In this document: one piece after another, positions 1 to 64,000 of the stretch
Layout: each line of letters opens with the position of its first letter
Numbering within the stretch: position 1 is the first letter of the stretch
Virus record (IMG/VR): IMGVR_UViG_3300045988_061855
Length of the DNA stretch: 64,000 nucleotides
Strand: one strand, 5' to 3'
Source of the DNA: a virus
Notes under the pieces: generated by a model
Told to the model about the DNA's origin: nothing
Database searches by the model: none
Seen by the model: only the letters and a program-made list of their open reading frames with translations
Program-made: the position numbers and the translations under genes

Positions 1-124
1 AGATTATCCATGCGAAGCAACTATGCATAGATGGCTTAATGAATTCCACTGAAGTTGTTTTTACTGATTCTCAAGTTTAACCTAGAATAGACTTGCCGGC
101 AATAATAATCAAGGAGATGATATT

Positions 125-538
125 ATGGCAACAAAGATACGACCAGTATTATCAGAGAAAAACAAATATTACATAGACAAGCATAGATACTACGAACTTA
201 AGCATTTTTGTTTGCAATACGATGATTGGAAGAAGGCTTATTCTATATTAGACGGATACGATTCTTATCAAGTTGGACTTGGCGTTAAATCATCAGGAGT
301 TAGTGATCGCACGGCTGATTATGGAATGGCTAGGGCTTATTATTCTAATAGGATTGATATGATTGAAAGAGTTGCAAGATTAACTGATTTGGAACTATCT
401 TTCTATATTTTACAGGGAGTTACTGAAGGATATTCATACGATATTCTTAAAGCTAGGTTTGATATACCGTGTTGTAAAGATACATATTATGAACTGTATC
501 GGCGATTCTTTTGGCTGCTGGATATTGAGAGAGGGTAA
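125..538 (+). CDS. hypothetical protein; possible RinA/ArpU-type transcription activator with a sigma region-4-like HTH (tentative)
   Basis: 137-aa ORF with AAGGAG upstream of the ATG. The C-terminal LSFYILQGVTEGYSYDILKARFDI...YYELYRRFF looks like a late-activator HTH. This is pattern memory only. Confidence 0.5.
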   Translation: MATKIRPVLSEKNKYYIDKHRYYELKHFCLQYDDWKKAYSILDGYDSYQVGLGVKSSGVSDRTADYGMARAYYSNRIDMIERVARLTDLELSFYILQGVTEGYSYDILKARFDIPCCKDTYYELYRRFFWLLDIERG

Positions 539-651
539 GTTCACAGGACTATTTCTCTTTAATCTAGGTTACAATTATATCTATATTTGTGGTTGAATAC
601 CTAGCAGACAATTGTTATACTATTTATATAATTTTAAGGAGGAACAAACAC

Positions 652-1107
652 ATGAAAAAAGTTATTCTAGGTTTATTAACTGCGGCAACAGCTGTAAGTA
701 TTGTAGGTTGTGGCGGTACGTCATCTGATAGCGCTCAGGCAAATAATAGTAATATTGAAAGTACCGAAAACATTGAGGAGAGTGCTTCATGGAAGACATA
801 TGATGGACCATCAGCCACTAAAGAAGAATGGGAGTCAGATTCGTTTCTAACTGAGTTACCTTATCCAGAAATGGACAATATTAACATTCATTATGAGAGT
901 TCAACTTGGACAGACATTTTTATATATGAGACAACATCAAGTCAGTTTAAGACTTATGGTAATAAATGCAAATCAGCAGGATTTACTACGGATTTAACAT
1001 TTGACAGTTCTTTCTTTATGGCTAAAAAAGGTGACTCAGAATTAACTATGTCGCGTAATCCAGATAATGGAATTATAGAAATTTCATATACATATCCTGA
1101 AAAGTAA
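652..1107 (+). CDS. secreted lipoprotein
   Basis: Internal ATG at 652 is preceded by AAGGAGG. MKKVILGLLTAATAVSIVGCGG is a signal peptide with a lipobox Cys. The 21 upstream codons of the track ORF were discarded. Confidence 0.8.
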   Translation: MKKVILGLLTAATAVSIVGCGGTSSDSAQANNSNIESTENIEESASWKTYDGPSATKEEWESDSFLTELPYPEMDNINIHYESSTWTDIFIYETTSSQFKTYGNKCKSAGFTTDLTFDSSFFMAKKGDSELTMSRNPDNGIIEISYTYPEK

Positions 1108-1110
1108 TAT

Positions 1111-1154
1111 ATAAAGAAAAAGAGGGCGCACCAGATAAAACTGATGTACCCTCT
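1111..1154 (-). terminator. hairpin plus T-run terminator for the minus-strand gene (possibly bidirectional)
   Basis: AGAGGG (1121-1126) pairs with CCCTCT (1149-1154). On the minus strand the hairpin is followed by a TTTTCTTT run. Confidence 0.4.
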
Positions 1155-1162
1155 AAGCTAGA

Positions 1163-1339
1163 TTAGAGACCAACCATTCCCATTATGCCATTCATTTTAT
1201 CAAGAGAAGACTTCCTTTCTCGGATAGCTCTTTCTAAGGACATTTTTGAATAAGATGTACCCTCAAGCTCTTCAATAGTCCATTCATCCCCTAAGTTTGA
1301 CATTTCGTCAATAAATATTTCATATTCTTCTTTTTTCAT
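1163..1339 (-). CDS. hypothetical protein (58 aa); the only minus-strand gene
   Basis: Read by hand and absent from the track (<60 aa). AAGGAGG lies 8 nt upstream of the ATG (1339..1337). Translation is MKKEEYEIFIDEMSNLGDEWTIEELEG..., with TAA at 1165..1163. Confidence 0.6.
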   Translation of the reverse strand: MKKEEYEIFIDEMSNLGDEWTIEELEGTSYSKMSLERAIRERKSSLDKMNGIMGMVGL

Positions 1340-1435
1340 AATTGAAATACCTCCTTAAATTTTTCGTCTATATTATACTACGATATATGGCTGTGAGTAA
1401 ATGAACAGAATATTAACAAATTGTAAATTCGCATT

Positions 1436-1462
1436 AAAAACATGCCCTTTAATGGGAGAAAG
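1436..1462 (+). promoter_or_regulatory. conserved early-region element, copy A
   Basis: aaaaacatgccctttaatgggagaaag. Confidence 0.5.
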
Positions 1463-1487
1463 AATAAAAGAAGCTTTCTCTTTTTTT
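1456..1487 (+). terminator. hairpin plus T7 run immediately after element A
   Basis: GAGAAAG (1456-1462) pairs with CTTTCTC (1474-1480), followed by TTTTTTT. Confidence 0.45.
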
Positions 1488-1562
1488 ATTTTCAGTACGA
1501 AGGTGACAGTAATATGTCTTATATTCGCATTGATGAAAGTTGAATAGAAAGGAGAGTTCAAA

Positions 1563-1799
1563 ATGGAAATGGCAGTTATATTAGCATTTATTCTTGGAGC
1601 TGCAATTGGTGTAGTTATGTCTGTTGTATTGGATAAAATCAGATGCAGTAATAGAGATGCGTACGGAATTTTCAAGATTAGACCCGTATCTGATGAAGAT
1701 GGCGACACCGGTTTATATTCAGTAAATGTTGCTATTGTACCTAACCAAGATTTGCTTAATAAGAAACGGATAATTCTGGTCAAGGATTCGCACAATTAA
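1563..1799 (+). CDS. small membrane protein
   Basis: 78 aa with an AAAGGAGAG RBS. The N-terminal TM is MEMAVILAFILGAAIGVVMSVVL. The FILGAA.G N-terminus is shared with ORF 9424..9957. Confidence 0.7.
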   Translation: MEMAVILAFILGAAIGVVMSVVLDKIRCSNRDAYGIFKIRPVSDEDGDTGLYSVNVAIVPNQDLLNKKRIILVKDSHN

Positions 1800-1839
1800 C
1801 AATTACTTTAATGACTATAAAATAAAGGAGGTCAATTCA

Positions 1840-2229
1840 ATGAACACAAGAAGTGTATTGGAAGATGAGATTGGACGAATCTCAGCAAAATTGAATGAAA
1901 TGGAGCCAGGTACCGAAGAGTATGAAAAGTTATCGAACCTACTCCACAAGTACATCGATAGGCGTACAGAACTTGAAAAAGCAGATTATGATGCTGACGA
2001 GAAAGCTCTTGCCAGGGAAGAGGGTAATGAGCTTAAGACTCAGCAACTTAATGAGGCTAAGAAAGATCGTATTACTAAAGTGGCTATGTGGGCTGTAGGT
2101 GGCATATCTGGAGGAGTTGTAAGTATTTGGGCTGCTCTTAAAGCGTTTAAATTTGATGGAGACGGACGAATATTCTCATCTACATTTGGACGAGACAGTG
2201 TTAAGAACTTGATTAAATTTAAGAAGTAG
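1840..2229 (+). CDS. coiled-coil protein with C-terminal TM anchor
   Basis: 129 aa with an AAAGGAGG RBS. It has a charged helical N-half and the TM segment VAMWAVGGISGGVVSIWAAL. Confidence 0.75.
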   Translation: MNTRSVLEDEIGRISAKLNEMEPGTEEYEKLSNLLHKYIDRRTELEKADYDADEKALAREEGNELKTQQLNEAKKDRITKVAMWAVGGISGGVVSIWAALKAFKFDGDGRIFSSTFGRDSVKNLIKFKK

Positions 2230-2242
2230 TTACATTTTAGGA

Positions 2243-2273
2243 GGCGCTAAGGAAACTTAGTGTCTTCTTTTTT
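2243..2273 (+). terminator. rho-independent terminator
   Basis: GGCGCTAAG-gaaa-CTTAGTGTC stem (with G-U pairs), then TTCTTTTTT. Confidence 0.6.
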
Positions 2274-2278
2274 CGTTT

Positions 2279-2309
2279 GAAAAACATATGCCTTTATGAA
2301 AGGAGAGTG
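2279..2309 (+). promoter_or_regulatory. conserved early-region element, copy B
   Basis: gaaaaacatatgcctttatgaaaggagagtg. CCTTT pairs with the SD AAAGG across a 3-nt loop. Confidence 0.5.
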
Positions 2310-2317
2310 ATATTTTT

Positions 2318-2536
2318 ATGACAATTATTCAATTAGATAAAAGTTTAGAAACAATACAATCACTGGATATAAACAAGTATAATAAAATATACTTCTTAAC
2401 TTTAGTGGAGTCTAAAACAAGGAGTGGTACAGATAATTACGTGTTTAGGTCCAAGCGATTAGATTATTTGATGTTTAATGAGCTTGAATCTTATTTGAAT
2501 AATCCAGAATACATTCTGGTAAGAATCGAAAAGTGA
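2318..2536 (+). CDS. hypothetical protein
   Basis: 72 aa; the RBS is embedded in element B. Confidence 0.65.
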   Translation: MTIIQLDKSLETIQSLDINKYNKIYFLTLVESKTRSGTDNYVFRSKRLDYLMFNELESYLNNPEYILVRIEK

Positions 2537-2553
2537 TTAAAAAATCAGAGACT

Positions 2554-2579
2554 GAGTCCTAACAAGGGCTCTTTCTTTT
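2554..2579 (+). terminator. rho-independent terminator (GAGTCCT-aaca-AGGGCTC family)
   Basis: Hairpin plus TTTCTTTT. The same hairpin recurs at 18258, 25914 and 30696. Confidence 0.7.
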
Positions 2580-2597
2580 AACTTAGGTGGTGAGCTG

Positions 2598-2957
2598 ATG
2601 AGATATCATTTTGATAAACCAGATATATATTATTCGTTATATGGGAAAAGATACATCTGTAATCATCCAGTATATAACGAATGTACATTATATAAGATTG
2701 ACGATAAAGGGTTAGCAGTTATACAGCAGCGGTATAATCCTGAAACGAAACATACATGGTGGACAGCTATAGACCCTTGGCTTACTGACCCGATATATTT
2801 GGATATTGGTTTTAAAAATCTATTTGATGCTCGTGCCGGGAAGTGTACGGACGGATTATATCCAACGATAACTGTAAGACAGCTCATGTGGGCACTCAAA
2901 ATGAAACCGATTCCAAGAGAGCGTTGGGAAACGTGCTTTGATAAACGAGATATTTAG
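2598..2957 (+). CDS. hypothetical protein
   Basis: 119 aa with an AGGTGGTGAG RBS. Confidence 0.7.
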   Translation: MRYHFDKPDIYYSLYGKRYICNHPVYNECTLYKIDDKGLAVIQQRYNPETKHTWWTAIDPWLTDPIYLDIGFKNLFDARAGKCTDGLYPTITVRQLMWALKMKPIPRERWETCFDKRDI

Positions 2958-2960
2958 CGT

Positions 2961-2987
2961 CATTTACATGTACTTTAATGAGATACA
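2961..2987 (+). promoter_or_regulatory. conserved early-region element, copy C
   Basis: catttacatgtactttaatgagataca. Confidence 0.45.
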
Positions 2988-3005
2988 TATAAGGAGGATA
3001 CTAAT

Positions 3006-3182
3006 ATGACTTGGAAGACTATTGAAGCAGCTAGGGAGATTAGACAATGGACGACTCAGATAGTAATACCGACAGTTGCAGTTGGTGTAGCTATTGCAGT
3101 TACTCCAGAGTTAAGAGAACCAGTTGTTGATACTTATAGGACAGTAAAAGAAAAAATTAAATCAAAGATATGTAGAAAGTAA
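3006..3182 (+). CDS. small membrane protein (58 aa)
   Basis: Hand-read: AAGGAGG RBS, MTWKTIEAAREIRQWTTQIVIPTVAVGVAIAVTPEL..., TAA at 3180. Confidence 0.6.
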   Translation: MTWKTIEAAREIRQWTTQIVIPTVAVGVAIAVTPELREPVVDTYRTVKEKIKSKICRK

Positions 3183-3188
3183 AGCAAA

Positions 3189-3223
3189 GGGCTTGAGTCT
3201 TAGGACTTGGGCTCTTTCTTTTT
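3189..3223 (+). terminator. rho-independent terminator (GGGCTTGAGTC-ttag-GACTTGGGCTC family)
   Basis: 11-bp stem with wobbles plus TTTCTTTTT. A near-identical ~40-nt copy occurs at 3749 and 28179. Confidence 0.7.
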
Positions 3224-3226
3224 CGT

Positions 3227-3256
3227 GTAAGAAACATGTTCCTTTATGAGAAAGTG
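3227..3256 (+). promoter_or_regulatory. conserved early-region element, copy D
   Basis: gtaagaaacatgttcctttatgagaaagtg. Confidence 0.5.
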
Positions 3257-3281
3257 ATGAAACATTAAGGAGGATTTCAAA

Positions 3282-3497
3282 ATGGAAAAAGAACAGAGAA
3301 CACAGAAGATTGACGAATTCTTGGAGAAATTTGATGAAATGATTAAGGCTGCTAATGCCATCGAAGATTTTAAATTTGAGATAGGTGTTACAATTCATAG
3401 TCGTGACAGCATGGTTTCTGATAGAGTACGGACAATTAACGGTATCAATGAAATATTTTCAAAGAATGATATGAAATGGTCATCATCAAATGCTTAA
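3282..3497 (+). CDS. hypothetical protein
   Basis: 71 aa with a TAAGGAGG RBS. Confidence 0.7.
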   Translation: MEKEQRTQKIDEFLEKFDEMIKAANAIEDFKFEIGVTIHSRDSMVSDRVRTINGINEIFSKNDMKWSSSNA

Positions 3498-3501
3498 GGT
3501 T

Positions 3502-3526
3502 GAGCCCGCAAGGGCTTTTCCTTTTT
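3502..3526 (+). terminator. rho-independent terminator
   Basis: GAGCCC-gcaa-GGGCTT plus TTCCTTTTT. Confidence 0.6.
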
Positions 3527-3530
3527 CGCA

Positions 3531-3560
3531 CGATATACAATCCCTTTAATGACTGAAAGT
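3531..3560 (+). promoter_or_regulatory. conserved early-region element, copy E
   Basis: cgatatacaatccctttaatgactgaaagt. Confidence 0.45.
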
Positions 3561-3575
3561 AATAAGGAGGTTGAA

Positions 3576-3740
3576 ATGATACTATTAATTATTTTGATAC
3601 TTATCGTTTTTATACTAACTACGGTTGTAGTGCTTAGTGTAAGTGCAATAGGCAGTGCAGCTATACTTATATTTGGGGACGTTATAGTATGTATTGGTTT
3701 TTTGGTATGGCTAATCAAAAAACTTGTTACTAAGGATTGA
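3576..3740 (+). CDS. very hydrophobic small membrane protein (54 aa)
   Basis: ATG at 3576 follows AAGGAGG. Translation is MILLIILILIVFILTTVVVLSVSAIGSAAILIFGDVIVCIGFLVWLI. Confidence 0.65.
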   Translation: MILLIILILIVFILTTVVVLSVSAIGSAAILIFGDVIVCIGFLVWLIKKLVTKD

Positions 3741-3748
3741 TGAAAGAA

Positions 3749-3783
3749 GGGCTTGAGTCTTAGGACTTGGGCTCTTTCTTTTT
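3749..3783 (+). terminator. rho-independent terminator (repeat of 3189..3223)
   Basis: Identical hairpin and T-run. Confidence 0.7.
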
Positions 3784-3787
3784 ATCC

Positions 3788-3815
3788 GCGTAAAAAACAA
3801 TTTATCTAATGAGAG
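3788..3815 (+). promoter_or_regulatory. conserved early-region element, copy F, abutting the tRNA-like gene
   Basis: gcgtaaaaaacaatttatctaatgagag. The tRNA acceptor stem starts at 3815. Confidence 0.5.
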
Positions 3816-3885
3816 AATAGGTAGCTCAGGTGGTAGAGCAGCAGATTTATTCTGCGGGCCATGGGTTCGAGTCCCATTCTATTCT
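3815..3885 (+). tRNA. tRNA-like gene with an aberrant anticodon arm (anticodon UUA if the loop is 7 nt)
   Basis: The acceptor stem GAATAGG/TCTATTC has 7 bp with one G-U. The D arm is GCTC-AGGTGGTA-GAGC and the T arm is ATGGG-TTCGAGT-CCCAT. The anticodon region GCAGATTTATTCTGC folds either as 5 bp plus a 5-nt loop or as 4 bp plus the loop ATTTATT. The gene is 71 nt with no encoded CCA. Confidence 0.6.
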
Positions 3886-3920
3886 CTTTTTTATTTTTTA
3901 TAATAAGGAGGATTTATAGC

Positions 3921-4697
3921 ATGAAGTCACATTACCGATGGAAATGCAAAACTGCTACTGTACTAACATTTATTGGTGCAGCTGGTGTAGTAGCAACAGC
4001 TGTAACAACAGCTAAACAGACACCTAAAGCTTTAAGATTGCTTAAGGAAGCTAGTGATGAGAAAGGAGAGGAACTTACATTTGCAGAAAAGGCAACAGCT
4101 ATGTTACCTGCATATTTGCCAGCCATAGTGACAGGCTCAGCGACTATTTTATGTATATTTGGCGCAAATATATTAAATAAAAGGAGCCAGGCAAGTTTAG
4201 TAAGTGCGTATGGATTATTAGACCAGAGATTCAAAGATTATAAGAGAAAACTTATTGAATTATACGGACAGGATGCTCATGAAAAGATAATCACTGAACT
4301 TGCAGCTGAGAAAGCAGAAAACCGATATATTTCTAGTTCATATCTCGGATGCAAATCTTGTGCATTATATTTAGACGAAAACGTTGGTAAGCCTGTATTA
4401 TTTTATGAACCGGTATCTGATAGGTATTTTGAAGCTACTGTTGAGCAGGTCATGAACGCTGAATATCATCTTAATAGGAACTTTGCTCTGGCTGGTGCAG
4501 CTTTGCTTAATGAGTTTTATGATTTTATTGGAATAGAAGAACGACCGGAATTAGATGAAATGGGATGGGCTCCAACTGATGAGGGCGAATTCTGGATTGA
4601 ATTCAATCACGTTCCAAAGGACCTTCCAGATGGCAGGAGATGCTACATAATCGACATGCCATTTGAACCAAGGGTTAATTTCGACGATTATGATTGA
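3921..4697 (+). CDS. two-TM membrane protein, paralog 1 of 3 (DUF6353-like, from memory)
   Basis: ATG at 3921 follows AAGGAGG, so the track start at 3861 overlaps the tRNA and was rejected. It shares TM1-TPKALRLL, TM2-KR..A...AY and a C-terminal MGW block with 5188..5958 and 7760..8725. Confidence 0.75.
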   Translation: MKSHYRWKCKTATVLTFIGAAGVVATAVTTAKQTPKALRLLKEASDEKGEELTFAEKATAMLPAYLPAIVTGSATILCIFGANILNKRSQASLVSAYGLLDQRFKDYKRKLIELYGQDAHEKIITELAAEKAENRYISSSYLGCKSCALYLDENVGKPVLFYEPVSDRYFEATVEQVMNAEYHLNRNFALAGAALLNEFYDFIGIEERPELDEMGWAPTDEGEFWIEFNHVPKDLPDGRRCYIIDMPFEPRVNFDDYD

Positions 4698-4742
4698 TTG
4701 TCGTGTCAAATACTTAGCCTATTATGGAAAGGAGGATTAATC

Positions 4743-4901
4743 ATGAAAGATAAGTTTGATTTTAAAACTCTTATAATACCAGCTGCTATGGGAATTATGA
4801 CATTTATCACAGCAGTTGTAGACAGTAAGAGAAGTAAGAAAATCGATGAGCTTAGCGAAAAGATTGATAAGCTCGAATCTAAGGACGAAGAGGTTGCCTA
4901 A
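4743..4901 (+). CDS. small membrane protein (52 aa)
   Basis: AAAGGAGG RBS; TM segment LIIPAAMGIMTFITAVV followed by a charged helix. Confidence 0.65.
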   Translation: MKDKFDFKTLIIPAAMGIMTFITAVVDSKRSKKIDELSEKIDKLESKDEEVA

Positions 4902-4921
4902 CGGCGCCTCTTTTCTTTTTT
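4890..4921 (+). terminator. rho-independent terminator
   Basis: GAGGTTGCC-taac-GGCGCCTC plus TTTTCTTTTTTT. Confidence 0.65.
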
Positions 4922-4964
4922 TATGTAACACTAAAATATTTAATATCAAAAAGGAGAATTTACT

Positions 4965-5198
4965 ATGAACAACATTATTACAAACCCAACACAGAAAGAA
5001 TTTAATGAGGCAATGGACATCGTTAAGGATTATTTAAGAATTAATAAAATTCAGTTTATTGCTTTTGATGCGGAGAAGAATGCCATAGTAGCCGCAATTG
5101 GATTTGAAGATGCTATGAATAATAAGAAAGAAATATTTGGTGACAGGTATGTCAGCATGTTTGATAAGAAGTTAGAGGAGAAAAAGAATGAGAACTAA
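4965..5198 (+). CDS. hypothetical protein
   Basis: 77 aa with an AAAGGAG RBS. Confidence 0.7.
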   Translation: MNNIITNPTQKEFNEAMDIVKDYLRINKIQFIAFDAEKNAIVAAIGFEDAMNNKKEIFGDRYVSMFDKKLEEKKNEN

Positions 5199-5958
5199 TT
5201 TAGAAAAGATATTCAGACCCATAGCAAAACAGGTGTCAAAATATGGTCCTGAAATTGCTGTGGGTGTAGGTATTGCAGGAATGATTACGACAACTATTCT
5301 TGCTGTCAAAGCAACACCAAAAGCTTTGAAGTTAATAGATGAAGCTAAGAAAGAAGAAGCAGTTGAACTCAAACCTACAGAAGTTGTCAAGGTTGCATGG
5401 AAACCATATATTCCAGTGATGATTTCAGGAGCATTATCCATAGGTTGCATAGTTGGAGCGAGCACAGTTCATGTAAAAAGAAACGCTGCTCTTGCTACGG
5501 CATATCAGTTGGCGGCTAACACACTCAGTGACTATAAAGAGAAAGTTATAGAGACCATCGGTGAAGAAAAAGAAAAAGAAGTACAGAAGAAAGTAGATGC
5601 TAAGAAAGTAGAAAAAATTAGTTCTACTGAGCCATCTTTTGTACGTAAGGGAAAGCCTTTATGTATTGAACCGATATCTGGTCGTCCATTTGAAATGGAT
5701 TTGGAAGATGTCAAGGCCGCTATTAATAGACTCAATTATAGACTTACAGGTGGTATGGAAGAATGTATCTCTTTGTCAGAATGGTATGATGAGATTGGAT
5801 TAAAACATACCGATGTATCAGATTATATGGGTTGGAATATTTACAGTGACGGCTTAATTACAGTAACTGAAGTCCCAAGTTCAACAGATGATGGCGAATT
5901 ATGCTGGGTACTTGAGTATGCAGTATTACCACATTACAAGTATGAGAAAACGCGTTAA
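5188..5958 (+). CDS. two-TM membrane protein, paralog 2 of 3
   Basis: 256 aa. Contains KYGPEIAVGVGIAGMITTTILAVKATPKALKLIDEAKKE, a second TM, then AYQLAANTLSDYKEKV and MGWNIY. Confidence 0.8.
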   Translation: MRTNLEKIFRPIAKQVSKYGPEIAVGVGIAGMITTTILAVKATPKALKLIDEAKKEEAVELKPTEVVKVAWKPYIPVMISGALSIGCIVGASTVHVKRNAALATAYQLAANTLSDYKEKVIETIGEEKEKEVQKKVDAKKVEKISSTEPSFVRKGKPLCIEPISGRPFEMDLEDVKAAINRLNYRLTGGMEECISLSEWYDEIGLKHTDVSDYMGWNIYSDGLITVTEVPSSTDDGELCWVLEYAVLPHYKYEKTR

Positions 5959-5990
5959 AAACAACACCTTTAATGGATAAATACATATCC
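5951..5990 (+). promoter_or_regulatory. conserved early-region element, copy G
   Basis: cgcgttaaaaacaacacctttaatggataaatacatatcc, including a GGATA/TATCC hairpin. Confidence 0.45.
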
Positions 5991-6020
5991 AATTAATTAT
6001 ATTCTAGGAGGATTTATATT

Positions 6021-6314
6021 ATGTCAAACGAAGAAAAGAAAGTAATTGAAATGGAAGATACACAGGTATCAGAAGAAGCTACTGAAATCACAGCAGTTTC
6101 AGAGAGTAAAGGACAGAAAGTACGTAATTTTATTAAGAAAAACGGCAAGAAACTCGGAATTGGAGTTGGTGCAGGTTTAGGAATGATATTATGTTACGCT
6201 CTGGGAAAGAAATCTGGACATAGTGATTTGGAAGCTATGAATGATTATGTGGATGGCGATTACACGGTTCTTGATAACGATGACAGCAATGATGAAGCTG
6301 TAGAAGAAAATTGA
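6021..6314 (+). CDS. acidic protein with central TM
   Basis: 97 aa with an AGGAGG RBS; TM segment LGIGVGAGLGMILCYAL. Confidence 0.7.
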   Translation: MSNEEKKVIEMEDTQVSEEATEITAVSESKGQKVRNFIKKNGKKLGIGVGAGLGMILCYALGKKSGHSDLEAMNDYVDGDYTVLDNDDSNDEAVEEN

Positions 6315-6332
6315 ATATTTATTAAACCGAGA

Positions 6333-6368
6333 GGGAGATGCTCTTAACAGAGTGTCTTCCTTTTTTTT
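6333..6368 (+). terminator. rho-independent terminator
   Basis: GGGAGATGCTCT-taac-AGAGTGTCTTCC plus T8. Confidence 0.7.
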
Positions 6369-6388
6369 GGCTGAAAGGAGATATTAAT

Positions 6389-6580
6389 ATGCCAAGATAT
6401 GTCTATAACGGACCAATTATGTCGTTTAATGTTTGTATTGCTAGTAATTGGAAAGGAGAGACATACGCTCCTTCCGAGGCAAAAGCAAGAAACAATTTAG
6501 CTTATCAATTTAAAAAGCAGAATAACAGGATTGCAGGAACAAATATTTCTCTTCCTGGCAGATTGCTAGAAACATATTAA
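6389..6580 (+). CDS. hypothetical protein (63 aa)
   Basis: ATG at 6389 follows GAAAGGAG. The upstream part of the track ORF overlaps the terminator. Confidence 0.65.
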   Translation: MPRYVYNGPIMSFNVCIASNWKGETYAPSEAKARNNLAYQFKKQNNRIAGTNISLPGRLLETY

Positions 6581-6592
6581 AGGAGATATTCA

Positions 6593-7237
6593 ATGAGCGA
6601 AGTAAAAATGGATATTAAACCAAACTCTCACAGATATAAAGCCGAACAGCAGGCCAAATTATCAGAAGAGAGAAAAGTAAGCAAAGTAACCAGTGGTAGG
6701 GTCAGAACTAAGAAGAAATCTGAGATTGCGAAGATGAAAGATTCTATCATATCCCCAGAAGCTAGTGGAATGCAGTCTTATATTTTTGGAAGTGTGCTTA
6801 TACCAGCTGTAAAGAAATTGATGTCAGATATTGTAAAAGATGGTATTGACATCCTTCTGTATGGTGACACACGGAGATCAAGTAGAGACCGTGACGACAG
6901 GGACAGGTATTCTAATGGAGCAACGTATGTCTCTTATAGAAGTTATTCTGATAGAGACCGTGACGACAGAGAGCGGAGACGGGAATCAAGATATGCGTAT
7001 GACTATAAAGAATTAATATTTGACAGTAGGTCAGATGCTAAAGAAGTTTTAGACACTCTACTTGATATTCTTGATACCTATGATTCAGTAAGTGTCGGGG
7101 ATTTATATGATGCAGTAGGCATGAGTCACAATTACACGGACAATGATTATGGATGGACTAATTTAAGTTCAGCAGAGGTTGTTTGTATCAGAGGCGATTA
7201 CATGCTCAGATTACCAAAGGCTAAGCCTTTAAGATAG
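6593..7237 (+). CDS. hypothetical protein with an Arg/Asp/Ser-rich low-complexity linker
   Basis: 214 aa with an AAGGAG RBS. The central segment is RRSSRDRDDRDRYSNGATYVSYRSYSDRDRDDRERRRESRY, followed by a globular C-terminal domain. Confidence 0.75.
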   Translation: MSEVKMDIKPNSHRYKAEQQAKLSEERKVSKVTSGRVRTKKKSEIAKMKDSIISPEASGMQSYIFGSVLIPAVKKLMSDIVKDGIDILLYGDTRRSSRDRDDRDRYSNGATYVSYRSYSDRDRDDRERRRESRYAYDYKELIFDSRSDAKEVLDTLLDILDTYDSVSVGDLYDAVGMSHNYTDNDYGWTNLSSAEVVCIRGDYMLRLPKAKPLR

Positions 7238-7245
7238 GAGGAACT

Positions 7246-7359
7246 ATGAAGAAATCATTAGGATATTATTTAGGAAATGCTTTTGCAGCTGTTATAGCAA
7301 TATGTGTAATGGTGCTTATTATGACTCTTACATATAAACTGGTTATGTGGATTTTATAG
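7246..7359 (+). CDS. small membrane peptide (37 aa)
   Basis: Hand-read: AGGAGG RBS, MKKSLGYYLGNAFAAVIAICVMVLIMTLTYKLVMWIL. Confidence 0.55.
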   Translation: MKKSLGYYLGNAFAAVIAICVMVLIMTLTYKLVMWIL

Positions 7360-7370
7360 GGGGTTATATT

Positions 7371-7760
7371 ATGGCATACGTTAAAGAAAATGACACGATT
7401 CAGAATAGTAGTAATCCAATAAATAGAAATGGAATTTTAAGCAAAGCAGAGTCAATTATTAATGGTGAGCGTCAGGGAACATATGGTGATGCTGAAGATA
7501 GTTTTCAGACAATTGCAGATATGTGGAGTGCGTATCTGAACACAGAGATATCATCTGAAGATGTTGCTAATATGATGATTCTTATGAAAGTTGCTAGGAA
7601 TTCTAGTGGGGTTTACAAGGATGATAATTGGATTGATATTTGCGGTTATGCGGCATTGGGCGGAGAAATTCAGGCTGCTAAAAATGCAATTCATGTGCAG
7701 TTTGAAGAAAATAAAAAAATAACTGCATCTATTATTGATGGTTTGAAAGGAGATAAATAA
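7371..7760 (+). CDS. DUF6378-like protein (nucleotide-metabolism-associated phage domain; tentative)
   Basis: Contains RQGTYGDAEDSFQTIADMWSAYL...DVANMMILMKVARN...DICGYAALG. The pattern was recalled from memory. Confidence 0.5.
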   Translation: MAYVKENDTIQNSSNPINRNGILSKAESIINGERQGTYGDAEDSFQTIADMWSAYLNTEISSEDVANMMILMKVARNSSGVYKDDNWIDICGYAALGGEIQAAKNAIHVQFEENKKITASIIDGLKGDK

Positions 7761-8725
7761 TGTTTAATTTTAATAATATGGCTAACAAGGCTTCAAGAAT
7801 GTTAAATAAGGTAGGATTTCAGGTAAAGAAATATAGTCCTGAGATTCTTATATGTGCTGGTGTGATTGGTGTAGGTGCAAGTGGTGTAATGGCTTGCAGA
7901 GCGACAACAAAGCTAAGTGATATCATTGATAAGGCTAATGACGACATCATCAAGACTGATGAGGTTATAGCTAATCCTGATATGTTACCAGAGGGGTCAG
8001 AAGAGTATACAGAAGAAGATGCCACTAAGGATAAAGTAATAATCAGAGCGCATATGGTAATGGATATTGTAAAGCTGTATGCACCATCAGTTATATTAGG
8101 TGGATTATCACTCACAGCAATTCTTACATCTAACAATATTCTCAGGAAGAGAAATATTGCACTTGCAGCTGCTTATGCTTCAACTAACAAGACGCTTAAG
8201 GAATACAGACAGAGAGTTGTTGAGCGTTTTGGAGAAGATGTTGACAAACAGCTTAGATTTAATACAAAGCAGGAAGAAATTGAAGAAACTGTCATAGATG
8301 AGAAGACTGGCAAAGAGAAGAAAGTTAAGAAGACTATAGAAGTGTTTGACCCTAACACTCTTGGCGATTTTGCGGTTATATTTGATGAGTCTAATGTTAA
8401 CTGGAGTAAGACACCTGGCGCTAATAAAATGTTTCTTATTAATCAGCAGAGATATCTAAACGATAAGCTTAAGGCTAAAGGACGTTTATTTGTAAACGAC
8501 GTTAATGAAGCACTCGGATTCCCGTTGACAGCAGCTGGTCAGGTTGCTGGTTGGGTTTACGATGAGGAGCATCCTATAGGAGACAATTGTATTGATTTTG
8601 GATTGTTCGATTTAGACAATCCTAGAGCGGTAGATTTTGTCAATGGATATGAGCGAAGCATTATAATTGATTATAATTGTGATGGGAACATCTTGAAGTA
8701 TCTTGATGAGCCCAGGATTAGATAG
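7760..8725 (+). CDS. two-TM membrane protein, paralog 3 of 3 (longer C-terminal domain)
   Basis: 321 aa. Contains KYSPEILICAGVIGVGASGVMACRATTKL, a second TM, then RKRNIALAAAYASTNKTLKEYRQRV and GWVYDE. Confidence 0.8.
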   Translation: MFNFNNMANKASRMLNKVGFQVKKYSPEILICAGVIGVGASGVMACRATTKLSDIIDKANDDIIKTDEVIANPDMLPEGSEEYTEEDATKDKVIIRAHMVMDIVKLYAPSVILGGLSLTAILTSNNILRKRNIALAAAYASTNKTLKEYRQRVVERFGEDVDKQLRFNTKQEEIEETVIDEKTGKEKKVKKTIEVFDPNTLGDFAVIFDESNVNWSKTPGANKMFLINQQRYLNDKLKAKGRLFVNDVNEALGFPLTAAGQVAGWVYDEEHPIGDNCIDFGLFDLDNPRAVDFVNGYERSIIIDYNCDGNILKYLDEPRIR

Positions 8726-8729
8726 CATT

Positions 8730-8798
8730 GGCTCGGGTAATGTATACCGAGATATGTTTGATTACCCTTGGTTATTCGGTTACTAATCGAGCCAAGGG
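8730..8798 (+). other. structured intergenic element (nested inverted repeats)
   Basis: The outer stem is TTGGCTCG (8730-8737) with CGAGCCAA (8791-8798). It encloses a GGGTAAT/ATTACCC hairpin and is followed by a GTATTTTT run. Confidence 0.35.
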
Positions 8799-8819
8799 TA
8801 TTTTTACGAAGGGAGTATT

Positions 8820-9411
8820 ATGCAAATTAAGAACCAACTAGCTGCTATCGGAATGGCGTTTGTAATTGGTGTATCTTCATTAATTCCTATTCATATGAAG
8901 AAGCCAGTTACGAACGAAATATTCAAAGCAAGTGTTTCAAGTGAAATTATTGTTCCAATGCAGTATAAAGTCGACGATACTGCTGAAGAAGATTTATATT
9001 TTGATGAATTAATTGAAGATGAAACCATTGAAATAGCAGAAATAGAAGAGTCTGTGATTGAGCAGACCTTCGTAATGTCAGATGACGAGATTGAATTGTT
9101 AACATTAGTTACTATGGCAGAAGCGGAAGGCGAAAGTGAATACGGTCAAAGATTGGTTATTGATACTATTCTGAATCGTATTGATTGCGAGCGTTTTGAT
9201 AATTCATTAAGTGAGGTTATATATGCGCCTGGTCAGTTTTCTTCGGTGCGGACGAATAAACAGATGCTACGTTAAGGAAGATATTTACCAGCTAGTGATT
9301 GATGAGTTACTCAATCGAACAAATGACGAAGTTTTATATTTCACAGCAGGGCATTACAGTGAATATGGCACGCCTCTGTTTTGTGAAGGAAATCATTATT
9401 TTTCAAAATAA
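8820..9411 (+). pseudogene. SleB/Hydrolase_2-like cell-wall hydrolase with N-terminal TM, interrupted by a +1 frameshift near 9245
   Basis: Frame A (8820..9275) ends ...VIDTILNRIDCERF..IYAPGQFSSVRTNKQMLR*. Frame B (to 9411) continues GRINRCYVKEDIYQLV...YFTAGHYSEYGTPLFCEGNHYF, the expected C-terminal half of the domain. Confidence 0.55.
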
Positions 9412-9423
9412 GGAGAATTTACT

Positions 9424-9957
9424 ATGAATAAGATTGATATGATATTTTCATTTATTCTTGGTGCCGCGGCAGGTTCTGTAGTCACCTGGGAAGTTGTAAA
9501 GTATAAATTTGATTTGGGTCCATACGAAGATATTATTGAAGAAGGCAGTTCTGAAAACTGTGAACTGACTAGCGTAGAAGGCATCGAAGGTGTAAAAAAA
9601 AACGCTAAAAATATAATAGAAACACAGGAGTATGTGGCTTATAACAAGAGCGAAGAAAAGGAGGAAGATGAAAGTATGAATAACACTGGACCATATGTGA
9701 TCACACCAGATGAATACGATTGCTCTGAATACGAGCCAACAACTCTTAATTATTATGCAGATGGTGTTCTTACAGATATCTACGATAATAAGATTGATGA
9801 CATTGATGAGATGGTTGGTCTTGAATCTTTAGAACATTTCGGTGAGTATGAAGACGATACCGTATATGTCAGAGATGATAGTAAAAAAGTTGACTATGAA
9901 ATTCTTCGAAATTCAGAAGAATATTATGATTTGTATCCAGATGAGAGGAATGTTTAA
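9424..9957 (+). CDS. membrane-anchored acidic protein
   Basis: 177 aa with an AAGGAG RBS. The N-terminal TM is IFSFILGAAAGSVVTW and the rest is acidic. Confidence 0.75.
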   Translation: MNKIDMIFSFILGAAAGSVVTWEVVKYKFDLGPYEDIIEEGSSENCELTSVEGIEGVKKNAKNIIETQEYVAYNKSEEKEEDESMNNTGPYVITPDEYDCSEYEPTTLNYYADGVLTDIYDNKIDDIDEMVGLESLEHFGEYEDDTVYVRDDSKKVDYEILRNSEEYYDLYPDERNV

Positions 9958-10502
9958 TGAATATAGATGAAATAAACGATGAATACTTTGCATGGCTGAG
10001 CGATAAAGTTTGCAAGGGTAGATTTTCCAAGGATGTTTCATATTCTGAATTATTACATGCGTTGCATAAAACAGAATTTAGGTGGAGGATGAGTAATGAC
10101 ACTAATCGTGCATCTGATGGTCTTATGCTTCGTCGTAGATTCGCATCATTCATGGGATTTGAAGAGGATTATTTCTTACCATATATAACAGGACCTTGTA
10201 CTGTATTGGAGATGATGATTGCACTTGCAATCAGATGTGAAGTAAGTATTATGGACAACCCAAAAGTTGGGGATAGAACTGCGCAGTGGTTTTGGGAAAT
10301 GATAAACAACATGGAACTTGGTGGTATGTATAATAATAACTTCGACAAGCGATATGTAAATGATGTCATTGATAGATTCATTGATAGGGAATACTCGCCA
10401 AACGGTAAAGGTGGATTGTTTTATATCAGGGATTGCAAATGTGATTTAGCAATGGTTGAGATATGGGACCAGATGTGTTGGTATCTTAACGGTATATCTT
10501 AG
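9957..10502 (+). CDS. conserved hypothetical phage protein
   Basis: 181 aa with ATGA start/stop overlap to the preceding gene. Confidence 0.75.
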   Translation: MNIDEINDEYFAWLSDKVCKGRFSKDVSYSELLHALHKTEFRWRMSNDTNRASDGLMLRRRFASFMGFEEDYFLPYITGPCTVLEMMIALAIRCEVSIMDNPKVGDRTAQWFWEMINNMELGGMYNNNFDKRYVNDVIDRFIDREYSPNGKGGLFYIRDCKCDLAMVEIWDQMCWYLNGIS

Positions 10503-10522
10503 AAAGGAGGACTTGAAATGTA

Positions 10523-13500
10523 ATGCTTGATTTTTTAAAAATATCTGCTCGCAGCAAAAAGCAGGGCGTTACAGAGATATATCCTCGATTCATTATTAAT
10601 AACAGAAGCACAGACCTCATGATACGAGGTGGAGATTTTTATGCAGTCTGGATTGAAGAGTCTGGTTTGTGGTCTACAGATGAACAGGATGTAATTCAAA
10701 TGATAGACCATGAACTGGATAAATTTGCTGATGAGTATAAGCAACATTCCATGGGCGAAAGTGTTTATATTCTTCATATGTGGGACAGCGAAACTGGCGT
10801 GATAGATTCTTGGCATAAATATTGCCAAAAGCAGATGAGAGATAATTTTCATCCGTTAGATGAAACACTCATATTTGCAAACACTAAGACAACTAAGAAG
10901 GATTACGCAAGTAAGCGATTGGAATATCCTTTGGAAAAAGGCGACACATCAGCATGGGATAAGCTCATTTCAACTTTATATTCTCCAGAAGAAAGACATA
11001 AGATTGAATGGGCTATAGGAGCAGTAATCACTGGTGACTCTAAATGGATTCAGAAATTTATGGTATTCTATGGTGCTGCTGGAACAGGTAAATCAACAAT
11101 TCTTAACGTTATACAGGAATTATTTAAAGGATATTATTCGGTCTTTGATGCTAAAGCATTAGGCTCATCTAGCAATGTATTTGCTTTGGAGGCATTCAAG
11201 ACAAATCCTTTGGTGGCTATCCAACATGATGGTGATTTATCTCATATTGAGGATAACACTAGGTTAAATAGTCTTGTATCTCATGAGCTTATGACTGTGA
11301 ATGAAAAGTTCAAGTCAACATATTCTAATAGATTTAATGCTTTCTTATTTATGGGTACAAATAAACCTGTAAAGATTACGGATGGCAAATCTGGTCTTAT
11401 TCGAAGACTTATCGATGTAACTCCATCAGGGAATAAATTGAATAGTAGAGAATATAAACAGGTTGTTAAGCAGGTTGGTTTTGAGTTGGGCGCTATAGCC
11501 TATCATTGTAAAAATGTTTATGACGAAGAACCAGATGCTTACGACAGCTATATCCCAATTGATATGATGGGAGCGTCAAATGACTTTTATAACTTTGTTA
11601 TGGATTCATATTTTGTATTTTCTAGGGATGATGAGACAACTTTGAAAGCTTCTTGGGAAATGTACAAGGTATATTGCGATGACGCAAAAGTACCTTACCC
11701 ATATTCACAAAGAATATTTAAAGAAGAGTTGAAGAATTATTTCAAGGAATACGAAGAAGAACCAGACAGTAAAGGTCGTATGAAAAATATCTATAGAAAG
11801 TTTAAGAAAGAGATATTTGAATCTGAAAAAAAGTCGGAGGGTAAAAATGAGAATGTCAATTCAGAATCATGGCTCGTCATTGAAGAATCTACAGGCAACA
11901 CAACTTTCAGCAAAGAATGCTGTAGGTGTCCAGCTCAATATGCCACAGACAATGAGACTCCAACTATGCCATGGGATAAAGTCACAACAAAACTCAGTGA
12001 TATTGACGAATCGAGACTTCATTATGTCAAGGTTCCTGAAAATCACATAGTTATTGATTTTGATATCAAGGATGAGAAAGGAGAAAAATCATTTGAAAAG
12101 AATTTGGCAGAGGCTAGTAAATGGCCTCCTACATACGCTGAAATCAGCAAAGGAGGCGCTGGGATACATCTTCATTATATTTATACTGGAGATGTTACTA
12201 AGCTTAGCCGAATATTTGCAGATGAAATAGAAATTAAGGTATTTACTGGAAAATCTTCATTGCGAAGGAAACTGACTAAATGTAATAACTTACCAATTGC
12301 AACCATCAGTTCTGGTTTACCTTTAAAGGAGGAAAAGAAAATGGTAAGTGGAGAGGTGATTAAATCTGAGCGAAGCTTACGAGAGCTAATAAAGCGTAAC
12401 TTGCTCAAAGAGATTCATCCAGGCACAAAGCCTAGTATGGATTTTATAGTAAAGATTCTGGATGACGCATATTCTAGCGGACTTAAATATGATGTGTCTG
12501 ATATGAAAAATGCAATAATTGGATTTGCGGCGCAGAGTTCAAATCATTCGGATTATTGCTTAAAACTGGTTGACCAGATTAAATGGAAATCAGAAGATAT
12601 GGACAGTTCAAATGATGCAGATTCAGATGAACTTATATTTTATGATATTGAAGTATTCCCTAATTTGTTTCTTGTTAATTGGAAAATACAGGGAGAAGGA
12701 CGATCAGTTATACGAATGATTAATCCTAGTCCATCAGATATTGAAGAATTAACCAGATTCAAACTGGTCGGATTCAATTGTAGAAGGTATGATAATCATT
12801 TGATATATGCACGAATGATGGGGTATACAAATGAGCAATTATACGATTTATCGCAGAGAATTATATCTGGTGATAGAAATGCGTTCTTTGGTGCAGCATA
12901 TAATTTAAGTTATACCGATGTATATGATTTTGCATCAGCTGGAAATAAAAAAAGTTTAAAGAAGCTTGAAATTGAGATGGGAATACACCATCAGGAATTA
13001 GGTTTGCCATGGGATAAACCGGTCCCTAAGGAAATGTGGGTAAAGGTCGCTGAGTATTGTGATAATGATGTTATCGCTACTGAGGCGGCCTTTAATTATT
13101 TATCGGCAGACTGGACGGCAAGACAGATTCTAGCCGATTTAGCAGATATGACTGTTAATGATACGACAAACACATTAACAACCAAAATCATATTTGGTAA
13201 TAATAAAAAACCTCAGAATGAATTTCATTATCGAGATTTATCAAAGCCAGTTCCACCAGAAGATATTGATGAGGAGACATATCAATTCTTAGCTAGGTCT
13301 TGTCCTAAGATGATGGAAAAAACTCATGGCGATGCTGGAAGTTTATTACCATATTTCCCAGGTTATAAGTTTGAAAATGGTAAGTCTACTTACCGTGGAG
13401 AAGATGTTGGTGAAGGTGGATTCGCTCAGGGTGTTCCTGGTATGTATGGTAATGTCGCATTGTTAGATATTGCCTCTATGCACCCACATAGTGTTATTGC

Positions 13501-14665
13501 TGAATGCTTGTTTGGTGTTAGATATACAAAGGCATTTCAGGATATTGTTGAGGGTCGAGTATCCATCAAGCATAAGGCATGGGATGAAGTAAACCACATG
13601 CTAGATGGAAAGCTTACACCTTATATTCAGAAGGTTATTGATGGTGAGATGTCTGCTAAGCAGTTAGCAAATGCATTGAAGACCGCCATTAATTCAGTTT
13701 ATGGTCTGACATCGGCAAACTTTGATAATCCATTTAGAGATATCCGTAATAAGGATAATATTGTTGCCAAGCGAGGAGCTCTGTTCATGATAGACCTTAA
13801 GAATGAGGTTCTGAAACGAGGATTCCAAGTTGCGCATATTAAGACGGATTCAATTAAGATTCCAGATGCTACGCCAGAGATTATTAAGTTTGTTATGGAC
13901 TTTGGTGAACGATATGGATATACATTCGAGCATGAGGCTACATATGACAGAATGACTCTTGTTAACGATGCAGTTTATATTGCTAAATATAAGGACGCAG
14001 ACGACTGTAAAAAGATGTATGGTTATATCCCGGGTGATAACGAAGAACACAGTAATCAGTGGACTGCTACTGGAACACAGTTTGCGGTTCCATATTTGTT
14101 CAAGACACTATTTTCACATGAGAAAATTGAATTTGTGGATATGTGTGAGACATTCTCGGTATCTAAGGGTGACTTATATTTGGATATGAATGAAGGATTG
14201 ACAGATGTAAGTGGCTTAGAAAAAGAATTGGACAAGCTTGAATCTTTATATAAGAAGGGAAAGATATCAGATACAACTTTTGAGCCACAGGCCGCAGAAC
14301 TTGTAGAGAAAATAAAAGCTGGTCATGACTTGCATTTTGTTGGACGAGTTGGACAGTTTACTCCTATAAAAAGGGGGTGCGGTGGCGGAGTATTATATCG
14401 TGTTAACGATGGTAAGAATTATGCAGCATCTGGCTCGACAGGTTTTAGATGGCTTGAATCAGAATCGGTGAAAGCGGCTAACATGTATGATGATATTGAC
14501 CGTTCATTCTATCAGCGATTAATAGATGATGCGGTCGATACAATATCAAAGTATGGAGATTTTGAATGGTTCGTTTCGGACGACCCTTATATTTGTAAAG
14601 TGACTCCAGGGTTTATGAATATACCGGAAGATGCTGACGAAGACGAAGGGATGCCATTTGATTGA
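10523..14665 (+). CDS. replicative fusion protein: D5/P4-type SF3 helicase, AEP primase and family B DNA polymerase with 3'-5' exonuclease
   Basis: The SF3 helicase part has Walker A FYGAAGTGKST at aa 182-191. The AEP primase part has VIDFD at aa 509-513 and GGAGIHLHY at aa 544-552. The exonuclease motifs are Exo I FYDIEVF (706-712), Exo II GFNCRRYDNHL (750-760) and Exo III YCDNDV (845-850). The PolB motifs are A LDIASMHPHS (981-990), B KTAINSVYG (1053-1061) and C IKTDSI (1106-1111). Confidence 0.85.
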   Translation: MLDFLKISARSKKQGVTEIYPRFIINNRSTDLMIRGGDFYAVWIEESGLWSTDEQDVIQMIDHELDKFADEYKQHSMGESVYILHMWDSETGVIDSWHKYCQKQMRDNFHPLDETLIFANTKTTKKDYASKRLEYPLEKGDTSAWDKLISTLYSPEERHKIEWAIGAVITGDSKWIQKFMVFYGAAGTGKSTILNVIQELFKGYYSVFDAKALGSSSNVFALEAFKTNPLVAIQHDGDLSHIEDNTRLNSLVSHELMTVNEKFKSTYSNRFNAFLFMGTNKPVKITDGKSGLIRRLIDVTPSGNKLNSREYKQVVKQVGFELGAIAYHCKNVYDEEPDAYDSYIPIDMMGASNDFYNFVMDSYFVFSRDDETTLKASWEMYKVYCDDAKVPYPYSQRIFKEELKNYFKEYEEEPDSKGRMKNIYRKFKKEIFESEKKSEGKNENVNSESWLVIEESTGNTTFSKECCRCPAQYATDNETPTMPWDKVTTKLSDIDESRLHYVKVPENHIVIDFDIKDEKGEKSFEKNLAEASKWPPTYAEISKGGAGIHLHYIYTGDVTKLSRIFADEIEIKVFTGKSSLRRKLTKCNNLPIATISSGLPLKEEKKMVSGEVIKSERSLRELIKRNLLKEIHPGTKPSMDFIVKILDDAYSSGLKYDVSDMKNAIIGFAAQSSNHSDYCLKLVDQIKWKSEDMDSSNDADSDELIFYDIEVFPNLFLVNWKIQGEGRSVIRMINPSPSDIEELTRFKLVGFNCRRYDNHLIYARMMGYTNEQLYDLSQRIISGDRNAFFGAAYNLSYTDVYDFASAGNKKSLKKLEIEMGIHHQELGLPWDKPVPKEMWVKVAEYCDNDVIATEAAFNYLSADWTARQILADLADMTVNDTTNTLTTKIIFGNNKKPQNEFHYRDLSKPVPPEDIDEETYQFLARSCPKMMEKTHGDAGSLLPYFPGYKFENGKSTYRGEDVGEGGFAQGVPGMYGNVALLDIASMHPHSVIAECLFGVRYTKAFQDIVEGRVSIKHKAWDEVNHMLDGKLTPYIQKVIDGEMSAKQLANALKTAINSVYGLTSANFDNPFRDIRNKDNIVAKRGALFMIDLKNEVLKRGFQVAHIKTDSIKIPDATPEIIKFVMDFGERYGYTFEHEATYDRMTLVNDAVYIAKYKDADDCKKMYGYIPGDNEEHSNQWTATGTQFAVPYLFKTLFSHEKIEFVDMCETFSVSKGDLYLDMNEGLTDVSGLEKELDKLESLYKKGKISDTTFEPQAAELVEKIKAGHDLHFVGRVGQFTPIKRGCGGGVLYRVNDGKNYAASGSTGFRWLESESVKAANMYDDIDRSFYQRLIDDAVDTISKYGDFEWFVSDDPYICKVTPGFMNIPEDADEDEGMPFD

Positions 14666-14670
14666 TGTTC

Positions 14671-14706
14671 GCTTGAAAAACACGGCATGTTATGGATAAA
14701 CATATC
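14671..14706 (+). promoter_or_regulatory. conserved early-region element, copy H
   Basis: gcttgaaaaacacggcatgttatggataaacatatc. Confidence 0.45.
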
Positions 14707-14728
14707 AAATCTAAGGAGGATTTATATT

Positions 14729-14923
14729 ATGAATACGTTAACATTGGATAGTAAACAGATTGGAAAAGTTGTATTTAAAGCAACTATTAGCTACTACATA
14801 GGTAAAAACATTGCGTTATCTGCTAACAGTATAATCAATAAGTTAGTAATAAAACCAAGTTTTACTACGTTGGCTAATAACGGTAATAAAACAGCTCAGA
14901 AAATCCTAATGATATTAAAATAG
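14729..14923 (+). CDS. hypothetical protein (64 aa)
   Basis: ATG at 14729 follows TAAGGAGG, within the conserved AGGAGGATTTATATTATG initiation region. Confidence 0.65.
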   Translation: MNTLTLDSKQIGKVVFKATISYYIGKNIALSANSIINKLVIKPSFTTLANNGNKTAQKILMILK

Positions 14924-14945
14924 GATTTCATATGTAATTTAAAAA

Positions 14946-14980
14946 GGCTCAGTGCAAAATGCATTGGGTCTTTTATTTTT
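14946..14980 (+). terminator. rho-independent terminator
   Basis: GGCTCAGTGCA-aaa-TGCATTGGGTC plus a T-run. Confidence 0.65.
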
Positions 14981-15010
14981 TATTAATTATATTTTAAGGA
15001 GATTTAGATT

Positions 15011-15514
15011 ATGGAATTAAAGATTTTAAAAAACGGAAACTTACAGATTGACGACGCAAGAATCATATTTAGAAACTTTAGAGGCGAGGCATCTAAGTAC
15101 AATAATGCTGGAGACAGAAACTTTAGTTTAGTTATACCTGATCAGGAACTTGCAGATATGCTGACCAACGATACGAATTCATACGGAGTAGGTTGGAATA
15201 TTAAGGTCAAAGATTCACTTGATCCGGATGATGCACCTCGTATGCATATGAAAGTTAAGGTCAAGTTCTCACGTAAAGGACCTAATATTTATTTGGTTAC
15301 CGGTGGACACCGTAAGCTTCTTACAGAAGATAATGTCGGATATCTTGATGATATAAATATAGCTTCTGTGAGAATGGACATAAGACCATATGATGATGTA
15401 GTTAATGGTAAGCCGTTCAGAGCCGCATATCTTGCATCCATGGAAGTAACTCAGGATTTAGATAGATTCGCTGCTGAGTATGAAAGAGAAGACGAAGCTG
15501 AAGAGGATGAATAA
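15011..15514 (+). CDS. putative single-stranded DNA-binding protein
   Basis: 167 aa. It has an acidic C-terminal tail EYEREDEAEEDE typical of phage SSBs and sits between the polymerase and helicase genes. The fold has not been verified. Confidence 0.5.
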   Translation: MELKILKNGNLQIDDARIIFRNFRGEASKYNNAGDRNFSLVIPDQELADMLTNDTNSYGVGWNIKVKDSLDPDDAPRMHMKVKVKFSRKGPNIYLVTGGHRKLLTEDNVGYLDDINIASVRMDIRPYDDVVNGKPFRAAYLASMEVTQDLDRFAAEYEREDEAEEDE

Positions 15515-15522
15515 TATTTTAC

Positions 15523-15554
15523 AGAGCCTTAGTTTATGCTGAGGCTCTTTTTTT
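15523..15554 (+). terminator. rho-independent terminator
   Basis: AGAGCCTTAG-tttatg-CTGAGGCTCT plus a T-run. Confidence 0.65.
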
Positions 15555-15570
15555 AAAGGAGATTTTGAGT

Positions 15571-15837
15571 ATGATTACAAATTATTTTTTAAATGGTGGA
15601 ACATGGAGTTTATATGTAGATAAGGTTGATTCTTACGCGACTGTAAATGTTGGATTTTCTCATAATGATGATGAAGACGAGACACAGTTTGATATTTCTT
15701 ATCCGAATATCGGCGAGTTAAATACACTGTTTAACAACTTCGTTGCTGAGAATAACTTTGAAAACGTGAAAATATTATATGTGAATGTTATAAAAACAGC
15801 ACATACAATATATGGATTGGAGGAAGCAGATGAGTAA
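15571..15837 (+). CDS. hypothetical protein
   Basis: ATG at 15571 follows AAAGGAG. The track start at 15565 is a TTG. Confidence 0.7.
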   Translation: MITNYFLNGGTWSLYVDKVDSYATVNVGFSHNDDEDETQFDISYPNIGELNTLFNNFVAENNFENVKILYVNVIKTAHTIYGLEEADE

Positions 15838-16039
15838 TAAGTTAAAGGTTCAGAGATTAGATGATGGACTGATTATTGGTTATAGTCGCAAAGACCCTTT
15901 TTCACCTCCTGTGATGGTTGTTGGAAGAAAAAGGATGAACGATACGCCAGTTATAATAAACGCTTTCGAAGGTAAGGAAGCTGAAGAGTTATATAAGAAG
16001 CTGACTACCGTTGTAAAAAAGGATGATGCTAATGGCTAA
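15830..16039 (+). CDS. hypothetical protein
   Basis: ATG at 15830 follows GGAGGAAGC and overlaps the upstream stop. Confidence 0.65.
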   Translation: MSNKLKVQRLDDGLIIGYSRKDPFSPPVMVVGRKRMNDTPVIINAFEGKEAEELYKKLTTVVKKDDANG

Positions 16040-17282
16040 TTCATTTTTGAGAGATTACCAGATGGACGCTGTAAAAAAAATGAGTAATGGATGCATCTTA
16101 AATGGCGGTACTGGCTCTGGAAAATCACGGACTGGATTATATTACTACTTCAAAGAGCAGGGCGGTTGTCTTGAAAATCAGGAAACGATTTATATGAAAA
16201 ATCCAAAAGACTTATATATCATAACCACGGCTAAGAAGAGAGATTCATTGGAGTGGGAAGGCGAACTTGCCAACTTCTGTATGTCCAGTAATCCAAAGAA
16301 TAATAAATTATATTCTAATAAAATTGTAGTTGACTCGTGGAATAATATAAAGAAGTATGCTGATACAACAGATGCTTTCTTTATATTTGACGAGGACAAG
16401 GTTACTGGTTCCGGAGTATGGGTTAAGGCATTCTTAAAGATATCTAAACATAACGATTGGATTATATTGTCGGCAACTCCAGGAGATACATGGAGTGATT
16501 ATATTCCAGTATTTATAGCCAATAGGTTCTACAAGAATGTAACGGAGTTTAGAGAGCGGCACATCATATATTCAAGATATACCAAATGGCCTCAAGTTGA
16601 CAGATACATCGATACAAATAGATTGATTAGGCTAAGAGACAGAATTCTTATAGATATGGATTTCGAGAGAAGTACCGTACCGCACCATCAAGACATTCAT
16701 GTCTCGTATGATATATCTAAGTATAAAGAGATACTGAAAACAAGATGGGACCCATATAAAAAAGAACCCATTGAGCAAGCGGCGGGGCTTTGCTATGTTC
16801 TGAGGCGGCTGGTTAACGAAGACGAATCAAGAGTTGTAGCTCTACTTGAATTACTGGATAAAACTGATAAGGCAATTATATTCTACAATTTTGATTACGA
16901 ACGGGATATATTACTTCATACTATGGCTGATTTGAATGAAACATTTGATAATTATGACGACATTTATGAGGTTACTGAATGGAGCGGACATGCTCATCAG
17001 CCAGTTCCAACTTCAAAGAGATGGATATATTTGGTACAGTATACGGCTGGTTGCGAAGGCTGGAATTGCATTACTACTGACACAATTATATTTTACTCGC
17101 AAAATTACAGCTATAAGGTTATGGAGCAGGCGTGCGGTCGAATAGACCGAATGAATACACCATTTATTAATCTATATTATTATCATTTGAAAAGCCGAGC
17201 TGGTATTGATTTAGCCATAACTAAAGCACTTAATGAAAAGAAAAAATTTAATGAACGGAAGTTTACTAAATGGGATAGGTAG
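16023..17282 (+). CDS. SF2 (DEAD/SNF2-like) DNA helicase
   Basis: Contains YQMDAV (Q-like motif), motif I GGTGSGKS, motif II FIFDED, motif III LSATPG and motif VI QACGRIDR. The start could instead be 16032. Confidence 0.8.
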   Translation: MMLMANSFLRDYQMDAVKKMSNGCILNGGTGSGKSRTGLYYYFKEQGGCLENQETIYMKNPKDLYIITTAKKRDSLEWEGELANFCMSSNPKNNKLYSNKIVVDSWNNIKKYADTTDAFFIFDEDKVTGSGVWVKAFLKISKHNDWIILSATPGDTWSDYIPVFIANRFYKNVTEFRERHIIYSRYTKWPQVDRYIDTNRLIRLRDRILIDMDFERSTVPHHQDIHVSYDISKYKEILKTRWDPYKKEPIEQAAGLCYVLRRLVNEDESRVVALLELLDKTDKAIIFYNFDYERDILLHTMADLNETFDNYDDIYEVTEWSGHAHQPVPTSKRWIYLVQYTAGCEGWNCITTDTIIFYSQNYSYKVMEQACGRIDRMNTPFINLYYYHLKSRAGIDLAITKALNEKKKFNERKFTKWDR

Positions 17283-17287
17283 GTGAG

Positions 17288-17425
17288 ATGATATTGATAC
17301 TATTTGGAATAATTGTGGTCTTGGCGATTGGAACGGTACTCAATATTATATTTGCAGTTAACGAACCAGACGATGATATTCGCGATGAGAACGACTCCTT
17401 TAATGAGAATAAAACAAAGGAGTGA
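17288..17425 (+). CDS. small membrane peptide (45 aa)
   Basis: Hand-read: MILILFGIIVVLAIGTVLNIIFAV.... Its 3' end contains element I. Confidence 0.45.
   Translation: MILILFGIIVVLAIGTVLNIIFAVNEPDDDIRDENDSFNENKTKE
17391..17420 (+). promoter_or_regulatory. conserved early-region element, copy I
   Basis: acgactcctttaatgagaataaaacaaagg. The upstream half is weak. Confidence 0.35.
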
Positions 17426-17430
17426 TTTAT

Positions 17431-17691
17431 ATGTGCGAGTATGAAATTATATTTTGTAAGGCGTTACATGAGAAATTAAAAGAAAAAGTAAAAGGCGGAC
17501 TCTGGGTAAGGGTTAAAAATGACGATTGTTTATGGATTGATATTGTTCAGCGAGAACTTAATACAATAACACATATACAAATTGGCAATCCTTTTTCAGA
17601 ATTAATCGTTAAAGGCTTTTCTGTTGATGAGGCATGTGAGGAGGTTATAAAACAGTACAGACGGATAATATTAAGCCGTTGTTTTAAGTAA
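17431..17691 (+). CDS. hypothetical protein
   Basis: ATG at 17431 follows AAAGGAGTG. Confidence 0.7.
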   Translation: MCEYEIIFCKALHEKLKEKVKGGLWVRVKNDDCLWIDIVQRELNTITHIQIGNPFSELIVKGFSVDEACEEVIKQYRRIILSRCFK

Positions 17692-17698
17692 CATATTT

Positions 17699-17739
17699 AA
17701 GAGGTTTGGTCATATAGACTGAGCCTCTTATATTTTTTT
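17699..17739 (+). terminator. rho-independent terminator
   Basis: AAGAGGTTTGGTC-atata-GACTGAGCCTCTT plus a T-run. Confidence 0.6.
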
Positions 17740-17753
17740 GGAGGTGAAAAAAT

Positions 17754-17939
17754 ATGGGTTCATGTGGGGCTGACAATCCAATACCTAAAGCAGAATCACT
17801 GTCACAATGTAAAAAACGATGTAAAGCCGTAGCTAAAGATTTGGGATACGGTTATGACGTTGTGGATGCCATTAAACAAGCTAAGAGTAATGATGAGATT
17901 GACCGAATAATGATTGATGCTAGAAGGAGACAGGAATGA
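17754..17939 (+). CDS. hypothetical protein
   Basis: 61 aa with a GGAGGTG RBS. Confidence 0.7.
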   Translation: MGSCGADNPIPKAESLSQCKKRCKAVAKDLGYGYDVVDAIKQAKSNDEIDRIMIDARRRQE

Positions 17940-18094
17940 TAAGTAAACAAGATAGAGAAGTTCGTTTTGATAAATATTGCGAGCTGTGTAAGTACAAGGA
18001 GTTAGATGATATTAAAGACCCTTGTAATGCCTGCTTAGATGCACCATTTAACGAGTACTCACACAAACCAATATGTTTTGAAGAGAAAGAATAA
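17936..18094 (+). CDS. small Cys-rich (zinc-ribbon-like) protein, 52 aa
   Basis: Hand-read with ATGA overlap: MISKQDREVRFDKYCELCKYKELDDIKDPCNACLD... (CxxC...CxxC). Confidence 0.55.
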   Translation: MISKQDREVRFDKYCELCKYKELDDIKDPCNACLDAPFNEYSHKPICFEEKE

Positions 18095-18097
18095 TGG

Positions 18098-18135
18098 TCG
18101 TGTAATTTACAAGTACTATTATGAAAGGAGTGTGA
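18098..18135 (+). promoter_or_regulatory. conserved early-region element, copy P
   Basis: tcgtgtaatttacaagtactattatgaaaggagtgtga. Confidence 0.5.
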
Positions 18136-18140
18136 TATTT

Positions 18141-18227
18141 ATGAAACAGGGCGTCAAATTAGCGATTGTTGGTGTTGCTGGGTATTTCATAGGGCTTATG
18201 CTTGGTATAAAAAAACAAATATATTGA
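18141..18227 (+). CDS. 28-aa membrane peptide
   Basis: MKQGVKLAIVGVAGYFIGLMLGIKKQIY. The RBS lies inside element P, so the upstream part of the track ORF was rejected. Confidence 0.5.
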   Translation: MKQGVKLAIVGVAGYFIGLMLGIKKQIY

Positions 18228-18257
18228 CGGCTAATTAAATAATAACACTGACGAGAC

Positions 18258-18286
18258 AGAGTCCTAACAAGGGCTCTTTCTTTTTT
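18258..18286 (+). terminator. rho-independent terminator (GAGTCCT-aaca-AGGGCTC family)
   Basis: Same hairpin plus TTTCTTTTTTT. Confidence 0.7.
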
Positions 18287-18312
18287 TACACATTTTAAGG
18301 AGGATTTACATT

Positions 18313-18597
18313 ATGGACGCAAAATTTGAATTAGGAAGAGTGGTTATAACTAAGAGTGCTGCTGAGAGATTAGAGAATGATGATGAATTTTACGCTTTTG
18401 TCGAGGAATCTTTAGCCAGATACACACAGGGTGATTGGGGTGACACATGTGATGAAGACAAGAAGACTAATGACGCTGCTATAAAAGATAACGACAGAAT
18501 TTTAGCAGTATATAAGTATAACGATACTACTACAATTTGGATAATTACGGAATGCGATAGAAGTGTAACAACTATTCTATTTCCGAGCGAATATTAG
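18313..18597 (+). CDS. hypothetical protein
   Basis: 94 aa, following the conserved AAGGAGGATTTACATTATG initiation region. Contains GDWGD....IWIITECDRSVTTILFPSEY, a block I recall from plasmid/ICE proteins of unknown function. Confidence 0.7.
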   Translation: MDAKFELGRVVITKSAAERLENDDEFYAFVEESLARYTQGDWGDTCDEDKKTNDAAIKDNDRILAVYKYNDTTTIWIITECDRSVTTILFPSEY

Positions 18598-18606
18598 GAG
18601 GTGCTT

Positions 18607-18765
18607 ATGAATAATACAACAAAAATAAAGATATTAGCATACGCCTCAGAACCAGATAAAGATACAGATTACAACGGAGATATTGTTGAATTTGAAGGCA
18701 AGAGATATTTTGTAAGTTTAGCAGAGGAACGAGTAGAGTTTCTTGAAATTATAAAGGAGGATTAA
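18607..18765 (+). CDS. hypothetical protein (52 aa)
   Basis: Hand-read: AGGAGGTG RBS, MNNTTKIKILAYASEPDKD.... Confidence 0.55.
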   Translation: MNNTTKIKILAYASEPDKDTDYNGDIVEFEGKRYFVSLAEERVEFLEIIKED

Positions 18766-18769
18766 CATT

Positions 18770-19363
18770 ATGAACTATTTAGATACAGATAGGAACATAA
18801 AGCTGCCGACACCTAAGTGGTATACACCATATATTAAAGGGCATCCAATGATTAAACTTGGCGAGTTTTGTAGGACGCATGGGATTGCTATAGAGAGTGA
18901 ATATAACACATACCAAGATGTTACCACATTTTATTTTCGCAGACATAGTATGCTTGGTAAAGCTGCGGCTAGTTATCGTATTCCATGCGACGGAATAAAT
19001 GAATATTATGATACATCACATATCGAATACATGATCATTAAACAAATCAGAAATGATTTTGATATTAAGGAGGAATTACAATATATGGTAACACCAAGAA
19101 ATAGTGGAAGATATGCAGCAACTATGAACACTCGTTATGGAATATGTAATAATAAGCCGGAAATCAAGAATGTTATATTTTCAGGTCCATGCACAATTGT
19201 TCTGTGGTCAGATGGAGATAAGACAATCGTAAGATGCGGAGAAGATGACACGTTTGATAAAGAAAAAGGACTTGCTATGGCTATTTCTAAGAAAATGTTA
19301 GGAACTAACAGTTCAAAGTCTAGCTATTATGATGTTTTTAAAAAATTTATTCAGGAGGCATAA
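18770..19363 (+). CDS. hypothetical protein
   Basis: 197 aa with an AAGGAGG RBS. The C-terminal block is DKTIVRCGEDDTFDKEKGLAMAISKKMLG. Confidence 0.75.
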   Translation: MNYLDTDRNIKLPTPKWYTPYIKGHPMIKLGEFCRTHGIAIESEYNTYQDVTTFYFRRHSMLGKAAASYRIPCDGINEYYDTSHIEYMIIKQIRNDFDIKEELQYMVTPRNSGRYAATMNTRYGICNNKPEIKNVIFSGPCTIVLWSDGDKTIVRCGEDDTFDKEKGLAMAISKKMLGTNSSKSSYYDVFKKFIQEA

Positions 19364-19365
19364 TT

Positions 19366-19698
19366 ATGGGAACTTTTGGAAACACATCAGATATTATAAG
19401 TAGTACAGTTGATAAAATTGTAACCACTGTGAATGAGACACAAGATGCATTTATATTTTCAACGCTGAGTAGTTATGCCACTGAACAGTATAACATTACA
19501 GTTGAAAAAGAAGAATTAGTACGTGCCATTCAGTTAATTCGAATGAGCAGAGAATATGGTCCTAGTATTGGTGAGCGTTGGGCAACTGCCACTCAGAATG
19601 CGGCAGAATTAAATCGTGCTTATGAAAAAGGACTTCAAGATGGCATACAGGAAGCACGTAAGAGATTAGAAAATACATTTAAGGAGGAAAAGAAATGA
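19366..19698 (+). CDS. hypothetical protein
   Basis: 110 aa, tightly coupled to its neighbours. Confidence 0.75.
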   Translation: MGTFGNTSDIISSTVDKIVTTVNETQDAFIFSTLSSYATEQYNITVEKEELVRAIQLIRMSREYGPSIGERWATATQNAAELNRAYEKGLQDGIQEARKRLENTFKEEKK

Positions 19699-20060
19699 TT
19701 TCAGAGAATAATATTTGTGAGTTGATAGATGTAAAAATCAATAAATCAGATAATAGATATGTTTTGTGTCTTACATATAAATACCATGATGAATATGGTA
19801 ATACACATGAAAGAGTAATTGATAATGTTCCATTACCACTTTATAATCATTTAGACAATATAATAATTAAGGAAACATACGGATCTCCGCTGTTTGGTCT
19901 TTACATACCCAAGACAATCGATGTCGGATTTGGCGAACAGGATGTAAGACCTGATTTTACATATATAGACCGTATAGTGGAATATGCAACAAAAGAAATG
20001 ACAATCGAAGAAATTGAAAATAAACTCGGTCATAAGGTTAAGATTGTTAATAAGAAATAA
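19695..20060 (+). CDS. hypothetical protein
   Basis: 121 aa with ATGA overlap. Confidence 0.75.
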   Translation: MISENNICELIDVKINKSDNRYVLCLTYKYHDEYGNTHERVIDNVPLPLYNHLDNIIIKETYGSPLFGLYIPKTIDVGFGEQDVRPDFTYIDRIVEYATKEMTIEEIENKLGHKVKIVNKK

Positions 20061-20070
20061 ACATTTTTAA

Positions 20071-20101
20071 GGGCTTTAGAGAATTCTAAGGCTCTTTTTT
20101 T
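20071..20101 (+). terminator. rho-independent terminator
   Basis: GGGCTTTAGA-gaat-TCTAAGGCTC plus T7. Confidence 0.65.
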
Positions 20102-20120
20102 ATTTAGGAGGATTTACATT

Positions 20121-20222
20121 ATGGATGAAAAATTTCAAAAGGCTAAAGAAATATTGAATAGCATGACTAATGCAATTTACAAACAATATTTCGGAAAGAG
20201 AGGCAAAAAGAAAAACAAGTAA
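20121..20222 (+). CDS. small basic peptide (33 aa)
   Basis: Hand-read, following the conserved AGGAGGATTTACATTATG region: MDEKFQKAKEILNSMTNAIYKQYFGKRGKKKNK. Confidence 0.45.
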   Translation: MDEKFQKAKEILNSMTNAIYKQYFGKRGKKKNK

Positions 20223-20228
20223 AATAGC

Positions 20229-20267
20229 TCGCGTGTTTCACGCACTCTGTAATGAGAAAGGAGAGTG
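20229..20267 (+). promoter_or_regulatory. conserved early-region element, copy J
   Basis: tcgcgtgtttcacgcactctgtaatgagaaaggagagtg. It contains a GCGTG-ttt-CACGC hairpin and a CACTCT/AGAGTG pairing over the SD. Confidence 0.45.
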
Positions 20268-20273
20268 ATATGT

Positions 20274-20456
20274 ATGTCAATAGAAAAAATGATACTAAAT
20301 GTAGCAACTCATTATCATGCAAACTTAATTGATATTCATAATGCTTTACATGCTTTAGGTTTAAGAAGCGATGATCAAGCAGAAGAATTTAATAAAAGAC
20401 ATGTAATGAAGATTGTTGAGATGTATGAACGAAGAGGACATAGTATTACTAAATAA
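20274..20456 (+). CDS. hypothetical protein (60 aa)
   Basis: ATG at 20274 follows AAAGGAGAG. Confidence 0.65.
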   Translation: MSIEKMILNVATHYHANLIDIHNALHALGLRSDDQAEEFNKRHVMKIVEMYERRGHSITK

Positions 20457-20460
20457 AATT

Positions 20461-20498
20461 AGAGCCTTGGTTGAAATATACTAGGGCTCTTTCTTTTT
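20461..20498 (+). terminator. rho-independent terminator
   Basis: AGAGCCTTGG-N10-CTAGGGCTCT plus TTCTTTTT. Confidence 0.6.
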
Positions 20499-20541
20499 CA
20501 TTTAACACACAAAAACAATAACAATAATTTAGGAGGATTAG

Positions 20542-20856
20542 ATGTTAGATAATGCTAAGGACCAATGTACAGTCAAGGATCTAAAAGAACTATTGAATGA
20601 ATTATCGAATAATGGATATGATAATATGCCGATATTTTTAGGCAATAAAACACCATTATTAAATGATGCTATTTGTATAAGCTATGCATTTGATGTGGGG
20701 GTATATTTTAAGAATACTCATTATGATAAAGAGCTTGTTAATGCTGCTGACCAGTTAAAAAATGAAATTGATGTGGCGGTTAAAAAATATATAGCACATT
20801 GTTATTATGCTGGGCGTGATATTAAATCAGACGAGGAGGTTTTGCATCATGAGTAA
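20542..20856 (+). CDS. hypothetical protein
   Basis: 104 aa with a TAGGAGG RBS. Confidence 0.75.
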   Translation: MLDNAKDQCTVKDLKELLNELSNNGYDNMPIFLGNKTPLLNDAICISYAFDVGVYFKNTHYDKELVNAADQLKNEIDVAVKKYIAHCYYAGRDIKSDEEVLHHE

Positions 20857-21007
20857 TGATATTTCCAGTATGTACACAAAAGATCAAAATAAGAAAGCTG
20901 GGCGTCGAGGATATTCATTATGGAAACATGAGAAGGTAGCAATAATACCTCCAGCAGCTTATGGCGATTATATTTTGCAGGATAGAAGGAGAGGCAAAAA
21001 GAGATGA
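20849..21007 (+). CDS. hypothetical basic protein (52 aa)
   Basis: ATG at 20849 follows GAGGAGG. Confidence 0.6.
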   Translation: MSNDISSMYTKDQNKKAGRRGYSLWKHEKVAIIPPAAYGDYILQDRRRGKKR

Positions 21008-21267
21008 TAGTGTTGTTAATCGTTTTGTATTTAATAATAGGTCTTATAGTGTCAATTATTGGCACTTACGTTGACTATAGGGAAAGCTGGCGAACTGATA
21101 TTGTCGATTATATTGAGTATGATTTTTCTGTGGCTACTATCATAATTGTATTGTTCTTCTGGCCCATTATATTATTTTGGGTATTTATTTTATATGGGTG
21201 TAAAAATCTATATATGGCCACAACGATATTATTAGACAAATTTTATAGAAAGAGAGGTAAAAAATAA
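21004..21267 (+). CDS. membrane protein (2 TM)
   Basis: 87 aa with TM segments MIVLLIVLYLIIGLIVSIIG and TIIIVLFFWPIILFWVFILY. Confidence 0.75.
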   Translation: MIVLLIVLYLIIGLIVSIIGTYVDYRESWRTDIVDYIEYDFSVATIIIVLFFWPIILFWVFILYGCKNLYMATTILLDKFYRKRGKK

Positions 21268-21270
21268 AAT

Positions 21271-21588
21271 ATGTCAAGTAATAAACAGGAATGCTCATAT
21301 AAATGCATAGGAGTTTGGCAAAATGATTATAGGTTATATCATGACGGCAAACATAATGAATTTTTTGTACTTACTCCTAAATTTAGAATTACACAATCTC
21401 CTCGCAGAATAAGCCCTGAACTAGCGGATTGGTGTAATAAGAAAATAGAAGAATGGAATGAGGCACATAAACCGGCAACCACAGATATTATAAAGAGTGG
21501 AATAGGTCATAAGATAAACAATAAATATCACAATATGTTCTATGAATTAGAACAAAAACTTAAAGAAGGAGAGTCAAATGATGAGTGA
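21271..21588 (+). CDS. hypothetical protein
   Basis: 105 aa. Confidence 0.7.
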   Translation: MSSNKQECSYKCIGVWQNDYRLYHDGKHNEFFVLTPKFRITQSPRRISPELADWCNKKIEEWNEAHKPATTDIIKSGIGHKINNKYHNMFYELEQKLKEGESNDE

Positions 21589-21766
21589 TGTTTTGGTTAT
21601 TAAGTCTAGACGCGCAGTCAGACCTGAAAGATTGAGAGAATTGAGAAGAAATATTTTAGAACAGAAAGAAACTGGTGTGATTGTTTTACCATCATGCGTT
21701 GATGCTGTGGTTGTTCCAGATGATATTAAAATTGTTATTGATGATGATGAAAGGGAAGAAAGGTAA
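21578..21766 (+). CDS. hypothetical protein
   Basis: 62 aa with a GGAGAG RBS; overlaps the upstream stop. Confidence 0.65.
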   Translation: MMSDVLVIKSRRAVRPERLRELRRNILEQKETGVIVLPSCVDAVVVPDDIKIVIDDDEREER

Positions 21767-21772
21767 AAAATA

Positions 21773-22735
21773 ATGAGTAAAGAATACGATTTATATTTAG
21801 AACAGCATAGAGCTAACGTAGCTAAAGGATTCTATTGGATTCAGGAAAATCTACCAGAGTTATTGATAGACATCCCTAATGTATCATATGAACATCAGAT
21901 TTGTTATTCTCACGATAATTCTAAGGACGATAGTGCAGAATACAAAGCATATGATGCTTATTTTTATGGGAGAAACAGGTCTTTTCAAGTTGTGCAGGAT
22001 TTCCAGTATGCATGGCTTACACATATTCATAAAAATCCACATCATTGGCAGCATTGGATTCTTGTTCATGATGATATCAAGAATGGAAAGTTAGAGACAA
22101 TCCTTGAGATACCATATAATTATATTATAGAAATGATTTGCGATTGGTGGGCTTTTAGTTGGGCTCGCAGCAATTTATATGAGATATTCAACTGGTATGA
22201 TGAGCATTCAAAAAATATGAAACTTGCGCCAGAAACCAGAACAACTGTTGAAAGCATTCTGAATAAGATAAAAAATACGCTTGATAACTCAGAGATTATT
22301 CACAGTGGAGTTAAGGGGATGAAATGGGGTGTTAAAAACGGTCCACCATATCCGATAAAATATAACGGACGAGTTGCAGCTATACAGAAACGTGATAGAA
22401 TAGTAGAAAATGCTATTAAATCCGGAGAAGTAATAAAAACTATAAATAGAGATAAACAGGAACGTCATAATAAAACACAACACATTCCAGGAAGAAGTTA
22501 TCTAAATGGTGATACAGAATATGCACAGAAATTAGTGAATAAATACAGTGGGACTGGTGAATCAAAACTTGATCATCATGGTAAATGGAATCATCGAGAA
22601 CGAATATTCGCGGATGAGGATATTGGTATGTATGTGGATGATCAAGGTACAGAAATACCATCGAATGTTGGAATGATAGTATATTCTAATACTGGAACAC
22701 ATATTTATCCGGCACGAAGAAAGGAGAACAAATAA
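21773..22735 (+). CDS. three-part protein: DUF5662-like His-rich N-domain, HxGxxGxKWG motif, and a C-terminal domain resembling MuF-associated polymorphic-toxin modules
   Basis: The N-domain has YSHDNSK..EYKAYDAYFYGRNRS...AWLTHIHKNPHHWQHW. The WG motif is IIHSGVKGMKWGVKNGPPYP at aa 184-203. The C-terminal domain has QHIPGRSYLNGD..KYSGTGE...IVYSNTGTHIYPARR. Confidence 0.55.
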   Translation: MSKEYDLYLEQHRANVAKGFYWIQENLPELLIDIPNVSYEHQICYSHDNSKDDSAEYKAYDAYFYGRNRSFQVVQDFQYAWLTHIHKNPHHWQHWILVHDDIKNGKLETILEIPYNYIIEMICDWWAFSWARSNLYEIFNWYDEHSKNMKLAPETRTTVESILNKIKNTLDNSEIIHSGVKGMKWGVKNGPPYPIKYNGRVAAIQKRDRIVENAIKSGEVIKTINRDKQERHNKTQHIPGRSYLNGDTEYAQKLVNKYSGTGESKLDHHGKWNHRERIFADEDIGMYVDDQGTEIPSNVGMIVYSNTGTHIYPARRKENK

Positions 22736-22948
22736 ATGAAACTTAGTCAGAATCTTGAAGGAAGAAACGTTAAAATAACATGTGTAGATGGAGATGTATT
22801 TACTGGGCAGGTCAGTGATTATGTATTTCCAGAAGATAATGAACCTGAAGGAGTAGCAGCAATAGATATTGATAATTGTCCTCAGAGTTCTGGAGAAAGC
22901 GTTAGCTTTAATGAAGATGAAATAGCTAACATTGAAGTGATTAACTAA
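22736..22948 (+). CDS. small acidic beta-rich protein (Sm/LSm-like pattern); possible cognate partner of 21773..22735
   Basis: 70 aa starting 1 nt after the upstream stop. Contains GRNVKITCVDGDVFTGQVSDY. Confidence 0.5.
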   Translation: MKLSQNLEGRNVKITCVDGDVFTGQVSDYVFPEDNEPEGVAAIDIDNCPQSSGESVSFNEDEIANIEVIN

Positions 22949-22976
22949 AAAGTCGCTTTAAACATTTGAATGCTTA

Positions 22977-23015
22977 AACCCATGAGCCTTTATAAGCTTG
23001 TGGGTTATTTTATTT
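22977..23015 (+). terminator. rho-independent terminator
   Basis: AACCCATGAGC-N8-GCTTGTGGGTT plus ATTTTATTT. Confidence 0.65.
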
Positions 23016-23033
23016 AAAAGGAGAGAAAACACT

Positions 23034-23234
23034 ATGAAACTTGGAGACTTTTTATTAAGCGCATATAACGATGTTGCCGTTGTTAATGCCCGTCGCGAAA
23101 CAGAAGTTTATATTAAATATGATATTGATCCAGCTAAATATCTTAACGCCGATATTTTGAATAGAGAAATTAAGGCAATTGGAGCTGGTGATGGAGAGTT
23201 TAGGGTTTTACTTGAGGAGGGGGATAATGATTGA
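23034..23234 (+). CDS. hypothetical protein (66 aa)
   Basis: ATG at 23034 follows AAAGGAGAG. Confidence 0.65.
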   Translation: MKLGDFLLSAYNDVAVVNARRETEVYIKYDIDPAKYLNADILNREIKAIGAGDGEFRVLLEEGDND

Positions 23235-23412
23235 TTTTTGGTTATCTAAAAATGTTGCTGACGCACTGTATGGTCTTATTGTTTTAGCCATGTTTTTTAT
23301 AATAATGTTTATTGTGAGTGCTATCAAAAGTGTATTTAACAGGCATAATAAAAAGAAATTTTATAAACAGTTTAAAGAGTCTAAGAGAAAGGATGATAAA
23401 AATAATGGATAA
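23227..23412 (+). CDS. small membrane protein (61 aa)
   Basis: ATG at 23227 follows GAGGAGGGGG. TM segment LYGLIVLAMFFIIMFIVSAI with a basic tail. Confidence 0.6.
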   Translation: MIDFWLSKNVADALYGLIVLAMFFIIMFIVSAIKSVFNRHNKKKFYKQFKESKRKDDKNNG

Positions 23413-23656
23413 ATTATATTTGGTTCATGGAAATACTTGGTATGAGGGATATGGACATTGTGAGAATCTTTATGGAGTGTTTACAGATAGAAAAACAGCT
23501 GAGAAGGTTAAGGCTGAAGTAACAGTGAAACTCTATGAGAAAGAAATGCATAATATAAACACCAATGTTGAGAGTATTTCTGATATTGAAATTGATATTT
23601 TGGAAGTCGATGCTAACCAGGTTACTGATATAGAATTAGGAGGATACGTTGAATGA
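23405..23656 (+). CDS. hypothetical protein (83 aa)
   Basis: ATG at 23405; the start is less certain than for most genes here. Confidence 0.55.
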   Translation: MDKLYLVHGNTWYEGYGHCENLYGVFTDRKTAEKVKAEVTVKLYEKEMHNINTNVESISDIEIDILEVDANQVTDIELGGYVE

Positions 23657-24084
23657 GAGGCAAATTAAAGTTAGATGAAACATCAGTTGCTAAAATAATT
23701 GAAATTGCCATGTCTAATAATGAAAAATGTAAGGCTTGTAAGTTCAGAGGCATGTGCTTTTTTGCTTACTCATGCCTTAGCAACAATTATAAATACTATT
23801 TAAAGGGAGATACGGAAATGATTAGAGAATTGAAAAATTGGACTGAAACAACAAAAGGATTATACAGGTATGTTGTTGGTGCTTCGGTATGTTATGAGAT
23901 TCACATAATGTATCATGCTAAGGATACTGATATTTTAACAGCGAACGCTTCATTATATATAGTTGGTGATTGGTTTAAGCCTGTAAGCAGCACTAACTTC
24001 TTTGAGAGGAAGCTATTATTAAATGGTCCTGTAGCAGCATGTTTAGAAAAAGCTGCTGAAGACGAAAAGGAGATGGGAAAATAA
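23653..24084 (+). CDS. hypothetical protein
   Basis: 143 aa with ATGA overlap. Confidence 0.75.
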   Translation: MRGKLKLDETSVAKIIEIAMSNNEKCKACKFRGMCFFAYSCLSNNYKYYLKGDTEMIRELKNWTETTKGLYRYVVGASVCYEIHIMYHAKDTDILTANASLYIVGDWFKPVSSTNFFERKLLLNGPVAACLEKAAEDEKEMGK

Positions 24085-24266
24085 TGATAAAAATTATAGA
24101 ACTTGGAACCATTAGAAAGCAAAAATGTCAACGTTGTGGATGTTTATTCTCTTACGAAAATGAAGATGTGATAACGGAAAGAAATGAACACATGCTTCTT
24201 GGGTTTCATAAAATATACATAAATTGTCCACAGTGTGAACAGAAAATAGTATTAGGAGTGTGCTAA
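24084..24266 (+). CDS. zinc-ribbon protein, paralog of 24807..24995
   Basis: MIKIIELGTIRKQKCQRCGCLFSYENEDV...CPQCEQKIVL. Confidence 0.7.
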   Translation: MIKIIELGTIRKQKCQRCGCLFSYENEDVITERNEHMLLGFHKIYINCPQCEQKIVLGVC

Positions 24267-24269
24267 GCG

Positions 24270-24407
24270 ATGAGTGAATTAAATTTTGAGAAATGTAATG
24301 GTTGCCCATATTATTTTGAAGAGATAGACCAGTGTATGTTCGGAGATGATGATATTCCTGATAATTTAGAGAAAAAATGCAAGACGGAGGATATATCAAA
24401 TGATTAA
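24270..24407 (+). CDS. small Cys-containing acidic protein (45 aa)
   Basis: Hand-read: MSELNFEKCNGCPYYFEEIDQCMFGDDD.... Confidence 0.45.
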   Translation: MSELNFEKCNGCPYYFEEIDQCMFGDDDIPDNLEKKCKTEDISND

Positions 24408-24543
24408 AAAAATAATAGCCTCGATAATGTGTTCTTTTGTTAAGTTGTATTTTAAATTAGACAACGAATGCACTTGTTACTGCATCGGAACAAATGGCGA
24501 TAATGATGATTATGATATTCATAGAAGGAGATATAAAACATGA
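24400..24543 (+). CDS. small hypothetical protein (47 aa)
   Basis: Hand-read; overlaps both neighbours by ATGA-type junctions. Confidence 0.4.
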   Translation: MIKKIIASIMCSFVKLYFKLDNECTCYCIGTNGDNDDYDIHRRRYKT

Positions 24544-24731
24544 TAAAATATATTAATGAGATGTGTGAAAAATACAAGTGTGATATTCAGTTAACTTTCA
24601 AATTATATGGGGAATTACGAATAGTTGTCGTGGCAAACGGGCATATGGATTATTTGATGATTGATTCAAATACCGACGAAAATACTGTGAAAAAAAGTAT
24701 CGAAGATACAATAAGGAGGTGCTTACAATGA
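24540..24731 (+). CDS. hypothetical protein
   Basis: 63 aa with an AGGAGA RBS. Confidence 0.65.
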   Translation: MIKYINEMCEKYKCDIQLTFKLYGELRIVVVANGHMDYLMIDSNTDENTVKKSIEDTIRRCLQ

Positions 24732-24806
24732 TATTTATAATTCATAATACATAATCTTAAATATGACACTGATGAGAAATATTTTGAAGAATTGGAGGAA
24801 ACGTGA

Positions 24807-24995
24807 ATGATTAAAATTATTAAGCCTGGAACAATAACAGAATTGAGATGCTATAAATGCGGATGCTTATTCAGTTATGAAAAAGAAGATATAGAAATTA
24901 AAAAAGTGAATATATCAGATCCTTTATCTACGCAATATAAATATATAACTTGCCCACAGTGTAAAAAGGAAATAACATTGGAGGCTACGAGATGA
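24807..24995 (+). CDS. zinc-ribbon protein, paralog of 24084..24266
   Basis: MIKIIKPGTITELRCYKCGCLFSYEKEDI...CPQCKKEITL. Confidence 0.7.
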   Translation: MIKIIKPGTITELRCYKCGCLFSYEKEDIEIKKVNISDPLSTQYKYITCPQCKKEITLEATR

Positions 24996-25387
24996 TTAAA
25001 TTAGAAGGTAGAGTTCTATTATTTGATGTGATCAATCAACTCTCTAATAAAATATCTAAAGATTGTAAACTTACTATGCCCGAAAAAGTTCCTTTGACTT
25101 GGAATTTTGAGCATGATAAACCTATTGGATTTGCTACGCCAATCAGAGATAATAAGGGCATTTATGCCACAGCAGAAACATTTTCCAATGAATATATTGG
25201 CATCGAAGATATCCGGGATATTCTTACAGATGGAAAGATTGGTGTTGGTGGATACTATAGTATAAATAAAAGGCACAACGAAGGAGAACTAGACATCATT
25301 GATGAAGCAACATTACTAGATATTGGACTAACTTTGGCGCCGGTTCGTGAAGAATATTATTTTAAAATTATGGAGGAAAAGAAATGA
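24992..25387 (+). CDS. hypothetical protein whose N-terminal block resembles a prohead-protease (S78/U35) N-terminus
   Basis: 131 aa. VPLTWNFEHDKPIGFATPIRDNKGIYATAE compares with VPLVWNHEHNDPNAVLGHAVLENRKDGVYAYG in the capsid-protease fusion at 41855. Confidence 0.6.
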   Translation: MIKLEGRVLLFDVINQLSNKISKDCKLTMPEKVPLTWNFEHDKPIGFATPIRDNKGIYATAETFSNEYIGIEDIRDILTDGKIGVGGYYSINKRHNEGELDIIDEATLLDIGLTLAPVREEYYFKIMEEKK

Positions 25388-25639
25388 TTAAATTAGAGCA
25401 TGTAGTTCTGGCAAGTCCGGAGCAGATGGAGTTTATTATTGAGGGTATGCGAAACCCTATGAATTCATGGGAGAAAGGAGACAGTAAACTGGCGACCGCT
25501 GGATATGACGTTGTCGGGTTCGATCTTGGAGACGCTGATCTCGCTCTGATGCGGCGACTCTCCAAAGCAGGTACTGACCATAGAAAATTCATGCGAATGA
25601 TTCCGGTGTATGTGAGAATCACTGCGCCGTTGTATTGGT
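25384..25639 (+). CDS. ThyX-like (flavin-dependent thymidylate-synthase-like) phage protein, exon 1
   Basis: Ends ...HRKFMRMIPVYVRITAPLYW plus the first base of the next Trp codon. The apparent TAG at 25639 is created by the intron. Confidence 0.65.
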
Positions 25640-25686
25640 AGTTCTTTCTGCCAATGAAACACTTTGCCTAGTTATTGCTAGGGGTC

Positions 25687-25721
25687 ACGCTAAATTTACA
25701 TCTCCTATAATGAAAGGAGTG
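25687..25721 (+). promoter_or_regulatory. conserved early-region element, copy K (inside the intron)
   Basis: acgctaaatttacatctcctataatgaaaggagtg. Confidence 0.45.
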
Positions 25722-25727
25722 ATTTAT

Positions 25728-25922
25728 ATGATAGCTAGAATGGCATTAACAATCAACATTAATTCCAAAAAAGGCAAATATTTTGTGAAGCAGATGTTAC
25801 CTAAATGTAAACATATGGTAACTATCAGATCAAGCAAAGTCTTAGATGGATATACTGATTATATAATGGACATTGAAGATTATTATATAGCACAAGAATT
25901 ATTAGAAAAGATTGAGTCCTAA
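25728..25922 (+). CDS. intron-borne hypothetical protein (64 aa)
   Basis: ATG at 25728 follows AAAGGAGTG. No homing-endonuclease motifs are visible. Confidence 0.55.
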   Translation: MIARMALTININSKKGKYFVKQMLPKCKHMVTIRSSKVLDGYTDYIMDIEDYYIAQELLEKIES

Positions 25923-25940
25923 CATGGGCTCTTTCTTTTT
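25914..25940 (+). terminator. rho-independent terminator (GAGTCCT-aaca-TGGGCTC)
   Basis: The hairpin overlaps the stop codon of 25728..25922. Confidence 0.6.
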
Positions 25941-26296
25941 ATATTTTAGCGTGGCTAACGGGGAACCACCCATTGGAATCCCGTGGGAAACATTTCAAAG
26001 ATATATTTTCGCGAAAATTACATGGTGTATTATGAGAGAATAAGGCCCGTGGAATTAAAAATATTAACCACAATTCTAGGGTGACTAGTAACGGTGGAGA
26101 TTCTATTAGAATCGTAGTTAGGCAAGATCCTTATTCTTTTTTGTTTTTATTTCTTTTATATTTTTGAAATGAACCTGTAGAGGCTATCCCCTATGCCTTC
26201 CGGGCGGGGGAGTAGGGCTACTATTGATACGTAGCTGGGTTTTAGGAAACGAAGCCCATGAAAACCGAAATGGTGTCCTATTGTTTTTTGTGTGTT

Positions 26297-26333
26297 AGCG
26301 AGATTTACAACTCCTTTTATGAAAGGATGGTGA
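26297..26333 (+). promoter_or_regulatory. conserved early-region element, copy L (inside the intron)
   Basis: agcgagatttacaactccttttatgaaaggatggtga. Confidence 0.45.
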
Positions 26334-26338
26334 TATTT

Positions 26339-26563
26339 ATGTTTAATTTTTTTAAGAAAAAAGTCAGAGAAGAGGACCCAATATTGAAGGAGATAAACCA
26401 ACAAACTGAAGAATTAAAAGCTATAACCGATTCTATGCGTAGAGATAACGAATCATTAGAAGCTGATATTCAAATTGCGGAAAAATTATTACTCAATAGG
26501 GGATACTCACAAGAGGATTTGGAAAAATTAAAAATAAAATCGAAACTCAAAATAGTTAAGTAA
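26339..26563 (+). CDS. intron-borne coiled-coil protein (74 aa)
   Basis: ATG at 26339: MFNFFKKKVREEDPILKEINQQTEELKAITDSMRRDNESLEADIQ.... Confidence 0.55.
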   Translation: MFNFFKKKVREEDPILKEINQQTEELKAITDSMRRDNESLEADIQIAEKLLLNRGYSQEDLEKLKIKSKLKIVK

Positions 26564-26573
26564 AAATTAGGGG

Positions 26574-26608
26574 AAGACTCAGAGTAAAATCTTGGTCTTT
26601 TCTCTTTT
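26574..26608 (+). terminator. hairpin plus T-rich run
   Basis: AAGACTCAG-N8-CTTGGTCTT. Confidence 0.4.
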
Positions 26609-26653
26609 GTATTTAACACACAAAAAACAATAGTAAAAGATAGTCCATTAATG

Positions 26654-27135
26654 GGAAAGAATTTGATACTTATAAAGTTGGTACTGTTGCGAACTCTTGC
26701 AGTACAATGCACAAGATTGCTGAGAAAGAGTTTACACTGGAGGATTTCTCTACGGAGCATCTGATGACCTGGAATGACGATTTCACAGCGGATTGCGTTA
26801 TTGATTATGGACATTCTCCTGACGGTTATCCTTCTGGTAAAGTTCCCATGGATATTTTAGGCAACACTATTAAGATGCTAAATGAAGCTAGGGATAAATA
26901 TTTAAACTTTTCGTCTTTAAATGTTAATACTGAAAATGCTAAAAAAGATATTTGGTGGCAGATGATCCAGCTTCTTCCGAGCAGCTATAACCAGACACGC
27001 AACGTTATGATGAATTATGAGGTGCTGACAAACATATATAAGTCTCGCAAAGACCACAAGCTGGACGAATGGAGAGAGTTCTGTAAGTGGATTGAAACTT
27101 TACCTTATAGTGAATTAATTATCGGAGGTGAATAA
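26654..27135 (+). CDS. ThyX-like phage protein, exon 2
   Basis: The frame is open from 26644. (W)KEFDTYKVGTVANSCSTMHKIAEKEF...RKDHKLDEWREFCKWIETLPYSELI. Exons 1 and 2 together are 738 nt, giving 245 aa. Confidence 0.65.
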
Positions 27136-27140
27136 ACATA

Positions 27141-27398
27141 ATGACTTTTGATGATTTGATAGTCATCACACCAAATGTAAGATTAGCTGATTTAATACAG
27201 CTATTTTTATTAGGATATGATGATAAAATATACTTTGATGTGGAGATCAATAGCGGAAATGATGTTATTACGCTAGATAATGTGCGCATAATAGCACCAG
27301 AGTTACAACCCTATTACGACTATAAGATCGCATATCTTGGTGAACCTGATTATGAATCGCATGCTAATTTAGAGGTAACATTAAAAAGAGTGGTATAA
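27141..27398 (+). CDS. hypothetical protein
   Basis: 85 aa with a GGAGGTG RBS. Confidence 0.7.
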   Translation: MTFDDLIVITPNVRLADLIQLFLLGYDDKIYFDVEINSGNDVITLDNVRIIAPELQPYYDYKIAYLGEPDYESHANLEVTLKRVV

Positions 27399-27562
27399 AT
27401 GACCACTATATTTTTAATATTATTAATCATTCGCACAATTAGTTTGCAATTGGGACGTTTATATTTATGATATGTGTATCTATTAGCTATGATATAGCGA
27501 CGTCAGATTTACAAGACAGATTTAAGTTCTGGTTACTTTCAAATTAAGGAGGATTTTACATT

Positions 27563-27919
27563 ATGACAACGCACAATAAATATGACAATGATATTTTAAA
27601 GCAACTTACAAGGATTGCTAACGCTTTAGACAGGATAGCTAAGAGATTACCAGAAGAATGTGATACAGCTGAGTACGCAAAAGAGAATCCAGATTGGACT
27701 GAGAAAATTGAAAAGATGGCTTCTGGTTATTATTTACAGGTAATAAGATGTAAAGACTGTAAATGCTTCATACCATTGGAAGATATGAAAAAATGCCCGG
27801 AATACAAGGATTACCCATTTGATGCAGCAGAAAAAGTACATTCTGATGGTATATGTACAAATACTGATAAATGGGTTTACACAAGTGATTTCTGTAGTGA
27901 GGCTAAAAACTCGCAGTAA
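27563..27919 (+). CDS. Cys-rich hypothetical protein
   Basis: 118 aa, following the conserved TAAGGAGGATTTTACATTATG region. Confidence 0.75.
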   Translation: MTTHNKYDNDILKQLTRIANALDRIAKRLPEECDTAEYAKENPDWTEKIEKMASGYYLQVIRCKDCKCFIPLEDMKKCPEYKDYPFDAAEKVHSDGICTNTDKWVYTSDFCSEAKNSQ

Positions 27920-27945
27920 AAACATGTTCCTTAATGAGTAAATTA
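27911..27945 (+). promoter_or_regulatory. conserved early-region element, copy M
   Basis: tcgcagtaaaaacatgttccttaatgagtaaatta; overlaps the upstream stop codon. Confidence 0.5.
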
Positions 27946-27966
27946 TAATCTAAGGAGGAATTAATT

Positions 27967-28161
27967 ATGACATCAGAAGAAAGAATTGATGAACTTGAAA
28001 AGAGGGTTCGTATTATGGAAATGAAAAATGATAATCTGGGAAAGCGTTTAGACATCATGTCTGAGCAATTACAGATTGTTAATATTTCGTTAGTTCAAAT
28101 ATACGGCATTCTTGACCTTCAGGATAAAATCAATCGTATTAACATGATGACTAAACAGTAG
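27967..28161 (+). CDS. coiled-coil hypothetical protein
   Basis: 64 aa with a TAAGGAGG RBS. Confidence 0.7.
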   Translation: MTSEERIDELEKRVRIMEMKNDNLGKRLDIMSEQLQIVNISLVQIYGILDLQDKINRINMMTKQ

Positions 28162-28178
28162 TAATTTATTAAAGCAAA

Positions 28179-28212
28179 GGGCTTGAGTCTTAGGACTTAG
28201 GCTCTTATTTTT
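28179..28212 (+). terminator. rho-independent terminator (third copy of the 3189 hairpin)
   Basis: aaagcaaagggcttgagtcttaggactt is shared with 3181-3208. Confidence 0.7.
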
Positions 28213-28234
28213 TATATTTAGGAGGTAATATTCA

Positions 28235-28387
28235 ATGATGACACAGGAACAGATGGAAATTGAAATCATGAAGTTAAAAATGGAAAACAACGAGATTAAG
28301 GAGATTATATTAGAAATGCAGCAGCAAATAAAAGAGACAGTCAGTTTACTTGAGCAGGTAGCTGTCTTAATGACTTCGAGAAAGTAG
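28235..28387 (+). CDS. small coiled-coil protein (50 aa)
   Basis: Hand-read: TAGGAGG RBS, MMTQEQMEIEIMKLKMENNEIKEIILEMQQQ.... Confidence 0.5.
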   Translation: MMTQEQMEIEIMKLKMENNEIKEIILEMQQQIKETVSLLEQVAVLMTSRK

Positions 28388-28396
28388 GCAATTAGT

Positions 28397-29026
28397 ATGA
28401 AAAAGAAAACAACAAAATTTATATTATTAGGATTAATGATTTCGGTTATTGCATTCGCTTTAACTGGCTGTGAAATGTTTAACAGTGGCGTACAGTCAAT
28501 GAAAGGAAGTATTGAAGGAAATGAATATTTAGCTGAATTTTATACCAATAACGGTGAAAAATTCATGACTATGCATGGTGAGCGTATAGACCTTAATGCT
28601 AACACCGTAAGAGAATATGATTATGCTGAGGGTGGTTATAACAAAGTACAGTCATCAGTTGTAACAATCACCATAGACGGTAAAGAAGTGGAAAACTGTG
28701 GAAGTACAGTGATATTTGCAGAGGAAGGACTTGAGCCGGATGTAGACTTAGAGCAGCAGGATATTGAAAGTAATAGTACCGGGAATATAGGGGAACTTCC
28801 AATCGTAGCAAATACGATTAATCGTTATAAGAATATGCTTGGTAAATCAAGAACAGTAGTAATTCAATCACAACTTGGCGACCCAATATGTGCATATTCA
28901 GGAGATAGCGTTTATTACGAAGTTTGTGAGAAGTTACCTAAAACTACAAAGTTATCAATAGATGGTAAGGCTTTATATATTCATAGAGCCAACTTTCAGA
29001 TTATTGATAATAGTTTGTTGGATTGA
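28397..29026 (+). CDS. secreted lipoprotein
   Basis: MKKKTTKFILLGLMISVIAFALTGC, a signal peptide with lipobox LTGC. Confidence 0.8.
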   Translation: MKKKTTKFILLGLMISVIAFALTGCEMFNSGVQSMKGSIEGNEYLAEFYTNNGEKFMTMHGERIDLNANTVREYDYAEGGYNKVQSSVVTITIDGKEVENCGSTVIFAEEGLEPDVDLEQQDIESNSTGNIGELPIVANTINRYKNMLGKSRTVVIQSQLGDPICAYSGDSVYYEVCEKLPKTTKLSIDGKALYIHRANFQIIDNSLLD

Positions 29027-29044
29027 TAAGAAAGGATATTAACT

Positions 29045-29185
29045 ATGGCAAAGATATTATTAAGTGAGAGCGATATGAAAGCTCTTAATAATGGCGAGAT
29101 TGTAAGTGCTATGATTTATGGATATTTAATTGGTATTCAGAAAGACACTAGAAAACCAGAGAAGGCTAAAGAAGAGGAGGAGTAA
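29045..29185 (+). CDS. small hypothetical protein (46 aa)
   Basis: Hand-read: MAKILLSESDMKALNNGEIVSAMIYGYLIG.... Confidence 0.45.
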   Translation: MAKILLSESDMKALNNGEIVSAMIYGYLIGIQKDTRKPEKAKEEEE

Positions 29186-29189
29186 TGTT

Positions 29190-29552
29190 ATGGCATATAT
29201 TATGAATATTAATATACAGGCCGATGAGGACATACAATATATTCTTAGAAATATAAAAAAATCAGATACAGGAGCTTATGTTTTTATGTCTGATAATAGA
29301 GAATCACTCATAAATATTTTTTGTGAGATACTACGCGATATTAATGAGACAATATATACAAGCAATAAATCATTGGATTTAATAAAAATAAAAGGGTTCG
29401 TATCAGAGGCGTATACAGATATATCGTTAGATTGCAACACCGACAAGTATTCATATGAGTTAAATTATGATGATTTTTCAATAAGTTTTAAATTAACTAG
29501 CATAAATGTATTTACTATCTATAGCGATATTATTCAAATTAAGGAGGAATAA
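29190..29552 (+). CDS. hypothetical protein (120 aa)
   Basis: ATG at 29190 follows GAGGAGGAG. Confidence 0.65.
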   Translation: MAYIMNINIQADEDIQYILRNIKKSDTGAYVFMSDNRESLINIFCEILRDINETIYTSNKSLDLIKIKGFVSEAYTDISLDCNTDKYSYELNYDDFSISFKLTSINVFTIYSDIIQIKEE

Positions 29553-29556
29553 TGTT

Positions 29557-29778
29557 ATGTCTGATATCAAAAAATGTGATAGATGTGGAAAAACATACGA
29601 GTATGATTTTTCTGATAAGCCCACGGATACTGAAACGAGATATCTAACTACCATTACTTTGAATGCAAAAGATTTGTGGAAACGTGAGTATCATAAAACT
29701 TATGACTTGTGTGCCGACTGCTGTGTGTCTTTAATGGAATGGTTAAATTTTGATATGGCTGAAGAAAGGAAAGACTAA
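29557..29778 (+). CDS. zinc-ribbon protein (73 aa)
   Basis: ATG at 29557 follows AAGGAGG. Contains CDRCGK...CADCC. Confidence 0.65.
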   Translation: MSDIKKCDRCGKTYEYDFSDKPTDTETRYLTTITLNAKDLWKREYHKTYDLCADCCVSLMEWLNFDMAEERKD

Positions 29779-30023
29779 TGATATGCGATTGGAATGAAGT
29801 ATTTAACCCTACTCCTGAACAGAAAAAATATTATGAAGACGAATATAAAAAACTATTACAAAGCGCATATGACGAGCATAAATGTTTTACATGTAGACAT
29901 TATATTTCTGATGAACCTGAGCGAGACTTTATTCAACCTTGTCCAACATGTGAGATTACTGGTCATGCTGCTATTACAACTTGTGATAAATATGAGAGCA
30001 ACGGTAAGGAGGAAATACATTGA
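29778..30023 (+). CDS. Cys-rich hypothetical protein
   Basis: 81 aa with CFTC...CPTC motifs. Confidence 0.65.
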   Translation: MICDWNEVFNPTPEQKKYYEDEYKKLLQSAYDEHKCFTCRHYISDEPERDFIQPCPTCEITGHAAITTCDKYESNGKEEIH

Positions 30024-30134
30024 AAGAGAAGCTTAATTTATATTTTACAGTAAAGGCTTTGAAATATCGTTTTGAGCCTGCTGGGTTTAGATATCGTTTG
30101 TACTCTTGGCTTGTCAGAAAGACTGACTAACATA

Positions 30135-30166
30135 CGCGACATATACTTATTATATTATGAGAAAAT
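30135..30166 (+). promoter_or_regulatory. conserved early-region element, copy U (divergent)
   Basis: cgcgacatatacttattatattatgagaaaat. Confidence 0.35.
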
Positions 30167-30185
30167 AATAAGGAGGATTTATATT

Positions 30186-30326
30186 ATGCTTACATTTATG
30201 TTTGATAGTGTTGAAGAATTAGTTAAATTCAGGGAGGAATGTATTGAAAAATACAATGAGGTTCCTAGAATTTCAGCGGTTTTTCATGGCAACGAACATA
30301 CATATTTTGCAAGGGTTAATATGTAG
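30186..30326 (+). CDS. small hypothetical protein (46 aa)
   Basis: ATG at 30186 follows the conserved AAGGAGGATTTATATTATG region. Confidence 0.55.
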   Translation: MLTFMFDSVEELVKFREECIEKYNEVPRISAVFHGNEHTYFARVNM

Positions 30327-30390
30327 TAATTATTAAAAGAAATGTTCTTGGCATTTGCTGAGGCTTTTCTTTTTGCTCTGTCGGATATGG

Positions 30391-30428
30391 TCGTGTGAGA
30401 TACATAGTGTGTTATGGAAAGGATGGTG
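30391..30428 (+). promoter_or_regulatory. conserved early-region element, copy N
   Basis: tcgtgtgagatacatagtgtgttatggaaaggatggtg. Confidence 0.4.
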
Positions 30429-30434
30429 ATATTT

Positions 30435-30704
30435 ATGACGGATATTGAAAAGCAAATAGAGGCTATGGGATACGAAGTTCGTGTTAGTGACATGTCTAAT
30501 GAGTATATTGTTTATGAGAATAAAAAAAGTGATCAAGAAGTAACCTTAGAATGGGATTACGAAGATCAGTATTGTATGATACATTCGCAAACAATATCAA
30601 GAGAAAAAGATTGGATAGGACAGACACATCAAATGCCTATGCCATTAACTATTTGTGAAGCTGAAATATTTATGGCTAGACTTAAAGAATTACGAGAGTC
30701 CTAA
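30435..30704 (+). CDS. hypothetical protein (89 aa)
   Basis: ATG at 30435. The C-terminal ...RES* is encoded by the terminator hairpin. Confidence 0.65.
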   Translation: MTDIEKQIEAMGYEVRVSDMSNEYIVYENKKSDQEVTLEWDYEDQYCMIHSQTISREKDWIGQTHQMPMPLTICEAEIFMARLKELRES

Positions 30705-30723
30705 CAAGGGCTCTTTCTTTTTT
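30696..30723 (+). terminator. rho-independent terminator (GAGTCCT-aaca-AGGGCTC family)
   Basis: Overlaps the stop codon; followed by TTTCTTTTTT. Confidence 0.7.
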
Positions 30724-30739
30724 ATATTTAGGAGGGTTT

Positions 30740-30922
30740 ATGAATATAGTTAGTGGATATTGGAAGAGTATTGATGGCTCCGTTACGTACGGATATTGCA
30801 CTTGTGGTAGAGAGGTAAAATCTACCAAAGAGGAAAGAGATGAAAAATGTCCTATGTGTGGAGCAAAAATTGTGTGGGATTTGGGTAATCCTGAGTTATG
30901 GATTGGACAGAAAAAGCAGTGA
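30740..30922 (+). CDS. zinc-ribbon protein
   Basis: 60 aa with CTCG...CPMCG. Confidence 0.65.
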   Translation: MNIVSGYWKSIDGSVTYGYCTCGREVKSTKEERDEKCPMCGAKIVWDLGNPELWIGQKKQ

Positions 30923-30930
30923 TTTTATGG

Positions 30931-30946
30931 GTAACCAATTGGTTAC
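30931..30946 (+). promoter_or_regulatory. operator O1, perfect 16-bp palindrome
   Basis: GTAACCAATTGGTTAC. Confidence 0.6.
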
Positions 30947-31012
30947 AGGTATGCTTTTTTGAAGATTTTTTATATGATTTTATATTTTTGAAAAATTGCA
31001 TTTTTGACTGGT

Positions 31013-31028
31013 GTAACCGTTTGGTTAC
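31013..31028 (+). promoter_or_regulatory. operator O2
   Basis: GTAACCGTTTGGTTAC. Confidence 0.6.
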
Positions 31029-31055
31029 TCGATGGTATTTATTATGATACAAAAA

Positions 31056-31112
31056 GGCTAAAAAACGGCTATTTTTGGTCATTTTTGGCTATATTTTGCC
31101 CATTTTTGGCTA
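31056..31112 (+). repeat. phased T-tract/GGCTA direct repeats (period ~10-11 bp)
   Basis: GGCTAaaaaacGGCTAtttttGGTCAtttttGGCTAtattttGCCCAtttttGGCTA. Confidence 0.6.
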
Positions 31113-31136
31113 ACATCGCATAATTAATACCAAAGT

Positions 31137-31153
31137 GTTAACCGACTGGTTAC
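31137..31153 (+). promoter_or_regulatory. operator O3 (imperfect)
   Basis: GTTAACCGACTGGTTAC. Confidence 0.5.
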
Positions 31154-31207
31154 ACCCCCTTATTACATAATAAAAAAATTAAATATATTAAAGGACTTTT
31201 TGCAGGT

Positions 31208-31223
31208 GTAACCAATTGGTTAA
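31208..31223 (+). promoter_or_regulatory. operator O4, ~40 nt upstream of the XRE gene start
   Basis: GTAACCAATTGGTTAA. Confidence 0.55.
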
Positions 31224-31260
31224 TACCCCTTTATTTTTAGCACAAAGAAAGGAGCATGTT

Positions 31261-31509
31261 ATGCATAACAACGAATACATAAGTGAAGTCGAGTTTATAG
31301 ATATCTTTGCAGATAACTTAAGAGATATTATGTATGAAATGGATATAAGCGAAGGAGAGTTAGCAAGAAGGACTGGGTTATCCAAAATGGCAATCAGTAG
31401 ATATCTTAATAAAAAAAGAATGCCAACATTAAAAGCGCTGGTAAATCTATCATATGTACTCTGTGTACCGATAACTGATTTAATACCAACATATGCAATG
31501 ATTGATTAG
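31261..31509 (+). CDS. XRE-family HTH transcriptional regulator
   Basis: ATG at 31261 follows AAAGGAG. Contains ELARRTGLSKMAISRYLNKKRMPTLKALVNLSYVLCVPITDLI. Confidence 0.8.
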   Translation: MHNNEYISEVEFIDIFADNLRDIMYEMDISEGELARRTGLSKMAISRYLNKKRMPTLKALVNLSYVLCVPITDLIPTYAMID

Positions 31510-31534
31510 AAGATATAATGGAGGATTTATATTT

Positions 31535-31897
31535 ATGAAAAATAATGTAAGGGTGGGAATACTAGAAACCGGTCAAGTATTTGATTCTATAACGGCGTGT
31601 GCCAATTATATTGGAGGGAATGCAAGACATGCCAGTATTGTGAGTCGGAATCCGAGAATGACTTGCAAAGGCTATCATATAGTTCGAATAGATGAACCAA
31701 TTCCTGAAATTGATCTATCGAGAAGTTTTGTCGGACGACCTGGAATTCGTGTAAGGATTGTTGAGACAGGCGATGAATTCGATTCAATCAAAGAGTGTGC
31801 AGAATTTATGAATTGTAGTAGTGGGAGAATACATGATGCTCTTACAGGTTACAATAATATTCATACATATAACGGTTATCATTTTACATATGTGTGA
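31535..31897 (+). CDS. DNA-binding protein with two tandem IENR1/NUMOD-like repeats and no nuclease domain
   Basis: Repeat 1 is VGILETGQVFDSITACANYIGGNARHASIV...KGYHIVRI. Repeat 2 is VRIVETGDEFDSIKECAEFMNCSSGRIHDAL...NGYHFTYV. Confidence 0.55.
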   Translation: MKNNVRVGILETGQVFDSITACANYIGGNARHASIVSRNPRMTCKGYHIVRIDEPIPEIDLSRSFVGRPGIRVRIVETGDEFDSIKECAEFMNCSSGRIHDALTGYNNIHTYNGYHFTYV

Positions 31898-31908
31898 TTT
31901 ATATTTAT

Positions 31909-31944
31909 GGGCTTTAGTGTGACAAACTAAGGCTCTTATTTTTT
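31909..31944 (+). terminator. rho-independent terminator
   Basis: GGGCTTTAGT-N7-ACTAAGGCTC plus TTATTTTTT. Confidence 0.65.
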
Positions 31945-31963
31945 GCTTATGGTATTAATTATG

Positions 31964-31998
31964 CGAGCGTAAAAAACATGCCCTTTTATAGGAGAGAT
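31964..31998 (+). promoter_or_regulatory. conserved early-region element, copy O (last copy)
   Basis: cgagcgtaaaaaacatgcccttttataggagagat. Confidence 0.5.
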
Positions 31999-32032
31999 AA
32001 CTAAAAACGCGCTATTTATATTTTTTGGAACG

Positions 32033-32070
32033 TACTCAGGTGACCTTCGGGCCCTGGGTCTTTTTATTTT
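32033..32070 (+). terminator. strong hairpin with UUCG loop plus T-run, between element O and the nuclease/RNAP genes
   Basis: ACTCAGG-tGaCC-ttcg-GGgC-CCTGGGT followed by CTTTTTATTTTT. Confidence 0.6.
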
Positions 32071-32100
32071 TGTGACTAAATAATTGAGAGGAGAATAGTT

Positions 32101-32394
32101 ATGAAAAAAGAAAGTGAATTCCAGGCAAGTCTTAAGAAAGAATTAAAAAAGATGTTTCCTGGATGTATTGTGACCAAATTGGATGCTGGTTGCATTCAAG
32201 GAATACCAGACCTACTTATTCTGTATGGAAAGCATTGGGCTACACTTGAAAATAAGAGAAGTGCTAATGCAAAGAAAAGACCTAATCAGGATTTTTATGT
32301 CAATAAGATGAATGATATGTCGTTTTCCAGATTTATATATCCAGAGAATAAGGAGGAAGTATTGAATGAACTTCGTAAAGCATTTGAATCTTGA
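32101..32394 (+). CDS. VRR-NUC / PD-(D/E)XK nuclease (Holliday-junction-resolvase-like)
   Basis: 97 aa. EFQ...GIPDLLILYGKHWATLENKRS fits the E...PD...ExK motif. Confidence 0.65.
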   Translation: MKKESEFQASLKKELKKMFPGCIVTKLDAGCIQGIPDLLILYGKHWATLENKRSANAKKRPNQDFYVNKMNDMSFSRFIYPENKEEVLNELRKAFES

Positions 32395-32920
32395 AGGATT
32401 GCATGCACCATTTAGTGCAAGTCAATCGGCATGGCTGCGATATTCTGATGATAAAGCAATTGCTGTTTATAGAAAAAAGAAAGCAGCAGAGATGGGAACC
32501 AGACTTCATGCATGGGCTAAAGACACAATTGATCTAGGTATCAAGCAGGCAAGGAGCAATAAAACACTATGTGCATATGTCAATGATGCAATTGGTTTTA
32601 GAATGGACACTGAAGTAGTTTTATATTATTCAGATTATTTCTTTGGAACAGCAGATGCTATATCTTTTAATAAAAATGTATTGAGAATACATGATTTAAA
32701 AACTGGCGATTCAGGACATATGGAACAGCTTATGGTTTATGCTGCGTTGTTCTGTTTGGAATACAGAGTGAAGCCTGGTGATATTAGGATAGAGCTTCGT
32801 CTTTATAAAAATGATGAGGTCGAAGTATTTAATCCTACAGCAGAAGATATTTTACCAATCATGGATAAGATTGTTAGTCTTAATAAAATTATGGAAGAAA
32901 TTGACGAGGGGGTAAGATAA
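32366..32920 (+). CDS. PD-(D/E)XK (RecB/Cas4-like) exonuclease
   Basis: 184 aa with an AAGGAGG RBS. Contains GTRLHAW..., FGTADAI and LRIHDLKTG...QLMVYA. Confidence 0.65.
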   Translation: MNFVKHLNLEGLHAPFSASQSAWLRYSDDKAIAVYRKKKAAEMGTRLHAWAKDTIDLGIKQARSNKTLCAYVNDAIGFRMDTEVVLYYSDYFFGTADAISFNKNVLRIHDLKTGDSGHMEQLMVYAALFCLEYRVKPGDIRIELRLYKNDEVEVFNPTAEDILPIMDKIVSLNKIMEEIDEGVR

Positions 32921-32921
32921 T

Positions 32922-35813
32922 ATGAATTCAGTAGCAGAAGAGATTCTTTCCTATATTGGAAGTCAAGCATTCAGCGAAGAAGAATTTCTTGCTCATTATG
33001 GAATGCCTCGTCGAAGTGGAAGATATCCATGGGGCTCGGGAGAGGAGCCATTTCAACATAGTGGAGATTTCTTATCAAGAGTTGAAGAGATGAGAAAATC
33101 TAAGTTTACTTATACTGATGAAGATGGCGTAAAATGGACTGGTGACAATGCAATAGCTAAATCTCTTGGGTACACTTCAAGTGATTTTAGAACTGTATGT
33201 GCCATCGCTAATAATGAGCGTAGGGCTGTAAAAGTTGCCGCCGCTAAAGCATTAAAAGAAAAAGGATTTAATGCAACTGAAATTGGTAGGCAGATGGGAA
33301 TTAACGAATCGTCTGTTAGGTCTTTACTCGATGAAAAAGCAGAAGAGAGAATGAACCAGGCTAGAGCAACTGCTGATTTTTTAAAGGAACAAGTTGATAA
33401 AAAGAAAATGATAGATGTTGGTTCAAAAGCCAACCTTGAATTAAATGTTTCTAAAGAGAAAATGGATCAGGCTCTTTATATGTTGCAGGCAGAAGGTGGT
33501 TATGAAATCTGGGGAAATAGATTTCCACAGGCAACTAATAAAGGACAGTTGACAACTCAGAAGGTTCTGTGTGTTCCTGGAACACCACACAGTGCCATAT
33601 ATGATTTTGGTAAGGTTCAGACTATTGGCGATTATATTACTAGAGACGATGGAAAAACATTTGAAAAGAAGTTTCATTATCCTGAGAGTTTGAACTCTAA
33701 GCGTCTTGAAATCTGTTATGCAGAAGATGGGGGTATAAAGAAAGATGGTCTTATTGAACTTAGAAGGAATGTCCCAGATCTTTCATTAGGAGAGTCTCGA
33801 TATTCTCAGGTTCGTATTATGGTGGATGGTAAGAAATACATAAAAGGAATGGCAGTATATGCTGATGATTTACCAGAAGGCATAGACGTTAGATTTAACA
33901 CCAATAAATCAAATAAATTATCTAAGCTGGAATGTCTCAAGGATGTTAAGAGCGACCCAGACAATCCTTTTGGAGCCCTCATCAAAGAAGAAGGCGGACA
34001 GTATTGGTATACAGATTCAAAGGGTAAAAAGAAGCTTGGATTAATTAATAAAACAAGAGAAGAAGGAGAATGGGAAGAATGGAAAGATTCTTTACCATCT
34101 CAGTTCTTGTCAAAACAGAATAAGGTATTAGCTGAGAAACAGCTAGGAATTGCCAAGGCAGATAAGCAGTCTGAGTTTGATGACATAATGGCATTGAACA
34201 ATCCTACTATTAAAAAATATTATCTTGATAAATTTGCATCATCATGCGACTCAGCAGCAGTGCATTTACAGGCAGCTGCGTTGCCAGGTCAGAAGTATCA
34301 CGTAATATTACCATTAACTACAATGAGTGATAGAGAAGCTTATGCTCCTGATTATGCTGATGGAACTAAACTTGCATTGGTAAGATTCCCACATGGTGGA
34401 ACATTTGAAATACCTATAGTTACTGTTAATAATAGAAATAAAGAAGCTATTAAGATGATTGGTAAGTCTTCAACAGATGCCATAGGTATTAACGCTAATG
34501 TCGCAGGAAGATTATCGGGTGCAGATTTTGATGGCGATACTGTTATGTGTATTCCAACCCATGATAGGGGCGGAAAAGTAAAAATTACATCTACTCCAGA
34601 ATTAAAAGACTTAGAGGGATTTGATCCTAAGCTTAATTATGGTGGCGAATGTAGAAAAGATAGTGATGGTAAAGAACATTATTATCGTAATGGTAGAGAG
34701 TATCGCCTGATGACAAAGACCGATACTGAGATGGGAAAAATTTCTAATCTTATTACTGATATGACCCTGATAGGTGCAACTGAAGATGAGCTTGCAAGAG
34801 CAGTAAAACATTCAATGGTTGTTATCGATGCAGAGAAACATCATCTGGATTATAAGCAGAGTGAGCTTGATAATAACATTGTTGCACTTAAGAAGAAGTA
34901 TCAGGGGAAAGCTCAAGGCGGAGCAGCTACAATTATCTCACAATCAAAAGGTGAGTATGATGTAGATAAAAGACAGGGTACTCCTCGTACTAATCTTAAG
35001 CGTAACGAGTATAAGAATAATCCAGAAAAGGGAGACATTTGGTATGACCCAAGTCGACCTGAAGGTGCCCTTCTCTACAAGAAAGCTGACGATGCTGACT
35101 ATCAGATAACCAAGGTTGATAAGAGAACTGGTGAGGTAACCACTATTACTAAAACCCGCCAACAGAAGAGTACTAAGATGGCCGAGACAGATGATGCCAA
35201 TACACTGGTATCTACTCATCGCCATCCTATGGAATTAGTGTATGCTGATTATGCTAATGCAATGAAAGATATGGCTAACAAGGCTAGAATTGCTATAGCA
35301 GATGCAGGTAAGGTTGCATACAGTAGGGAGGCTAAGAGTAAGTATGAGGTGGAGGTAAAATCTCTTTTAGAAAAACTTAATAATGCTGAAAAGAATGCCG
35401 TTAGAGAGAGAGCCGCACAGAGAATTGCTAATGCCAACATAAATGAGAAATTAGAAGCTAATCCTGACATGAAAGCTAAAGATAAAAAGAAAGTTTCTCA
35501 GCAGGCTTTAAGTAAGGCAAGACTTGAAGTTGGTTCTGTTAAGAGACGAGATAGAAACATAGTAATCACTGATAATGAATGGGAAGCTATTCAGGCAGGT
35601 GCTGTGAGTGAAACGATTCTTAAACGAATACTGAATAATTCAGACCCAGATTCGTTGAGAGCAAAGGCAATGCCTAAAGAATCATCAGCATTATCAGATG
35701 CTAAGATAGCCAGAATTAAAGCTATGTCTGCTTCATACACAATTGCACAGATAGCTGATAAACTTGGCTATTCAACATCAACAATTTCTAAAGCTTTGAA
35801 AGGAGGAAATTAA
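32922..35813 (+). CDS. single-subunit two-barrel (double-psi beta-barrel) RNA polymerase, YonO/beta-prime-like
   Basis: LVRFPHGG at aa 486-493 and SGADFDGDTVMCIP at aa 532-545 (nt 34521..34538 encode ADFDGD) match the beta-prime pattern RxPxxH...NADFDGDQMAVH. GKKYIKGMAVYADDLPEG at aa 303-320 resembles the beta-subunit motif GDKxxxRHGNKGV...EDMP. HTH-like segments occur at aa ~116-136 and ~936-958. The N-terminal HYGMPRRSGRYPWGSGE is a WG motif. Confidence 0.75.
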   Translation: MNSVAEEILSYIGSQAFSEEEFLAHYGMPRRSGRYPWGSGEEPFQHSGDFLSRVEEMRKSKFTYTDEDGVKWTGDNAIAKSLGYTSSDFRTVCAIANNERRAVKVAAAKALKEKGFNATEIGRQMGINESSVRSLLDEKAEERMNQARATADFLKEQVDKKKMIDVGSKANLELNVSKEKMDQALYMLQAEGGYEIWGNRFPQATNKGQLTTQKVLCVPGTPHSAIYDFGKVQTIGDYITRDDGKTFEKKFHYPESLNSKRLEICYAEDGGIKKDGLIELRRNVPDLSLGESRYSQVRIMVDGKKYIKGMAVYADDLPEGIDVRFNTNKSNKLSKLECLKDVKSDPDNPFGALIKEEGGQYWYTDSKGKKKLGLINKTREEGEWEEWKDSLPSQFLSKQNKVLAEKQLGIAKADKQSEFDDIMALNNPTIKKYYLDKFASSCDSAAVHLQAAALPGQKYHVILPLTTMSDREAYAPDYADGTKLALVRFPHGGTFEIPIVTVNNRNKEAIKMIGKSSTDAIGINANVAGRLSGADFDGDTVMCIPTHDRGGKVKITSTPELKDLEGFDPKLNYGGECRKDSDGKEHYYRNGREYRLMTKTDTEMGKISNLITDMTLIGATEDELARAVKHSMVVIDAEKHHLDYKQSELDNNIVALKKKYQGKAQGGAATIISQSKGEYDVDKRQGTPRTNLKRNEYKNNPEKGDIWYDPSRPEGALLYKKADDADYQITKVDKRTGEVTTITKTRQQKSTKMAETDDANTLVSTHRHPMELVYADYANAMKDMANKARIAIADAGKVAYSREAKSKYEVEVKSLLEKLNNAEKNAVRERAAQRIANANINEKLEANPDMKAKDKKKVSQQALSKARLEVGSVKRRDRNIVITDNEWEAIQAGAVSETILKRILNNSDPDSLRAKAMPKESSALSDAKIARIKAMSASYTIAQIADKLGYSTSTISKALKGGN

Positions 35814-35815
35814 GC

Positions 35816-36088
35816 ATGACTAAAGTATCTAATGATTGTAGATTGACTACATTTGACAATCCTTACAATCCATTTACACAGTTTGCTGAATGGTTGTTGT
35901 TTGACAATTCAAAAGATTACTTTACATTAAACAAACTTGCTAGAATTGAACAAGTTGATGAAAGTATGTCTGAGAATGAAATAAACATTGAACATGAAAG
36001 AGCAATTGATGAAATTATACAGAACGATTTCCTCAACATCTATAAAAAAGTGTACAGAAATGAAGAAATAAATGAACAGATCGCATGA
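35816..36088 (+). CDS. hypothetical protein
   Basis: 90 aa with a GGAGGA RBS. Confidence 0.7.
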   Translation: MTKVSNDCRLTTFDNPYNPFTQFAEWLLFDNSKDYFTLNKLARIEQVDESMSENEINIEHERAIDEIIQNDFLNIYKKVYRNEEINEQIA

Positions 36089-36393
36089 TATATGTGTAAA
36101 AGCATAGAGGGGGGTCTAAAAAATTAACACCCCCTCCCATCATCGCGCCGGTCTTTATATTTTCCCCGGAGGGAATTTTCGAAAAAGCAAATCCATTTTT
36201 TAGACAGCATTTAAACGAACCTATAATATTTAAAGCACTTAGTACAAGTTGTAAGTCACCTCTCGATTATATTTTATTGCGCCATGATGTAAATTCTCCT
36301 TTCTTTGGGTATTATAGGTTCTTTTAAGTGCTGTCTTATTCTTTATAAAGACTACAAAACTAACAGAGAAATACAAGAAAGGAGGCGGTAAGG
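36089..36393 (+). other. 305-nt non-coding region ahead of the packaging genes; candidate cos/pac site and/or late promoter
   Basis: This is one of the two longest ORF-free gaps, similar in length to the operator region at 30923..31260. It contains G/C-rich hairpins GAGGGGGGT...ACCCCCTC (36107-36137) and TTCCC-cgga-GGGAA (36161-36174), and an AGCACTTA/TAAGTGCT inverted repeat (36233/36325). Confidence 0.35.
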
Positions 36394-36717
36394 ATGCCTA
36401 AAGTCAAGAATTCTGGTACTCAAAGAAGAATGCGTCCGGCATTAACACCAGAAGCACGAGAAAATCAGCTCATTTCTTTAGCTGTAGACCTTGCCGAAAA
36501 GCAGTTAAGAGAGGGAACAGCTTCATCTCAGGTAATTACGCATTATTTGAAAATGGGTTCACCAAGTGAACGGCTCAAAAGAGAACAGATGGAAGAAGAG
36601 AACGAGTTGCTCAAAGCAAAAACTAAAGCTATCAGAGAGTCAGGAGACATGTCTGTAATGTATGAAAAAGCTATAAAGGCAATGCAGTCGTATTCTGGAA
36701 AGGATGAAGATGAGTAG
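36394..36717 (+). CDS. hypothetical protein; possible small terminase/packaging accessory protein
   Basis: 107 aa with a GGAGGCGG RBS. The assignment rests only on its position as first gene of the packaging block. Confidence 0.35.
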   Translation: MPKVKNSGTQRRMRPALTPEARENQLISLAVDLAEKQLREGTASSQVITHYLKMGSPSERLKREQMEEENELLKAKTKAIRESGDMSVMYEKAIKAMQSYSGKDEDE

Positions 36718-37129
36718 GATTCTTTCATATTCAGAGTTAATTACTATTCCATCTTTTGAGGAGCGATTTGAGTATCTCAATCTTAATGGTAGAGTTGGAG
36801 ATGCAACATTTGGGTGTGATAGATATTTGAATCAGGCATTTTATAAGTCTAAAGGGTGGTTGCGTGTAAGAGATGATATAATTATACGAGATAACGGATG
36901 CGATTTAGCGTTTCCTGGTAGAGATATTGATGGACAGATATTGATTCATCATCTTAATCCAATAACAAAATATGATGTGATTAATCATACCAGAAAATTG
37001 TTAGACCCAGAAAATCTTGTATGTACAATTAAACAGACTCATGATGCGATTCACTATGGTGATGAGCGGTTACTTATAAAAAATCCGATAGAACGAAAAA
37101 TAAATGACACATGTCCTTGGAAACATTAA
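36704..37129 (+). CDS. HNH endonuclease (terminase-associated type)
   Basis: Contains WLRVRDDIIIRDNGCDLAFPG...ILIHHLNPIT...NLVCTIKQTHDAIHYG. Confidence 0.75.
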   Translation: MKMSRILSYSELITIPSFEERFEYLNLNGRVGDATFGCDRYLNQAFYKSKGWLRVRDDIIIRDNGCDLAFPGRDIDGQILIHHLNPITKYDVINHTRKLLDPENLVCTIKQTHDAIHYGDERLLIKNPIERKINDTCPWKH

Positions 37130-37139
37130 CGGAGGAGAT

Positions 37140-37481
37140 ATGACAGATAGTATATTAAACTCAATCAAAGGATCGCTATATATAGATGAATCTGAAAAAG
37201 GATTTGATAGCGACATAATTATGCATATCAATTCTGTATTTATGGTGCTTAATCAGCTTGGTGTCGGTCCAGATGAAGGATTCACAATAAGCGATGATTC
37301 GGCAACATGGTCAGATTTTCTTGGCGAAGATAAATCATTAGAAGGTGTAAAGACCTATGTTTATATGAAGGTTAGAATGATTTTTGACCCGCCGACTAGC
37401 AGCTCAGTAATGGATTCTATGAAGCGGTCAATTGATGAACTTGAATGGCGATTGAATATCGCCGTATCAAATAAAAAGTAG
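37140..37481 (+). CDS. hypothetical structural-module protein (possible gp6-like head-tail connector)
   Basis: ATG at 37140 follows GGAGGAG; 113 aa. The assignment is weak. Confidence 0.4.
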   Translation: MTDSILNSIKGSLYIDESEKGFDSDIIMHINSVFMVLNQLGVGPDEGFTISDDSATWSDFLGEDKSLEGVKTYVYMKVRMIFDPPTSSSVMDSMKRSIDELEWRLNIAVSNKK

Positions 37482-37490
37482 AGGGCAATT

Positions 37491-38024
37491 ATGGAACAGA
37501 ATGAATTAATGCATTACGGAGTTATGGGAATGAAATGGGGTATTAGAAGAGCCGCTTCCAAGAGTTCCCAAAACAATAAATTAGAATTGAAAGCCTTGAA
37601 ATATGATAAGAAAGCAGCAATCCAATCAAAAAAATCAGAAAATGCACATTCTAAGAATGATCTTGGTACAGCGAATAAGAAGGCTAAAAAAGCAAACGAA
37701 TATTTGAAGAAAGCTGCTAAATTACAGACTAAAGCATTAAAAACAGACAATGACATAAAGCGAAGTAATTTAGAGAAAAAAGCGGAAACCCTAAAGTATA
37801 AATCAGCAAAAAAAAACATAGACGCAGACAGGATTTCAAAACTAACTGGATATGGTTATAAGGCTATGCAGTATTCTGTTAAATCAGATAAATTTAAAAA
37901 GAAAGCAGCAAAAGCACGAATGATGATTTCCAGTAATAACAGATACATTACAATGATGAATCATCGTGTTAGTACGTTGCCAAAAGATAAACAGGAATTA
38001 GCGATGAAGTACCTGGGTAAATAG
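37491..38024 (+). CDS. Lys-rich basic protein with N-terminal HYGVxGMKWG motif
   Basis: MEQNELMHYGVMGMKWGIRRAAS, followed by a K/A-rich helical body. Confidence 0.7.
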   Translation: MEQNELMHYGVMGMKWGIRRAASKSSQNNKLELKALKYDKKAAIQSKKSENAHSKNDLGTANKKAKKANEYLKKAAKLQTKALKTDNDIKRSNLEKKAETLKYKSAKKNIDADRISKLTGYGYKAMQYSVKSDKFKKKAAKARMMISSNNRYITMMNHRVSTLPKDKQELAMKYLGK

Positions 38025-38034
38025 GAGGCTCAAA

Positions 38035-38823
38035 ATGGAAAACGAATTATACCATCATGGCGTCCTAGGTCAGAAATGGGGCGTAAGAAGATACCAGAAT
38101 AAAGATGGAAGTCTTACTATGGCTGGAAAGAAGCGTGCATTGCGAATCCAGAACGACTATACAGAACTTACTAATAATAAGAAGTATAGAGACCGTAATG
38201 GTAATATGACATATGCTGGTCGTAAAAAGGCTCTTGCTTTACAGAATGAATATACAAATGTTACTGGTAAAAAACACCTTATAGCATTTAATAACAAGAC
38301 TGGTGCAGGCAAGCAGACTCATCAGAAGAGCGTTAGTGAGATGAGTAATCAGGAATTGCAGGCAAAGGTTGATAGACTTCGATTAGAGAAGCAATTAAAA
38401 GACCTTACGCCAGAACATAAAACAGCTGGTCAGAAATTTGTCGACTTTGTCAAGGATACATCAATGTCCATAATTAAGGATAAGGGAACTAGAATACTTG
38501 GTGATTATGTCGATAAGCAGGTTCGAGATGCTATAGGACTTAATAAGAAAGACCCATTAACCAAGTCTCAGAAACTTGCTCAGGATGCCAAAGATGCGGC
38601 AAACAAGAAAGTAATTGCTCAGGTTGAAGATTACTTTAAAGAGCGAGATAAAGGCAAGAATACAGCAACTGAGACTAAGAAAGATTCTGGATATACTATG
38701 ACAGAAGCTCAGAAGAAAGAACATGATGCATTATTTGGTAATCATGAAACAAAAACTGAATCAGATGCTGAAAAGCGCAAAAGAGAACATGACCGATTGT
38801 TCTCAGGAAGATATGTAGATTAA
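38035..38823 (+). CDS. basic protein with N-terminal HHGVLGQKWG motif and an internal tandem repeat
   Basis: MENELYHHGVLGQKWGVRRYQNKDGSLTMAGKKRALRIQNDYTELT, then a repeat DRNGNMTYAGRKKALALQNEYTNVT. Confidence 0.7.
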   Translation: MENELYHHGVLGQKWGVRRYQNKDGSLTMAGKKRALRIQNDYTELTNNKKYRDRNGNMTYAGRKKALALQNEYTNVTGKKHLIAFNNKTGAGKQTHQKSVSEMSNQELQAKVDRLRLEKQLKDLTPEHKTAGQKFVDFVKDTSMSIIKDKGTRILGDYVDKQVRDAIGLNKKDPLTKSQKLAQDAKDAANKKVIAQVEDYFKERDKGKNTATETKKDSGYTMTEAQKKEHDALFGNHETKTESDAEKRKREHDRLFSGRYVD

Positions 38824-38832
38824 GGAGAATAT

Positions 38833-40596
38833 ATGGCGTTATCGAATACAGCCACACCGATTTATTATGGCAGGTTTCGAGATGCCGTAATTAGAGGCGA
38901 AATACCAGTATGCGAGGAAATTTCTATGGAGATGAATCGTATAGATGCTCTTATAGCAAATCCTGGTGTATGGTATGACGATAAAGCGGTAAATGGCTTT
39001 ATAAAATATTGTGAGAGTGAACTTACATTAACCAATGGCGATGATTTATTTCTTCTCGATTCATTTAAGCTGTGGGCTGAGGAAATTTTTGGTTGGTATT
39101 ATTATATAGAACGAAGTATTTATGTACCAGACAAAGATAATCATGGCGGACATTACGAGAAGAAAATCATAAGAAAAAGGCTCATAAATAAGCAGTATTT
39201 AATCGTTGCCAGAGGTGCAGCTAAGTCAATGTATGCGTCGTGCATACAAAATTATTTCTTGAATGTAGATACATCTACATCTCATCAGATAACAACAGCC
39301 CCAACAATGGCTCAGGCAGAAGAGGTTATGTCACCTTTTAGAACAGCCATAACAAGAGCCAGAGGTCCATTATATCAATTCTTAACAGAAGGCTCATTGC
39401 AGAACACGACAGGCTCAAAGGCTAATCGTGTAAAGTTGGCAAGTACCAAGAAAGGAATACAGAATTTCCTCACAGGTTCGTTATTAGAAGTAAGACCTAT
39501 GTCAATAGATAAATTGCAGGGATTACGAGTTAAAGTAGCTACCGTCGATGAATGGCTCTCCGGCGATGTTAGAGAAGATGTTGTTGAGACACTTGAACAG
39601 GGAGCTGCAAAGGAACAGGGTGGCGGACAGAATGACGATTATTTGATAGTCGCCATTAGTTCTGAAGGTACTGTTCGTAATGGTTCTGGCGATACAATCA
39701 AAATGGAGCTAATGAAAATCCTTAAGGGAGAACATAATGCTCCTCATACATCTATTTTCTGGTACAAGCTCGACAGCATTGATGAAGTAGGTGACCCGTC
39801 TAAGTGGCCCAAAGCCAATCCTAATCTGGATAAGACTGTCACATATGAGACATATCAAGAAGCGGTCGAAACAGCTGAAAAAAATCCTGCTAAGAGAAAC
39901 GATATACTTGCAAAGCGATTCGGACTTCCGATGGAAGGTTATACATATTACTTTACATATGAAGAAACTCTTCCACATAGAAAGAAAGAATTTTGGCAGA
40001 TGCCTTGTGCGTTGGGAGCAGACCTTTCTCAAGGCGACGATTTCTGTGCTTTTACATTTCTATTTCCGTTATCCAGCGGTTCATTCGGAGTTAAAACCCG
40101 TAACTATATAACAGAATTAACATTAAAAAAACTACCTTTGGCTCTTAGGAATAAATATGAAGAGTTCATTAATGAAGGTAGTCTTATTGTTATGCCTGGA
40201 AATATCTTAGACATGATGCAGGTTTATGATGATTTGGATGAATTCATAATTCGAACCGCTTATGACGTAAGATGCTTCGGTTATGACCCATATAATGCTA
40301 AAGAGTTTGTGGAACGATGGGAACGAGAAAATGGAGCATACGGAATAGAAAAAGTTATACAGGGGGCTAAGACTGAATCTGTACCGTTAGGAGAGTTAAA
40401 GAAATTAGCTGAAGAAAGAATGTTGTTGTTCGACGAGGGGTTGATGACATTCACAATGGGAAATTGTATCACCATCGAAGATACCAATGGTAATCGTAAA
40501 TTATATAAAAACAGATATGATGCCAAGATTGACGCTGTGGCTGCAATGATGGATGCATTTGTAGCATATAAGCACAATCGTGAGGCTTTTGAGTAG
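38833..40596 (+). CDS. terL: terminase large subunit
   Basis: 587 aa. It has a Walker A-like VARGAAKS and a Walker B-like VATVDEW. The C-terminal nuclease region contains GADLSQGDDFCAF. The position upstream of the portal fits. Confidence 0.85.
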   Translation: MALSNTATPIYYGRFRDAVIRGEIPVCEEISMEMNRIDALIANPGVWYDDKAVNGFIKYCESELTLTNGDDLFLLDSFKLWAEEIFGWYYYIERSIYVPDKDNHGGHYEKKIIRKRLINKQYLIVARGAAKSMYASCIQNYFLNVDTSTSHQITTAPTMAQAEEVMSPFRTAITRARGPLYQFLTEGSLQNTTGSKANRVKLASTKKGIQNFLTGSLLEVRPMSIDKLQGLRVKVATVDEWLSGDVREDVVETLEQGAAKEQGGGQNDDYLIVAISSEGTVRNGSGDTIKMELMKILKGEHNAPHTSIFWYKLDSIDEVGDPSKWPKANPNLDKTVTYETYQEAVETAEKNPAKRNDILAKRFGLPMEGYTYYFTYEETLPHRKKEFWQMPCALGADLSQGDDFCAFTFLFPLSSGSFGVKTRNYITELTLKKLPLALRNKYEEFINEGSLIVMPGNILDMMQVYDDLDEFIIRTAYDVRCFGYDPYNAKEFVERWERENGAYGIEKVIQGAKTESVPLGELKKLAEERMLLFDEGLMTFTMGNCITIEDTNGNRKLYKNRYDAKIDAVAAMMDAFVAYKHNREAFE

Positions 40597-40608
40597 GAGA
40601 CAAATTAA

Positions 40609-41862
40609 ATGGAGTTATCTATTACTGATAGAATGAAGCACGCATTTAATGCGTTTATGAATCGAGACCCTACAGCTTATTATAATAGGAATCTTGGTTC
40701 TAGTTATTCCATACGACCCGACCGACCGAGATTAAGTCGTGGAAATGAGCGTTCAATTATTACTGCAATATTCAATCGAATAGCGATGGATGTGGCAGCA
40801 ATAGATATAACACATTGCAGATTGGATGAGAACAATCGATTCATAGAAAAAATCGATTCCGGACTCAACAATTGTTTGAATCTGGAAGCAAATGTAGACC
40901 AGAGTGGACGAGCATTTATACAGGATGCAGTTATGTCTATGTTAGATGAGGGTGTGGTTGCGCTTGTTCCAGTTGACACTGATTTGAATCCAGCAAGCAC
41001 TGATTCATATGACATACTTACAATGAGAACTGGAAAGATTCTTGAATGGTATCCAGCACATGTCAAAGTAAGGCTTTACAATGACCGTACTGGAGAGAAA
41101 GAAGACCTTATGCTGGCTAAGCGAGACGTGGCAATTATTGAAAATCCATTATTTGCCATAGTCAATGAGCCTAATTCAACGATGCAGCGACTTATGAGAA
41201 AATTAAGTTTACTAGATGTGACAGATGAACAAACGGCATCAGGAAAGCTGGATTTAATCATTCAGTTGCCGTATGTAGTCAAGTCAGAGGCTAGGCGTGA
41301 ACAGGCTAATCAGCGTCGAAAAGATATAGAACAACAGTTGGCAGAAGGTAAATATGGAATTGCATATACCGATGGTACCGAGAAAATCACTCAGCTTAAC
41401 CGTTCAGTAGAAAACAATCTCATGAAACAAGTCGAATACCTGACTAATATGGTATACAGTCAAATAGGCATTACCCAGTCAGTTTTAGACGGAACTGCTG
41501 ATGAAAAAACAATGCTTAACTATAACAACCGAACAGTCGAACCGATTGTATCGGCTATCGTTGATGAGCTGAAGCGTAAGTTCCTTACAAAAACAGCTCG
41601 TACTCAGCTGCAATCAATATCGTTCTTTAGAGACCCATTTAAACTGGTTCCAGTAAACGATATTGCTGAAATCGCAGATAAATTCACTAGAAATGAAATC
41701 ATGACTTCAAATGAAATTCGCCAGATTGTTGGAATGAAGCCTTCTAATGACCCTAAGGCGGACCAGCTTATTAATAGTAACATTAGTCAGGCTAAAGAAG
41801 ATAATGTTCCTAGTGAGGGAAATGAAGAATATGGAGAAGGAGGAAAAAGTCAAAATGAGTAA
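40609..41862 (+). CDS. portal protein
   Basis: 417 aa immediately after TerL, with an acidic C-terminus. The call is based on position and size. Confidence 0.7.
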   Translation: MELSITDRMKHAFNAFMNRDPTAYYNRNLGSSYSIRPDRPRLSRGNERSIITAIFNRIAMDVAAIDITHCRLDENNRFIEKIDSGLNNCLNLEANVDQSGRAFIQDAVMSMLDEGVVALVPVDTDLNPASTDSYDILTMRTGKILEWYPAHVKVRLYNDRTGEKEDLMLAKRDVAIIENPLFAIVNEPNSTMQRLMRKLSLLDVTDEQTASGKLDLIIQLPYVVKSEARREQANQRRKDIEQQLAEGKYGIAYTDGTEKITQLNRSVENNLMKQVEYLTNMVYSQIGITQSVLDGTADEKTMLNYNNRTVEPIVSAIVDELKRKFLTKTARTQLQSISFFRDPFKLVPVNDIAEIADKFTRNEIMTSNEIRQIVGMKPSNDPKADQLINSNISQAKEDNVPSEGNEEYGEGGKSQNE

Positions 41863-43654
41863 CTACGATTTTAGTGGCTATGCTACTAGAAATGACTTGC
41901 TGTGTCAGGATGGTCGAACAATACGACAGAATGCATTCGTTGATAACGATGGCTGTGAGGTTCCGCTTGTGTGGAACCATGAACACAATGACCCTAATGC
42001 TGTATTAGGACATGCGGTATTGGAAAATCGTAAAGATGGTGTTTATGCATACGGTATGTTCAATGATACTGAACAGGGGCAGATGGCGAAGAAACTGGTT
42101 CAGAAAGGCGATGTTAAATCATTGTCGATATGGGCAAATCAGTTAAAGCAGATAGGTAATGATGTAATCCACGGAAACATCAGGGAACTCAGTCTTGTAT
42201 TGGCTGGAGCGAACCCAGGTGCGTACGTGGATTTTGTTATGGCTCACAGTGTTGATGAAGAGGATACATTATACGCTTCGTATGATGAGAATATCATGCT
42301 TTATCACTCGGCTGATGAGTCAGAGAAAAAGGAGGACAAGCAGGAAATGGCAGACAACGCAAAGTCACAGGAAGACAACAGCGATGATAAGACTGTTGAA
42401 GATGTAATCAACACAATGAATGAAGAACAGAAGAATGTTCTTTATACACTTATTGGAATGGCTCGAGAAGATGGAGCTGATGATGAAGATGAAAAAGGAG
42501 GAAATGGAAACATGAAACATAATGTTTTCGACAATGAAGGTGATACAAGGCAGTCTAATGTTCTTAGTCACTCAGATGAGCAGCAGATTATTTCACTTGC
42601 TAAGCAGACAGGTGTTGGAAGTCTTAAAGCTGCTATGGAAATCTTTGCAGAAGAGAGCGGTACATTAGCTCATGGTGTGTTTGGAGATGAAACAGAGAAG
42701 TTATTCCCAGAATATGAGCTTCTTAAGAAGGGTGAGCCAGAAACACTCGAGAGAGATCAGAGCTGGATTGGACATGTAATTTCTGGTATTCATAAGAGTC
42801 CAATTAGTAGAATCAGAACAAGACAGGCTGATGCTCGTATTGCTGAACTCAGAGCCAAGGGATATCAGAAGAAGGGTTCTTATAAGCAGGAAATGGCCGA
42901 CATCAAGCTTATTGGAAGAACAACCGATCCACAGACAATATTTATCAAAGCAGATATGCACAGAGATGATATTACTGATATCGTAGATTTTGATGTTGTA
43001 GGATATCAGTGGAGACTCATGAGACATATTCTTCTTGAGGAACTTGCTATTGCTGCTTTAATTGGCGATAGTAGAGATGAGGCTGACCCAGATAAAATTC
43101 ATGAAGAGCATATTCGTTCTATTTGGAATGATGACGACCTTTATTGTATTCATCAGTCAATCGATTATGAAAAGATGAAGACGAAGCTCAATGGTACTAA
43201 TACTGGGGCTAACTTCGGAGAAGAATACATTAAGGCTGAAGCAACAATTGCCGCAGCACTTTATGCAAGAGAAAAGTATAAGGGTTCGGGTAGCCTTGAT
43301 TACTACTGCACACCACATGCACTTAATGTTATGTTACTCGCTAGAGATCTTAACGGTAGAAGAATCTACTCTTCAAAGGCTGACCTTGCAGCAGCACTTA
43401 ATGTAGAAAATATCTACACCGTAGAGCAGTTTGAGGGAAAGACAAGAGAAGTAACTTCAGGCGGAACTAAGAAGCTTGTAGGTCTCTTTGTTAATCTTGG
43501 AGACTATCAGTTTGGTTCCACAAAGGGTGGTGAAATCACAAAGTTTGACGACTTTGATATGGATTTCAATAGATACAAGTATATGCTTGAAACAAGACTC
43601 TCAGGTTCATTAACAAAGCTGTATTCAGCTATTGCGCTTGAAGAAGATGCCTAA
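41855..43654 (+). CDS. prohead protease (HK97 S78-like) fused to a scaffold-like linker and the major capsid protein
   Basis: ATG at 41855 follows GGAGAAGGAGG. The N-terminal VPLVWNHEHNDPNAVLGH...GDVKSLSIWAN is protease-like. An acidic linker spans aa ~165-250. A ~350-aa capsid-like domain forms the C-terminus. No separate protease, scaffold or MCP gene is present. Confidence 0.65.
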   Translation: MSNYDFSGYATRNDLLCQDGRTIRQNAFVDNDGCEVPLVWNHEHNDPNAVLGHAVLENRKDGVYAYGMFNDTEQGQMAKKLVQKGDVKSLSIWANQLKQIGNDVIHGNIRELSLVLAGANPGAYVDFVMAHSVDEEDTLYASYDENIMLYHSADESEKKEDKQEMADNAKSQEDNSDDKTVEDVINTMNEEQKNVLYTLIGMAREDGADDEDEKGGNGNMKHNVFDNEGDTRQSNVLSHSDEQQIISLAKQTGVGSLKAAMEIFAEESGTLAHGVFGDETEKLFPEYELLKKGEPETLERDQSWIGHVISGIHKSPISRIRTRQADARIAELRAKGYQKKGSYKQEMADIKLIGRTTDPQTIFIKADMHRDDITDIVDFDVVGYQWRLMRHILLEELAIAALIGDSRDEADPDKIHEEHIRSIWNDDDLYCIHQSIDYEKMKTKLNGTNTGANFGEEYIKAEATIAAALYAREKYKGSGSLDYYCTPHALNVMLLARDLNGRRIYSSKADLAAALNVENIYTVEQFEGKTREVTSGGTKKLVGLFVNLGDYQFGSTKGGEITKFDDFDMDFNRYKYMLETRLSGSLTKLYSAIALEEDA

Positions 43655-43687
43655 TAAGTCTAAAAAAGTAAATAAGTAGGAGGAAGA

Positions 43688-43972
43688 ATGATGGATAGAG
43701 TATTTCACCATGATGACAGCATGTATGTTGCTGTAAATAAGGTCTATACAAAGGCTGACGGAGTTGCTTATTCGGATGCAGAGTGCAAGGTATCAATCGA
43801 TGCTGAAACTCTTGAAAAGCTGTTCTTAGAAGGAATGGTTGTAGTAGTTGATGGCGCTTCTTATAAGCCAATCAGCTGCAAAGTTGCATCAAAGGTAGCA
43901 ACAGTTACATATGTAACAGCTGACAGTTCTGCGGCTACAACAGCTAAGCTCGCAACAGTTAAGTCTAAGTAG
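43688..43972 (+). CDS. small head-associated hypothetical protein
   Basis: 94 aa with an AGGAGGAAG RBS. Confidence 0.6.
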   Translation: MMDRVFHHDDSMYVAVNKVYTKADGVAYSDAECKVSIDAETLEKLFLEGMVVVVDGASYKPISCKVASKVATVTYVTADSSAATTAKLATVKSK

Positions 43973-43987
43973 TCGGAGGATAAAAAG

Positions 43988-44314
43988 ATGAGTAAATGGA
44001 CTGGAAAGGTTGGATTTGCAGTTAACGGTGAAGTTGAGCCTGGATTATGGGTAGATGAAGTAGTTGAGAAAGTGTATAAAGGCGAACTGCTTAGTGATAG
44101 ATGGAGACGACAGAATTCCATTGGAATTAATGACAACATCAACTTATTGAATTCCATAAGCATAATTGCAAATCCATATGCTTTTGAGCATTGCTCATCG
44201 ATTGCTTATGTTGAAATCAAGGGGGAGAAATGGAAAGTAACTGATATAGATGCTTCCACTCCTCCTAGATTAATACTGACTGTAGGGGGTGTATACAATG
44301 GCGAGCAGGCTTGA
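43988..44314 (+). CDS. head-tail joining module protein (hypothetical)
   Basis: 108 aa with a GGAGGA RBS. Confidence 0.6.
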   Translation: MSKWTGKVGFAVNGEVEPGLWVDEVVEKVYKGELLSDRWRRQNSIGINDNINLLNSISIIANPYAFEHCSSIAYVEIKGEKWKVTDIDASTPPRLILTVGGVYNGEQA

Positions 44315-44603
44315 ATTGCAGACAAAACTTGAAGAGTTATTGGGAACTAGGCATGTGTATTATCAATCCCCCGCCTCAGTCAAAATGGAGTATCCAGCTA
44401 TAGTGTATTCACTGAACAACAGAGATATAAGAAAAGCGGATAACTCAGTATATACAGCAAACACAAGATATACAGTCACGGTAATTGATAAACGACCAGA
44501 TAATTCAGTAATCGATAAGTTACTAGGATTACAGTATTGCTCATATGACAGGCAGTATATAGCTGACAACCTTTACCATGACGTATTAACACTATATTTT
44601 TAA
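44298..44603 (+). CDS. head-tail joining module protein (hypothetical)
   Basis: MASRLELQTKLEELLG..VYYQSPASVKMEYPAIVY. Confidence 0.6.
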   Translation: MASRLELQTKLEELLGTRHVYYQSPASVKMEYPAIVYSLNNRDIRKADNSVYTANTRYTVTVIDKRPDNSVIDKLLGLQYCSYDRQYIADNLYHDVLTLYF

Positions 44604-44616
44604 TGGAGGAATATAA

Positions 44617-45279
44617 ATGGCTAAGTTAAAGTGGGACGTTTCTGGGGAACGTTCGTATGAAACAGGTATTAGCAATGGCGTATTATATGTTCAGGATGAG
44701 AACGGAAAGTATCCAAAGGGTGTTGTTTGGGACGGTTTAATATCAGTTACAGAGAGTCCATCCGGAGCTGAACCAACAGCATTATACGCTGATAATATTA
44801 AGTATCTTAACCTCTTATCTACAGAGGAGTTTAGTGCGACAATTGAAGCTTATAAGTCACCAGCTGAGTTCGATGAGTGTGATGGTTCAAAGGCTGTTGC
44901 TGAAGGCGTTACTTTTGGTCAGCAGGATAGAAAGCAGTTTGGATTTGCTTATAAGACTATTCTTGGTAACGATATTGATAAGAATAACCATGGATATAAG
45001 TTACATCTTATATATGGAGCATTGGCTGCACCATCAGAGAAACCCTACAACACAGTTAATGATAGTCCAGAGGCTATTACATTATCATGGGAGGTTTCAA
45101 CAACTCCTGTTGAGGTTGAAGGTTTTAAGCCAACAGCAACAGTTACTATTGACAGTACAAAGGTTGACGCTCAGAAGCTTAAGAAGCTTGAAGACATTCT
45201 CTTCGGTGCAGATGCTGGAGATGGTCCAAGACTTCCGCTTCCTGATGAAATAGTAACTCTCATGAAAGCAGCAGAATAA
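44617..45279 (+). CDS. major tail protein
   Basis: 220 aa with a GGAGGA RBS. It is followed by a strong terminator and then the chaperone genes. Confidence 0.7.
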   Translation: MAKLKWDVSGERSYETGISNGVLYVQDENGKYPKGVVWDGLISVTESPSGAEPTALYADNIKYLNLLSTEEFSATIEAYKSPAEFDECDGSKAVAEGVTFGQQDRKQFGFAYKTILGNDIDKNNHGYKLHLIYGALAAPSEKPYNTVNDSPEAITLSWEVSTTPVEVEGFKPTATVTIDSTKVDAQKLKKLEDILFGADAGDGPRLPLPDEIVTLMKAAE

Positions 45280-45301
45280 TAAGAATATTATGATCATTTT
45301 T

Positions 45302-45334
45302 GACTCCGCTTGAAATATAGCGGGGTCTTTTTTT
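45302..45334 (+). terminator. rho-independent terminator after the major tail gene
   Basis: GACTCCGCT-N8-AGCGGGGTC plus T7. Confidence 0.75.
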
Positions 45335-45357
45335 ATTTAGGAAGGAGAATTTACGAT

Positions 45358-45771
45358 ATGTTAAAGATTACAAAAACATATGAAGATTGGAATGATACAG
45401 AAAGAACCGAGGACTTTTATTTTAATCTTACTGAGGCCGAGATTACAGAGCTTCAGATTGGTACAGTTGGCGGATTCGCAGAAACAATTGAGAAGATAGT
45501 TAATGCAAAGGACCAGTCTGAACTTATTAAGATTTTCAAGGAACTTGTTCTTATGGCATACGGTAAGAAATCAGCAGATGGTAAGAGATTTATGAAAGAT
45601 GATGATACCAAGAAGGAATTTGTGGAGAATCCAGCTTATTCTATTATCTTCATGGAACTGGTATCAGATGCAGAAAAGGCTGCTGAATTTATTAACGGCA
45701 TTATGCCAAAGAGTATTGATAAAGCCGAACTCCAGAAGAAAACTAATGAGTTAATGGCTAAGTATAACTAA
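45358..45771 (+). CDS. tail assembly chaperone (gpG-like)
   Basis: ATG at 45358 follows GGAAGGAG. 137 aa, acidic; the call is based on position. Confidence 0.6.
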   Translation: MLKITKTYEDWNDTERTEDFYFNLTEAEITELQIGTVGGFAETIEKIVNAKDQSELIKIFKELVLMAYGKKSADGKRFMKDDDTKKEFVENPAYSIIFMELVSDAEKAAEFINGIMPKSIDKAELQKKTNELMAKYN

Positions 45772-45794
45772 GAAAAATCAGGGAGGTAAGAGAT

Positions 45795-46346
45795 ATGCTT
45801 CAGATAGTTGTTCCACCACCTTTATTAGAAGAATGGGATGAGTTGAGGGAAGAATTTGTATATCACGAATCTGGTAAGCCGTATGTGCTACAACTTGAAC
45901 ATTCTCTTATCTCACTTTCAAAATGGGAAGAAAAGCATTGTAAGCCATTCATATCATCAGAGAAAAACGAAGAAGAGAATCTGGATTACATCCGATGTAT
46001 GACACTTACACCGCATGTTCCTGATGAAATATATGACCGCTTAACAAAAGAAAATATAAAAGAAATTTTAGACTACATTGAAGCTCCGATGACTGCCACT
46101 ACTTTTTCAGATAGAGGACCTAAAACCCCTAGCCGAGAAAAAGTGACCGCGGAGCTTATTTATTATTGGATGATTAAATGTCAGATACCTATTGAGTTTC
46201 AGAAATGGCATCTCAATAAGTTAATAACATTAATACGGGTTTGTGAAGTAAAAGATTCACCGCCTAAGAAGCATAGTCAACGGGAATTACTTAATCATCA
46301 TGCTGCTGTAAATGCAGCAAGACGAAAAGCACACACGAAAGGATGA
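45795..46346 (+). CDS. tail assembly protein (gpT-position) with its own start
   Basis: 183 aa with a GGGAGG RBS. Contains LEHSLISLSKWEEKHCKPF. Confidence 0.55.
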   Translation: MLQIVVPPPLLEEWDELREEFVYHESGKPYVLQLEHSLISLSKWEEKHCKPFISSEKNEEENLDYIRCMTLTPHVPDEIYDRLTKENIKEILDYIEAPMTATTFSDRGPKTPSREKVTAELIYYWMIKCQIPIEFQKWHLNKLITLIRVCEVKDSPPKKHSQRELLNHHAAVNAARRKAHTKG

Positions 46347-46351
46347 TTATT

Positions 46352-47365
46352 ATGGAATTTTATGGAATTGATGTATCACATTATCAGGGAAATATAGATT
46401 GGAACGCAGTAGCTAAGACTGGTATTAATTTTGCATTTGTAAAAGCTGGTGGTTCAGAAGATGGAATCTATACAGAATCAATGTTTGAAAAGAATTATGC
46501 CGGAGCTAAGGCAGCCGGATTAAATGTAGGAGCCTATTATTTTCCAGGTTCTAATTTTACATCAGAAGAAGCAGGAATCGCCGATGCTAGACGTTTCTTG
46601 GATATCATCGCTGGTAAGACATTTGAAATGCCTGTAGCTCTTGATTTGGAAGGCACTAAACCGGAAGATAAAGATGGAGCTACCATAGCTACCATAGCAT
46701 TTTGCAAGATTATGGAAGCTGCTGGCTATTATGTAATGATTTATGGCGGCGACATATTCAGCTTCAACGATCGTTTAAATCTTGGTGAATTAGACGAATT
46801 CGATAAGTGGGTTGCCAGATATGGCTCAGAACCACAGTATGTAAAGGAATATGGAATTTGGCAGTATTCATCAACTGATTATGTTGACGGTATTACAGAA
46901 AATACAGTTGATAAGGATGTAGCATATAAGAACTATCCAGAAATTATCAAGAATGCTGGACTTAATGGTTTTTCATCAGATGCTGTAGATGAACCAGAAA
47001 ATGAGACTCCAGATGAACCTGCTATTGAAGAGCCAGAAGAATCGTCAGATGAACCAGTCACTTATGTAATACAGTCTGGTGACACATTATCTGAAATCGC
47101 TGCAAGATACAATACAACGGTAGATGAACTGGTTGAATTAAATGGAATTGATAACCCGGATTTAATTTATCCTGGAAATGAAATCACTGTTAAGGCAGGT
47201 TCTTCGAGGGATGATGACTGTGATGTAGCATATCAGGTTAGACCTGGTGACACATTATCTGAAATTGCTGCAAGATACAATACAACAGTTGGGAGATTAG
47301 TAGAGGTTAATGGAATTGATAACCCGGATTTAATTTATCCTGACACTATATTAAAAATTAAATAA
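46352..47365 (+). CDS. endolysin: GH25 muramidase plus two LysM domains
   Basis: YGIDVSHYQGNIDWNAVAKTGINFAFVKA is GH25-like. Two LysM repeats read GDTLSEIAARYNTTV..L.E.NGIDNPDLIYP. The ATG at 46352 has better RBS spacing than the one at 46343. Confidence 0.85.
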   Translation: MEFYGIDVSHYQGNIDWNAVAKTGINFAFVKAGGSEDGIYTESMFEKNYAGAKAAGLNVGAYYFPGSNFTSEEAGIADARRFLDIIAGKTFEMPVALDLEGTKPEDKDGATIATIAFCKIMEAAGYYVMIYGGDIFSFNDRLNLGELDEFDKWVARYGSEPQYVKEYGIWQYSSTDYVDGITENTVDKDVAYKNYPEIIKNAGLNGFSSDAVDEPENETPDEPAIEEPEESSDEPVTYVIQSGDTLSEIAARYNTTVDELVELNGIDNPDLIYPGNEITVKAGSSRDDDCDVAYQVRPGDTLSEIAARYNTTVGRLVEVNGIDNPDLIYPDTILKIK

Positions 47366-47378
47366 TAAAGGTATAACT

Positions 47379-47756
47379 ATGATTAGCTTCAGACAAAAGG
47401 GCGACTTTTCGAAGTTGAATAAATACTTTGAAAGGGTTAGAGAGGCTGCTCGAATCGGCGTATTAGACAAGTATGGTCGAGAGGGAGTGGCAGCCCTTGC
47501 GTCTGCTACACCTATAGACACAGGAGTAACCGCCAATTCGTGGTATTACGAGATAAATCGTCAAAATGGAAGTGTTTCAATCGAGTTTAAAAATTCGAAT
47601 ATAAACAATGGTGTTCCTATAGCAATAATTTTGCAATATGGACATGCCACTGGAAACGGAGGCTGGGTTCAGGGTCGAGATTATATTAATCCTGCTATCC
47701 AGCCTATTTTTGACGCAATCGCAGATAACGCTTGGAGGGAGGTTACTAAAGCATGA
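47379..47756 (+). CDS. HK97 gp10-like head-tail/tail component
   Basis: 125 aa. ...ASATPIDTGVTANSWYYEI... is typical of the gp10 family. Confidence 0.55.
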   Translation: MISFRQKGDFSKLNKYFERVREAARIGVLDKYGREGVAALASATPIDTGVTANSWYYEINRQNGSVSIEFKNSNINNGVPIAIILQYGHATGNGGWVQGRDYINPAIQPIFDAIADNAWREVTKA

Positions 47757-50700
47757 GTAGCAAAGAAGTTGACGAGCGTGTCGTCGAAATGCGGTTTGAT
47801 AATGCTCAGTTTGAGAAAAATGTTCAGACGAGTATGTCAACATTAGATAAGTTAAAAGCCAAACTTAATTTTAATGGTGTTTCTAAAGGTCTTGAAGATG
47901 TTGGAAATGCCACTAAAAAACTTGAGTTTTCAGGTGTGACTTCTGGTATAGAAGCAGTGCAGGCGAAGCTCTCAGCAATGGAAGTAATAGGTGTTACTGC
48001 ATTGGCTAATATAACTAATTCTGCGGTTAATGCTGGAAAGAGAATTGCATCAGCTATAACCATTGACCCAGTTCGAGATGGTTTTAACGAGTATGAAACT
48101 CAGATGAACGCAGTTCAGACGATTCTGGCGAATACTCAGAAAGAGGGAACAAATGTAAAACAAGTTAATGCTGCACTTGACCAGTTAAATACTTACGCTG
48201 ATAAGACCATATACAATTTTACGGAGATGACACGTAATATTGGTACTTTCACAGCAGCAGGTGTTAAGTTGGATACTTCCGTGTCGGCTATTCAGGGTAT
48301 AGCCAATCTAGCCGCAGTGTCAGGTTCAACATCTCAACAGGCGTCTACTGCCATGTATCAGCTTTCACAGGCTTTGGCATCTGGTACAGTTAAACTTATG
48401 GACTGGAATTCAGTTGTTAATGCAGGCATGGGCGGTCAGGTATTTCAGGATGCATTAATAAGAACATCTGAAAAACTGGGAACCGGTGCAAAAGCATATA
48501 TTGATGCTGCTGGTTCATTTAGAGAATCACTGTCAAAGGGTTGGTTGACGACAGATGTTCTTACTGAGACTTTAGATATGTTTTCTACAGCAGCTGATAC
48601 TGAAGAAGAATATGCAGCTGCTATTCAGAAGTTCGTCAATGAAGGATATTCAGAAGAACAGGCTGTAGATATGGCCAATATGGCTAAAACTGCTGGTGAA
48701 GCAGCAACAAAGGTTAAGACATTTACACAGCTTATAGACACACTCAAGGAGGCACTTGGTTCTGGATGGACAACCACATGGCGATTAATAATTGGTGACT
48801 TCGAAGAGGCTAAGGAACTCTGGACAAATGTTTCAGATGTTCTTAGCAAGTTAATTAACAACGCTTCAGAGGCAAGAAATAAATTAGTAGAGGGAGTTAT
48901 GTCTTTTAACCCTTTTACTAATATGCTTAATAAACTCGAGAATTCTGACATTGGAAAAACTGTTAAACAGATAAATAATTTAACAAATAGTCTCGAATAT
49001 TATCAGAAAGCAGTAACTGATGTATGGAAAGGTGATTATAAGAATTCTGATACAGGACGATATGAATTGCTTGATGAAGCTGGATATAATCATCAAGTTA
49101 TACAGGATTTAGTTAATAAAGGTTATGAATATGAACTTACAGTAGAAGATGTGCAGGAAGCGGAAGCTAAGTTTGCAGATTCATTAGGCGACTCTACTGA
49201 AGAAATTCAAAATGAATCTAAGCAATTGGCGAAGCTTTCAGATGAACAGTTAAGCCATGCTGGTTTGACCGATGATGAGATTTCTATGTATAGAGATTTG
49301 GAAAAACAGTCTGAGAAAACTGGCAAATCTATAGAAGAACTCATTAACGATATGAGTGCGAAGGATGGCAGAACTTTATTATGGGATGGATTTGGTAATA
49401 TTGGAGAAACTCTCATAATTACATTTACAGCCATAAAGGATGCATTTTCTGAGATATTCCCAGCGCCATCCGTTGCTAAGATTTATGGTGTTATCGATGG
49501 ATTTAATGCACTTACTGAAAAGATGAAAGAATTCAGTAGCACACATGCATATGATGTAGAGCAGACTTTCAAAGGATTGTTTGCAGTAATTGATATTGTG
49601 CGAATGGTTTTAAGTTCCGGTCTTACAGTTGCATTTAAAGCATTGAAAGGAATCCTTAGTGCATTTGATATAGACATCATTGAATTTACAGGTTACATAG
49701 GTGAAGCACTTGTTAATCTTCGTAATTGGTTGAAAAACAATGATTACATCGAGAAATCTTTCAAGAAAGTAGGAGAAGGTTTAAAAGTTGTAATCGACGG
49801 AATAAAGAAACTTATAGATTTACTTAAAAAATCGCCAAGAATTCAGAAATTTGTTGATATTATAAAAGATATTGACCTAAAAGAAGCTGGCGGATTTGTC
49901 GTTGAAGGTCTTAAGAAAGGCTTATCGTCAGGATTAACCATTATTCCAGATATGCTGAAAGATATAGGTTTAAAACTATTATCAGCATTTGAGAAAGTGC
50001 TTAGAATTGCTTCCCCATCTAAAGAGATGGAGGCTGATGGTGAATTTGTAGTTGCTGGATTGGTTAAAGGTATAGAAAACACTGCATCTACAGTATGGGA
50101 TGCAATAAAAGACATTGGTACAAAGATAATTACCAAGTTTAAAGAGATTAAGGTCGGCGAAGCATTAACTAAGGTTATATCAGTTGGTGCTGGCGTTGGA
50201 ATGCTAGCCATCACAAAGAACCTTGTTGACACATTTAAGAATATAACAGCCCCAATGGCTAGTGTTGGTGAATTTATAGAGACACTTGATAAGTCAGTCA
50301 AAAAGACAGCTAAAGCGATAGGTAAGAATCTTAAAGCATCTGCATTTGAGAAGAAAACAGAAGGTGTTCGTAATCTTGCATTGGCACTTTTAGCATTATC
50401 TGCGGCAGTATTTATAATGTCAAAGATAGACACTAAAAAGTTATGGTCTACAGTTGGTGCAATAGGTGTATTGGCTGTAATACTTGTTGGGTTGGCAGTT
50501 GCAATTAGTAAGCTGACAGATTCTGCTGTTGAATTGGATAGCAATAGCAAGACACTTAAGTTAAGTGGGTTAAAAACTACACTCATAAGTATAGGTGTGG
50601 CTCTAGCATTAATGGCGGCAACTGTTAAGATCATGGGAAGTTTAAATCCTGATGCGTATATGCAAGGATTGTTGGGTCTTGTTACTCTTATGGGTGTTAT

Positions 50701-53700
50701 GATGCTTTTAATAGTATCTATGAGTTTACTTGTATCTGACAATAATAGTAAGAGTATACAGCAGGCTGGAAAAGCTATGAAGAAGATTGCTACAGCAATG
50801 CTTCTTATGGTAGCTGGCATAGCTATTCTTGGAAATATGAAACCAGAGAAGTATGCTCAGGGCCTTGATGGGTTTAATACTATCACGGCAGCTTTACTTG
50901 CAACCATAATCGGTTTAGTAGCATTAACTTATATAGCAACAGACAAAGACATATCTCAGGTTGGAAACTTAATGCTTAAGATAAGTGCCTCTATGTTATT
51001 AATGGCTGTTATGCTCAAAATGCTTAAGTCCATTGAACCAGCAGAAATGATAAAAGGAGCATTAATAGTTGGAGCTGCAATTGGTCTTGTCGTGGTGTTA
51101 GTTGCTTTATCACATCTTGGAAAGAAAAATGGGAAAGACATATCTCAGGTTGGAAACCTGATGCTAAAGATAAGTGCCTCTATGTTATTAATGGCTGTTA
51201 TGCTCAAGGTACTTAAATCGGTAGATTATGCTGAAATTGGAAAAGGTGCATTAATCTTGGCTGGAGTTGCAGTATTAATTGCTGGATTGGTCGCATTAAC
51301 TCATAAAGCATCTGATAAACAGATAAAAGGAATCGGTAAAATGCTATTGGCTGTATCGCTGTGCTTTGCAGTTATGGCTGGTGTGTGTTTAGTTCTTGGG
51401 TTATTGCCGGTTGACAAAATAGTTCAGGGATTAGCGGCTGTAGCAGCATTCACAATATTAATAGAGGGATTAATAGCTGTGGCAGCGATTGCTGGTAAAG
51501 TAGATGAGAATGCATCTAAAACTTTAATGAGTGCTGCAATTGCGATAGGTGTTATGGCTGCCGCAGTGGCAATATTATCTATACTCAAACCGGAGAAGAT
51601 AATAGTGGCTACAGCATGTATGAGCGTACTAGTCGGATTATTTGCATTGGTTGAGTTCTGTGCTTCAAAAGTACAAGGAGCAATGGGGTCTTTGATTGCT
51701 ATGGCAGTTGTTATAGGGCTTCTTGGTGGATTACTCATTGCTATATCATGTTTGCCGGTAGAGAAAACTATGGTCGCGACAGCAGAATTAGCGATATTAA
51801 TGGCAGTTATGGCTGGAGTGATGTTCTTAGTAAGTAAAGTCCCAGTCAGTGCGGCTATAACTGGCGCTGCTGGATTAGCTGCATTCATAGGAATATTTGC
51901 AGCCACATTAGCAATTCTCGGCGGTCTTAGTAAGATACCAGGAGTATCAGATATAGTTAATTCCGGAGGAGAGTTCTTAGCAAATATTGGATATGCTCTT
52001 GGAAATTTCATTGGTAGTATTATTGGCGGATTCGGCGCAGGTGTTTCTTCAGGACTACCTGAAATTGGAACTAACCTTGCATTATTTATGGAAAATGCTC
52101 AGCCATTTTTCGATGGTATTACCGGTATAGATGCTGTGTCAATGATAGCGAATATTGGTTCATTAACAGCTGCTATATTATTACTAACAGCAGCTGATTT
52201 TATATCCGGCATGGCTACATTTATGAAAGGTAAGAATTCATTTTCTCAGTTAGGAAAAGAGCTTTCAGCATTTATAGTAAGTGCTCAGCCATTTATAGAT
52301 GGTGCTAAATCGCTCACTGGTGAGATGATGGAGGGTGTTAAGGCGTTATCAGAAACATTACTGATGCTTACTGCCGCTGATTTAATAGATGGAATAAGCT
52401 CTTGGTTGACTGGAGGAACATCATTATCAGATTTTGCCGAACAGTTAAAGCCTTTTGGTGAAGCAATGGTAGAATTTTCTGATGTGGTTGCTGGAAAGAT
52501 TGATATTGATGCAGTTAATTCCGCAGCAAACGCTGGAAAGATAATGGCTGAGATGGAGAAGAGTGTCACTAAAACAGGTGGCGTAGTGCAGTGGTTTACC
52601 GGTGAGCATGATATGGGTAAATTCTCAACACAATTAGTTCAGTTTGGTAGAGCAATAGTTCGTTTCTCCGACACTGTATCGGTTGGAGTGAATGAAGAAG
52701 CCATAACAGCCGCTGCAAATGCCGGAAAGATTATGGCTGAAATGCAGAAAGACATTACACCATCTGGGGGCGTTGTAGAATGGTTTACCGGTGAAAAAGA
52801 TATGGGTAAATTCTCAACACAGCTAACTCAGTTCGGAAATGCTATTGTTAATTTTTCTAGTAAAGTGGCTGGAAAGATAGATGAAGGAGCAGTAACAGCA
52901 GCCGCAAATGCCGGTGCAATAATTGCAGATATGCAAAAGAATATAGCCCCATCAGGTGGTGTAGTGCAGTGGTTTACAGGCGATAAAGACATGAGTGCAT
53001 TCTCTAAACAGTTAGTTCAGTTTGGTGAAGCAATCGTTAAATATTCCGATAAGGTCACAAATGTTGATGCTACAGGTGTCGAAAAGTCTCTAACATTTTC
53101 AAGAGCATTGCTCGGTGTAATAAACAGTTCATTATCAATAAATGAAAATGGGATAACTAAGTTTGGTAAAACAGCAGATATTGGTACGACAATTCAGGCA
53201 TATGCTGAGAAGATAGCGTCTGTAAACTTAACATCGGTAACCACATCAATCAGTGCTGCAAAACAATTACGAGACTTTGTACAGAGTTTAAATAACTTTG
53301 ATATATCTGGAATAGCAACCTTCGATGAGGCTGTTAAAGAATTTTCAAAAGTTAATATGAGTTCGATAAAGAATGTACTTGATGGATATTCTTCAGAATT
53401 CAATGCCCTTGGAAAGAAATTCTTAACTTCGTTGGTCGAAGGCTATTCATCAAAAGAAGAAAGCTTTTTAGCAGCGGTTGACTCAAGTTTACAAAGAGCC
53501 ATAGAAACAATTAATTCATACTATCAGAGCATTAATAGCAGCGGAGCATATCTGGTTAGTGGCTTTGTCTCTGGTATAAACGTCAATACGTTCAGAGTAG
53601 AAGCATCTGCTAGAATAATGGCTAAGGCAGCATATGATGCAGCTAAAAGAGAATTGGATATCAATTCGCCATCTAGGGTTATGGAAAAATTAGCTAGTTA

Positions 53701-54160
53701 TGTTCCTGCTGGATTTGCTAAGGGTATTAATAATAATCTTGGATTAGTTAATGTGTCATCTTCCGATATGGCTAATACGGTCATTGACGGTGTTAGCAAC
53801 GCCATATCCAAGATATCAGAACTTATAAATGGTGATATGAATATGCAACCAACTATAAGACCTGTCGTGGATTTGTCGGATGTTCAGACAGGTGTTGGAG
53901 CGATAGCAGCTATGATGCCTACAGGAGGTACTATAGGTATTTCTGGAGGCTTTAATACCGTTGCTACAATGATGAACCGCAATCGTCAAAATGGAAATAA
54001 TGACGAAGTTATTTCAGCCATTAACAAACTCGATAAGAGTTTAAATGGTCTTTCTAAACCAACATACAACGTTGGTGGAATAACATATGATGATGGAAGT
54101 GCAGTATCCGATGCTGTACAGGAATTAATAAGAGCAGCTAGAATAGATAGGAGGTCATGA
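47753..54160 (+). CDS. tape measure protein (2135 aa)
   Basis: It is the largest ORF and sits after the chaperones. It has a helical N-terminus, a long multi-TM central region and tandem 63-aa repeats. Confidence 0.85.
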   Translation: MSSKEVDERVVEMRFDNAQFEKNVQTSMSTLDKLKAKLNFNGVSKGLEDVGNATKKLEFSGVTSGIEAVQAKLSAMEVIGVTALANITNSAVNAGKRIASAITIDPVRDGFNEYETQMNAVQTILANTQKEGTNVKQVNAALDQLNTYADKTIYNFTEMTRNIGTFTAAGVKLDTSVSAIQGIANLAAVSGSTSQQASTAMYQLSQALASGTVKLMDWNSVVNAGMGGQVFQDALIRTSEKLGTGAKAYIDAAGSFRESLSKGWLTTDVLTETLDMFSTAADTEEEYAAAIQKFVNEGYSEEQAVDMANMAKTAGEAATKVKTFTQLIDTLKEALGSGWTTTWRLIIGDFEEAKELWTNVSDVLSKLINNASEARNKLVEGVMSFNPFTNMLNKLENSDIGKTVKQINNLTNSLEYYQKAVTDVWKGDYKNSDTGRYELLDEAGYNHQVIQDLVNKGYEYELTVEDVQEAEAKFADSLGDSTEEIQNESKQLAKLSDEQLSHAGLTDDEISMYRDLEKQSEKTGKSIEELINDMSAKDGRTLLWDGFGNIGETLIITFTAIKDAFSEIFPAPSVAKIYGVIDGFNALTEKMKEFSSTHAYDVEQTFKGLFAVIDIVRMVLSSGLTVAFKALKGILSAFDIDIIEFTGYIGEALVNLRNWLKNNDYIEKSFKKVGEGLKVVIDGIKKLIDLLKKSPRIQKFVDIIKDIDLKEAGGFVVEGLKKGLSSGLTIIPDMLKDIGLKLLSAFEKVLRIASPSKEMEADGEFVVAGLVKGIENTASTVWDAIKDIGTKIITKFKEIKVGEALTKVISVGAGVGMLAITKNLVDTFKNITAPMASVGEFIETLDKSVKKTAKAIGKNLKASAFEKKTEGVRNLALALLALSAAVFIMSKIDTKKLWSTVGAIGVLAVILVGLAVAISKLTDSAVELDSNSKTLKLSGLKTTLISIGVALALMAATVKIMGSLNPDAYMQGLLGLVTLMGVMMLLIVSMSLLVSDNNSKSIQQAGKAMKKIATAMLLMVAGIAILGNMKPEKYAQGLDGFNTITAALLATIIGLVALTYIATDKDISQVGNLMLKISASMLLMAVMLKMLKSIEPAEMIKGALIVGAAIGLVVVLVALSHLGKKNGKDISQVGNLMLKISASMLLMAVMLKVLKSVDYAEIGKGALILAGVAVLIAGLVALTHKASDKQIKGIGKMLLAVSLCFAVMAGVCLVLGLLPVDKIVQGLAAVAAFTILIEGLIAVAAIAGKVDENASKTLMSAAIAIGVMAAAVAILSILKPEKIIVATACMSVLVGLFALVEFCASKVQGAMGSLIAMAVVIGLLGGLLIAISCLPVEKTMVATAELAILMAVMAGVMFLVSKVPVSAAITGAAGLAAFIGIFAATLAILGGLSKIPGVSDIVNSGGEFLANIGYALGNFIGSIIGGFGAGVSSGLPEIGTNLALFMENAQPFFDGITGIDAVSMIANIGSLTAAILLLTAADFISGMATFMKGKNSFSQLGKELSAFIVSAQPFIDGAKSLTGEMMEGVKALSETLLMLTAADLIDGISSWLTGGTSLSDFAEQLKPFGEAMVEFSDVVAGKIDIDAVNSAANAGKIMAEMEKSVTKTGGVVQWFTGEHDMGKFSTQLVQFGRAIVRFSDTVSVGVNEEAITAAANAGKIMAEMQKDITPSGGVVEWFTGEKDMGKFSTQLTQFGNAIVNFSSKVAGKIDEGAVTAAANAGAIIADMQKNIAPSGGVVQWFTGDKDMSAFSKQLVQFGEAIVKYSDKVTNVDATGVEKSLTFSRALLGVINSSLSINENGITKFGKTADIGTTIQAYAEKIASVNLTSVTTSISAAKQLRDFVQSLNNFDISGIATFDEAVKEFSKVNMSSIKNVLDGYSSEFNALGKKFLTSLVEGYSSKEESFLAAVDSSLQRAIETINSYYQSINSSGAYLVSGFVSGINVNTFRVEASARIMAKAAYDAAKRELDINSPSRVMEKLASYVPAGFAKGINNNLGLVNVSSSDMANTVIDGVSNAISKISELINGDMNMQPTIRPVVDLSDVQTGVGAIAAMMPTGGTIGISGGFNTVATMMNRNRQNGNNDEVISAINKLDKSLNGLSKPTYNVGGITYDDGSAVSDAVQELIRAARIDRRS
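50948..51325 (+). repeat. tandem 189-nt repeat (2 copies) within the tape measure gene
   Basis: gacatatctcaggttggaaac...gtgcctctatgttattaatggctgttatgctcaa occurs at 50948 and 51137. Confidence 0.75.
52520..53090 (+). repeat. tandem 189-nt repeat (3 copies) within the tape measure gene
   Basis: AANAGKIMAEM.K...GGVV.WFTG..DMGKFS.QL.QFG.AIV.FS units begin near 52523, 52712 and 52901. Confidence 0.75.
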
Positions 54161-54161
54161 T

Positions 54162-56687
54162 ATGGCTAGTGTATCAGGTTTGACTATAAAACGACAGACT
54201 GGCAGTAGCACATATTATGCTACATGGGATTTTGACAGTTCCATATCACAGTCTACTGGTGGTGGAGTCAATGAAGGTGACTGGGTCACAATTAATGATG
54301 GCGCAACTTGGTATAATGGAGTAGAAATAGCTGATTGGTGTTTTAGCGAGACATGGATGGTTATTCAAGTATCTGGAGACAGAGCCGTACTTGGTGAAAA
54401 TCAGGGTGGAGGCCATGACATACAAAGCCCGATTAATGTTAACGATTTGAGTGGTGGAAGTGGTGAATCTACTGAAACTATAACTGACACATTAGAGAAT
54501 TATGATGTGCAATGGTATTATGATACTGGAGACGACATATGGTTTGAAGGCACATCTGATTCGCCAACATCCACTCATTCGGTATACTCGTCACCACCTA
54601 GCAATGCACTTAGAATCAAAGTCAAGGTTACCCCAGTATCAAAGACTTATACAGTTAACGATAATGAGACATCCTATTGGGCAGGTGAGGCAAATGAAGA
54701 AGAGTTTTCATTGGCTGGGGACCCTCCTGAAACTCCAACGACGCCTACAACTGAAATTGAAAAATTAAAGTTAACAGCGTCTATAGAAAACATATCAGAT
54801 CCAAGAACGGACCAGATAGAATTCGAAGTATACAACGATTTAGTTAAAGTTAATAGCACAATCGTTGATGTAAAGTTATGTATGGCTTCTATGTCTACAA
54901 ATGTCATAGCTGGCGGAAAATACCGAGTTAGATGTAGAGCCATCAATCTTTATTACTCATCTAAGATATATGGAGAGTATTCAGAATTTACAAGTGAGCT
55001 ATTAACTATACCTGCGCCAGTTACTAATGTCGTTGCTTCGGCTGATAGTAAAACATCAGTTGTATTAGATTTTGACAAATCTTCCACAGCGACGGGGTAT
55101 AAAATTGAATATGTTACGAACCGTGATTACTTTGATACGTCATCGCAAACCAGTTCGTTATCGGTAACGACTAACAGAGCGCATGTTATAGGACTTGACA
55201 CTGGTAAAGAATGGTTTTTCAGAGTTGCTGCTACGAATAGTAAAGGAGATTCAGAGTGGAGTGATATTGTTTCATTAACAATAGGCTCTGCTCCAGCAGC
55301 TCCTACAACATGGTCATCTACAGCTACAGCTATCGTAGGTGAACCATTGAATTTATATTGGGTACACAATGCAAAAGATAATTCAAGTCAAACATTTGCT
55401 CAGGTAGAGATTGATGTTAATGGAACTGTTAAAACTTATACTCAAAAGAATAGTACAGATGAGGAAGAAAAAGATAAAACAAGTTCTTTCTCTATAAATA
55501 CTTCTCAGTATACAGAAGGAACGGTATTAAAATGGCGAGTTAAGACGGCTGGAGCAACAAATGAATATGGCCCATGGTCAGTACAGAGGCAGGTAAATAT
55601 TTATGCTCAACCTACATTAGAACTTGGACTCACTAACGCATCAGGTGTTTCCGTGGAAACAATATCAGCATTTCCGTTTTATATTTCAGCAGTTACAGGA
55701 CCGAAAACTCAGTCACCAATAGGCTATCATCTCACTATAACAGCCGAAGAATCTTATACAACAGTTGATGCTGTCGGAGAAGATAAGATTGTCAATTCTG
55801 GAGATGATGTATATTCACAGTACTTCGATATATTTACAAGTTTGAAAGCTGAGATATCCGCGTATAACATAGCTATAAAAAACGGTATGCATTACACCAT
55901 TACATGTGTTGCATCAATGAATTCAGGTTTGTCTGTACAAAAAACATTATCATTTAATGTTGCATGGGATGCTATAAAGTACAAACCTAATATCTCAATA
56001 AGTGTGAATAAGAAAAATTTTACAGCTTATCTAAGACCTTATTGCCTTGACATGAATAATAAAGAAACAGATAAGGTCATAATATCAGTATTTCGTCGTG
56101 AATTCGATGGTTCATTCACTGAAATAATCTCAAACATTGAAAATAACAAAAACACATATATTACTGACCCTCATCCAGGTCTGGATTATGCAAGATATAG
56201 GATTGTAGCAACAGAAAAATCTACGGGAACTATTAGTTACTATGATGCTCCTGGCTATCCAATAGGATGCCGTTTTGCGGTGATTCAATGGGATGAAAAA
56301 TGGAGAAATCTTGAAAATGCTACAGTTGACGCACAGGAACAAACACCATGGACTGGTTCTTTGTTGTTACTAAAGTACAATCTTGATGTTAGTGACAGTA
56401 ATGCTCCTGATAAATCGTTAGTTGAGTATGCTGGTCGAAAGCACCCAGTATCTTACTACGGAACACAGTTAGGAAGTACATCAACATGGAGTGTAGAGAT
56501 ACCAAGGAATGATAAAGATACTTTATATGCAATAAGAAGACTCTCAACATGGATGGGAGATGTATATGTTAGAGAACCATCAGGAAGCGGATATTGGGCT
56601 AGTGTAACAGTAAGTTATGATATAAAGCATACTGAATTAACTATACCAGTATCATTAACAATTACAAGAGTAGAAGGAGAAAAGTAA
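54162..56687 (+). CDS. distal tail protein (Dit-like) with an extended FN3/Ig-like middle region
   Basis: 841 aa directly after the TMP. Called on position and beta-rich repeats; the C-terminal part is Sipho_tail-like. Confidence 0.5.
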   Translation: MASVSGLTIKRQTGSSTYYATWDFDSSISQSTGGGVNEGDWVTINDGATWYNGVEIADWCFSETWMVIQVSGDRAVLGENQGGGHDIQSPINVNDLSGGSGESTETITDTLENYDVQWYYDTGDDIWFEGTSDSPTSTHSVYSSPPSNALRIKVKVTPVSKTYTVNDNETSYWAGEANEEEFSLAGDPPETPTTPTTEIEKLKLTASIENISDPRTDQIEFEVYNDLVKVNSTIVDVKLCMASMSTNVIAGGKYRVRCRAINLYYSSKIYGEYSEFTSELLTIPAPVTNVVASADSKTSVVLDFDKSSTATGYKIEYVTNRDYFDTSSQTSSLSVTTNRAHVIGLDTGKEWFFRVAATNSKGDSEWSDIVSLTIGSAPAAPTTWSSTATAIVGEPLNLYWVHNAKDNSSQTFAQVEIDVNGTVKTYTQKNSTDEEEKDKTSSFSINTSQYTEGTVLKWRVKTAGATNEYGPWSVQRQVNIYAQPTLELGLTNASGVSVETISAFPFYISAVTGPKTQSPIGYHLTITAEESYTTVDAVGEDKIVNSGDDVYSQYFDIFTSLKAEISAYNIAIKNGMHYTITCVASMNSGLSVQKTLSFNVAWDAIKYKPNISISVNKKNFTAYLRPYCLDMNNKETDKVIISVFRREFDGSFTEIISNIENNKNTYITDPHPGLDYARYRIVATEKSTGTISYYDAPGYPIGCRFAVIQWDEKWRNLENATVDAQEQTPWTGSLLLLKYNLDVSDSNAPDKSLVEYAGRKHPVSYYGTQLGSTSTWSVEIPRNDKDTLYAIRRLSTWMGDVYVREPSGSGYWASVTVSYDIKHTELTIPVSLTITRVEGEK

Positions 56688-57748
56688 TGATTGATTGGCA
56701 TGAGTCGATGGAACAGACCTTTGAGTATTACGTTGTCGATCCAGGGACTTGGAAAGACAAACAGAAACTTGATACGGTCAAACCTGGTTCAACAATTAAG
56801 CGTGATTCAAAGTCTGATACGTTGGGTTCAGCATCAATTAAAATTACGGGTCTGGTAGGAGAGTGTTATATAAGGGCATATCTTATAGCAATTCAAAATG
56901 GAGTTACTTATAAAGAGCCTTTAGGAACATTTCTTGTCCAGACCCCTTCTTCTTCGTTTGATGGAAAGGTAAAAAGTGTCACATTAGACGCTTATACGCC
57001 TTTAATAGAGCTGAATGAAAACCCTCCAGCTCTTGGATATTTCACACCAAAGAAATCAAATACTATGGATGAAGTATACAGACTGGCTAGGGATAATTGT
57101 AGGGCTCCAGTGGTGCCGTCAAAGTCTGATAAAGTGTTATATTCAGATTTTGTTGCAAACACCAGTGATACTTGGCTTACATATTGTAAAGATTTGGCCG
57201 CAAATGCTGATTATGAACTTGGATTGGATGAGATGGGGAGAATTATATTTCCTCCAACCCAAGAATTAGAGTCATTGCAGCCAGTGACAACATATAATGA
57301 TGATAATAGTTCGATATTGTTACCAAGTATAACAATGGAGCACGATATATATGGAATACCTAATGTTGTTGAAATAGTGTATTCAAACAATAATGATTAC
57401 TATTATTCACGAGTAGTAAATGATGATGTAAATAGCCCTACTTCTACGGTTAATAGAGGAAGAGAAATTATACATAGAGTTACTGATTTGAACTTAGCAG
57501 GTATCCCAACAAATGCACAAGTTGATGAATATGCCGAGAAGCTTTTAAAGTCACTATCTACAGTAGAATATACAATTACATATACGCATGGTTATTGCCA
57601 GACTCGTTTAGGCGATTGTGTAAGACTGAATTACAAAGCTGCTGGATTGACTGATGTAAAAGCAAAAGTTATATCGCAATCAATAACTTGTGAATCTGGT
57701 TGTCCTGTTGAAGAGACTGCCAAATATACTAAAAACTTATGGAGGTGA
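56687..57748 (+). CDS. tail hub / Tal-like protein (ReqiPepy6 gp37-like)
   Basis: 353 aa with ATGA overlap. Called on position and the N-terminal pattern FEYYVVDPGTW.... Confidence 0.5.
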   Translation: MIDWHESMEQTFEYYVVDPGTWKDKQKLDTVKPGSTIKRDSKSDTLGSASIKITGLVGECYIRAYLIAIQNGVTYKEPLGTFLVQTPSSSFDGKVKSVTLDAYTPLIELNENPPALGYFTPKKSNTMDEVYRLARDNCRAPVVPSKSDKVLYSDFVANTSDTWLTYCKDLAANADYELGLDEMGRIIFPPTQELESLQPVTTYNDDNSSILLPSITMEHDIYGIPNVVEIVYSNNNDYYYSRVVNDDVNSPTSTVNRGREIIHRVTDLNLAGIPTNAQVDEYAEKLLKSLSTVEYTITYTHGYCQTRLGDCVRLNYKAAGLTDVKAKVISQSITCESGCPVEETAKYTKNLWR

Positions 57749-57756
57749 GCGTTGTA

Positions 57757-60700
57757 ATGCCATTAAGCGAAAATCTTAAAGACCAATTTGCCAAAATGGT
57801 TAATACCGACAATCCCAAGGAGAACATAGGCAATGCTGTGTACGGTACTGTTAAAGTTTATTCAGATGGTACAAAGGCAGTAGTGTTGGATGGTTCAAAT
57901 ATTGCAACTCCGTTTGAAACCGTTACCGATGCAGAAGATGGCGATAGAGTAACAGTGACAATCAGGAATCACAAAGCAGTTGTTACTGGTAATCTTAGTT
58001 CACCAGCTGCTAGAACTGATGCTGTTAAAACCAACAGTGAGAAGATTGGAGAATTCAACACCGTACTCTCTAATAAAGTTGATACCGATGAACTTGATGC
58101 TCAGGTAGGCAGAATCAATACCCTTGAATCAGATAACGCTACAATTAAGCATAAATTAGCTGCATCTGAAGGCGAATTTAAGGAAATAAAAACCAAACAG
58201 CTTGAAGTTGAGGAAAAAGTCACAGCAGCTGAAGCAGAAATTAAAACAATAAAGAGCGATAAAATCGATGCTACGGTTGTCGAGTCGGAGTATACAAAGA
58301 CTAAAGTTTTTGATGCGTTAGCCGGTACTGTTGGTACATTAAACGGTGACTTTTCGAACTTCAAGAATACGACAACAGAAAAACTTGATGCTCATAAAGC
58401 TGACATAGACGAACTGAATACCAAGAAACTTAATTCTGAAGATGCAGATTTGAAATATGCCAATATTGATTTCACTAATATTGGTACGGCTGCAATGGCG
58501 TATTTTTATGCACAGTCAGGTCTTATTAAGAATGTAGTAGTTGGTGACCAGACAATCACTGGAGAGTTAATCGGTGTCACAATCAAAGGTGATTTAATTG
58601 AAGGTAATACAGTTGTCGCAGATAAGCTTGTTATAAAAGGTGAGGATGGACTGTATTACAAGTTAAATACTGATGGTATTACCGCCGAGGCTGAACAGAC
58701 TGATTACAACAGTATCAATGGACAAGTAATCAGAGCCAAATCAGTAACAGCATCTAAAATAGACGTTAAAGATTTGGTGGCTTTTGATGCAACCATTGCC
58801 GGATTCAAAATAGATGACAACGCCATACATTCTATAGGAAAAGAATCAGCGACTAGTGGAGTTCGTGGTATATATCTTGGAAAAGACGGTCAAATGGCTG
58901 TCGGTGACAGTAATCATTATATTAAATATTATAAGGATACGGATGGTAGCTTCAAACTCGCAATATCTGCCGAGAGTATGGAGTTTAGTTCGGGAACCAG
59001 TGTTAAAGACGCAATTGATGATGTTAATAATAAAGTTAATAATATTAAGTCGATTAAAAACACGACCGTAACTTATCAGGTAGGGGATAGCAATACAAAA
59101 GCTCCTACTGGCACCTGGAGTCCAAACATTCCATCAGTGACTGTTGGAAAATATTTATGGACAAGAACAGTGTTCACATATTCAGATAATACGATAAGCA
59201 CATCATATGGTATAAGCTCTATGGGTGCTAAAGGTGACCAAGGTATACCTGGTACGAATGGTCAAAATGGAAAAAGTATAGGTTCAGTTATTAATTATTA
59301 TCTGGCTACAAATGCTAATACAGGAGTTACGGCTAGTACATCAGGTTGGACAACCACTGTACAATCTGTATCTACCAGTAAAAAATATTTGTGGAATTAT
59401 GAGATTGTTAAGTATACTGACGGAACAATAGCAAGTACGACGGCACCTTGTGTAATTGGAAGTTATGGTGATACTGGAGAAGCTGGAAAGAATTTTAATT
59501 GGAATTTGATTAAATATAATTATATAGAAGCAATGGCAGCTGAAATTGATAAGAGTGAATATGTTAAGAGCGGAAAAGTAATATGTGAAGGCGATAATAT
59601 TAATTCCGGGTTTAAGATTGATTCTGCTGATTGTTACGAACCATCTACTAAATATATTCTTAGTGGATATATTACGGTAATCAGTAAGACATGTAATAAT
59701 TTGTATTTTTATAATGGCAAGAATCATGTATTTATTTCTTTATTAATAGATGGTAGAAATTATTCAACACCATTTGGTAATGAATTAATAGCCGCAAATT
59801 CAATATTAAACGATGGTAAATCACATTATTTCGAATTAAGATTTCAAACGGCTACTGATATACCAGACGATAGCAGTGTCTTGTATACATATATACAGCT
59901 TAATAAATCGAATGCTACAAATATTAGATATCAAATTACCGGATTAAAACTTGAAAAAGGAACAGAAGCTACTGATTGGTGTCCAGCTCAGGAAGACCTT
60001 AAGGGCGAAAAAGGCGATACTGGAGCTACAGGAAAAGGTGTTAAGTCTACCGCTATAACATACCAGGCAGCAGCAAACGGTACGACTGTTCCAACTGGTA
60101 CATGGGTAGCATCACCACCAACAACCACATCAGCATTACCTTATATGTGGACTCGAACTATTATTACATATACTGATAATACAATATCCACTTCATATAG
60201 TATTGGTTCTACTCCGGAAGGAATACAGGTTGGTGGAAGGAATTTGTTAACCGGTTCCGCAGGTTGGACTAAAGCCAATCCAGCAAAAAGTACAAATGCA
60301 GCAGATGGATATGCGTATATTGGTGGAAGAGTATATCTTGAAAATGGTAAGACATATACTTTGCAAGCTGTTAGTGATTCCGTATGGGCTACAGAACATG
60401 GCGATCGAACTGGTAAAGCAACAATATGGATTCATGGTTTATTAGGAGATGATTTTCACAGAGTTTTTTGTGGAGATGGTATAACATCGGGACGATATAC
60501 ATGGACATTTGTTCATACATCAGCTACTCAGAATTGTGAAATAAGAATCAACGGTTATAGTAAAATTACAAGTTTCTGGGACATTAAGATTGAATCGGGT
60601 AACAAAGCCACAGACTGGACACCAGCACCTGAAGATATCGATTACGCTATAAGTGATGTTAATTCCAAGATAACTAAAACAAAAGAAGAAATAACGCAGT

Positions 60701-62154
60701 CGGTATCCAAAACATATCAGACAAAAAATGATATGGGCAACTATTATACAACTAAACAGACTGATGCTGCTATAAAAACTCGTTGTGACAATGTTGAGTT
60801 AAAAGTTGATGGAATTAAGATTGGTGGAAGGAATCTTGCACAAAAAACGTCTAGTAAGTACTATGTTAGTTTTTCCAAGTTCAATGGAAACGATAACGTT
60901 TGTTTTAGCATTGGAAACACTTTAACTGATGGGTTATCAGTAGGCGACATAATATCAATTAAGTTAGTATGCAAATATACTAATATAGCATCTGTAAGCG
61001 GAAAAACTCCTCAGGTTCGTATTATTGGAGCTGGTAATGTAACAGGTTGGAATGATAATGGATATTTTCCAGTAAACAATTTTACTAAGTTATCTGGTTC
61101 TAATGGTGAAGTAACAATAATATATCAGGCAACAATAAATGAAAATCACGTTAAAAATTCTTATTGGAATACGTTACTCAGAACAGATGCGATTCAAAGT
61201 GGCACAATACAATGCAAAATGTTTAAAGTTGAACGCGGTACAAGATATACAGACTGGACACCAGCACCTGAAGACGTTGATTCAGCTATAAACGATGTAA
61301 GTGAAAGTACTAATCAATATATTACAGATGTCTCTGACAGCTTGGGAAAAACAGAAGAAGAGTTAGCCGACTTGAAATCTAATACCAATGCTACACTTAA
61401 ATTATGTGTAAAAGAAGATGAAACTGGACGCCTAAAGTCTATGATAGAAGCCATTGCAGATACTATCAACATCACGGCAAAAGGTGGATTGAATCTTACT
61501 GGTAATAGATTCAGCGTAAGTAGTACAAATCTTACTATTACTAAAGATGGTAGCATGACATGTAAGAAAATTGTTGCTACGGGCGGAACTGTAGGTGGAT
61601 GGCAAATTCAATCTGATGGATTGTATTCAATGTCAGGAGAACAAGGATCATCACTCAGTCTTATGAATCTAGGAAATTTTAAAGGCTCTTCTGAAGATGA
61701 TTTAATCATATCGTTTAGAAGATGGAATACCTATCCGTTTTATGTAACTAGTGGCGGAGAATTAGGATGTCGAAAATTAGCTATTTCGGTTGGATATAAC
61801 AAGTTAAATCAGCGTGCAACTACATCAGCAAATGATACTCAAGCGTTTAATTATGCATGGACAATAAATGGTACAGGATTGTTTATACTTAATGCTGGAT
61901 TATGGACTGATACCACTGATGATTATGGAACCACTAATTGTGCTATTTATGTCAATGGAGCATGTGTCACATCAAATACTCATCGATATGGTGAAAATTC
62001 AAGCTCAGTAGAATTAGATGCCGGTGCAACATTTGTATACTGGTTCAGGAATGCTAATAATCAGAAAGTGCTATTACAAGCAGGCTCAACAAAAACAGGA
62101 AACAAAACACTCACATACACTGTTCAAGGCTTATTTGGCTTGGCAGTAACTTAA
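57757..62154 (+). CDS. tail fibre / receptor-binding protein with coiled coil, collagen-like triplets and repeated modules
   Basis: ATG at 57757 follows GGAGGTGAG. Collagen-like triplets are GAKGDQGIPGTNGQNGKS and GEKGDTGATGKG. The block (E/R)(K/S/R)G..ATDW.PA.ED occurs three times. The module YQ...PTGTW...YLWTR..FTYSDNTISTSY is repeated. Confidence 0.75.
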   Translation: MPLSENLKDQFAKMVNTDNPKENIGNAVYGTVKVYSDGTKAVVLDGSNIATPFETVTDAEDGDRVTVTIRNHKAVVTGNLSSPAARTDAVKTNSEKIGEFNTVLSNKVDTDELDAQVGRINTLESDNATIKHKLAASEGEFKEIKTKQLEVEEKVTAAEAEIKTIKSDKIDATVVESEYTKTKVFDALAGTVGTLNGDFSNFKNTTTEKLDAHKADIDELNTKKLNSEDADLKYANIDFTNIGTAAMAYFYAQSGLIKNVVVGDQTITGELIGVTIKGDLIEGNTVVADKLVIKGEDGLYYKLNTDGITAEAEQTDYNSINGQVIRAKSVTASKIDVKDLVAFDATIAGFKIDDNAIHSIGKESATSGVRGIYLGKDGQMAVGDSNHYIKYYKDTDGSFKLAISAESMEFSSGTSVKDAIDDVNNKVNNIKSIKNTTVTYQVGDSNTKAPTGTWSPNIPSVTVGKYLWTRTVFTYSDNTISTSYGISSMGAKGDQGIPGTNGQNGKSIGSVINYYLATNANTGVTASTSGWTTTVQSVSTSKKYLWNYEIVKYTDGTIASTTAPCVIGSYGDTGEAGKNFNWNLIKYNYIEAMAAEIDKSEYVKSGKVICEGDNINSGFKIDSADCYEPSTKYILSGYITVISKTCNNLYFYNGKNHVFISLLIDGRNYSTPFGNELIAANSILNDGKSHYFELRFQTATDIPDDSSVLYTYIQLNKSNATNIRYQITGLKLEKGTEATDWCPAQEDLKGEKGDTGATGKGVKSTAITYQAAANGTTVPTGTWVASPPTTTSALPYMWTRTIITYTDNTISTSYSIGSTPEGIQVGGRNLLTGSAGWTKANPAKSTNAADGYAYIGGRVYLENGKTYTLQAVSDSVWATEHGDRTGKATIWIHGLLGDDFHRVFCGDGITSGRYTWTFVHTSATQNCEIRINGYSKITSFWDIKIESGNKATDWTPAPEDIDYAISDVNSKITKTKEEITQSVSKTYQTKNDMGNYYTTKQTDAAIKTRCDNVELKVDGIKIGGRNLAQKTSSKYYVSFSKFNGNDNVCFSIGNTLTDGLSVGDIISIKLVCKYTNIASVSGKTPQVRIIGAGNVTGWNDNGYFPVNNFTKLSGSNGEVTIIYQATINENHVKNSYWNTLLRTDAIQSGTIQCKMFKVERGTRYTDWTPAPEDVDSAINDVSESTNQYITDVSDSLGKTEEELADLKSNTNATLKLCVKEDETGRLKSMIEAIADTINITAKGGLNLTGNRFSVSSTNLTITKDGSMTCKKIVATGGTVGGWQIQSDGLYSMSGEQGSSLSLMNLGNFKGSSEDDLIISFRRWNTYPFYVTSGGELGCRKLAISVGYNKLNQRATTSANDTQAFNYAWTINGTGLFILNAGLWTDTTDDYGTTNCAIYVNGACVTSNTHRYGENSSSVELDAGATFVYWFRNANNQKVLLQAGSTKTGNKTLTYTVQGLFGLAVT

Positions 62155-62175
62155 AAAGAAAAGGAGATTAATATT

Positions 62176-62424
62176 ATGTTAGAAACAAGAAGCGATATTA
62201 CATTATCAGGAACAAGCTACATCGAAAAAGCTGTAGCTGGAGCAGAAACAAAGATGAGAACAGATGTTGTTTATCTCACAGCAACAATTAACTCAGGCAG
62301 CATCAGTTATTCAGTGAATAAGACTATTCAGGACAAGGATACTTATTTGAAGAATAAAGAATCATGTGATAAAGATATAGCAGAATTTGAAGCTACGGTA
62401 ATGAGCTACATACAGCAGGCATAA
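62176..62424 (+). CDS. hypothetical protein
   Basis: 82 aa with an AAGGAG RBS. Confidence 0.65.
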   Translation: MLETRSDITLSGTSYIEKAVAGAETKMRTDVVYLTATINSGSISYSVNKTIQDKDTYLKNKESCDKDIAEFEATVMSYIQQA

Positions 62425-62437
62425 GGAGAAATTCAAA

Positions 62438-62848
62438 ATGGATTTGACATTAGGCGAAATAAGAGATAAGTATAAGGTTTTTGTAGTAATATCTTCAAAA
62501 AAGCTTCCAATAAAGTTGTCATACGCAATTTCGAAGAATCTTTCAGTATTAGAAAAAGAAGCAAACTTAATTGATGATAATCGTATAAAGTTGGCAGAGG
62601 CTTATGCTGAAAAGAATCCTGACGGAACTCCAATTATTGATAAGAATAAGTGCTATGTTATTAACGAAGCCGCATTACCAAGTCTTAATAAAGAAATTGC
62701 TGAGTATTATCGAACTATAACCAGTATCGATATTTGCAAAGCTAATATTAAAGAACTTGATAAGCTTGAGGAATCAAGATACGATGCTCTTAGCCCAGCA
62801 GAGATATCTGCATTGGATTTTATGCTTGAAGATATTATGGAAAATTAA
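62438..62848 (+). CDS. hypothetical protein
   Basis: 136 aa with an AAGGAGA RBS. Confidence 0.7.
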   Translation: MDLTLGEIRDKYKVFVVISSKKLPIKLSYAISKNLSVLEKEANLIDDNRIKLAEAYAEKNPDGTPIIDKNKCYVINEAALPSLNKEIAEYYRTITSIDICKANIKELDKLEESRYDALSPAEISALDFMLEDIMEN

Positions 62849-62861
62849 AGAGGGATGATAA

Positions 62862-63182
62862 ATGAAGAATGTTTTGTTTCAGACATACATAATTATCTTA
62901 TCGACAGCAATGCCGACATTAATGGGATATATTGTATGGTTATTACAGCGTCAGAAAAAAGATAGGGACGCGAACAGCAAAGGTACTATGCTGCTTTTAA
63001 GAGCACAGTTGATAGAGTATCATGACAAATTTATGGAGATAGGAGAGATTCCGTCTGATGTGTATTCAAACTTTTGTGAAATGTATGATGCTTATCACAA
63101 TCTTGGAGGGAACGGTATGGCTACAAAAATGTATAAAGAGATAGAAGAACTTCATCTCAAATGTAAGGAGGAAAAATCATGA
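62862..63182 (+). CDS. membrane protein, possible holin/holin accessory
   Basis: 106 aa. N-terminal TM YIIILSTAMPTLMGYIVWLL followed by a charged tail. Confidence 0.5.
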   Translation: MKNVLFQTYIIILSTAMPTLMGYIVWLLQRQKKDRDANSKGTMLLLRAQLIEYHDKFMEIGEIPSDVYSNFCEMYDAYHNLGGNGMATKMYKEIEELHLKCKEEKS

Positions 63183-63400
63183 AGAAGATGAGTAATAAAA
63201 CTTACGATGTACTTAAGTGGATTGCAATGATTGGTTTACCAGCACTTATTACTTTTTATGGTATTGTTGGTGCTACTTGTCACATCCCGTATACAGATGC
63301 AGTGCTTACAATTGCGGGCGCGTTTGATGCAATGATGGGAACAATGCTTGGTATATCATCAAGTAAGTACAACAAGGATAATAATACAACTGAACAGTAG
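63179..63400 (+). CDS. holin (Dp-1 / LL-H-like)
   Basis: MKKMSNKTYDVLKWIAMIGLPALITFYGIVGATCHIPYTDAVLTIAGAFDAMMGTMLGIS. Confidence 0.7.
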   Translation: MKKMSNKTYDVLKWIAMIGLPALITFYGIVGATCHIPYTDAVLTIAGAFDAMMGTMLGISSSKYNKDNNTTEQ

Positions 63401-63411
63401 ATGATCAGGGG

Positions 63412-63442
63412 GGGCGTGCATACAACATGCCCTCTTATTTTT
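63412..63442 (+). terminator. rho-independent terminator at the end of the late operon
   Basis: GGGCGTG-cataca a-CATGCCC plus TCTTATTTTT. Confidence 0.65.
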
Positions 63443-63517
63443 ACCTAGGTTAAAACTCAGTACATAGGTTACATAGAAATTCATTAATATTACTTCCAGA
63501 ACGGAGGTGAATTCAAA

Positions 63518-63775
63518 ATGGAACAAGACATACACGAATACCCAGAATTCTCTGGTAAGAATGTCCCTGTAAAAGAAGTAGCAAGACTGATGGGTAAAGA
63601 CCAACAATTTATTCGACAGGGAATCATACGAGGTATATTACCAATAGGGGTTGCTTTTAAAAAGAAAATTGTAGATTCAAAATGGAACCAGGAAAAAGAA
63701 TCTACGCAGTATGACTTTTATATAAGTCCTAAATTATTATGGGAATACACAGGAATATTATATAAAGAAGAATAA
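63518..63775 (+). CDS. small HTH DNA-binding protein (excisionase/MerR-like)
   Basis: 85 aa with a GGAGGTG RBS. Contains VPVKEVARLMGKDQQFIRQGIIRGILPIGVAF. Confidence 0.6.
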   Translation: MEQDIHEYPEFSGKNVPVKEVARLMGKDQQFIRQGIIRGILPIGVAFKKKIVDSKWNQEKESTQYDFYISPKLLWEYTGILYKEE

Positions 63776-63787
63776 ATTACACGGGAA

Positions 63788-63815
63788 GGACAGGGTATAA
63801 ATCTTGTCCTTTTTA
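63788..63815 (+). terminator. rho-independent terminator
   Basis: GGACAGG-N8-CTTGTCC plus TTTTT. Confidence 0.6.
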
Positions 63816-64000
63816 TTTTGTTGTGATAAAATGTTGAGTGCGATTGTAATATATAATATGTTCTGAATCGATGTAGTTATGTGTGAGAAAGACGCATTAC
63901 AAGACGCATTTGATTTACAGGTGCAGTAATATCAAGCATCAGAACTAAATGTTACAATTAGAAGGGAAATGGGCAGAGATATTGATGGTGCCTGTGGACA

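Follow-up and report, generated by a model that had tools for sequence, protein, structure and literature searches.

A predicted one-piece, two-barrel RNA polymerase with helix-turn-helix modules at both ends in a temperate siphovirus

At the edge of the late genes of an integrated prophage lies a gene for a 963-residue protein, and the question that it raises is whether this protein is an RNA polymerase (RNAP) and, if so, which signals it might read and when. We analyzed the gene in the context of the window, the whole 64,000-nt stretch of DNA available, which is an integrated prophage with an integrase and host genes at its flanks; the phage is a dsDNA temperate siphovirus. The initial annotation of the window had proposed a single-chain polymerase carrying both catalytic barrels and helix-turn-helix (HTH) segments. 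The open reading frame is present as claimed, on the + strand with an ATG start, and is translationally coupled with the exonuclease gene just 5' of it.

Family membership and the polymerase core

The protein belongs to a phage family, PHROG 4291, that has already been recognized by computation and is not new. The PHROG profile matched with E = 0 and 1176.5 bits, aligning residues 18–961 to profile positions 7–907 of 909. By tblastn, homologues appear in 251 phage records, in 249 of which the match is near full length; the clusters at 50% identity that matched the protein with E ≤ 1e-30 number at least 1205. Members of the family include Lactococcus phage 1706 ORF75, Faecalibacterium phage FP_oengus gp55, and many proteins of Arthrobacter, Gordonia and Streptomyces phages that are filed as a large 'HTH DNA-binding protein'. 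Both PHROG and RefSeq file the family as "RNA-dependent RNA polymerase", a label in which 'RNA-dependent' probably reflects merely resemblance to the Pfam family. For this family, Koert et al. (2021 preprint, bioRxiv 10.1101/842583) reported the DxDGD motif and an HTH domain at each end, so the HTH modules, which the initial annotation had taken for an undescribed feature, were already on record; from a family alignment they also obtained an HHpred match to PF05183 with a probability of 95.7% over 286 columns. A literature search for biochemistry of any PHROG 4291 member found no report. Two additions made here are apparently unreported: a 31-nt promoter-like element, and an N-terminal HYG…WGSG tag common to proteins flanking the terminase and portal genes.

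The features of the predicted polymerase core are as follows.

32922..35813, + strand: gene for the predicted single-chain two-barrel RNA polymerase (963 aa, ATG start)
33705..34061, + strand: first beta-barrel region, putatively beta-subunit-like (DPBB-B; aa 262–380), from position, strands and invariant columns
34293..34565, + strand: predicted catalytic double-psi beta-barrel, beta-prime-like (DPBB-A; aa 458–548), with six strands and DPBB fold matches
34383..34394, + strand: R488-F-P490-H491, the [RK]xP signature 5' of the metal loop, invariant among homologues
34524..34538, + strand: D535-F-D537-G-D539, predicted Mg2+-binding catalytic loop; D535, D537, G538 and D539 invariant
34719..34841, + strand: two long helices (aa 600–640), candidate bridge-helix region from its position after the catalytic barrel

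The sequence motifs on which the polymerase reading was first based are real. The stretch quoted in the initial annotation runs from LVRFPHGG (aa 486–493) to SGADFDGDTVMCIPTHD (aa 532–548); its start at residue 486 had been given correctly, but it ends at 548 and not at 545. The three-Asp loop, ADFDGD, lies exactly where it had been placed, at nt 34521–34538, with D535, D537 and D539 as the three aspartates, and the second motif, said to lie about 230 residues upstream, is VDGKKYIKGMAVYADDLPEGIDV (aa 301–323), 234 residues before D535. In an alignment of 80 diverse homologues that are 45–75% identical to the query, R488, P490, H491, G492, G493, D535, D537, G538, D539, K308, G309 and M310 are all invariant, and the motif set, to judge by this invariance, is more than chance. 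P490 precedes D535 by 44 residues, a spacing that fits '[RK]xPx{20,100}DxDxD', the signature that Chaban et al. used for two-barrel RNAPs.

Structure prediction places these motifs in a polymerase-like fold. An AF2 model of the full protein (pLDDT 80.2, pTM 0.69), compared with the PDB by Foldseek, matched QDE-1 (E 1e-8) and RDR2 (E 8e-5), both with probability 1.00; E values ranged from 1e-8 to 9e-8 over QDE-1 chains 7y7s, 7y7r and 7y7t and from 8e-5 to 1e-3 for RDR2, while global TM-scores to QDE-1 were low (0.26–0.30). A model of the core alone (aa 255–665) found RDR2 as its best match (E 2e-4, TMq 0.39–0.42, about 450 aligned columns, probability 1.00). The same core matched the DPBB domains of p97-N and VAT-N (probability 0.97–1.0, rmsd ~3.3 Å over ~97 residues) and the largest RNAP subunits of poxviruses, Pol II and Pol IV (probability 0.9–0.97); the DPBB fold that the initial annotation had expected at the catalytic region was thus found. 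Matches in BFVD included other phage 'RdRP' models. At E ≤ 1, hmmscan of the protein reported HTH families only and no match to Pfam RdRP (PF05183); since the published HHpred search of a family alignment did detect PF05183, the relation is remote and below the reach of HMMER.

The catalytic barrel has strands at 458–464, 472–474, 483–487, 499–502, 520–523 and 540–545 in the model. The other barrel and the bridge helix are putative assignments from position and secondary structure. The former contains VDGKKYIKGMAVY, with the invariant K308, G309 and M310, and strands at 262–265, 277–281, 294–301, 305–314, 323–326, 360–364 and 370–380; this beta-rich domain (262–380) has invariant basic residues at R261, R281, R298, K308, K329 and K340. 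The candidate bridge helices span 600–617 and 621–640 and are rich in invariant positions (G605, S608, N609, L610, I611, D613, M614, S631, M632, V633, I635, D636, A637, K639 and H640). Because the model matches QDE-1, RDR2 and DPBB domains and because R488-x-P-H and D535-x-D-G-D are invariant, the two-barrel reading is supported: the predicted fold, the motifs and the published HHpred result all agree with the claim that both double-psi beta-barrels and the DxDGD metal loop sit in one polypeptide, with HTH modules at both ends. The structural models support a one-piece RNA polymerase that is distant kin of cellular RNA polymerases and closest to the eukaryotic RNAi polymerases; by the model its closest relatives are enzymes of the QDE-1/RDR2 type, not YonO or beta-prime.

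Accessory modules, operon and promoter-like element

Around the core, the protein carries three further segments, and the gene lies in a conserved operon upstream of the head genes.

31963..31993, + strand: last copy of the 31-nt element (GCGAGCGTAAAAAACATGCCCTTTTATAGGA), PWM score 31.3
1427..30419, + strand: the other 19 copies of the element, from a PWM scan
32049..32071, + strand: short hairpin and T-run in the leader between element and operon RBS, terminator-like (GGGCCCTGGGTCT TTTTATTTTT)
32101..32394, + strand: VRR-Nuc-type endonuclease, operon gene 1 (phrog_93, E 1e-13)
32366..32920, + strand: Cas4/RecB-like exonuclease, operon gene 2 (phrog_3953, E 6e-71)
32988..33053, + strand: N-terminal tag of the polymerase (aa 23–44, LAHYGMPRRSGRYPWGSGEEPF), predicted disordered, with invariant residues and low pLDDT
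33231..33329, + strand: N-terminal HTH module, sigma-70 region-4-like (aa 104–136), from Pfam and helices
35709..35801, + strand: C-terminal HTH module (aa 930–960), Pfam HTH_23 at 32.7 bits against a gathering score of 24.6
35816..36088, + strand: 90-aa conserved protein (phrog_4303, E 1e-28)
37491..38024, + strand: Lys-rich 177-aa protein upstream of the terminase, N-terminal DUF7211 tag (MHYGVMGMKWGIRR; 38.6 bits, cut-off 27)
38035..38823, + strand: Lys-rich 262-aa protein, N-terminal DUF7211 tag (YHHGVLGQKWGVRR; 27.7 bits, cut-off 27)
38833..40596: terminase large subunit, directly downstream of the 262-aa protein (phrog_9, E 5e-108)

HTH-like segments had been noticed at both ends, and both stand. 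The N-terminal one includes FNATEIGRQMGINESSVRSLL (aa 116–136), with INESSVR as its recognition helix. Pfam Sigma70_r4 scored 22.5 bits (E 8e-5) against residues 113–136, just under the cut-off of 24.1, and HTH_28 matched with E 1.4e-4; many homologues of 70% identity have precomputed PF04545/PF08281 matches, and a BFVD structural match to a sigma-70 region 4 protein had probability 0.99 and E 1.6. Helices occupy 118–125 and 129–136 in the model, E129, S130 and R133 are invariant in the 80-homologue alignment, and the recognition helix is conserved across phyla. The C-terminal module contains YTIAQIADKLGYSTSTISKAL (aa 939–959) within modeled helices at 926–935, 941–948 and 952–960, and its BFVD matches were HTH and sigma-70 region 4 proteins.

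A WG motif at the N-terminus had been reported as common to proteins encoded near the terminase, a claim borne out by DUF7211 in the two Lys-rich proteins and by related genomes. In the polymerase it reads YPWGSG (aa 35–40) within a tag in which H25, G27, S32, G33, R34, G38 and G40 are invariant across the 80 homologues; pLDDT is below 50 for residues 11–45. The polymerase N-terminus matched Pfam DUF7211 weakly (E 0.16), and its profile found the 37491..38024 protein as the best non-self match in the proteome of the prophage stretch, at 10 bits. The HYG…WGSG tag heads one to four small basic proteins flanking TerL and portal in every genome examined, and those of MT835616.1 bear the polymerase-type form of the tag. 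As judged by sequence comparison, then, the link between the polymerase tag and the head module is weak inside the 64,000-nt stretch and convincing with the comparative data. Depositors' annotations label both the phage 1706 homologue (ORF75) and the tag-bearing ORF7 as 'structural protein' (EU081845), and the ReqiPepy6 homologue is likewise annotated 'structural protein'. We propose that the polymerase tag may be a capsid-packaging or ejection tag.

The order VRR-Nuc, exonuclease, RNAP is shared with 1706, FP_oengus, CapnMurica, GirlPower, Schwartz33, ReqiPepy6, Eevee and D_HF4_2, and the phrog_4303 protein follows the polymerase gene in all relatives examined. The position at the early/late boundary suggested for the gene is correct in that, among the conserved genes, it comes last ahead of the cos/late region, but it lies inside a conserved operon and is not free-standing. 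It had also been placed right after the last copy of a conserved early-region element. That copy does lie upstream, 108 nt 5' of the operon; it precedes a three-gene operon (starts 32101, 32366, 32922), so the polymerase gene is third after the element and not immediately after it.

The element has the form TTCGCG-N6-ACATG-N3-T(A/T)T(A/T)AT-GAGA. A PWM scan at ≥12 bits gave 20 hits, all 20 on the + (coding) strand and all within 1.4–32 kb, against 0–1 in shuffled sequence. Besides the copy before the operon, copies start at 1427, 1786, 2271, 2953, 3221, 3524, 3784, 4699, 5948, 14667, 17378, 18096, 20227, 25685, 26007, 26294, 27909, 30132 and 30389, most of them 10–30 nt 5' of an RBS and ATG. 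A syntenic block with the element (consensus CGCnnnAAAAACATGnnCTATAATAGAAGGGATAGAATA) is kept in nine phages of seven host genera. The first cross-genome scan was not circular, its PWM having been trained on the prophage stretch alone, and found 13 + strand hits in FP_oengus and eight in Arthrobacter phage CapnMurica (shuffles 0–1); each of these phages has a copy 85–125 nt upstream of its RNAP operon. Later, partly circular PWM counts gave no hits in ~17 kb of flanking host DNA and did not find the element in lactococcal members, though 1706 retains the ESSVR recognition helix. The element accompanies this phage lineage in hosts of different phyla. Relatives' leaders have T-rich ends similar to that of the hairpin before the operon. 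In the early region, terminators are enriched (19 versus 6.9 expected), while canonical sigma-70 matches are not (80 versus 85 expected).

Proposed function and alternatives

The enzyme is quite probably a DNA-dependent RNA polymerase whose transcription of phage genes does not require host sigma factor. That the 31-nt element is its promoter we suggest tentatively, at somewhat less than even confidence. The element heads about 20 short early-half transcription units, the RNAP operon itself among them, and the built-in HTH modules would read its upstream CGC and ACA boxes, a role like that of sigma region 4 for bacterial RNAP. The chances are about equal that the disordered N-terminal tag serves to package the enzyme. 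Inside the capsid the enzyme would lie with the small basic proteins whose genes neighbor terminase and portal, to be ejected with the DNA and begin early transcription on infection. As the phage is temperate, early transcription could not depend only on virion-delivered enzyme, and as the gene stands behind its own putative promoter, another polymerase would have to make the first molecules on induction; host RNAP would then first make the enzyme from the enzyme's own operon. Taken as a whole, a DNA-dependent RNAP that uses the 31-nt promoter, possibly delivered by the virion, is the best explanation and a likely one.

Position and lifestyle also suit a different transcriptase, one in the style of YonO or T7, which would not be packaged, would be made by host RNAP from an early/middle operon, and would transcribe the late structural operon (36.1–64 kb), which starts right after the polymerase gene. 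The gene is placed as yonO is in SPbeta, directly upstream of a terminase/portal late operon, and a temperate phage like SPbeta fits de novo synthesis. The 31-nt elements would then be host sigma-A promoters, and the element, with its good TATAAT-like hexamer, could indeed be such a promoter with phage-specific additions; the RNAP operon itself stands behind a copy. However, a search of the late half turned up no copy of the element and no repeated motif of another kind, the gap before the late genes has an ordinary sigma-70-like match (TTTAGA-17-TATAAT), and in relatives' linear virion DNA the cos end parts the polymerase gene from the late genes. The conserved CGC and ACA boxes, whose fixed spacing is common to phages infecting Clostridia and Actinobacteria, do not fall where sigma-A makes contact, and at position -11 the present phage mostly has T; the 'structural' annotations in 1706 and ReqiPepy6 also speak against an unpackaged enzyme. 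We consider this alternative unlikely, if worth keeping in view.

Two further readings question the activity itself. The nearest solved structures, QDE-1 and RDR2, and the strictly conserved operon with two DNA nucleases would fit an enzyme that copies RNA or ssDNA and does not transcribe from promoters; PMC9508822 credits QDE-1 with both RdRP and ssDNA-templated activities. Such an enzyme might take ssDNA ends or replication intermediates as templates for RNA and work with the VRR-Nuc and Cas4-like nucleases in priming, recombination or counter-defence. The phage, however, has a primase-polymerase (10523..14665, phrog_4210) and a helicase of its own, and three HTH-type segments for binding dsDNA and a co-travelling promoter-like element favor promoter-directed transcription. 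Those phage enzymes of the superfamily that have been characterized, namely YonO, crAss gp66 and P23-45 gp64/gp96, are DNA-dependent transcriptases, and we regard the QDE-1-like role as very unlikely. It is harder still to credit that the protein is mainly a DNA-binding transcription regulator whose polymerase-like core is no longer catalytic, even though Pfam and NCBIfam detect only its HTH domains and most SEA-PHAGES records are labeled 'helix-turn-helix DNA-binding protein'. In the model the polymerase fold takes up about 700 of the 963 residues, and DxDGD, R-x-P-H and dozens of other core residues are invariant in 80 homologues down to 45% identity; catalytic loops would not stay invariant across phyla in inactive relics.

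Comparison with known two-barrel polymerases

Of the enzymes first named for comparison, YonO, the crAss-like virion RNAP and QDE-1, the model matches QDE-1 (E 1e-8) but the phage enzymes do not match significantly. QDE-1 (Neurospora) and RDR2 (plants), RNAi RdRPs of PF05183, each combine two DPBB barrels and a DxDGD loop in one chain, as predicted for the present protein. They share only ~10% sequence identity with it, lack its HTH modules and N-terminal tag, and work on RNA or ssDNA for gene silencing and not for the transcription of a phage. YonO, from the temperate siphovirus SPbeta, a Bacillus prophage, is a two-barrel RNAP in a single chain, with its gene directly upstream of the late operon, and its R-S-P-H and DNDGD align in register, at similar spacing, with the present R-x-P-H and DxDGD. 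The 80-homologue alignment nevertheless matched YonO alone with an hhalign probability of 2%, and a 41-member YonO alignment not significantly (probability 0.7%, E 0.076, motifs in register). Whereas the present protein ends in HTH_23, the C-terminus of YonO bears a cluster of four Cys (C799, C802, C816 and C819 invariant), and YonO has no HTH modules; it also lacks the HYG…WGSG tag and the nuclease operon.

The gp66 virion RNAP of crAss-like phage phi14:2 (PDB 6VR4) is also two-barrel and gave a weak fold match to the core model (E 0.24, probability 0.12), but it is a ~2200-aa podovirus protein, against 963 aa in a siphovirus here. Both gp66 and its functional analogue N4 vRNAP, which is T7-like and not two-barrel, are packaged in the capsid and ejected for early genes; the annotations and the tag in common with head-module proteins suggest that the present enzyme may be packaged. 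P23-45 gp64 (non-virion) and gp96 (a virion enzyme fused to the tape measure) are single-subunit two-barrel siphovirus RNAPs of the same 'phage/plasmid/RNAi' clade; neither was among the significant Foldseek hits of the full or core model. They lack HTH modules, and the present protein lacks a tape-measure fusion.

The closest counterparts are the PHROG 4291 proteins of 1706, FP_oengus (gp55), CapnMurica (gp87), GirlPower (gp78) and ReqiPepy6, homologous over their full length at 34–57% identity. They have the same architecture of N-terminal tag, HTH, two barrels and C-terminal HTH, and the same operon of VRR-Nuc, Cas4-like exonuclease, RNAP and small ORF just before the cos/late region. Some relatives have in addition a C-terminal 2'-5' RNA ligase-like domain (PF13563), and most described members come from lytic phages, whereas the present copy lies in an integrated Lachnospira-type prophage. 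Nothing essential separates the present gene from this family, and it is a member of it.

Motifs, conservation and predicted fold of the polymerase

The ORF at 32922..35813 (+ strand, ATG start) encodes a protein of 963 aa, hereafter the RNAP, and a position check found in it every peptide quoted in the initial annotation. The catalytic motif was described correctly there, but its segment ends at residue 548 instead of 545. The relevant segments are:

aa 35-40: YPWGSG, N-terminus
aa 116-136 and aa 939-959: HTH-like segments
aa 301-323: VDGKKYIKGMAVYADDLPEGIDV, upstream barrel segment
aa 486-493: LVRFPHGG
aa 532-548: SGADFDGDTVMCIPTHD, catalytic segment
nt 34521-34538 (+): ADFDGD, metal loop

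In an alignment of 80 homologs with 45–75% identity to the query (A1), R488, P490, H491, G492 and G493 are invariant, as are D535, D537, G538 and D539 of the metal loop, and K308-G309-M310 of the upstream barrel segment; two long helices at 600–640 contribute many further invariant positions. Pfam and NCBIfam scans returned HTH families only. HTH modules had been proposed at both ends; the C-terminal one stands (HTH_23, 930–960, above the gathering score), and the N-terminal one falls just below its own cut-off (Sigma70_r4, 113–136). Searches of PDB sequences with the single protein and with the 80-sequence profile yielded HTH matches only and no polymerase, indicating that the polymerase core is out of HMMER's reach.

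We built an AlphaFold2 model on A1 (mean pLDDT 80.2, pTM 0.69) and compared it with the PDB using Foldseek. The top matches were QDE-1 complexes (7y7s, 7y7r and 7y7t; E 1e-8 to 9e-8, probability 1.00), covering 950–997 aligned columns, followed by plant RDR2 (E 8e-5 to 1e-3). Largest subunits of multisubunit RNAPs (Pol II, Pol III, ASFV, mycobacterial and vaccinia) ranked lower, with E-values that were not significant. Global TM-scores of the full model were low (0.26–0.30), in line with expectation for a multidomain chain at ~10% identity. A second model, confined to the core (aa 255–665, pLDDT 74.9), matched RDR2 (E 2e-4, TMq 0.39–0.42), the double-psi beta-barrels (DPBB) of the p97/VCP and VAT N-domains (probability 0.97–1.00, rmsd ~3.3 Å over ~97 residues), and the part of Pol IV NRPD1, poxvirus Rpo147 and Pol II Rpb1 that holds the catalytic barrel (probability 0.9–0.97, rmsd 3–4.4 Å over 150–170 residues). 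Matches in BFVD were models of further phage 'RdRP' proteins, DPBB domains of the RlpA type, and HTH and sigma-70 region 4 proteins. Foldseek thus confirmed a DPBB fold around RFPH/ADFDGD, and the outcome that the initial annotation named as refuting its reading, a lack of this fold, did not occur. A second barrel, predicted at aa 262–380, is supported by secondary structure, invariant basic residues and the whole-core alignment to RDR2. Overall, the observation made in the initial annotation was confirmed and its interpretation of the RNAP supported.

The PHROGs family phrog_4291, 'RNA-dependent RNA polymerase', matches the RNAP end to end (E=0, 1176 bits, residues 18–961). The family is very common: tblastn found it in 251 GenBank phage records, 249 of them near full-length, with members of several SEA-PHAGES clusters and prophages abundant in the human gut among them, and relatives number in the thousands in large protein collections. 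An exhaustive profile search gave 3487 clusters (50% identity) at E<=1e-3 and at least 1205 at E<=1e-30, nearly all similar in length. Homologs occur in phages of Arthrobacter, Gordonia, Streptomyces, Curtobacterium, Microbacterium, Rhodococcus, Lactococcus (1706, P078) and Faecalibacterium (FP_oengus), and in human-gut and saliva contigs. Some members carry a C-terminal 2'-5' RNA ligase-like domain (PF13563; 1045–1072 aa), others ~160-aa N-terminal extensions, and one protein reaches 1789 aa (the members with extra domains are P0161, P0170, P0177, P0365, P0251 and P0259). Koert et al. (bioRxiv 10.1101/842583) described the protein as a signature gene of an actinobacteriophage supercluster that also takes in the group of Lactococcus phage 1706 and Faecalibacterium phage FP_oengus. 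Since databases and this preprint already recognize the family, the RNAP adds a member rather than a new family. RefSeq names homologs 'RNA-dependent RNA polymerase', most SEA-PHAGES records name them 'helix-turn-helix DNA-binding protein', and the latter label prevails across records despite the abundance of the family. A literature search found no biochemical study on any member.

A promoter-like element and the genomic setting

Repeat analysis and a pattern search identified a 31-nt element whose copies align without gaps, with the consensus TTTCGCG-N-AAATT-ACA-TGTCC-TTTTAT-GAGA (short form TTCGCG-N6-ACATG-N3-T(A/T)T(A/T)AT-GAGA). At >=12 bits a position weight matrix (PWM) recovered 20 copies, all on the + strand between 1427 and 31993 and none in the late half of the window, against 0–1 in shuffled sequences. 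Most copies lie 10–30 nt 5' of an RBS and ATG, often directly preceded by a hairpin-plus-T-run terminator; early-region terminators are enriched (19 versus 6.9 ± 2.2 expected), and canonical sigma-70 matches there are not (80 versus 85 expected). The geometry of the element departs from that of sigma-A promoters: a TTTACA-like box stands 5 nt from a −10-like hexamer, position −11 is mostly T, and CGC, ACA and C21, which carry the most information, would be spacer in a sigma-A reading. We disfavour a canonical sigma-70 promoter given the 5-nt spacing, the lack of enrichment of generic matches, and the lack of any TTGACA-like box 16–18 nt upstream of the hexamer. We infer that the element may serve the phage RNAP as its promoter.

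The PWM trained on the window alone also found 13 + strand matches in FP_oengus, all in the early region, and 8 in Arthrobacter phage CapnMurica, which cluster where its early region starts, together with one ahead of the RNAP operon (shuffles 0–1 in each). A copy lies 85–125 nt 5' of the VRR-Nuc gene in 3/3 genomes (the window, FP_oengus and CapnMurica), and inspecting and aligning this site in nine phages, whose hosts represent seven genera, gave the consensus CGCnnnAAAAACATGnnCTATAATAGAAGGGATAGAATA. About 17 kb of flanking host DNA contained zero matches, and the element was not enriched in phage 1706 or in the SPbeta control. Found in phage relatives and absent from the host flank, the element follows the phage lineage over different bacterial phyla, and so does ESSVR, the invariant recognition helix of the N-terminal HTH. 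Covariation between this helix and the element gave no clean signal because 1706 has ESSVR without the element. Lactococcal phages have a different repeat, GAAAAAACTTCGGGA, 5' of the RNAP gene; in place of the 31-nt element, 1706 (L005:2634-3086) has several copies of CTATCACGAAAAAACTTCGGGAAAACTTCGGGATT there and P078 (L024:700-1065) has CCCGGA/TTCGGGA-type repeat copies. The element is not mentioned by Koert et al. (bioRxiv 10.1101/842583).

Every gene in the window is on the + strand. The RNAP is third in its operon, after a VRR-Nuc endonuclease (32101) and a Cas4-like exonuclease (32366) and before a 90-aa phrog_4303 protein, an order kept in all relatives inspected. The region 5' of the operon holds replication genes, among them those for a primase-polymerase of 1380 aa and a helicase; on its 3' side follow an HNH endonuclease, a connector, two DUF7211 proteins, TerL and portal, and then a protease/capsid fusion and the genes for tail and lysis.

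40609..41862 (+): portal ORF, intact, between TerL and the following genes

In the ReqiPepy6 record the 3' cos end directly follows the RNAP and a small ORF, which places the RNAP gene at the right end of the linear virion DNA. At the position of cos in relatives, 3' of the RNAP operon, the window has a G/C-rich inverted repeat (36108-36139; GAGGGGGGT…ACCCCCTCC), after which a sigma-70-like match, TTTAGA-17-TATAAT (36199-36227), stands ahead of the late genes. The leader that joins the syntenic promoter-like block to the VRR-Nuc RBS (31994-32100; 70–110 nt across relatives) opens with a conserved AGAAGGGATAGAAT-like stretch and ends in a hairpin and/or T-run (32049-32071 in the window). It is also present at the same position in loci L016, L019, L020–L023 and L007 from other genomes, and could be an attenuator or regulatory RNA.

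The window derives from an integrated prophage, which 200–430 kb contigs carry with host genes on both sides: priA-def-fmt-rsmB-rlmN and a tyrosine integrase on the left (L012/L013), and, in the right flank (L014/L015), a PP2C phosphatase, a PASTA kinase, rsgA and rpe. The prophage measures ~66 kb, nearly all of it inside the window, is integrated between host rlmN and stp/prkC with its integrase ~1.6 kb beyond the left edge of the window, and occurs in many human-gut assemblies; a 99%-identical RNAP protein carries the source name Lachnospira eligens. An Rfam scan of the window found only a tRNA (RF00005, 56 bits, 3815-3885), located in the early region right after a terminator-like hairpin and the element copy at 3784. 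Three early paralogs belong to phrog_2152/DUF6353 (3861-4697, 5188-5958 and 7760-8725), and FP_oengus likewise has three (gp15, gp18, gp22). Periodic repeats of 189 nt occur in the tape-measure gene (ORF 47753-54160; at 50945-51255 and 52503-53055), and ORF 46343-47365 contains two 99-nt repeats (47076-47342) that encode a LysM-like peptide, GDTLSEIAARYNTTV…LNGIDNPDLIYPG, recognized by eye.

An N-terminal tag common to the polymerase and terminase-region proteins

Residues 11–45 of the RNAP are predicted to be disordered, yet they include its most conserved N-terminal peptide, L-x-HYG-x2-R-x-SGRYPWGSG. Two ORFs before TerL start with HYGVMGMKWG (37491) and HHGVLGQKWG (38035) and match Pfam DUF7211 above threshold, and a third ORF has an internal DUF7211 motif just under the cut-off of 27 (25.1 bits), between DUF5662 and Ntox50.

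37491-38024 (+): tag-type ORF, DUF7211
38035-38823 (+): tag-type ORF, DUF7211
21773-22735 (+): ORF with the internal DUF7211 motif, just under the cut-off
L026:1305-1898 and L026:3657-4214: tag-bearing proteins in another genome
CapnMurica gp6, gp8, gp9 and gp10; 1706 ORF7; FP_oengus gp69: tag-bearing proteins in named phages

The WG motif said to be common to the RNAP and the terminase-adjacent ORFs is weak within the window (E 0.16 for the RNAP tag against Pfam DUF7211; 10 bits for ORF 37491 with our own profile) and becomes convincing through related genomes. Gut phage MT835616.1 encodes two Lys-rich proteins flanking TerL with an RNAP-type tag (AHYGLPRRSGRYKWGSGKEPYQ and EHYGLPRRSGRYKYGSGKDPYQ), and a regular-expression scan detected it as the N-terminal segment of one to four TerL/portal-region proteins in FP_oengus, 1706 and CapnMurica. 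Small Lys-rich proteins of the terminase/portal region are headed by HYG…KWG (DUF7211) or HYGxPRRSGRYxWGSG in all related phages. In the depositors' record for 1706, ORF75 (the RNAP) and ORF7 are both 'structural protein', ORF7 carrying two tag copies and lying directly before TerL; the ReqiPepy6 record repeats the 'structural protein' note. The putative virion link of the family draws on these record annotations, and the tag is a candidate capsid-loading or ejection signal. The early-region 320-aa protein (21773-22735) combines DUF5662, the DUF7211 motif and a C-terminal Ntox50 toxin domain, and could be a phage-delivered toxin; in close relatives the DUF5662 and DUF7211 proteins are encoded separately (L008:463-1002 and 3059-3940).

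Transcription schemes and known two-barrel polymerases

The best-supported reading is a DNA-dependent, sigma-independent RNAP that would use the 31-nt element as its promoter and would perhaps be delivered with the virion. The temperate life style speaks against a scheme with the virion enzyme alone: after prophage induction, host RNAP would have to supply the first molecules of the phage enzyme, for which it might use the element's TATAAT-like hexamer. A bolder version, which we hold tentatively and think rather improbable as a whole, is a self-contained machine in which fused sigma-region-4-like HTHs read a 31–40-nt promoter and the tag-loaded virion enzyme is ejected on infection for early transcription independent of host RNAP. 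Its bipartite promoter would comprise a CGC box, an ACA box and TATAAT-GAGA, recognizable in phages of Clostridia and Actinobacteria; the tag (HYG…WGSG, related to DUF7211) would load the RNAP into siphovirus capsids with small basic proteins and, in some phages, with toxin domains; and the phages that use the machine could be temperate as well.

The main rival, a YonO-like late transcriptase, agrees with the position of the RNAP gene and with lysogeny. We consider it unlikely. It leaves unexplained why the sole conserved repeated element keeps to the early half, why that element persists over host phyla, and why homologs are annotated as 'structural'. Considerably more remote is a QDE-1-like role on ssDNA or RNA templates alongside the operon nucleases, and invariant catalytic residues make an inactive HTH regulator very unlikely. 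The value of the finding lies in the size of this uncharacterized family and in two testable leads, the promoter-like element and the common tag, which could be pursued in the easily grown phages of Arthrobacter, Gordonia and Streptomyces. If the RNAP is active on DNA and recognizes promoters through modules of its own, the system would give Gram-positive hosts an orthogonal polymerase/promoter pair of compact size.

Single-subunit two-barrel phage enzymes with known structures are crAss gp66 and P23-45 gp64 and gp96. The comparison with crAss gp66 (6VR4) suggested in the initial annotation gave a weak Foldseek match (core model, E 0.24), and neither the full nor the core model matched the crAss or P23-45 polymerases significantly. 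YonO, taken from SPbeta, was compared by profile–profile alignment (hhalign), singly and as a 41-member family alignment. In the best alignment, P464…LVRFPH…SGADFDGDTV pairs in register with …LRSPH…LQFDNDGDKA of YonO over 77 columns; significance was reached neither with YonO alone nor with the family (probability <1%, E 0.076), and we dropped assignment of the RNAP to the YonO family for this reason. The proposed likeness to YonO holds at the superfamily level and not as family membership. The C-terminus also differs: YonO ends in a conserved four-cysteine cluster, whereas the RNAP ends in an HTH. If the RNAP proves to be an active DNA-dependent enzyme carrying its own promoter-recognition modules, it would be the simplest two-barrel transcription system known and would add another evolutionary tie of phage enzymes to the RNAi polymerases of eukaryotes.

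Follow-up and report, generated by a model that had tools for sequence, protein, structure and literature searches.

A conserved DUF7211 peptide on head-module proteins, a toxin and an RNA polymerase: a candidate head-loading signal in a siphophage lineage

The stretch of viral DNA analysed here (the window; 64,000 nucleotides of IMG/VR record IMGVR_UViG_3300045988_061855) encodes two basic proteins directly ahead of its large terminase gene. Both begin with a short peptide that recurs in a toxin-like protein and, in a longer form, in an RNA polymerase (RNAP). What could such different proteins share? A preliminary description of this DNA had proposed a tag that targets them to the capsid or portal. 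The sequence, structural predictions and gene context of the motif are considered below, together with its distribution in other phages, the systems that it resembles and the explanations that compete with head loading.

The motif and the proteins that carry it

All four sequences are present as first quoted. The motif reads LMHYGVMGMKWGIRR at aa 6-20 (nt 37506-37550) of the 177-aa product of ORF 37491 (37491..38024), LYHHGVLGQKWGVRR at aa 5-19 (nt 38047-38091) of the 262-aa product of ORF 38035 (38035..38823), and IIHSGVKGMKWGVKN at aa 175-189 (nt 22295-22339) of the 320-aa product of ORF 21773 (21773..22735); for the last the preliminary description had given aa 184-198, a position off by 9. 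These ORFs, like every feature located below, are on the + strand. The pattern H-x-G-x-x-G-x-K-W-G occurs exactly 3 times in the six-frame translation of the window, against about 1e-4 occurrences expected from amino-acid frequencies, and the matches to the expression H.G..G.KWG in all six frames are these three ORFs only. No match was obtained in 200 shuffles. A hidden Markov model (HMM) built from 40 copies in other phages and run on 1239 six-frame segments likewise matched only ORFs 37491, 38035 and 21773 (5e-18, 7e-16 and 5e-12; next best 0.66). An origin by chance or as a compositional artefact is ruled out by the expected count, the shuffles and this HMM, and the rarity claimed for the motif is confirmed.

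The same motif is described by Pfam DUF7211 (PF23847, 25 aa), an entry without a function. Its consensus is [DE]-x-L-x-H-[YH]-G-[VI]-x-G-[MQ]-K-W-G-[VI]-[RK]-[RK], and the acidic stretch ahead of the motif is conserved as well (E at -3, L at -2). The Pfam model matches the three window proteins (E 7e-10, 1.7e-6 and 1.2e-5). ORF 37491 (38.6 bits, E 7e-10) and ORF 38035 (27.7 bits) lie above the gathering score of 27 bits, and ORF 21773 (25.1 bits) lies slightly under it, with E 5e-12 in the 40-copy HMM. The long RNAP variant and an extended 35-aa form (RRYQNxDGSLTxAGKKRY) are missed by the Pfam model. The literature searched has nothing relevant on DUF7211 or GMKWG and no paper describing such a loading peptide, papers on Arthrobacter and Microbacterium phages do not mention the motif, and no solved structure matched ORF 38035, the motif profile or the RNAP in sequence.

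Both terminase-adjacent proteins are basic, in agreement with the preliminary description. The product of ORF 37491 has a pI of 10.2 and 21.5% Lys, and that of ORF 38035 a pI of 9.7. The latter belongs to a family with 3787 homologues and is headed by the extended DUF7211 form (ELYHHGVLGQKWGVRRYQNKDGSLTxAGKKR); in its AF2 model aa 1-19 have a pLDDT of 44-57 and aa 21-80 a pLDDT of 86-96. Foldseek found no match between this model and known structures, including any fold like that of a small terminase subunit (TerS), and neither basic protein matches a TerS family in Pfam, NCBIfam or PHROG. An NCBIfam scan of eight window proteins gave nothing above the curated cut-off, and both basic proteins, the connector (described below), ORF 35816 and ORF 21773 were without any match.

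The product of ORF 21773 has three parts. An all-alpha DUF5662 domain with an HD-hydrolase-like His/Asp set (aa 1-172) is followed by a disordered linker with DUF7211 and NGPPYP (aa 174-207) and by a toxin domain of the Ntox50 RNase type (aa 208-320; E 8e-22), which Foldseek matches to YxiD, an LXG toxin of B. subtilis (9v8i_B; E 5.9e-6). The toxin-like nature suggested earlier is borne out by both matches. Within the family DUF5662 and the motif are constant and the C-terminal toxin is swapped (DUF6883 in P0280), the swap point falling directly after the motif and NGPPYP. At the stop codon of the toxin gene starts ORF 22736 (22736..22948), which encodes a 70-aa acidic protein (pI 4.05); it is a conserved neighbour of the toxin gene, is fused with it in P0317 and is a candidate immunity protein. 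ORF 21773 has the architecture of a polymorphic toxin, i.e. a constant N-terminal part, a swappable toxin and an adjacent candidate immunity gene. Its gene sits in the early/middle region, outside the head module.

ORF 32922 (32922..35813) is the last large gene ahead of the right genome end and encodes, as had been recognised, a 963-aa single-subunit two-barrel RNAP of the YonO/crAss-like type (phrog_4291, 1176 bits). It has HTH domains at both ends and the catalytic DFDGD, and ADFDGDT is invariant among the RNAPs aligned. Its long variant of the motif, LAHYGMPRRSGRYPWGSGE, occupies aa 23-41 (nt 32988-33044). The pattern L-x-H-Y-G-x2-R-x-S-G-R-Y-P-W-G-S-G is invariant in four RNAPs with only 40-47% identity, and the variant was found in all full-length IMG/VR RNAPs examined. 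PF23847 does not match the RNAP at E <= 0.1. Profile-profile comparison aligns the variant with the short motif at 92.9% probability (E 3.6e-7) over the first 13 columns only, where both read acidic-L-x-H-Y-G-hydrophobic. Because the alignment is limited to these columns, these profiles support homology for the N-terminal half only; the spaced variant of the preliminary description thus stands as to its presence and family-wide conservation, and its kinship to the short motif stands for the first half. No co-variation of variant and short motif within genomes was detected (same-genome identity 0.218 vs 0.208, p = 0.15), and no RNAP homologue with the canonical short motif was found among the best 150 motif proteins.

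The head module and its conservation

The window belongs to a cos siphophage of gut Firmicutes, from the lineage of Lactococcus phage 1706, FP_oengus and the actinophages of clusters BI, AM, AU, DJ, CC and EL. A probable cos region (36106..36156) is made up of a hairpin of G/C runs with CATCAT/CGCGCCGGTC behind it, and the homologous point is the end of five independent viral contigs. The first gene after cos (36394..36717; 107 aa; called o4-like) has 50-59% identity to actinophage gene 1 or 2 and is, from its position, the best small-terminase candidate. It is followed by genes for an HNH endonuclease (36704..37129; phrog_4321, E 2e-57) and a Phage_connect_2 connector or virion structural protein (37104..37481), a homologue of 1706 orf6 whose gene is directly 5' of motif genes in almost all related loci. 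Beyond the two basic genes come the terminase large subunit (TerL; 38833..40596) and the portal protein (40609..41862), both identified by Pfam and PHROG, and a fusion of S78 prohead protease and major capsid protein (41747..43654; phrog_3270, E 7e-205). The basic genes do lie between HNH and TerL, with the connector gene separating HNH from them, and the gene behind the portal is the protease-capsid fusion and not a MuF gene, as had been noted; a MuF domain of the PF04233/PF06152 type is also absent from the four motif proteins, their neighbours and ten more large ORFs. The promoter-like elements proposed for the early genes fared less well. The repeated intergenic elements of the early region, which are possibly the ones meant, fold into hairpins with a T-run behind them and resemble intrinsic terminators more than promoters.

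When the distribution and context of the motif were surveyed, as had been suggested, one phage lineage and a fixed place in the head module emerged. The motif is found in 242 of 50,697 phage records (932 copies) and is limited among them to the 1706/FP_oengus/actinophage lineage. Counts for motif and RNAP are equal in Arthrobacter (95), Gordonia (55), Streptomyces (54), Curtobacterium (7), Microbacterium (4) and Faecalibacterium (2). When loci were sampled via the RNAP, and hence with no bias towards the motif, a motif gene lay between connector and TerL in 33 of 35 and between TerL and portal in 17 of 30, and at least one was present in all 30 loci spanning connector to portal. When loci were instead sampled by the motif DNA pattern alone, head genes of the lineage adjoined it in 76/80 viral and 63/80 genome loci. 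Throughout this lineage, motif genes belong to the fixed content of the head module.

Phage 1706, the closest relative in culture, provides a possible link to the virion. Just two of its proteins bear the motif: orf7 (two copies, Pfam E 6.9e-11), whose gene lies directly upstream of that for TerL, and orf75, the homologue of the RNAP, with the long variant; both are labelled "structural protein" in the GenBank record. Outside the morphogenesis block only 3 of about 55 ORFs carry this label, orf75 included. The other two, orf62 and orf71, lack the motif, which therefore is not a requirement for association with the virion. The "structural" labels of ReqiPepy6 and ReqiPoco6 were set aside as independent virion evidence, having been copied from 1706 by similarity, which leaves the 1706 labels as the sole experimental anchor; reviews citing 1706 yielded no details of its proteome.

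The motif behaves as a module. Between TerL and portal, ReqiPoco6 has six and phage Qui eight consecutive genes whose products all start with FLAHYGVxGMKWG and are unrelated behind it; the two phages have 7-9 motif genes. The motif occurs in 37,311 protein clusters, the best 150 of which have 2-5 copies; the first of these lies at aa 6-25, and the others follow every 100-600 aa. Partner domains are rare and belong to enzymes or effectors (GNAT, Gln-deamidase toxin, Barstar, 2H phosphoesterase and Ntox50). AF2 models place it in disordered regions (pLDDT 32-57) before or between confident domains. The disordered motif is nonetheless the most conserved stretch of the proteins. A short conserved peptide in a flexible region, common to otherwise unrelated proteins, is one mark of the capsid-targeting and cargo-loading peptides of T4 and encapsulins, and DUF7211 shows it. 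The pI exceeds 9 in 93% of 137 motif proteins (median 10.0); T4 internal proteins are likewise basic. Motif copies are more similar at their variable positions within a genome (0.57) than between genomes (0.44), a value reached in 0/2000 permutations, and this could simply be the result of recent duplication.

Head loading and competing explanations

At a probability of about 0.55, the explanation that we prefer is that DUF7211 is a docking peptide by which cargo (RNAP, basic internal proteins and effectors) is loaded into the procapsid. Proteins bearing the peptide would bind a conserved head component during procapsid assembly, candidate receptors being the portal, the connector and the inner side of the protease-capsid fusion; the bound cargo would be enclosed in the head and later exit with the DNA. 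The products of ORFs 37491 and 38035 would be internal head proteins, either DNA-associated or scaffold-like, that of ORF 21773 an HD-like/Ntox50 RNase effector with its own immunity gene, and the RNAP would be loaded via the longer peptide variant and allow host-independent phage transcription at entry. The role of the motif as loading determinant is what we infer from the labels of 1706, the place in the head module, the modular disordered motif and the fusions of Ntox50 to MuF in other phages; the partner bound, any cleavage of the peptide and the ejection of the cargo would be further steps of the same proposal. The capsid- or portal-targeting tag of the preliminary description is favoured by these same observations, and is weakened on the side of the RNAP by the half-match of its variant and the lack of co-variation. 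Two further observations speak against loading: a TM-like segment, found in 18% of the motif proteins sampled, is awkward for soluble head cargo, and the gene of ORF 21773 stands away from the head module.

Several known systems show parts of this arrangement. The T4 capsid targeting sequence (CTS) is found on the internal proteins IPI-III and Alt, with anti-host effectors among its cargo; its partner is the scaffolding core, and gp21 cleaves it. Like DUF7211 it is a short N-terminal peptide on unrelated, mostly basic proteins, and its cargo is enclosed and injected with the DNA. It differs in that there is no sequence similarity, DUF7211 is also found internally and in tandem, and the present lineage, with its protease-capsid fusion, lacks a separate scaffold gene. 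Encapsulin cargo-loading peptides are Gly-rich, disordered, conserved stretches of 10-20 aa that dock diverse enzymes inside an HK97-fold shell, and there too the cargo genes adjoin the shell gene. They are, however, usually C-terminal and have another consensus, and the receptor of DUF7211 may equally be the portal or connector.

MuF toxins resemble the present proteins in their constant head-associated N-terminal part and swappable C-terminal toxins, Ntox50 among them, and in the location of their genes in the packaging module adjoining the portal; SPP1 gp7, a MuF member, binds the portal and is found in capsids (PMC5576092). MuF, however, folds into a domain of about 100-250 aa, against about 15-35 aa for the DUF7211 peptide, and the Ntox50 protein of the window is encoded away from the head module. 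The N4 vRNAP, the crAss-like two-barrel RNAP and the RNAP fused to the tape measure of P23-45 are carried in the particle and transcribe the first genes (PMC13434306; PMC10172136; 10.1101/2022.12.01.518664). The window RNAP is of the same two-barrel YonO/crAss-like class; it differs in that a particle location is suggested by a single GenBank label (1706 orf75), in that the phage, a siphophage, infects Gram-positive bacteria, and in its length of only about 960 aa. Loading by a peptide tag common to other cargo is not described for these RNAPs in the papers searched.

There is a small chance that the motif is not the recruiting element and is instead a maturation or processing signal at the module boundaries of polyproteins, one that the prohead protease would recognise and might cleave, or at which the proteins might cleave themselves, in the manner of the pre-toxin boundary motif of polymorphic toxins. 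The multi-copy proteins do resemble strings of modules, each headed by the motif, and the same modules are separate genes in other phages. The toxin swap right behind the motif and NGPPYP and the conserved positions ahead of the motif (E -3, L -2) also fit cleavage, and the T4 capsid-targeting sequence is itself cut off by the prohead protease. However, most copies are at the extreme N-terminus, where cleavage would free just 5-10 residues, and processing is compatible with head loading and does not exclude it.

Smaller still is the chance that the motif docks accessory proteins on the phage RNAP or on another non-structural phage or host hub, which would make its carriers transcription or takeover factors. 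Sigma-70 region 4 or other HTH domains occur in some motif proteins, and the motif is conserved across host phyla. The near-perfect co-occurrence of motif and RNAP in the 50,697 phage records also fits this explanation, but does not discriminate because the head genes of the lineage co-occur equally. The RNAP bears its own variant, which is easier to reconcile with a shared receptor than with the RNAP in that role; the genes lie in the head/packaging module and not among early or regulatory genes, and 1706 orf7 is labelled structural.

It is unlikely that the motif is an extended signal-peptide or membrane-targeting element like KxYKxGKxW or YSIRK, with an envelope role in lysis, superinfection exclusion or channel formation. 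Actinophage motif proteins are often annotated as membrane proteins, some follow the order motif, spacer, basic stretch and hydrophobic helix (e.g. ReqiPoco6 gp020), and a few have CW_7 cell-wall-binding repeats, to which the TM-like segments in 18% can be added. Against this, 82%, including both basic window proteins and the RNAP, have no hydrophobic segment; there is no NCBIfam match at E <= 0.1, a collection that includes a KxYKxGKxW signal-peptide model; internal and tandem copies fit poorly, and a secreted RNAP is implausible.

Also unlikely, and the least probable of the four, is that the basic proteins are the small terminase subunit or a packaging accessory whose motif docks TerL or DNA: the conserved place directly 5' of TerL (33/35 loci), the usual size (110-190 aa) and basicity, the absence of any TerS annotation in the whole lineage and one motif protein matching the Pfam Phage_terminase small-subunit HTH are outweighed by the o4-like gene, a better candidate that is single-copy, first after cos and 50-59% identical between gut phage and actinophages, by the hypervariable, multi-copy and sometimes membrane-anchored nature of the motif proteins, by the presence of the motif on RNAP and toxins, by the lack of a TerS-like fold in Foldseek, and by the virion-protein label of 1706 orf7, which does not suit a TerS.

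Significance for the lineage

Through transcription, anti-defence and host shut-off, proteins injected with phage DNA govern the first minutes of an infection, and they are difficult to spot by sequence. If DUF7211 is a loading signal, tens of thousands of uncharacterised proteins of phages abundant in the human gut and in soil would become predictable ejected cargo, and the YonO-like RNAP of the lineage, until now filed with replication genes, would be a virion RNAP, and this in siphophages of Gram-positive bacteria. Phages suited to examining this are already in culture, namely 1706, FP_oengus and hundreds of SEA-PHAGES isolates.

A broader proposal, which we hold tentatively and at somewhat short of even odds, is that DUF7211 serves generally as a portable tag for head loading and does in tailed phages what cargo-loading peptides do in encapsulins. 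In that case a very large lineage spanning phyla (gut Firmicutes and soil Actinobacteria; >37,000 protein clusters) would stock its heads with a varying set of proteins: the YonO-type RNAP, basic proteins that condense DNA, proteins active on membranes, and toxins or enzymes against host defences. The motif would in this way predict injected phage proteins from sequence alone, and could offer a 15-aa handle for packaging foreign enzymes in phage heads.

A motif peptide beside the head genes of a phage lineage

The best-supported reading of the peptide H.G..G.KWG is that it is a lineage-specific docking peptide which loads proteins into the procapsid. All four motif sequences quoted in the preliminary description are present in the window. 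Two stand at the N-termini of the proteins encoded upstream of TerL, ORF 37491-38024 (177 aa, MEQNELMHYGVMGMKWGIRR) and ORF 38035-38823 (262 aa, MENELYHHGVLGQKWGVRR), which are indeed basic, as had been said of them (pI 10.2 with 21.5% Lys; pI 9.7). The third, IIHSGVKGMKWGVKN, is internal to the toxin-like ORF 21773-22735 (320 aa), at aa 175-189 rather than at aa 184-198 as first described, and the fourth is a variant, LAHYGMPRRSGRYPWGSGE, at aa 23-41 of the RNAP (ORF 32922-35813, 963 aa). In a six-frame translation of the window, H.G..G.KWG is matched in ORFs 37491, 38035 and 21773 only, with about 1e-4 matches expected and 0 found in 200 shuffles. The three ORFs match the 25-residue Pfam entry DUF7211 (PF23847; E 7e-10, 1.7e-6 and 1.2e-5), which is catalogued without function. 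Our own motif HMM, built on 40 copies taken from other phages, picked out exactly the same three ORFs in 1239 six-frame segments (E 5e-18 to 5e-12; runner-up 0.66). The motif is catalogued as a DUF only, and no paper mentioning it was found in the literature searched.

A search of 50,697 phage records with a 20-aa motif consensus gave 932 copies, spread over 242 records, and the counts per genus equal those of the RNAP in six genera, with slight differences in Lactococcus and Rhodococcus. When IMG/VR loci were sampled through the RNAP, a motif gene was found between connector and TerL in 33 of 35 and between TerL and portal in 17 of 30; all 30 loci spanning connector to portal carry at least one. 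When loci were sampled through a DNA pattern of the motif, lineage head genes adjoined the motif gene in 76 of 80 viral loci and in 63 of 80 bacterial or MAG contigs, mostly Lachnospiraceae, Oscillospiraceae, Ruminococcus, Faecalibacterium, Clostridium leptum, Collinsella and Actinomyces (of the exceptions among these contigs, five are chance DNA matches and two are toxin-type genes). Head-module genes adjoin the motif in most of the loci sampled, a context for which the preliminary description had proposed a profile search.

The TerL-portal interval holds six consecutive motif genes in ReqiPoco6 and eight in phage Qui, with a common start, FLAHYGVxGMKWG, and unrelated remainders. An exhaustive profile search of the protein library returned 37,311 protein clusters bearing the motif; in the best 150 of these the motif occurs 2-5 times per protein, beginning at aa 6-25 and recurring every 100-600 aa. 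In its extended form the consensus is [DNS]-E-L-Y-H-H-G-I-K-G-[QM]-K-W-G-V-R-R-Y-Q-N-x-D-G-[ST]-L-T-x-A-G-K-K-R-Y. Known partner domains are rare (GNAT, glutamine-deamidase toxin, Barstar, 2'-5' RNA ligase/2H, CW_7, HTH), and those detected are enzymes or effectors. Among 137 sampled motif proteins (median 184 aa), pI exceeds 9 in 93% (median 10.0) and a TM-like segment occurs in 18%. Motif copies are more alike within one genome than between genomes (0.57 vs 0.44), which fits a shared genome-specific partner and could also be explained by recent duplication. ReqiPoco6 gp015, encoded upstream of TerL (14111-15727 in record L003), is 2H phosphoesterase/2'-5' RNA ligase-like with an internal motif at aa 330-352, and other actinophage motif genes, in Gordonia and Arthrobacter records, are annotated as acetyltransferase or amidase. 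Such proteins might be enzyme cargo directed against host signalling or defence.

The RNAP and its longer variant

Phage records with a full-length homologue of the RNAP number 251 (Arthrobacter 95, Gordonia 55, Streptomyces 54, Lactococcus 13, Curtobacterium 7, Microbacterium 4, Rhodococcus 4, Faecalibacterium 2). In four RNAPs of only 40-47% overall identity, L-x-H-Y-G-x2-R-x-S-G-R-Y-P-W-G-S-G is invariant, a conservation equal to that of the catalytic DFDGD loop. The long variant is present in all full-length RNAPs from 80 IMG/VR loci, with W replaced by Y in about 15 and longer loops in a few. It does not match the Pfam DUF7211 model; profile-profile comparison with the short motif gave 92.9% probability (E 3.6e-7) over 13 columns (acidic-L-x-H-Y-G-hydrophobic), and the best non-self match of a long-form HMM in the window is the N-terminus of ORF 37491 (E 0.045). 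The proposal that the RNAP carries a spaced form of the motif can therefore be accepted, on sequence comparison, as a relationship supported over the first half only; no within-genome co-variation of long and short forms was found. The long form is modular too, since in another gut phage (L006) it stands at the N-terminus of a 197-aa protein other than an RNAP. Some RNAP homologues from IMG/VR (L022, L027, L031) have one or two additional N-terminal half-motifs, IAEEIxxY[YF]G, preceding the full HYG...SGRYP[WY]GSG motif, which points to the acidic-hydrophobic-x-[HY]-Y-G half being an independent unit.

The cross-phylum phage group to which the window belongs has been covered previously, and its YonO/crAss-like RNAP was recognised and grouped with replication genes (bioRxiv 10.1101/842583). 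The motif does not appear in that preprint, nor is the RNAP placed in the virion there, and the literature searched holds no treatment of the lineage RNAP as a virion enzyme.

The toxin-like protein

The C-terminal domain of ORF 21773 is Ntox50 (E 8e-22) and in Foldseek superposes on YxiD, an LXG toxin of B. subtilis (9v8i_B; E 5.9e-6, TM 0.76 on target). The layout DUF5662-DUF7211-Ntox50 recurs throughout the matches listed, out of 1591, and in one relative an N-terminal part 90% identical is joined to a C-terminal DUF6883. A 70-aa acidic ORF (22736-22948, pI 4.05) without a family match starts at the stop codon of the toxin gene, with which it is conserved and, in one homologue (P0317), fused. 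With this ORF as candidate immunity gene, the arrangement is a polymorphic-toxin layout. DUF5662 (window 21773-22288, aa 1-172) has invariant H12, H47-D48, H84, H86, H90, H91, D100 and D124, which are HD-phosphohydrolase-like; the sole Foldseek support is a weak match to an HD hydrolase (2o08). Long contigs under the names Ruminococcus, Lachnospiraceae or Eubacteriales, several of them above 150 kb, also carry homologues of ORF 21773, so members of the lineage occur also as prophages. The host of the window phage is probably a gut clostridial bacterium.

MuF head proteins occur with fused toxin domains, of which Ntox50 is one, and gp7, the MuF protein of SPP1, is a portal-binding protein found in capsids (Jamet et al., PMC5576092). 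In the window Ntox50 lies behind the DUF7211 motif instead of MuF, and no MuF/gp7-type gene was found after the portal, as had been noted. By analogy, the motif would occupy the place of a head-targeting module.

Genome ends and proposed loading into the head

The RNAP gene (32922) is followed by a 90-aa ORF and a 305-bp gap, after which come an o4-like ORF (36394-36717, 107 aa; phrog_4259, without known function), HNH (36704), a Phage_connect_2 virion protein (37104), the two basic motif genes, TerL (38833), the portal (40609) and a prohead-protease/capsid fusion (41747). The basic genes do lie between HNH and TerL, as earlier described, with the connector gene adjoining on the HNH side. Two IMG/VR records, L008 (IMGVR_UViG_3300023487_000006) and L009 (IMGVR_UViG_3300045988_080268), have RNAPs 99% identical to that of the window, and gene order from RNAP to capsid gene in L008 is the same. 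Within the structural block, a GH25 muramidase with two LysM domains, of endolysin type (46343-47365), lies just 5' of a putative tape-measure gene (47753-54160, 2135 aa). The early region has three DUF6353 paralogues within 5 kb (3861-4697, 5188-5958, 7760-8725; E 4e-57 to 4e-69). Seven intergenic + strand hairpins with a T-run (2566, 3209, 3769, 18271, 20484, 25926, 30708) have an invariant 3' arm and tail (GGGCTCTTTCTTTT) and a variable yet complementary 5' arm. Their RNA folds at -12.6 to -20.9 kcal/mol (z -3.3 to -5.4). In appearance they are intrinsic terminators, and the elements first described as promoter-like may have been these.

In the gap 3' of the RNAP, a G/C-run hairpin, GAGGGGGGTC...ACACCCCCTCC, followed by CATCAT|CGCGCCGGTC, is probably the cos site (36106-36156). 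The ends of five independent IMG/VR viral contigs fall at the homologous point, and the window 10-mer at the putative cos is similar to CGCCCCAGTC, the cos overhang in Lactococcus phages P078 to P162 (PMC4110766). The physical genome ends would thus lie within the window, which makes the RNAP the final large gene on the right and the o4-like gene the first gene on the left.

The nearest cultured relative of the window phage is Lactococcus phage 1706. Its orf7, which lies between the connector homologue and TerL and has two motif copies, and its orf75, the RNAP homologue with the long variant, are both labelled 'structural protein' in the authors' GenBank record (EU081845). No other ORF of phage 1706 bears the motif. 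The labels reportedly derive from SDS-PAGE and LC-MS/MS of purified virions in the 1706 paper. Similar labels in ReqiPepy6 and ReqiPoco6 were rejected as independent virion evidence, having been copied from 1706.

In AF2 models the motif of ORF 38035 is unstructured (aa 1-19, pLDDT 44-57) and immediately followed by confident helical repeats (aa 21-80, pLDDT 86-96). ORF 21773 is modelled as two confident domains, the all-alpha DUF5662 (aa 1-172) and an alpha+beta domain (aa 208-320), joined by a linker (aa 174-207, pLDDT 32-49) which consists of the motif and NGPPYP; no other stretch of the family is as invariant. A docking motif that takes up its fold on binding a partner would be expected to look like this, invariant yet predicted to be disordered. 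The motif could also be a processing or boundary signal, which is compatible with a docking peptide. Docking onto the RNAP or another hub is opposed by the position of the motif genes and by the RNAP's own variant. Against an extended signal peptide, a hydrophobic segment is absent from most copies and an NCBIfam search gave no match. For the small terminase, a better candidate than a basic motif protein is the o4-like gene, by position the best in the lineage: it is first after cos, has one copy in each of 242 phage records ('hypothetical' in all annotated records among those listed), and its product shares 50-59% identity between the window phage, a phage of gut Firmicutes, and actinophages.

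Capsid-targeting peptides and head modules are known from the T4 CTS, encapsulin loading peptides and MuF toxins, and virion RNAPs from N4, crAss and P23-45. A docking peptide of this lineage would load internal proteins of basic character, the RNAP and various effectors, and its receptor may be the protease-capsid fusion, portal or connector. If true, this reading would extend unusually far, and phages already in culture allow a direct test of it.
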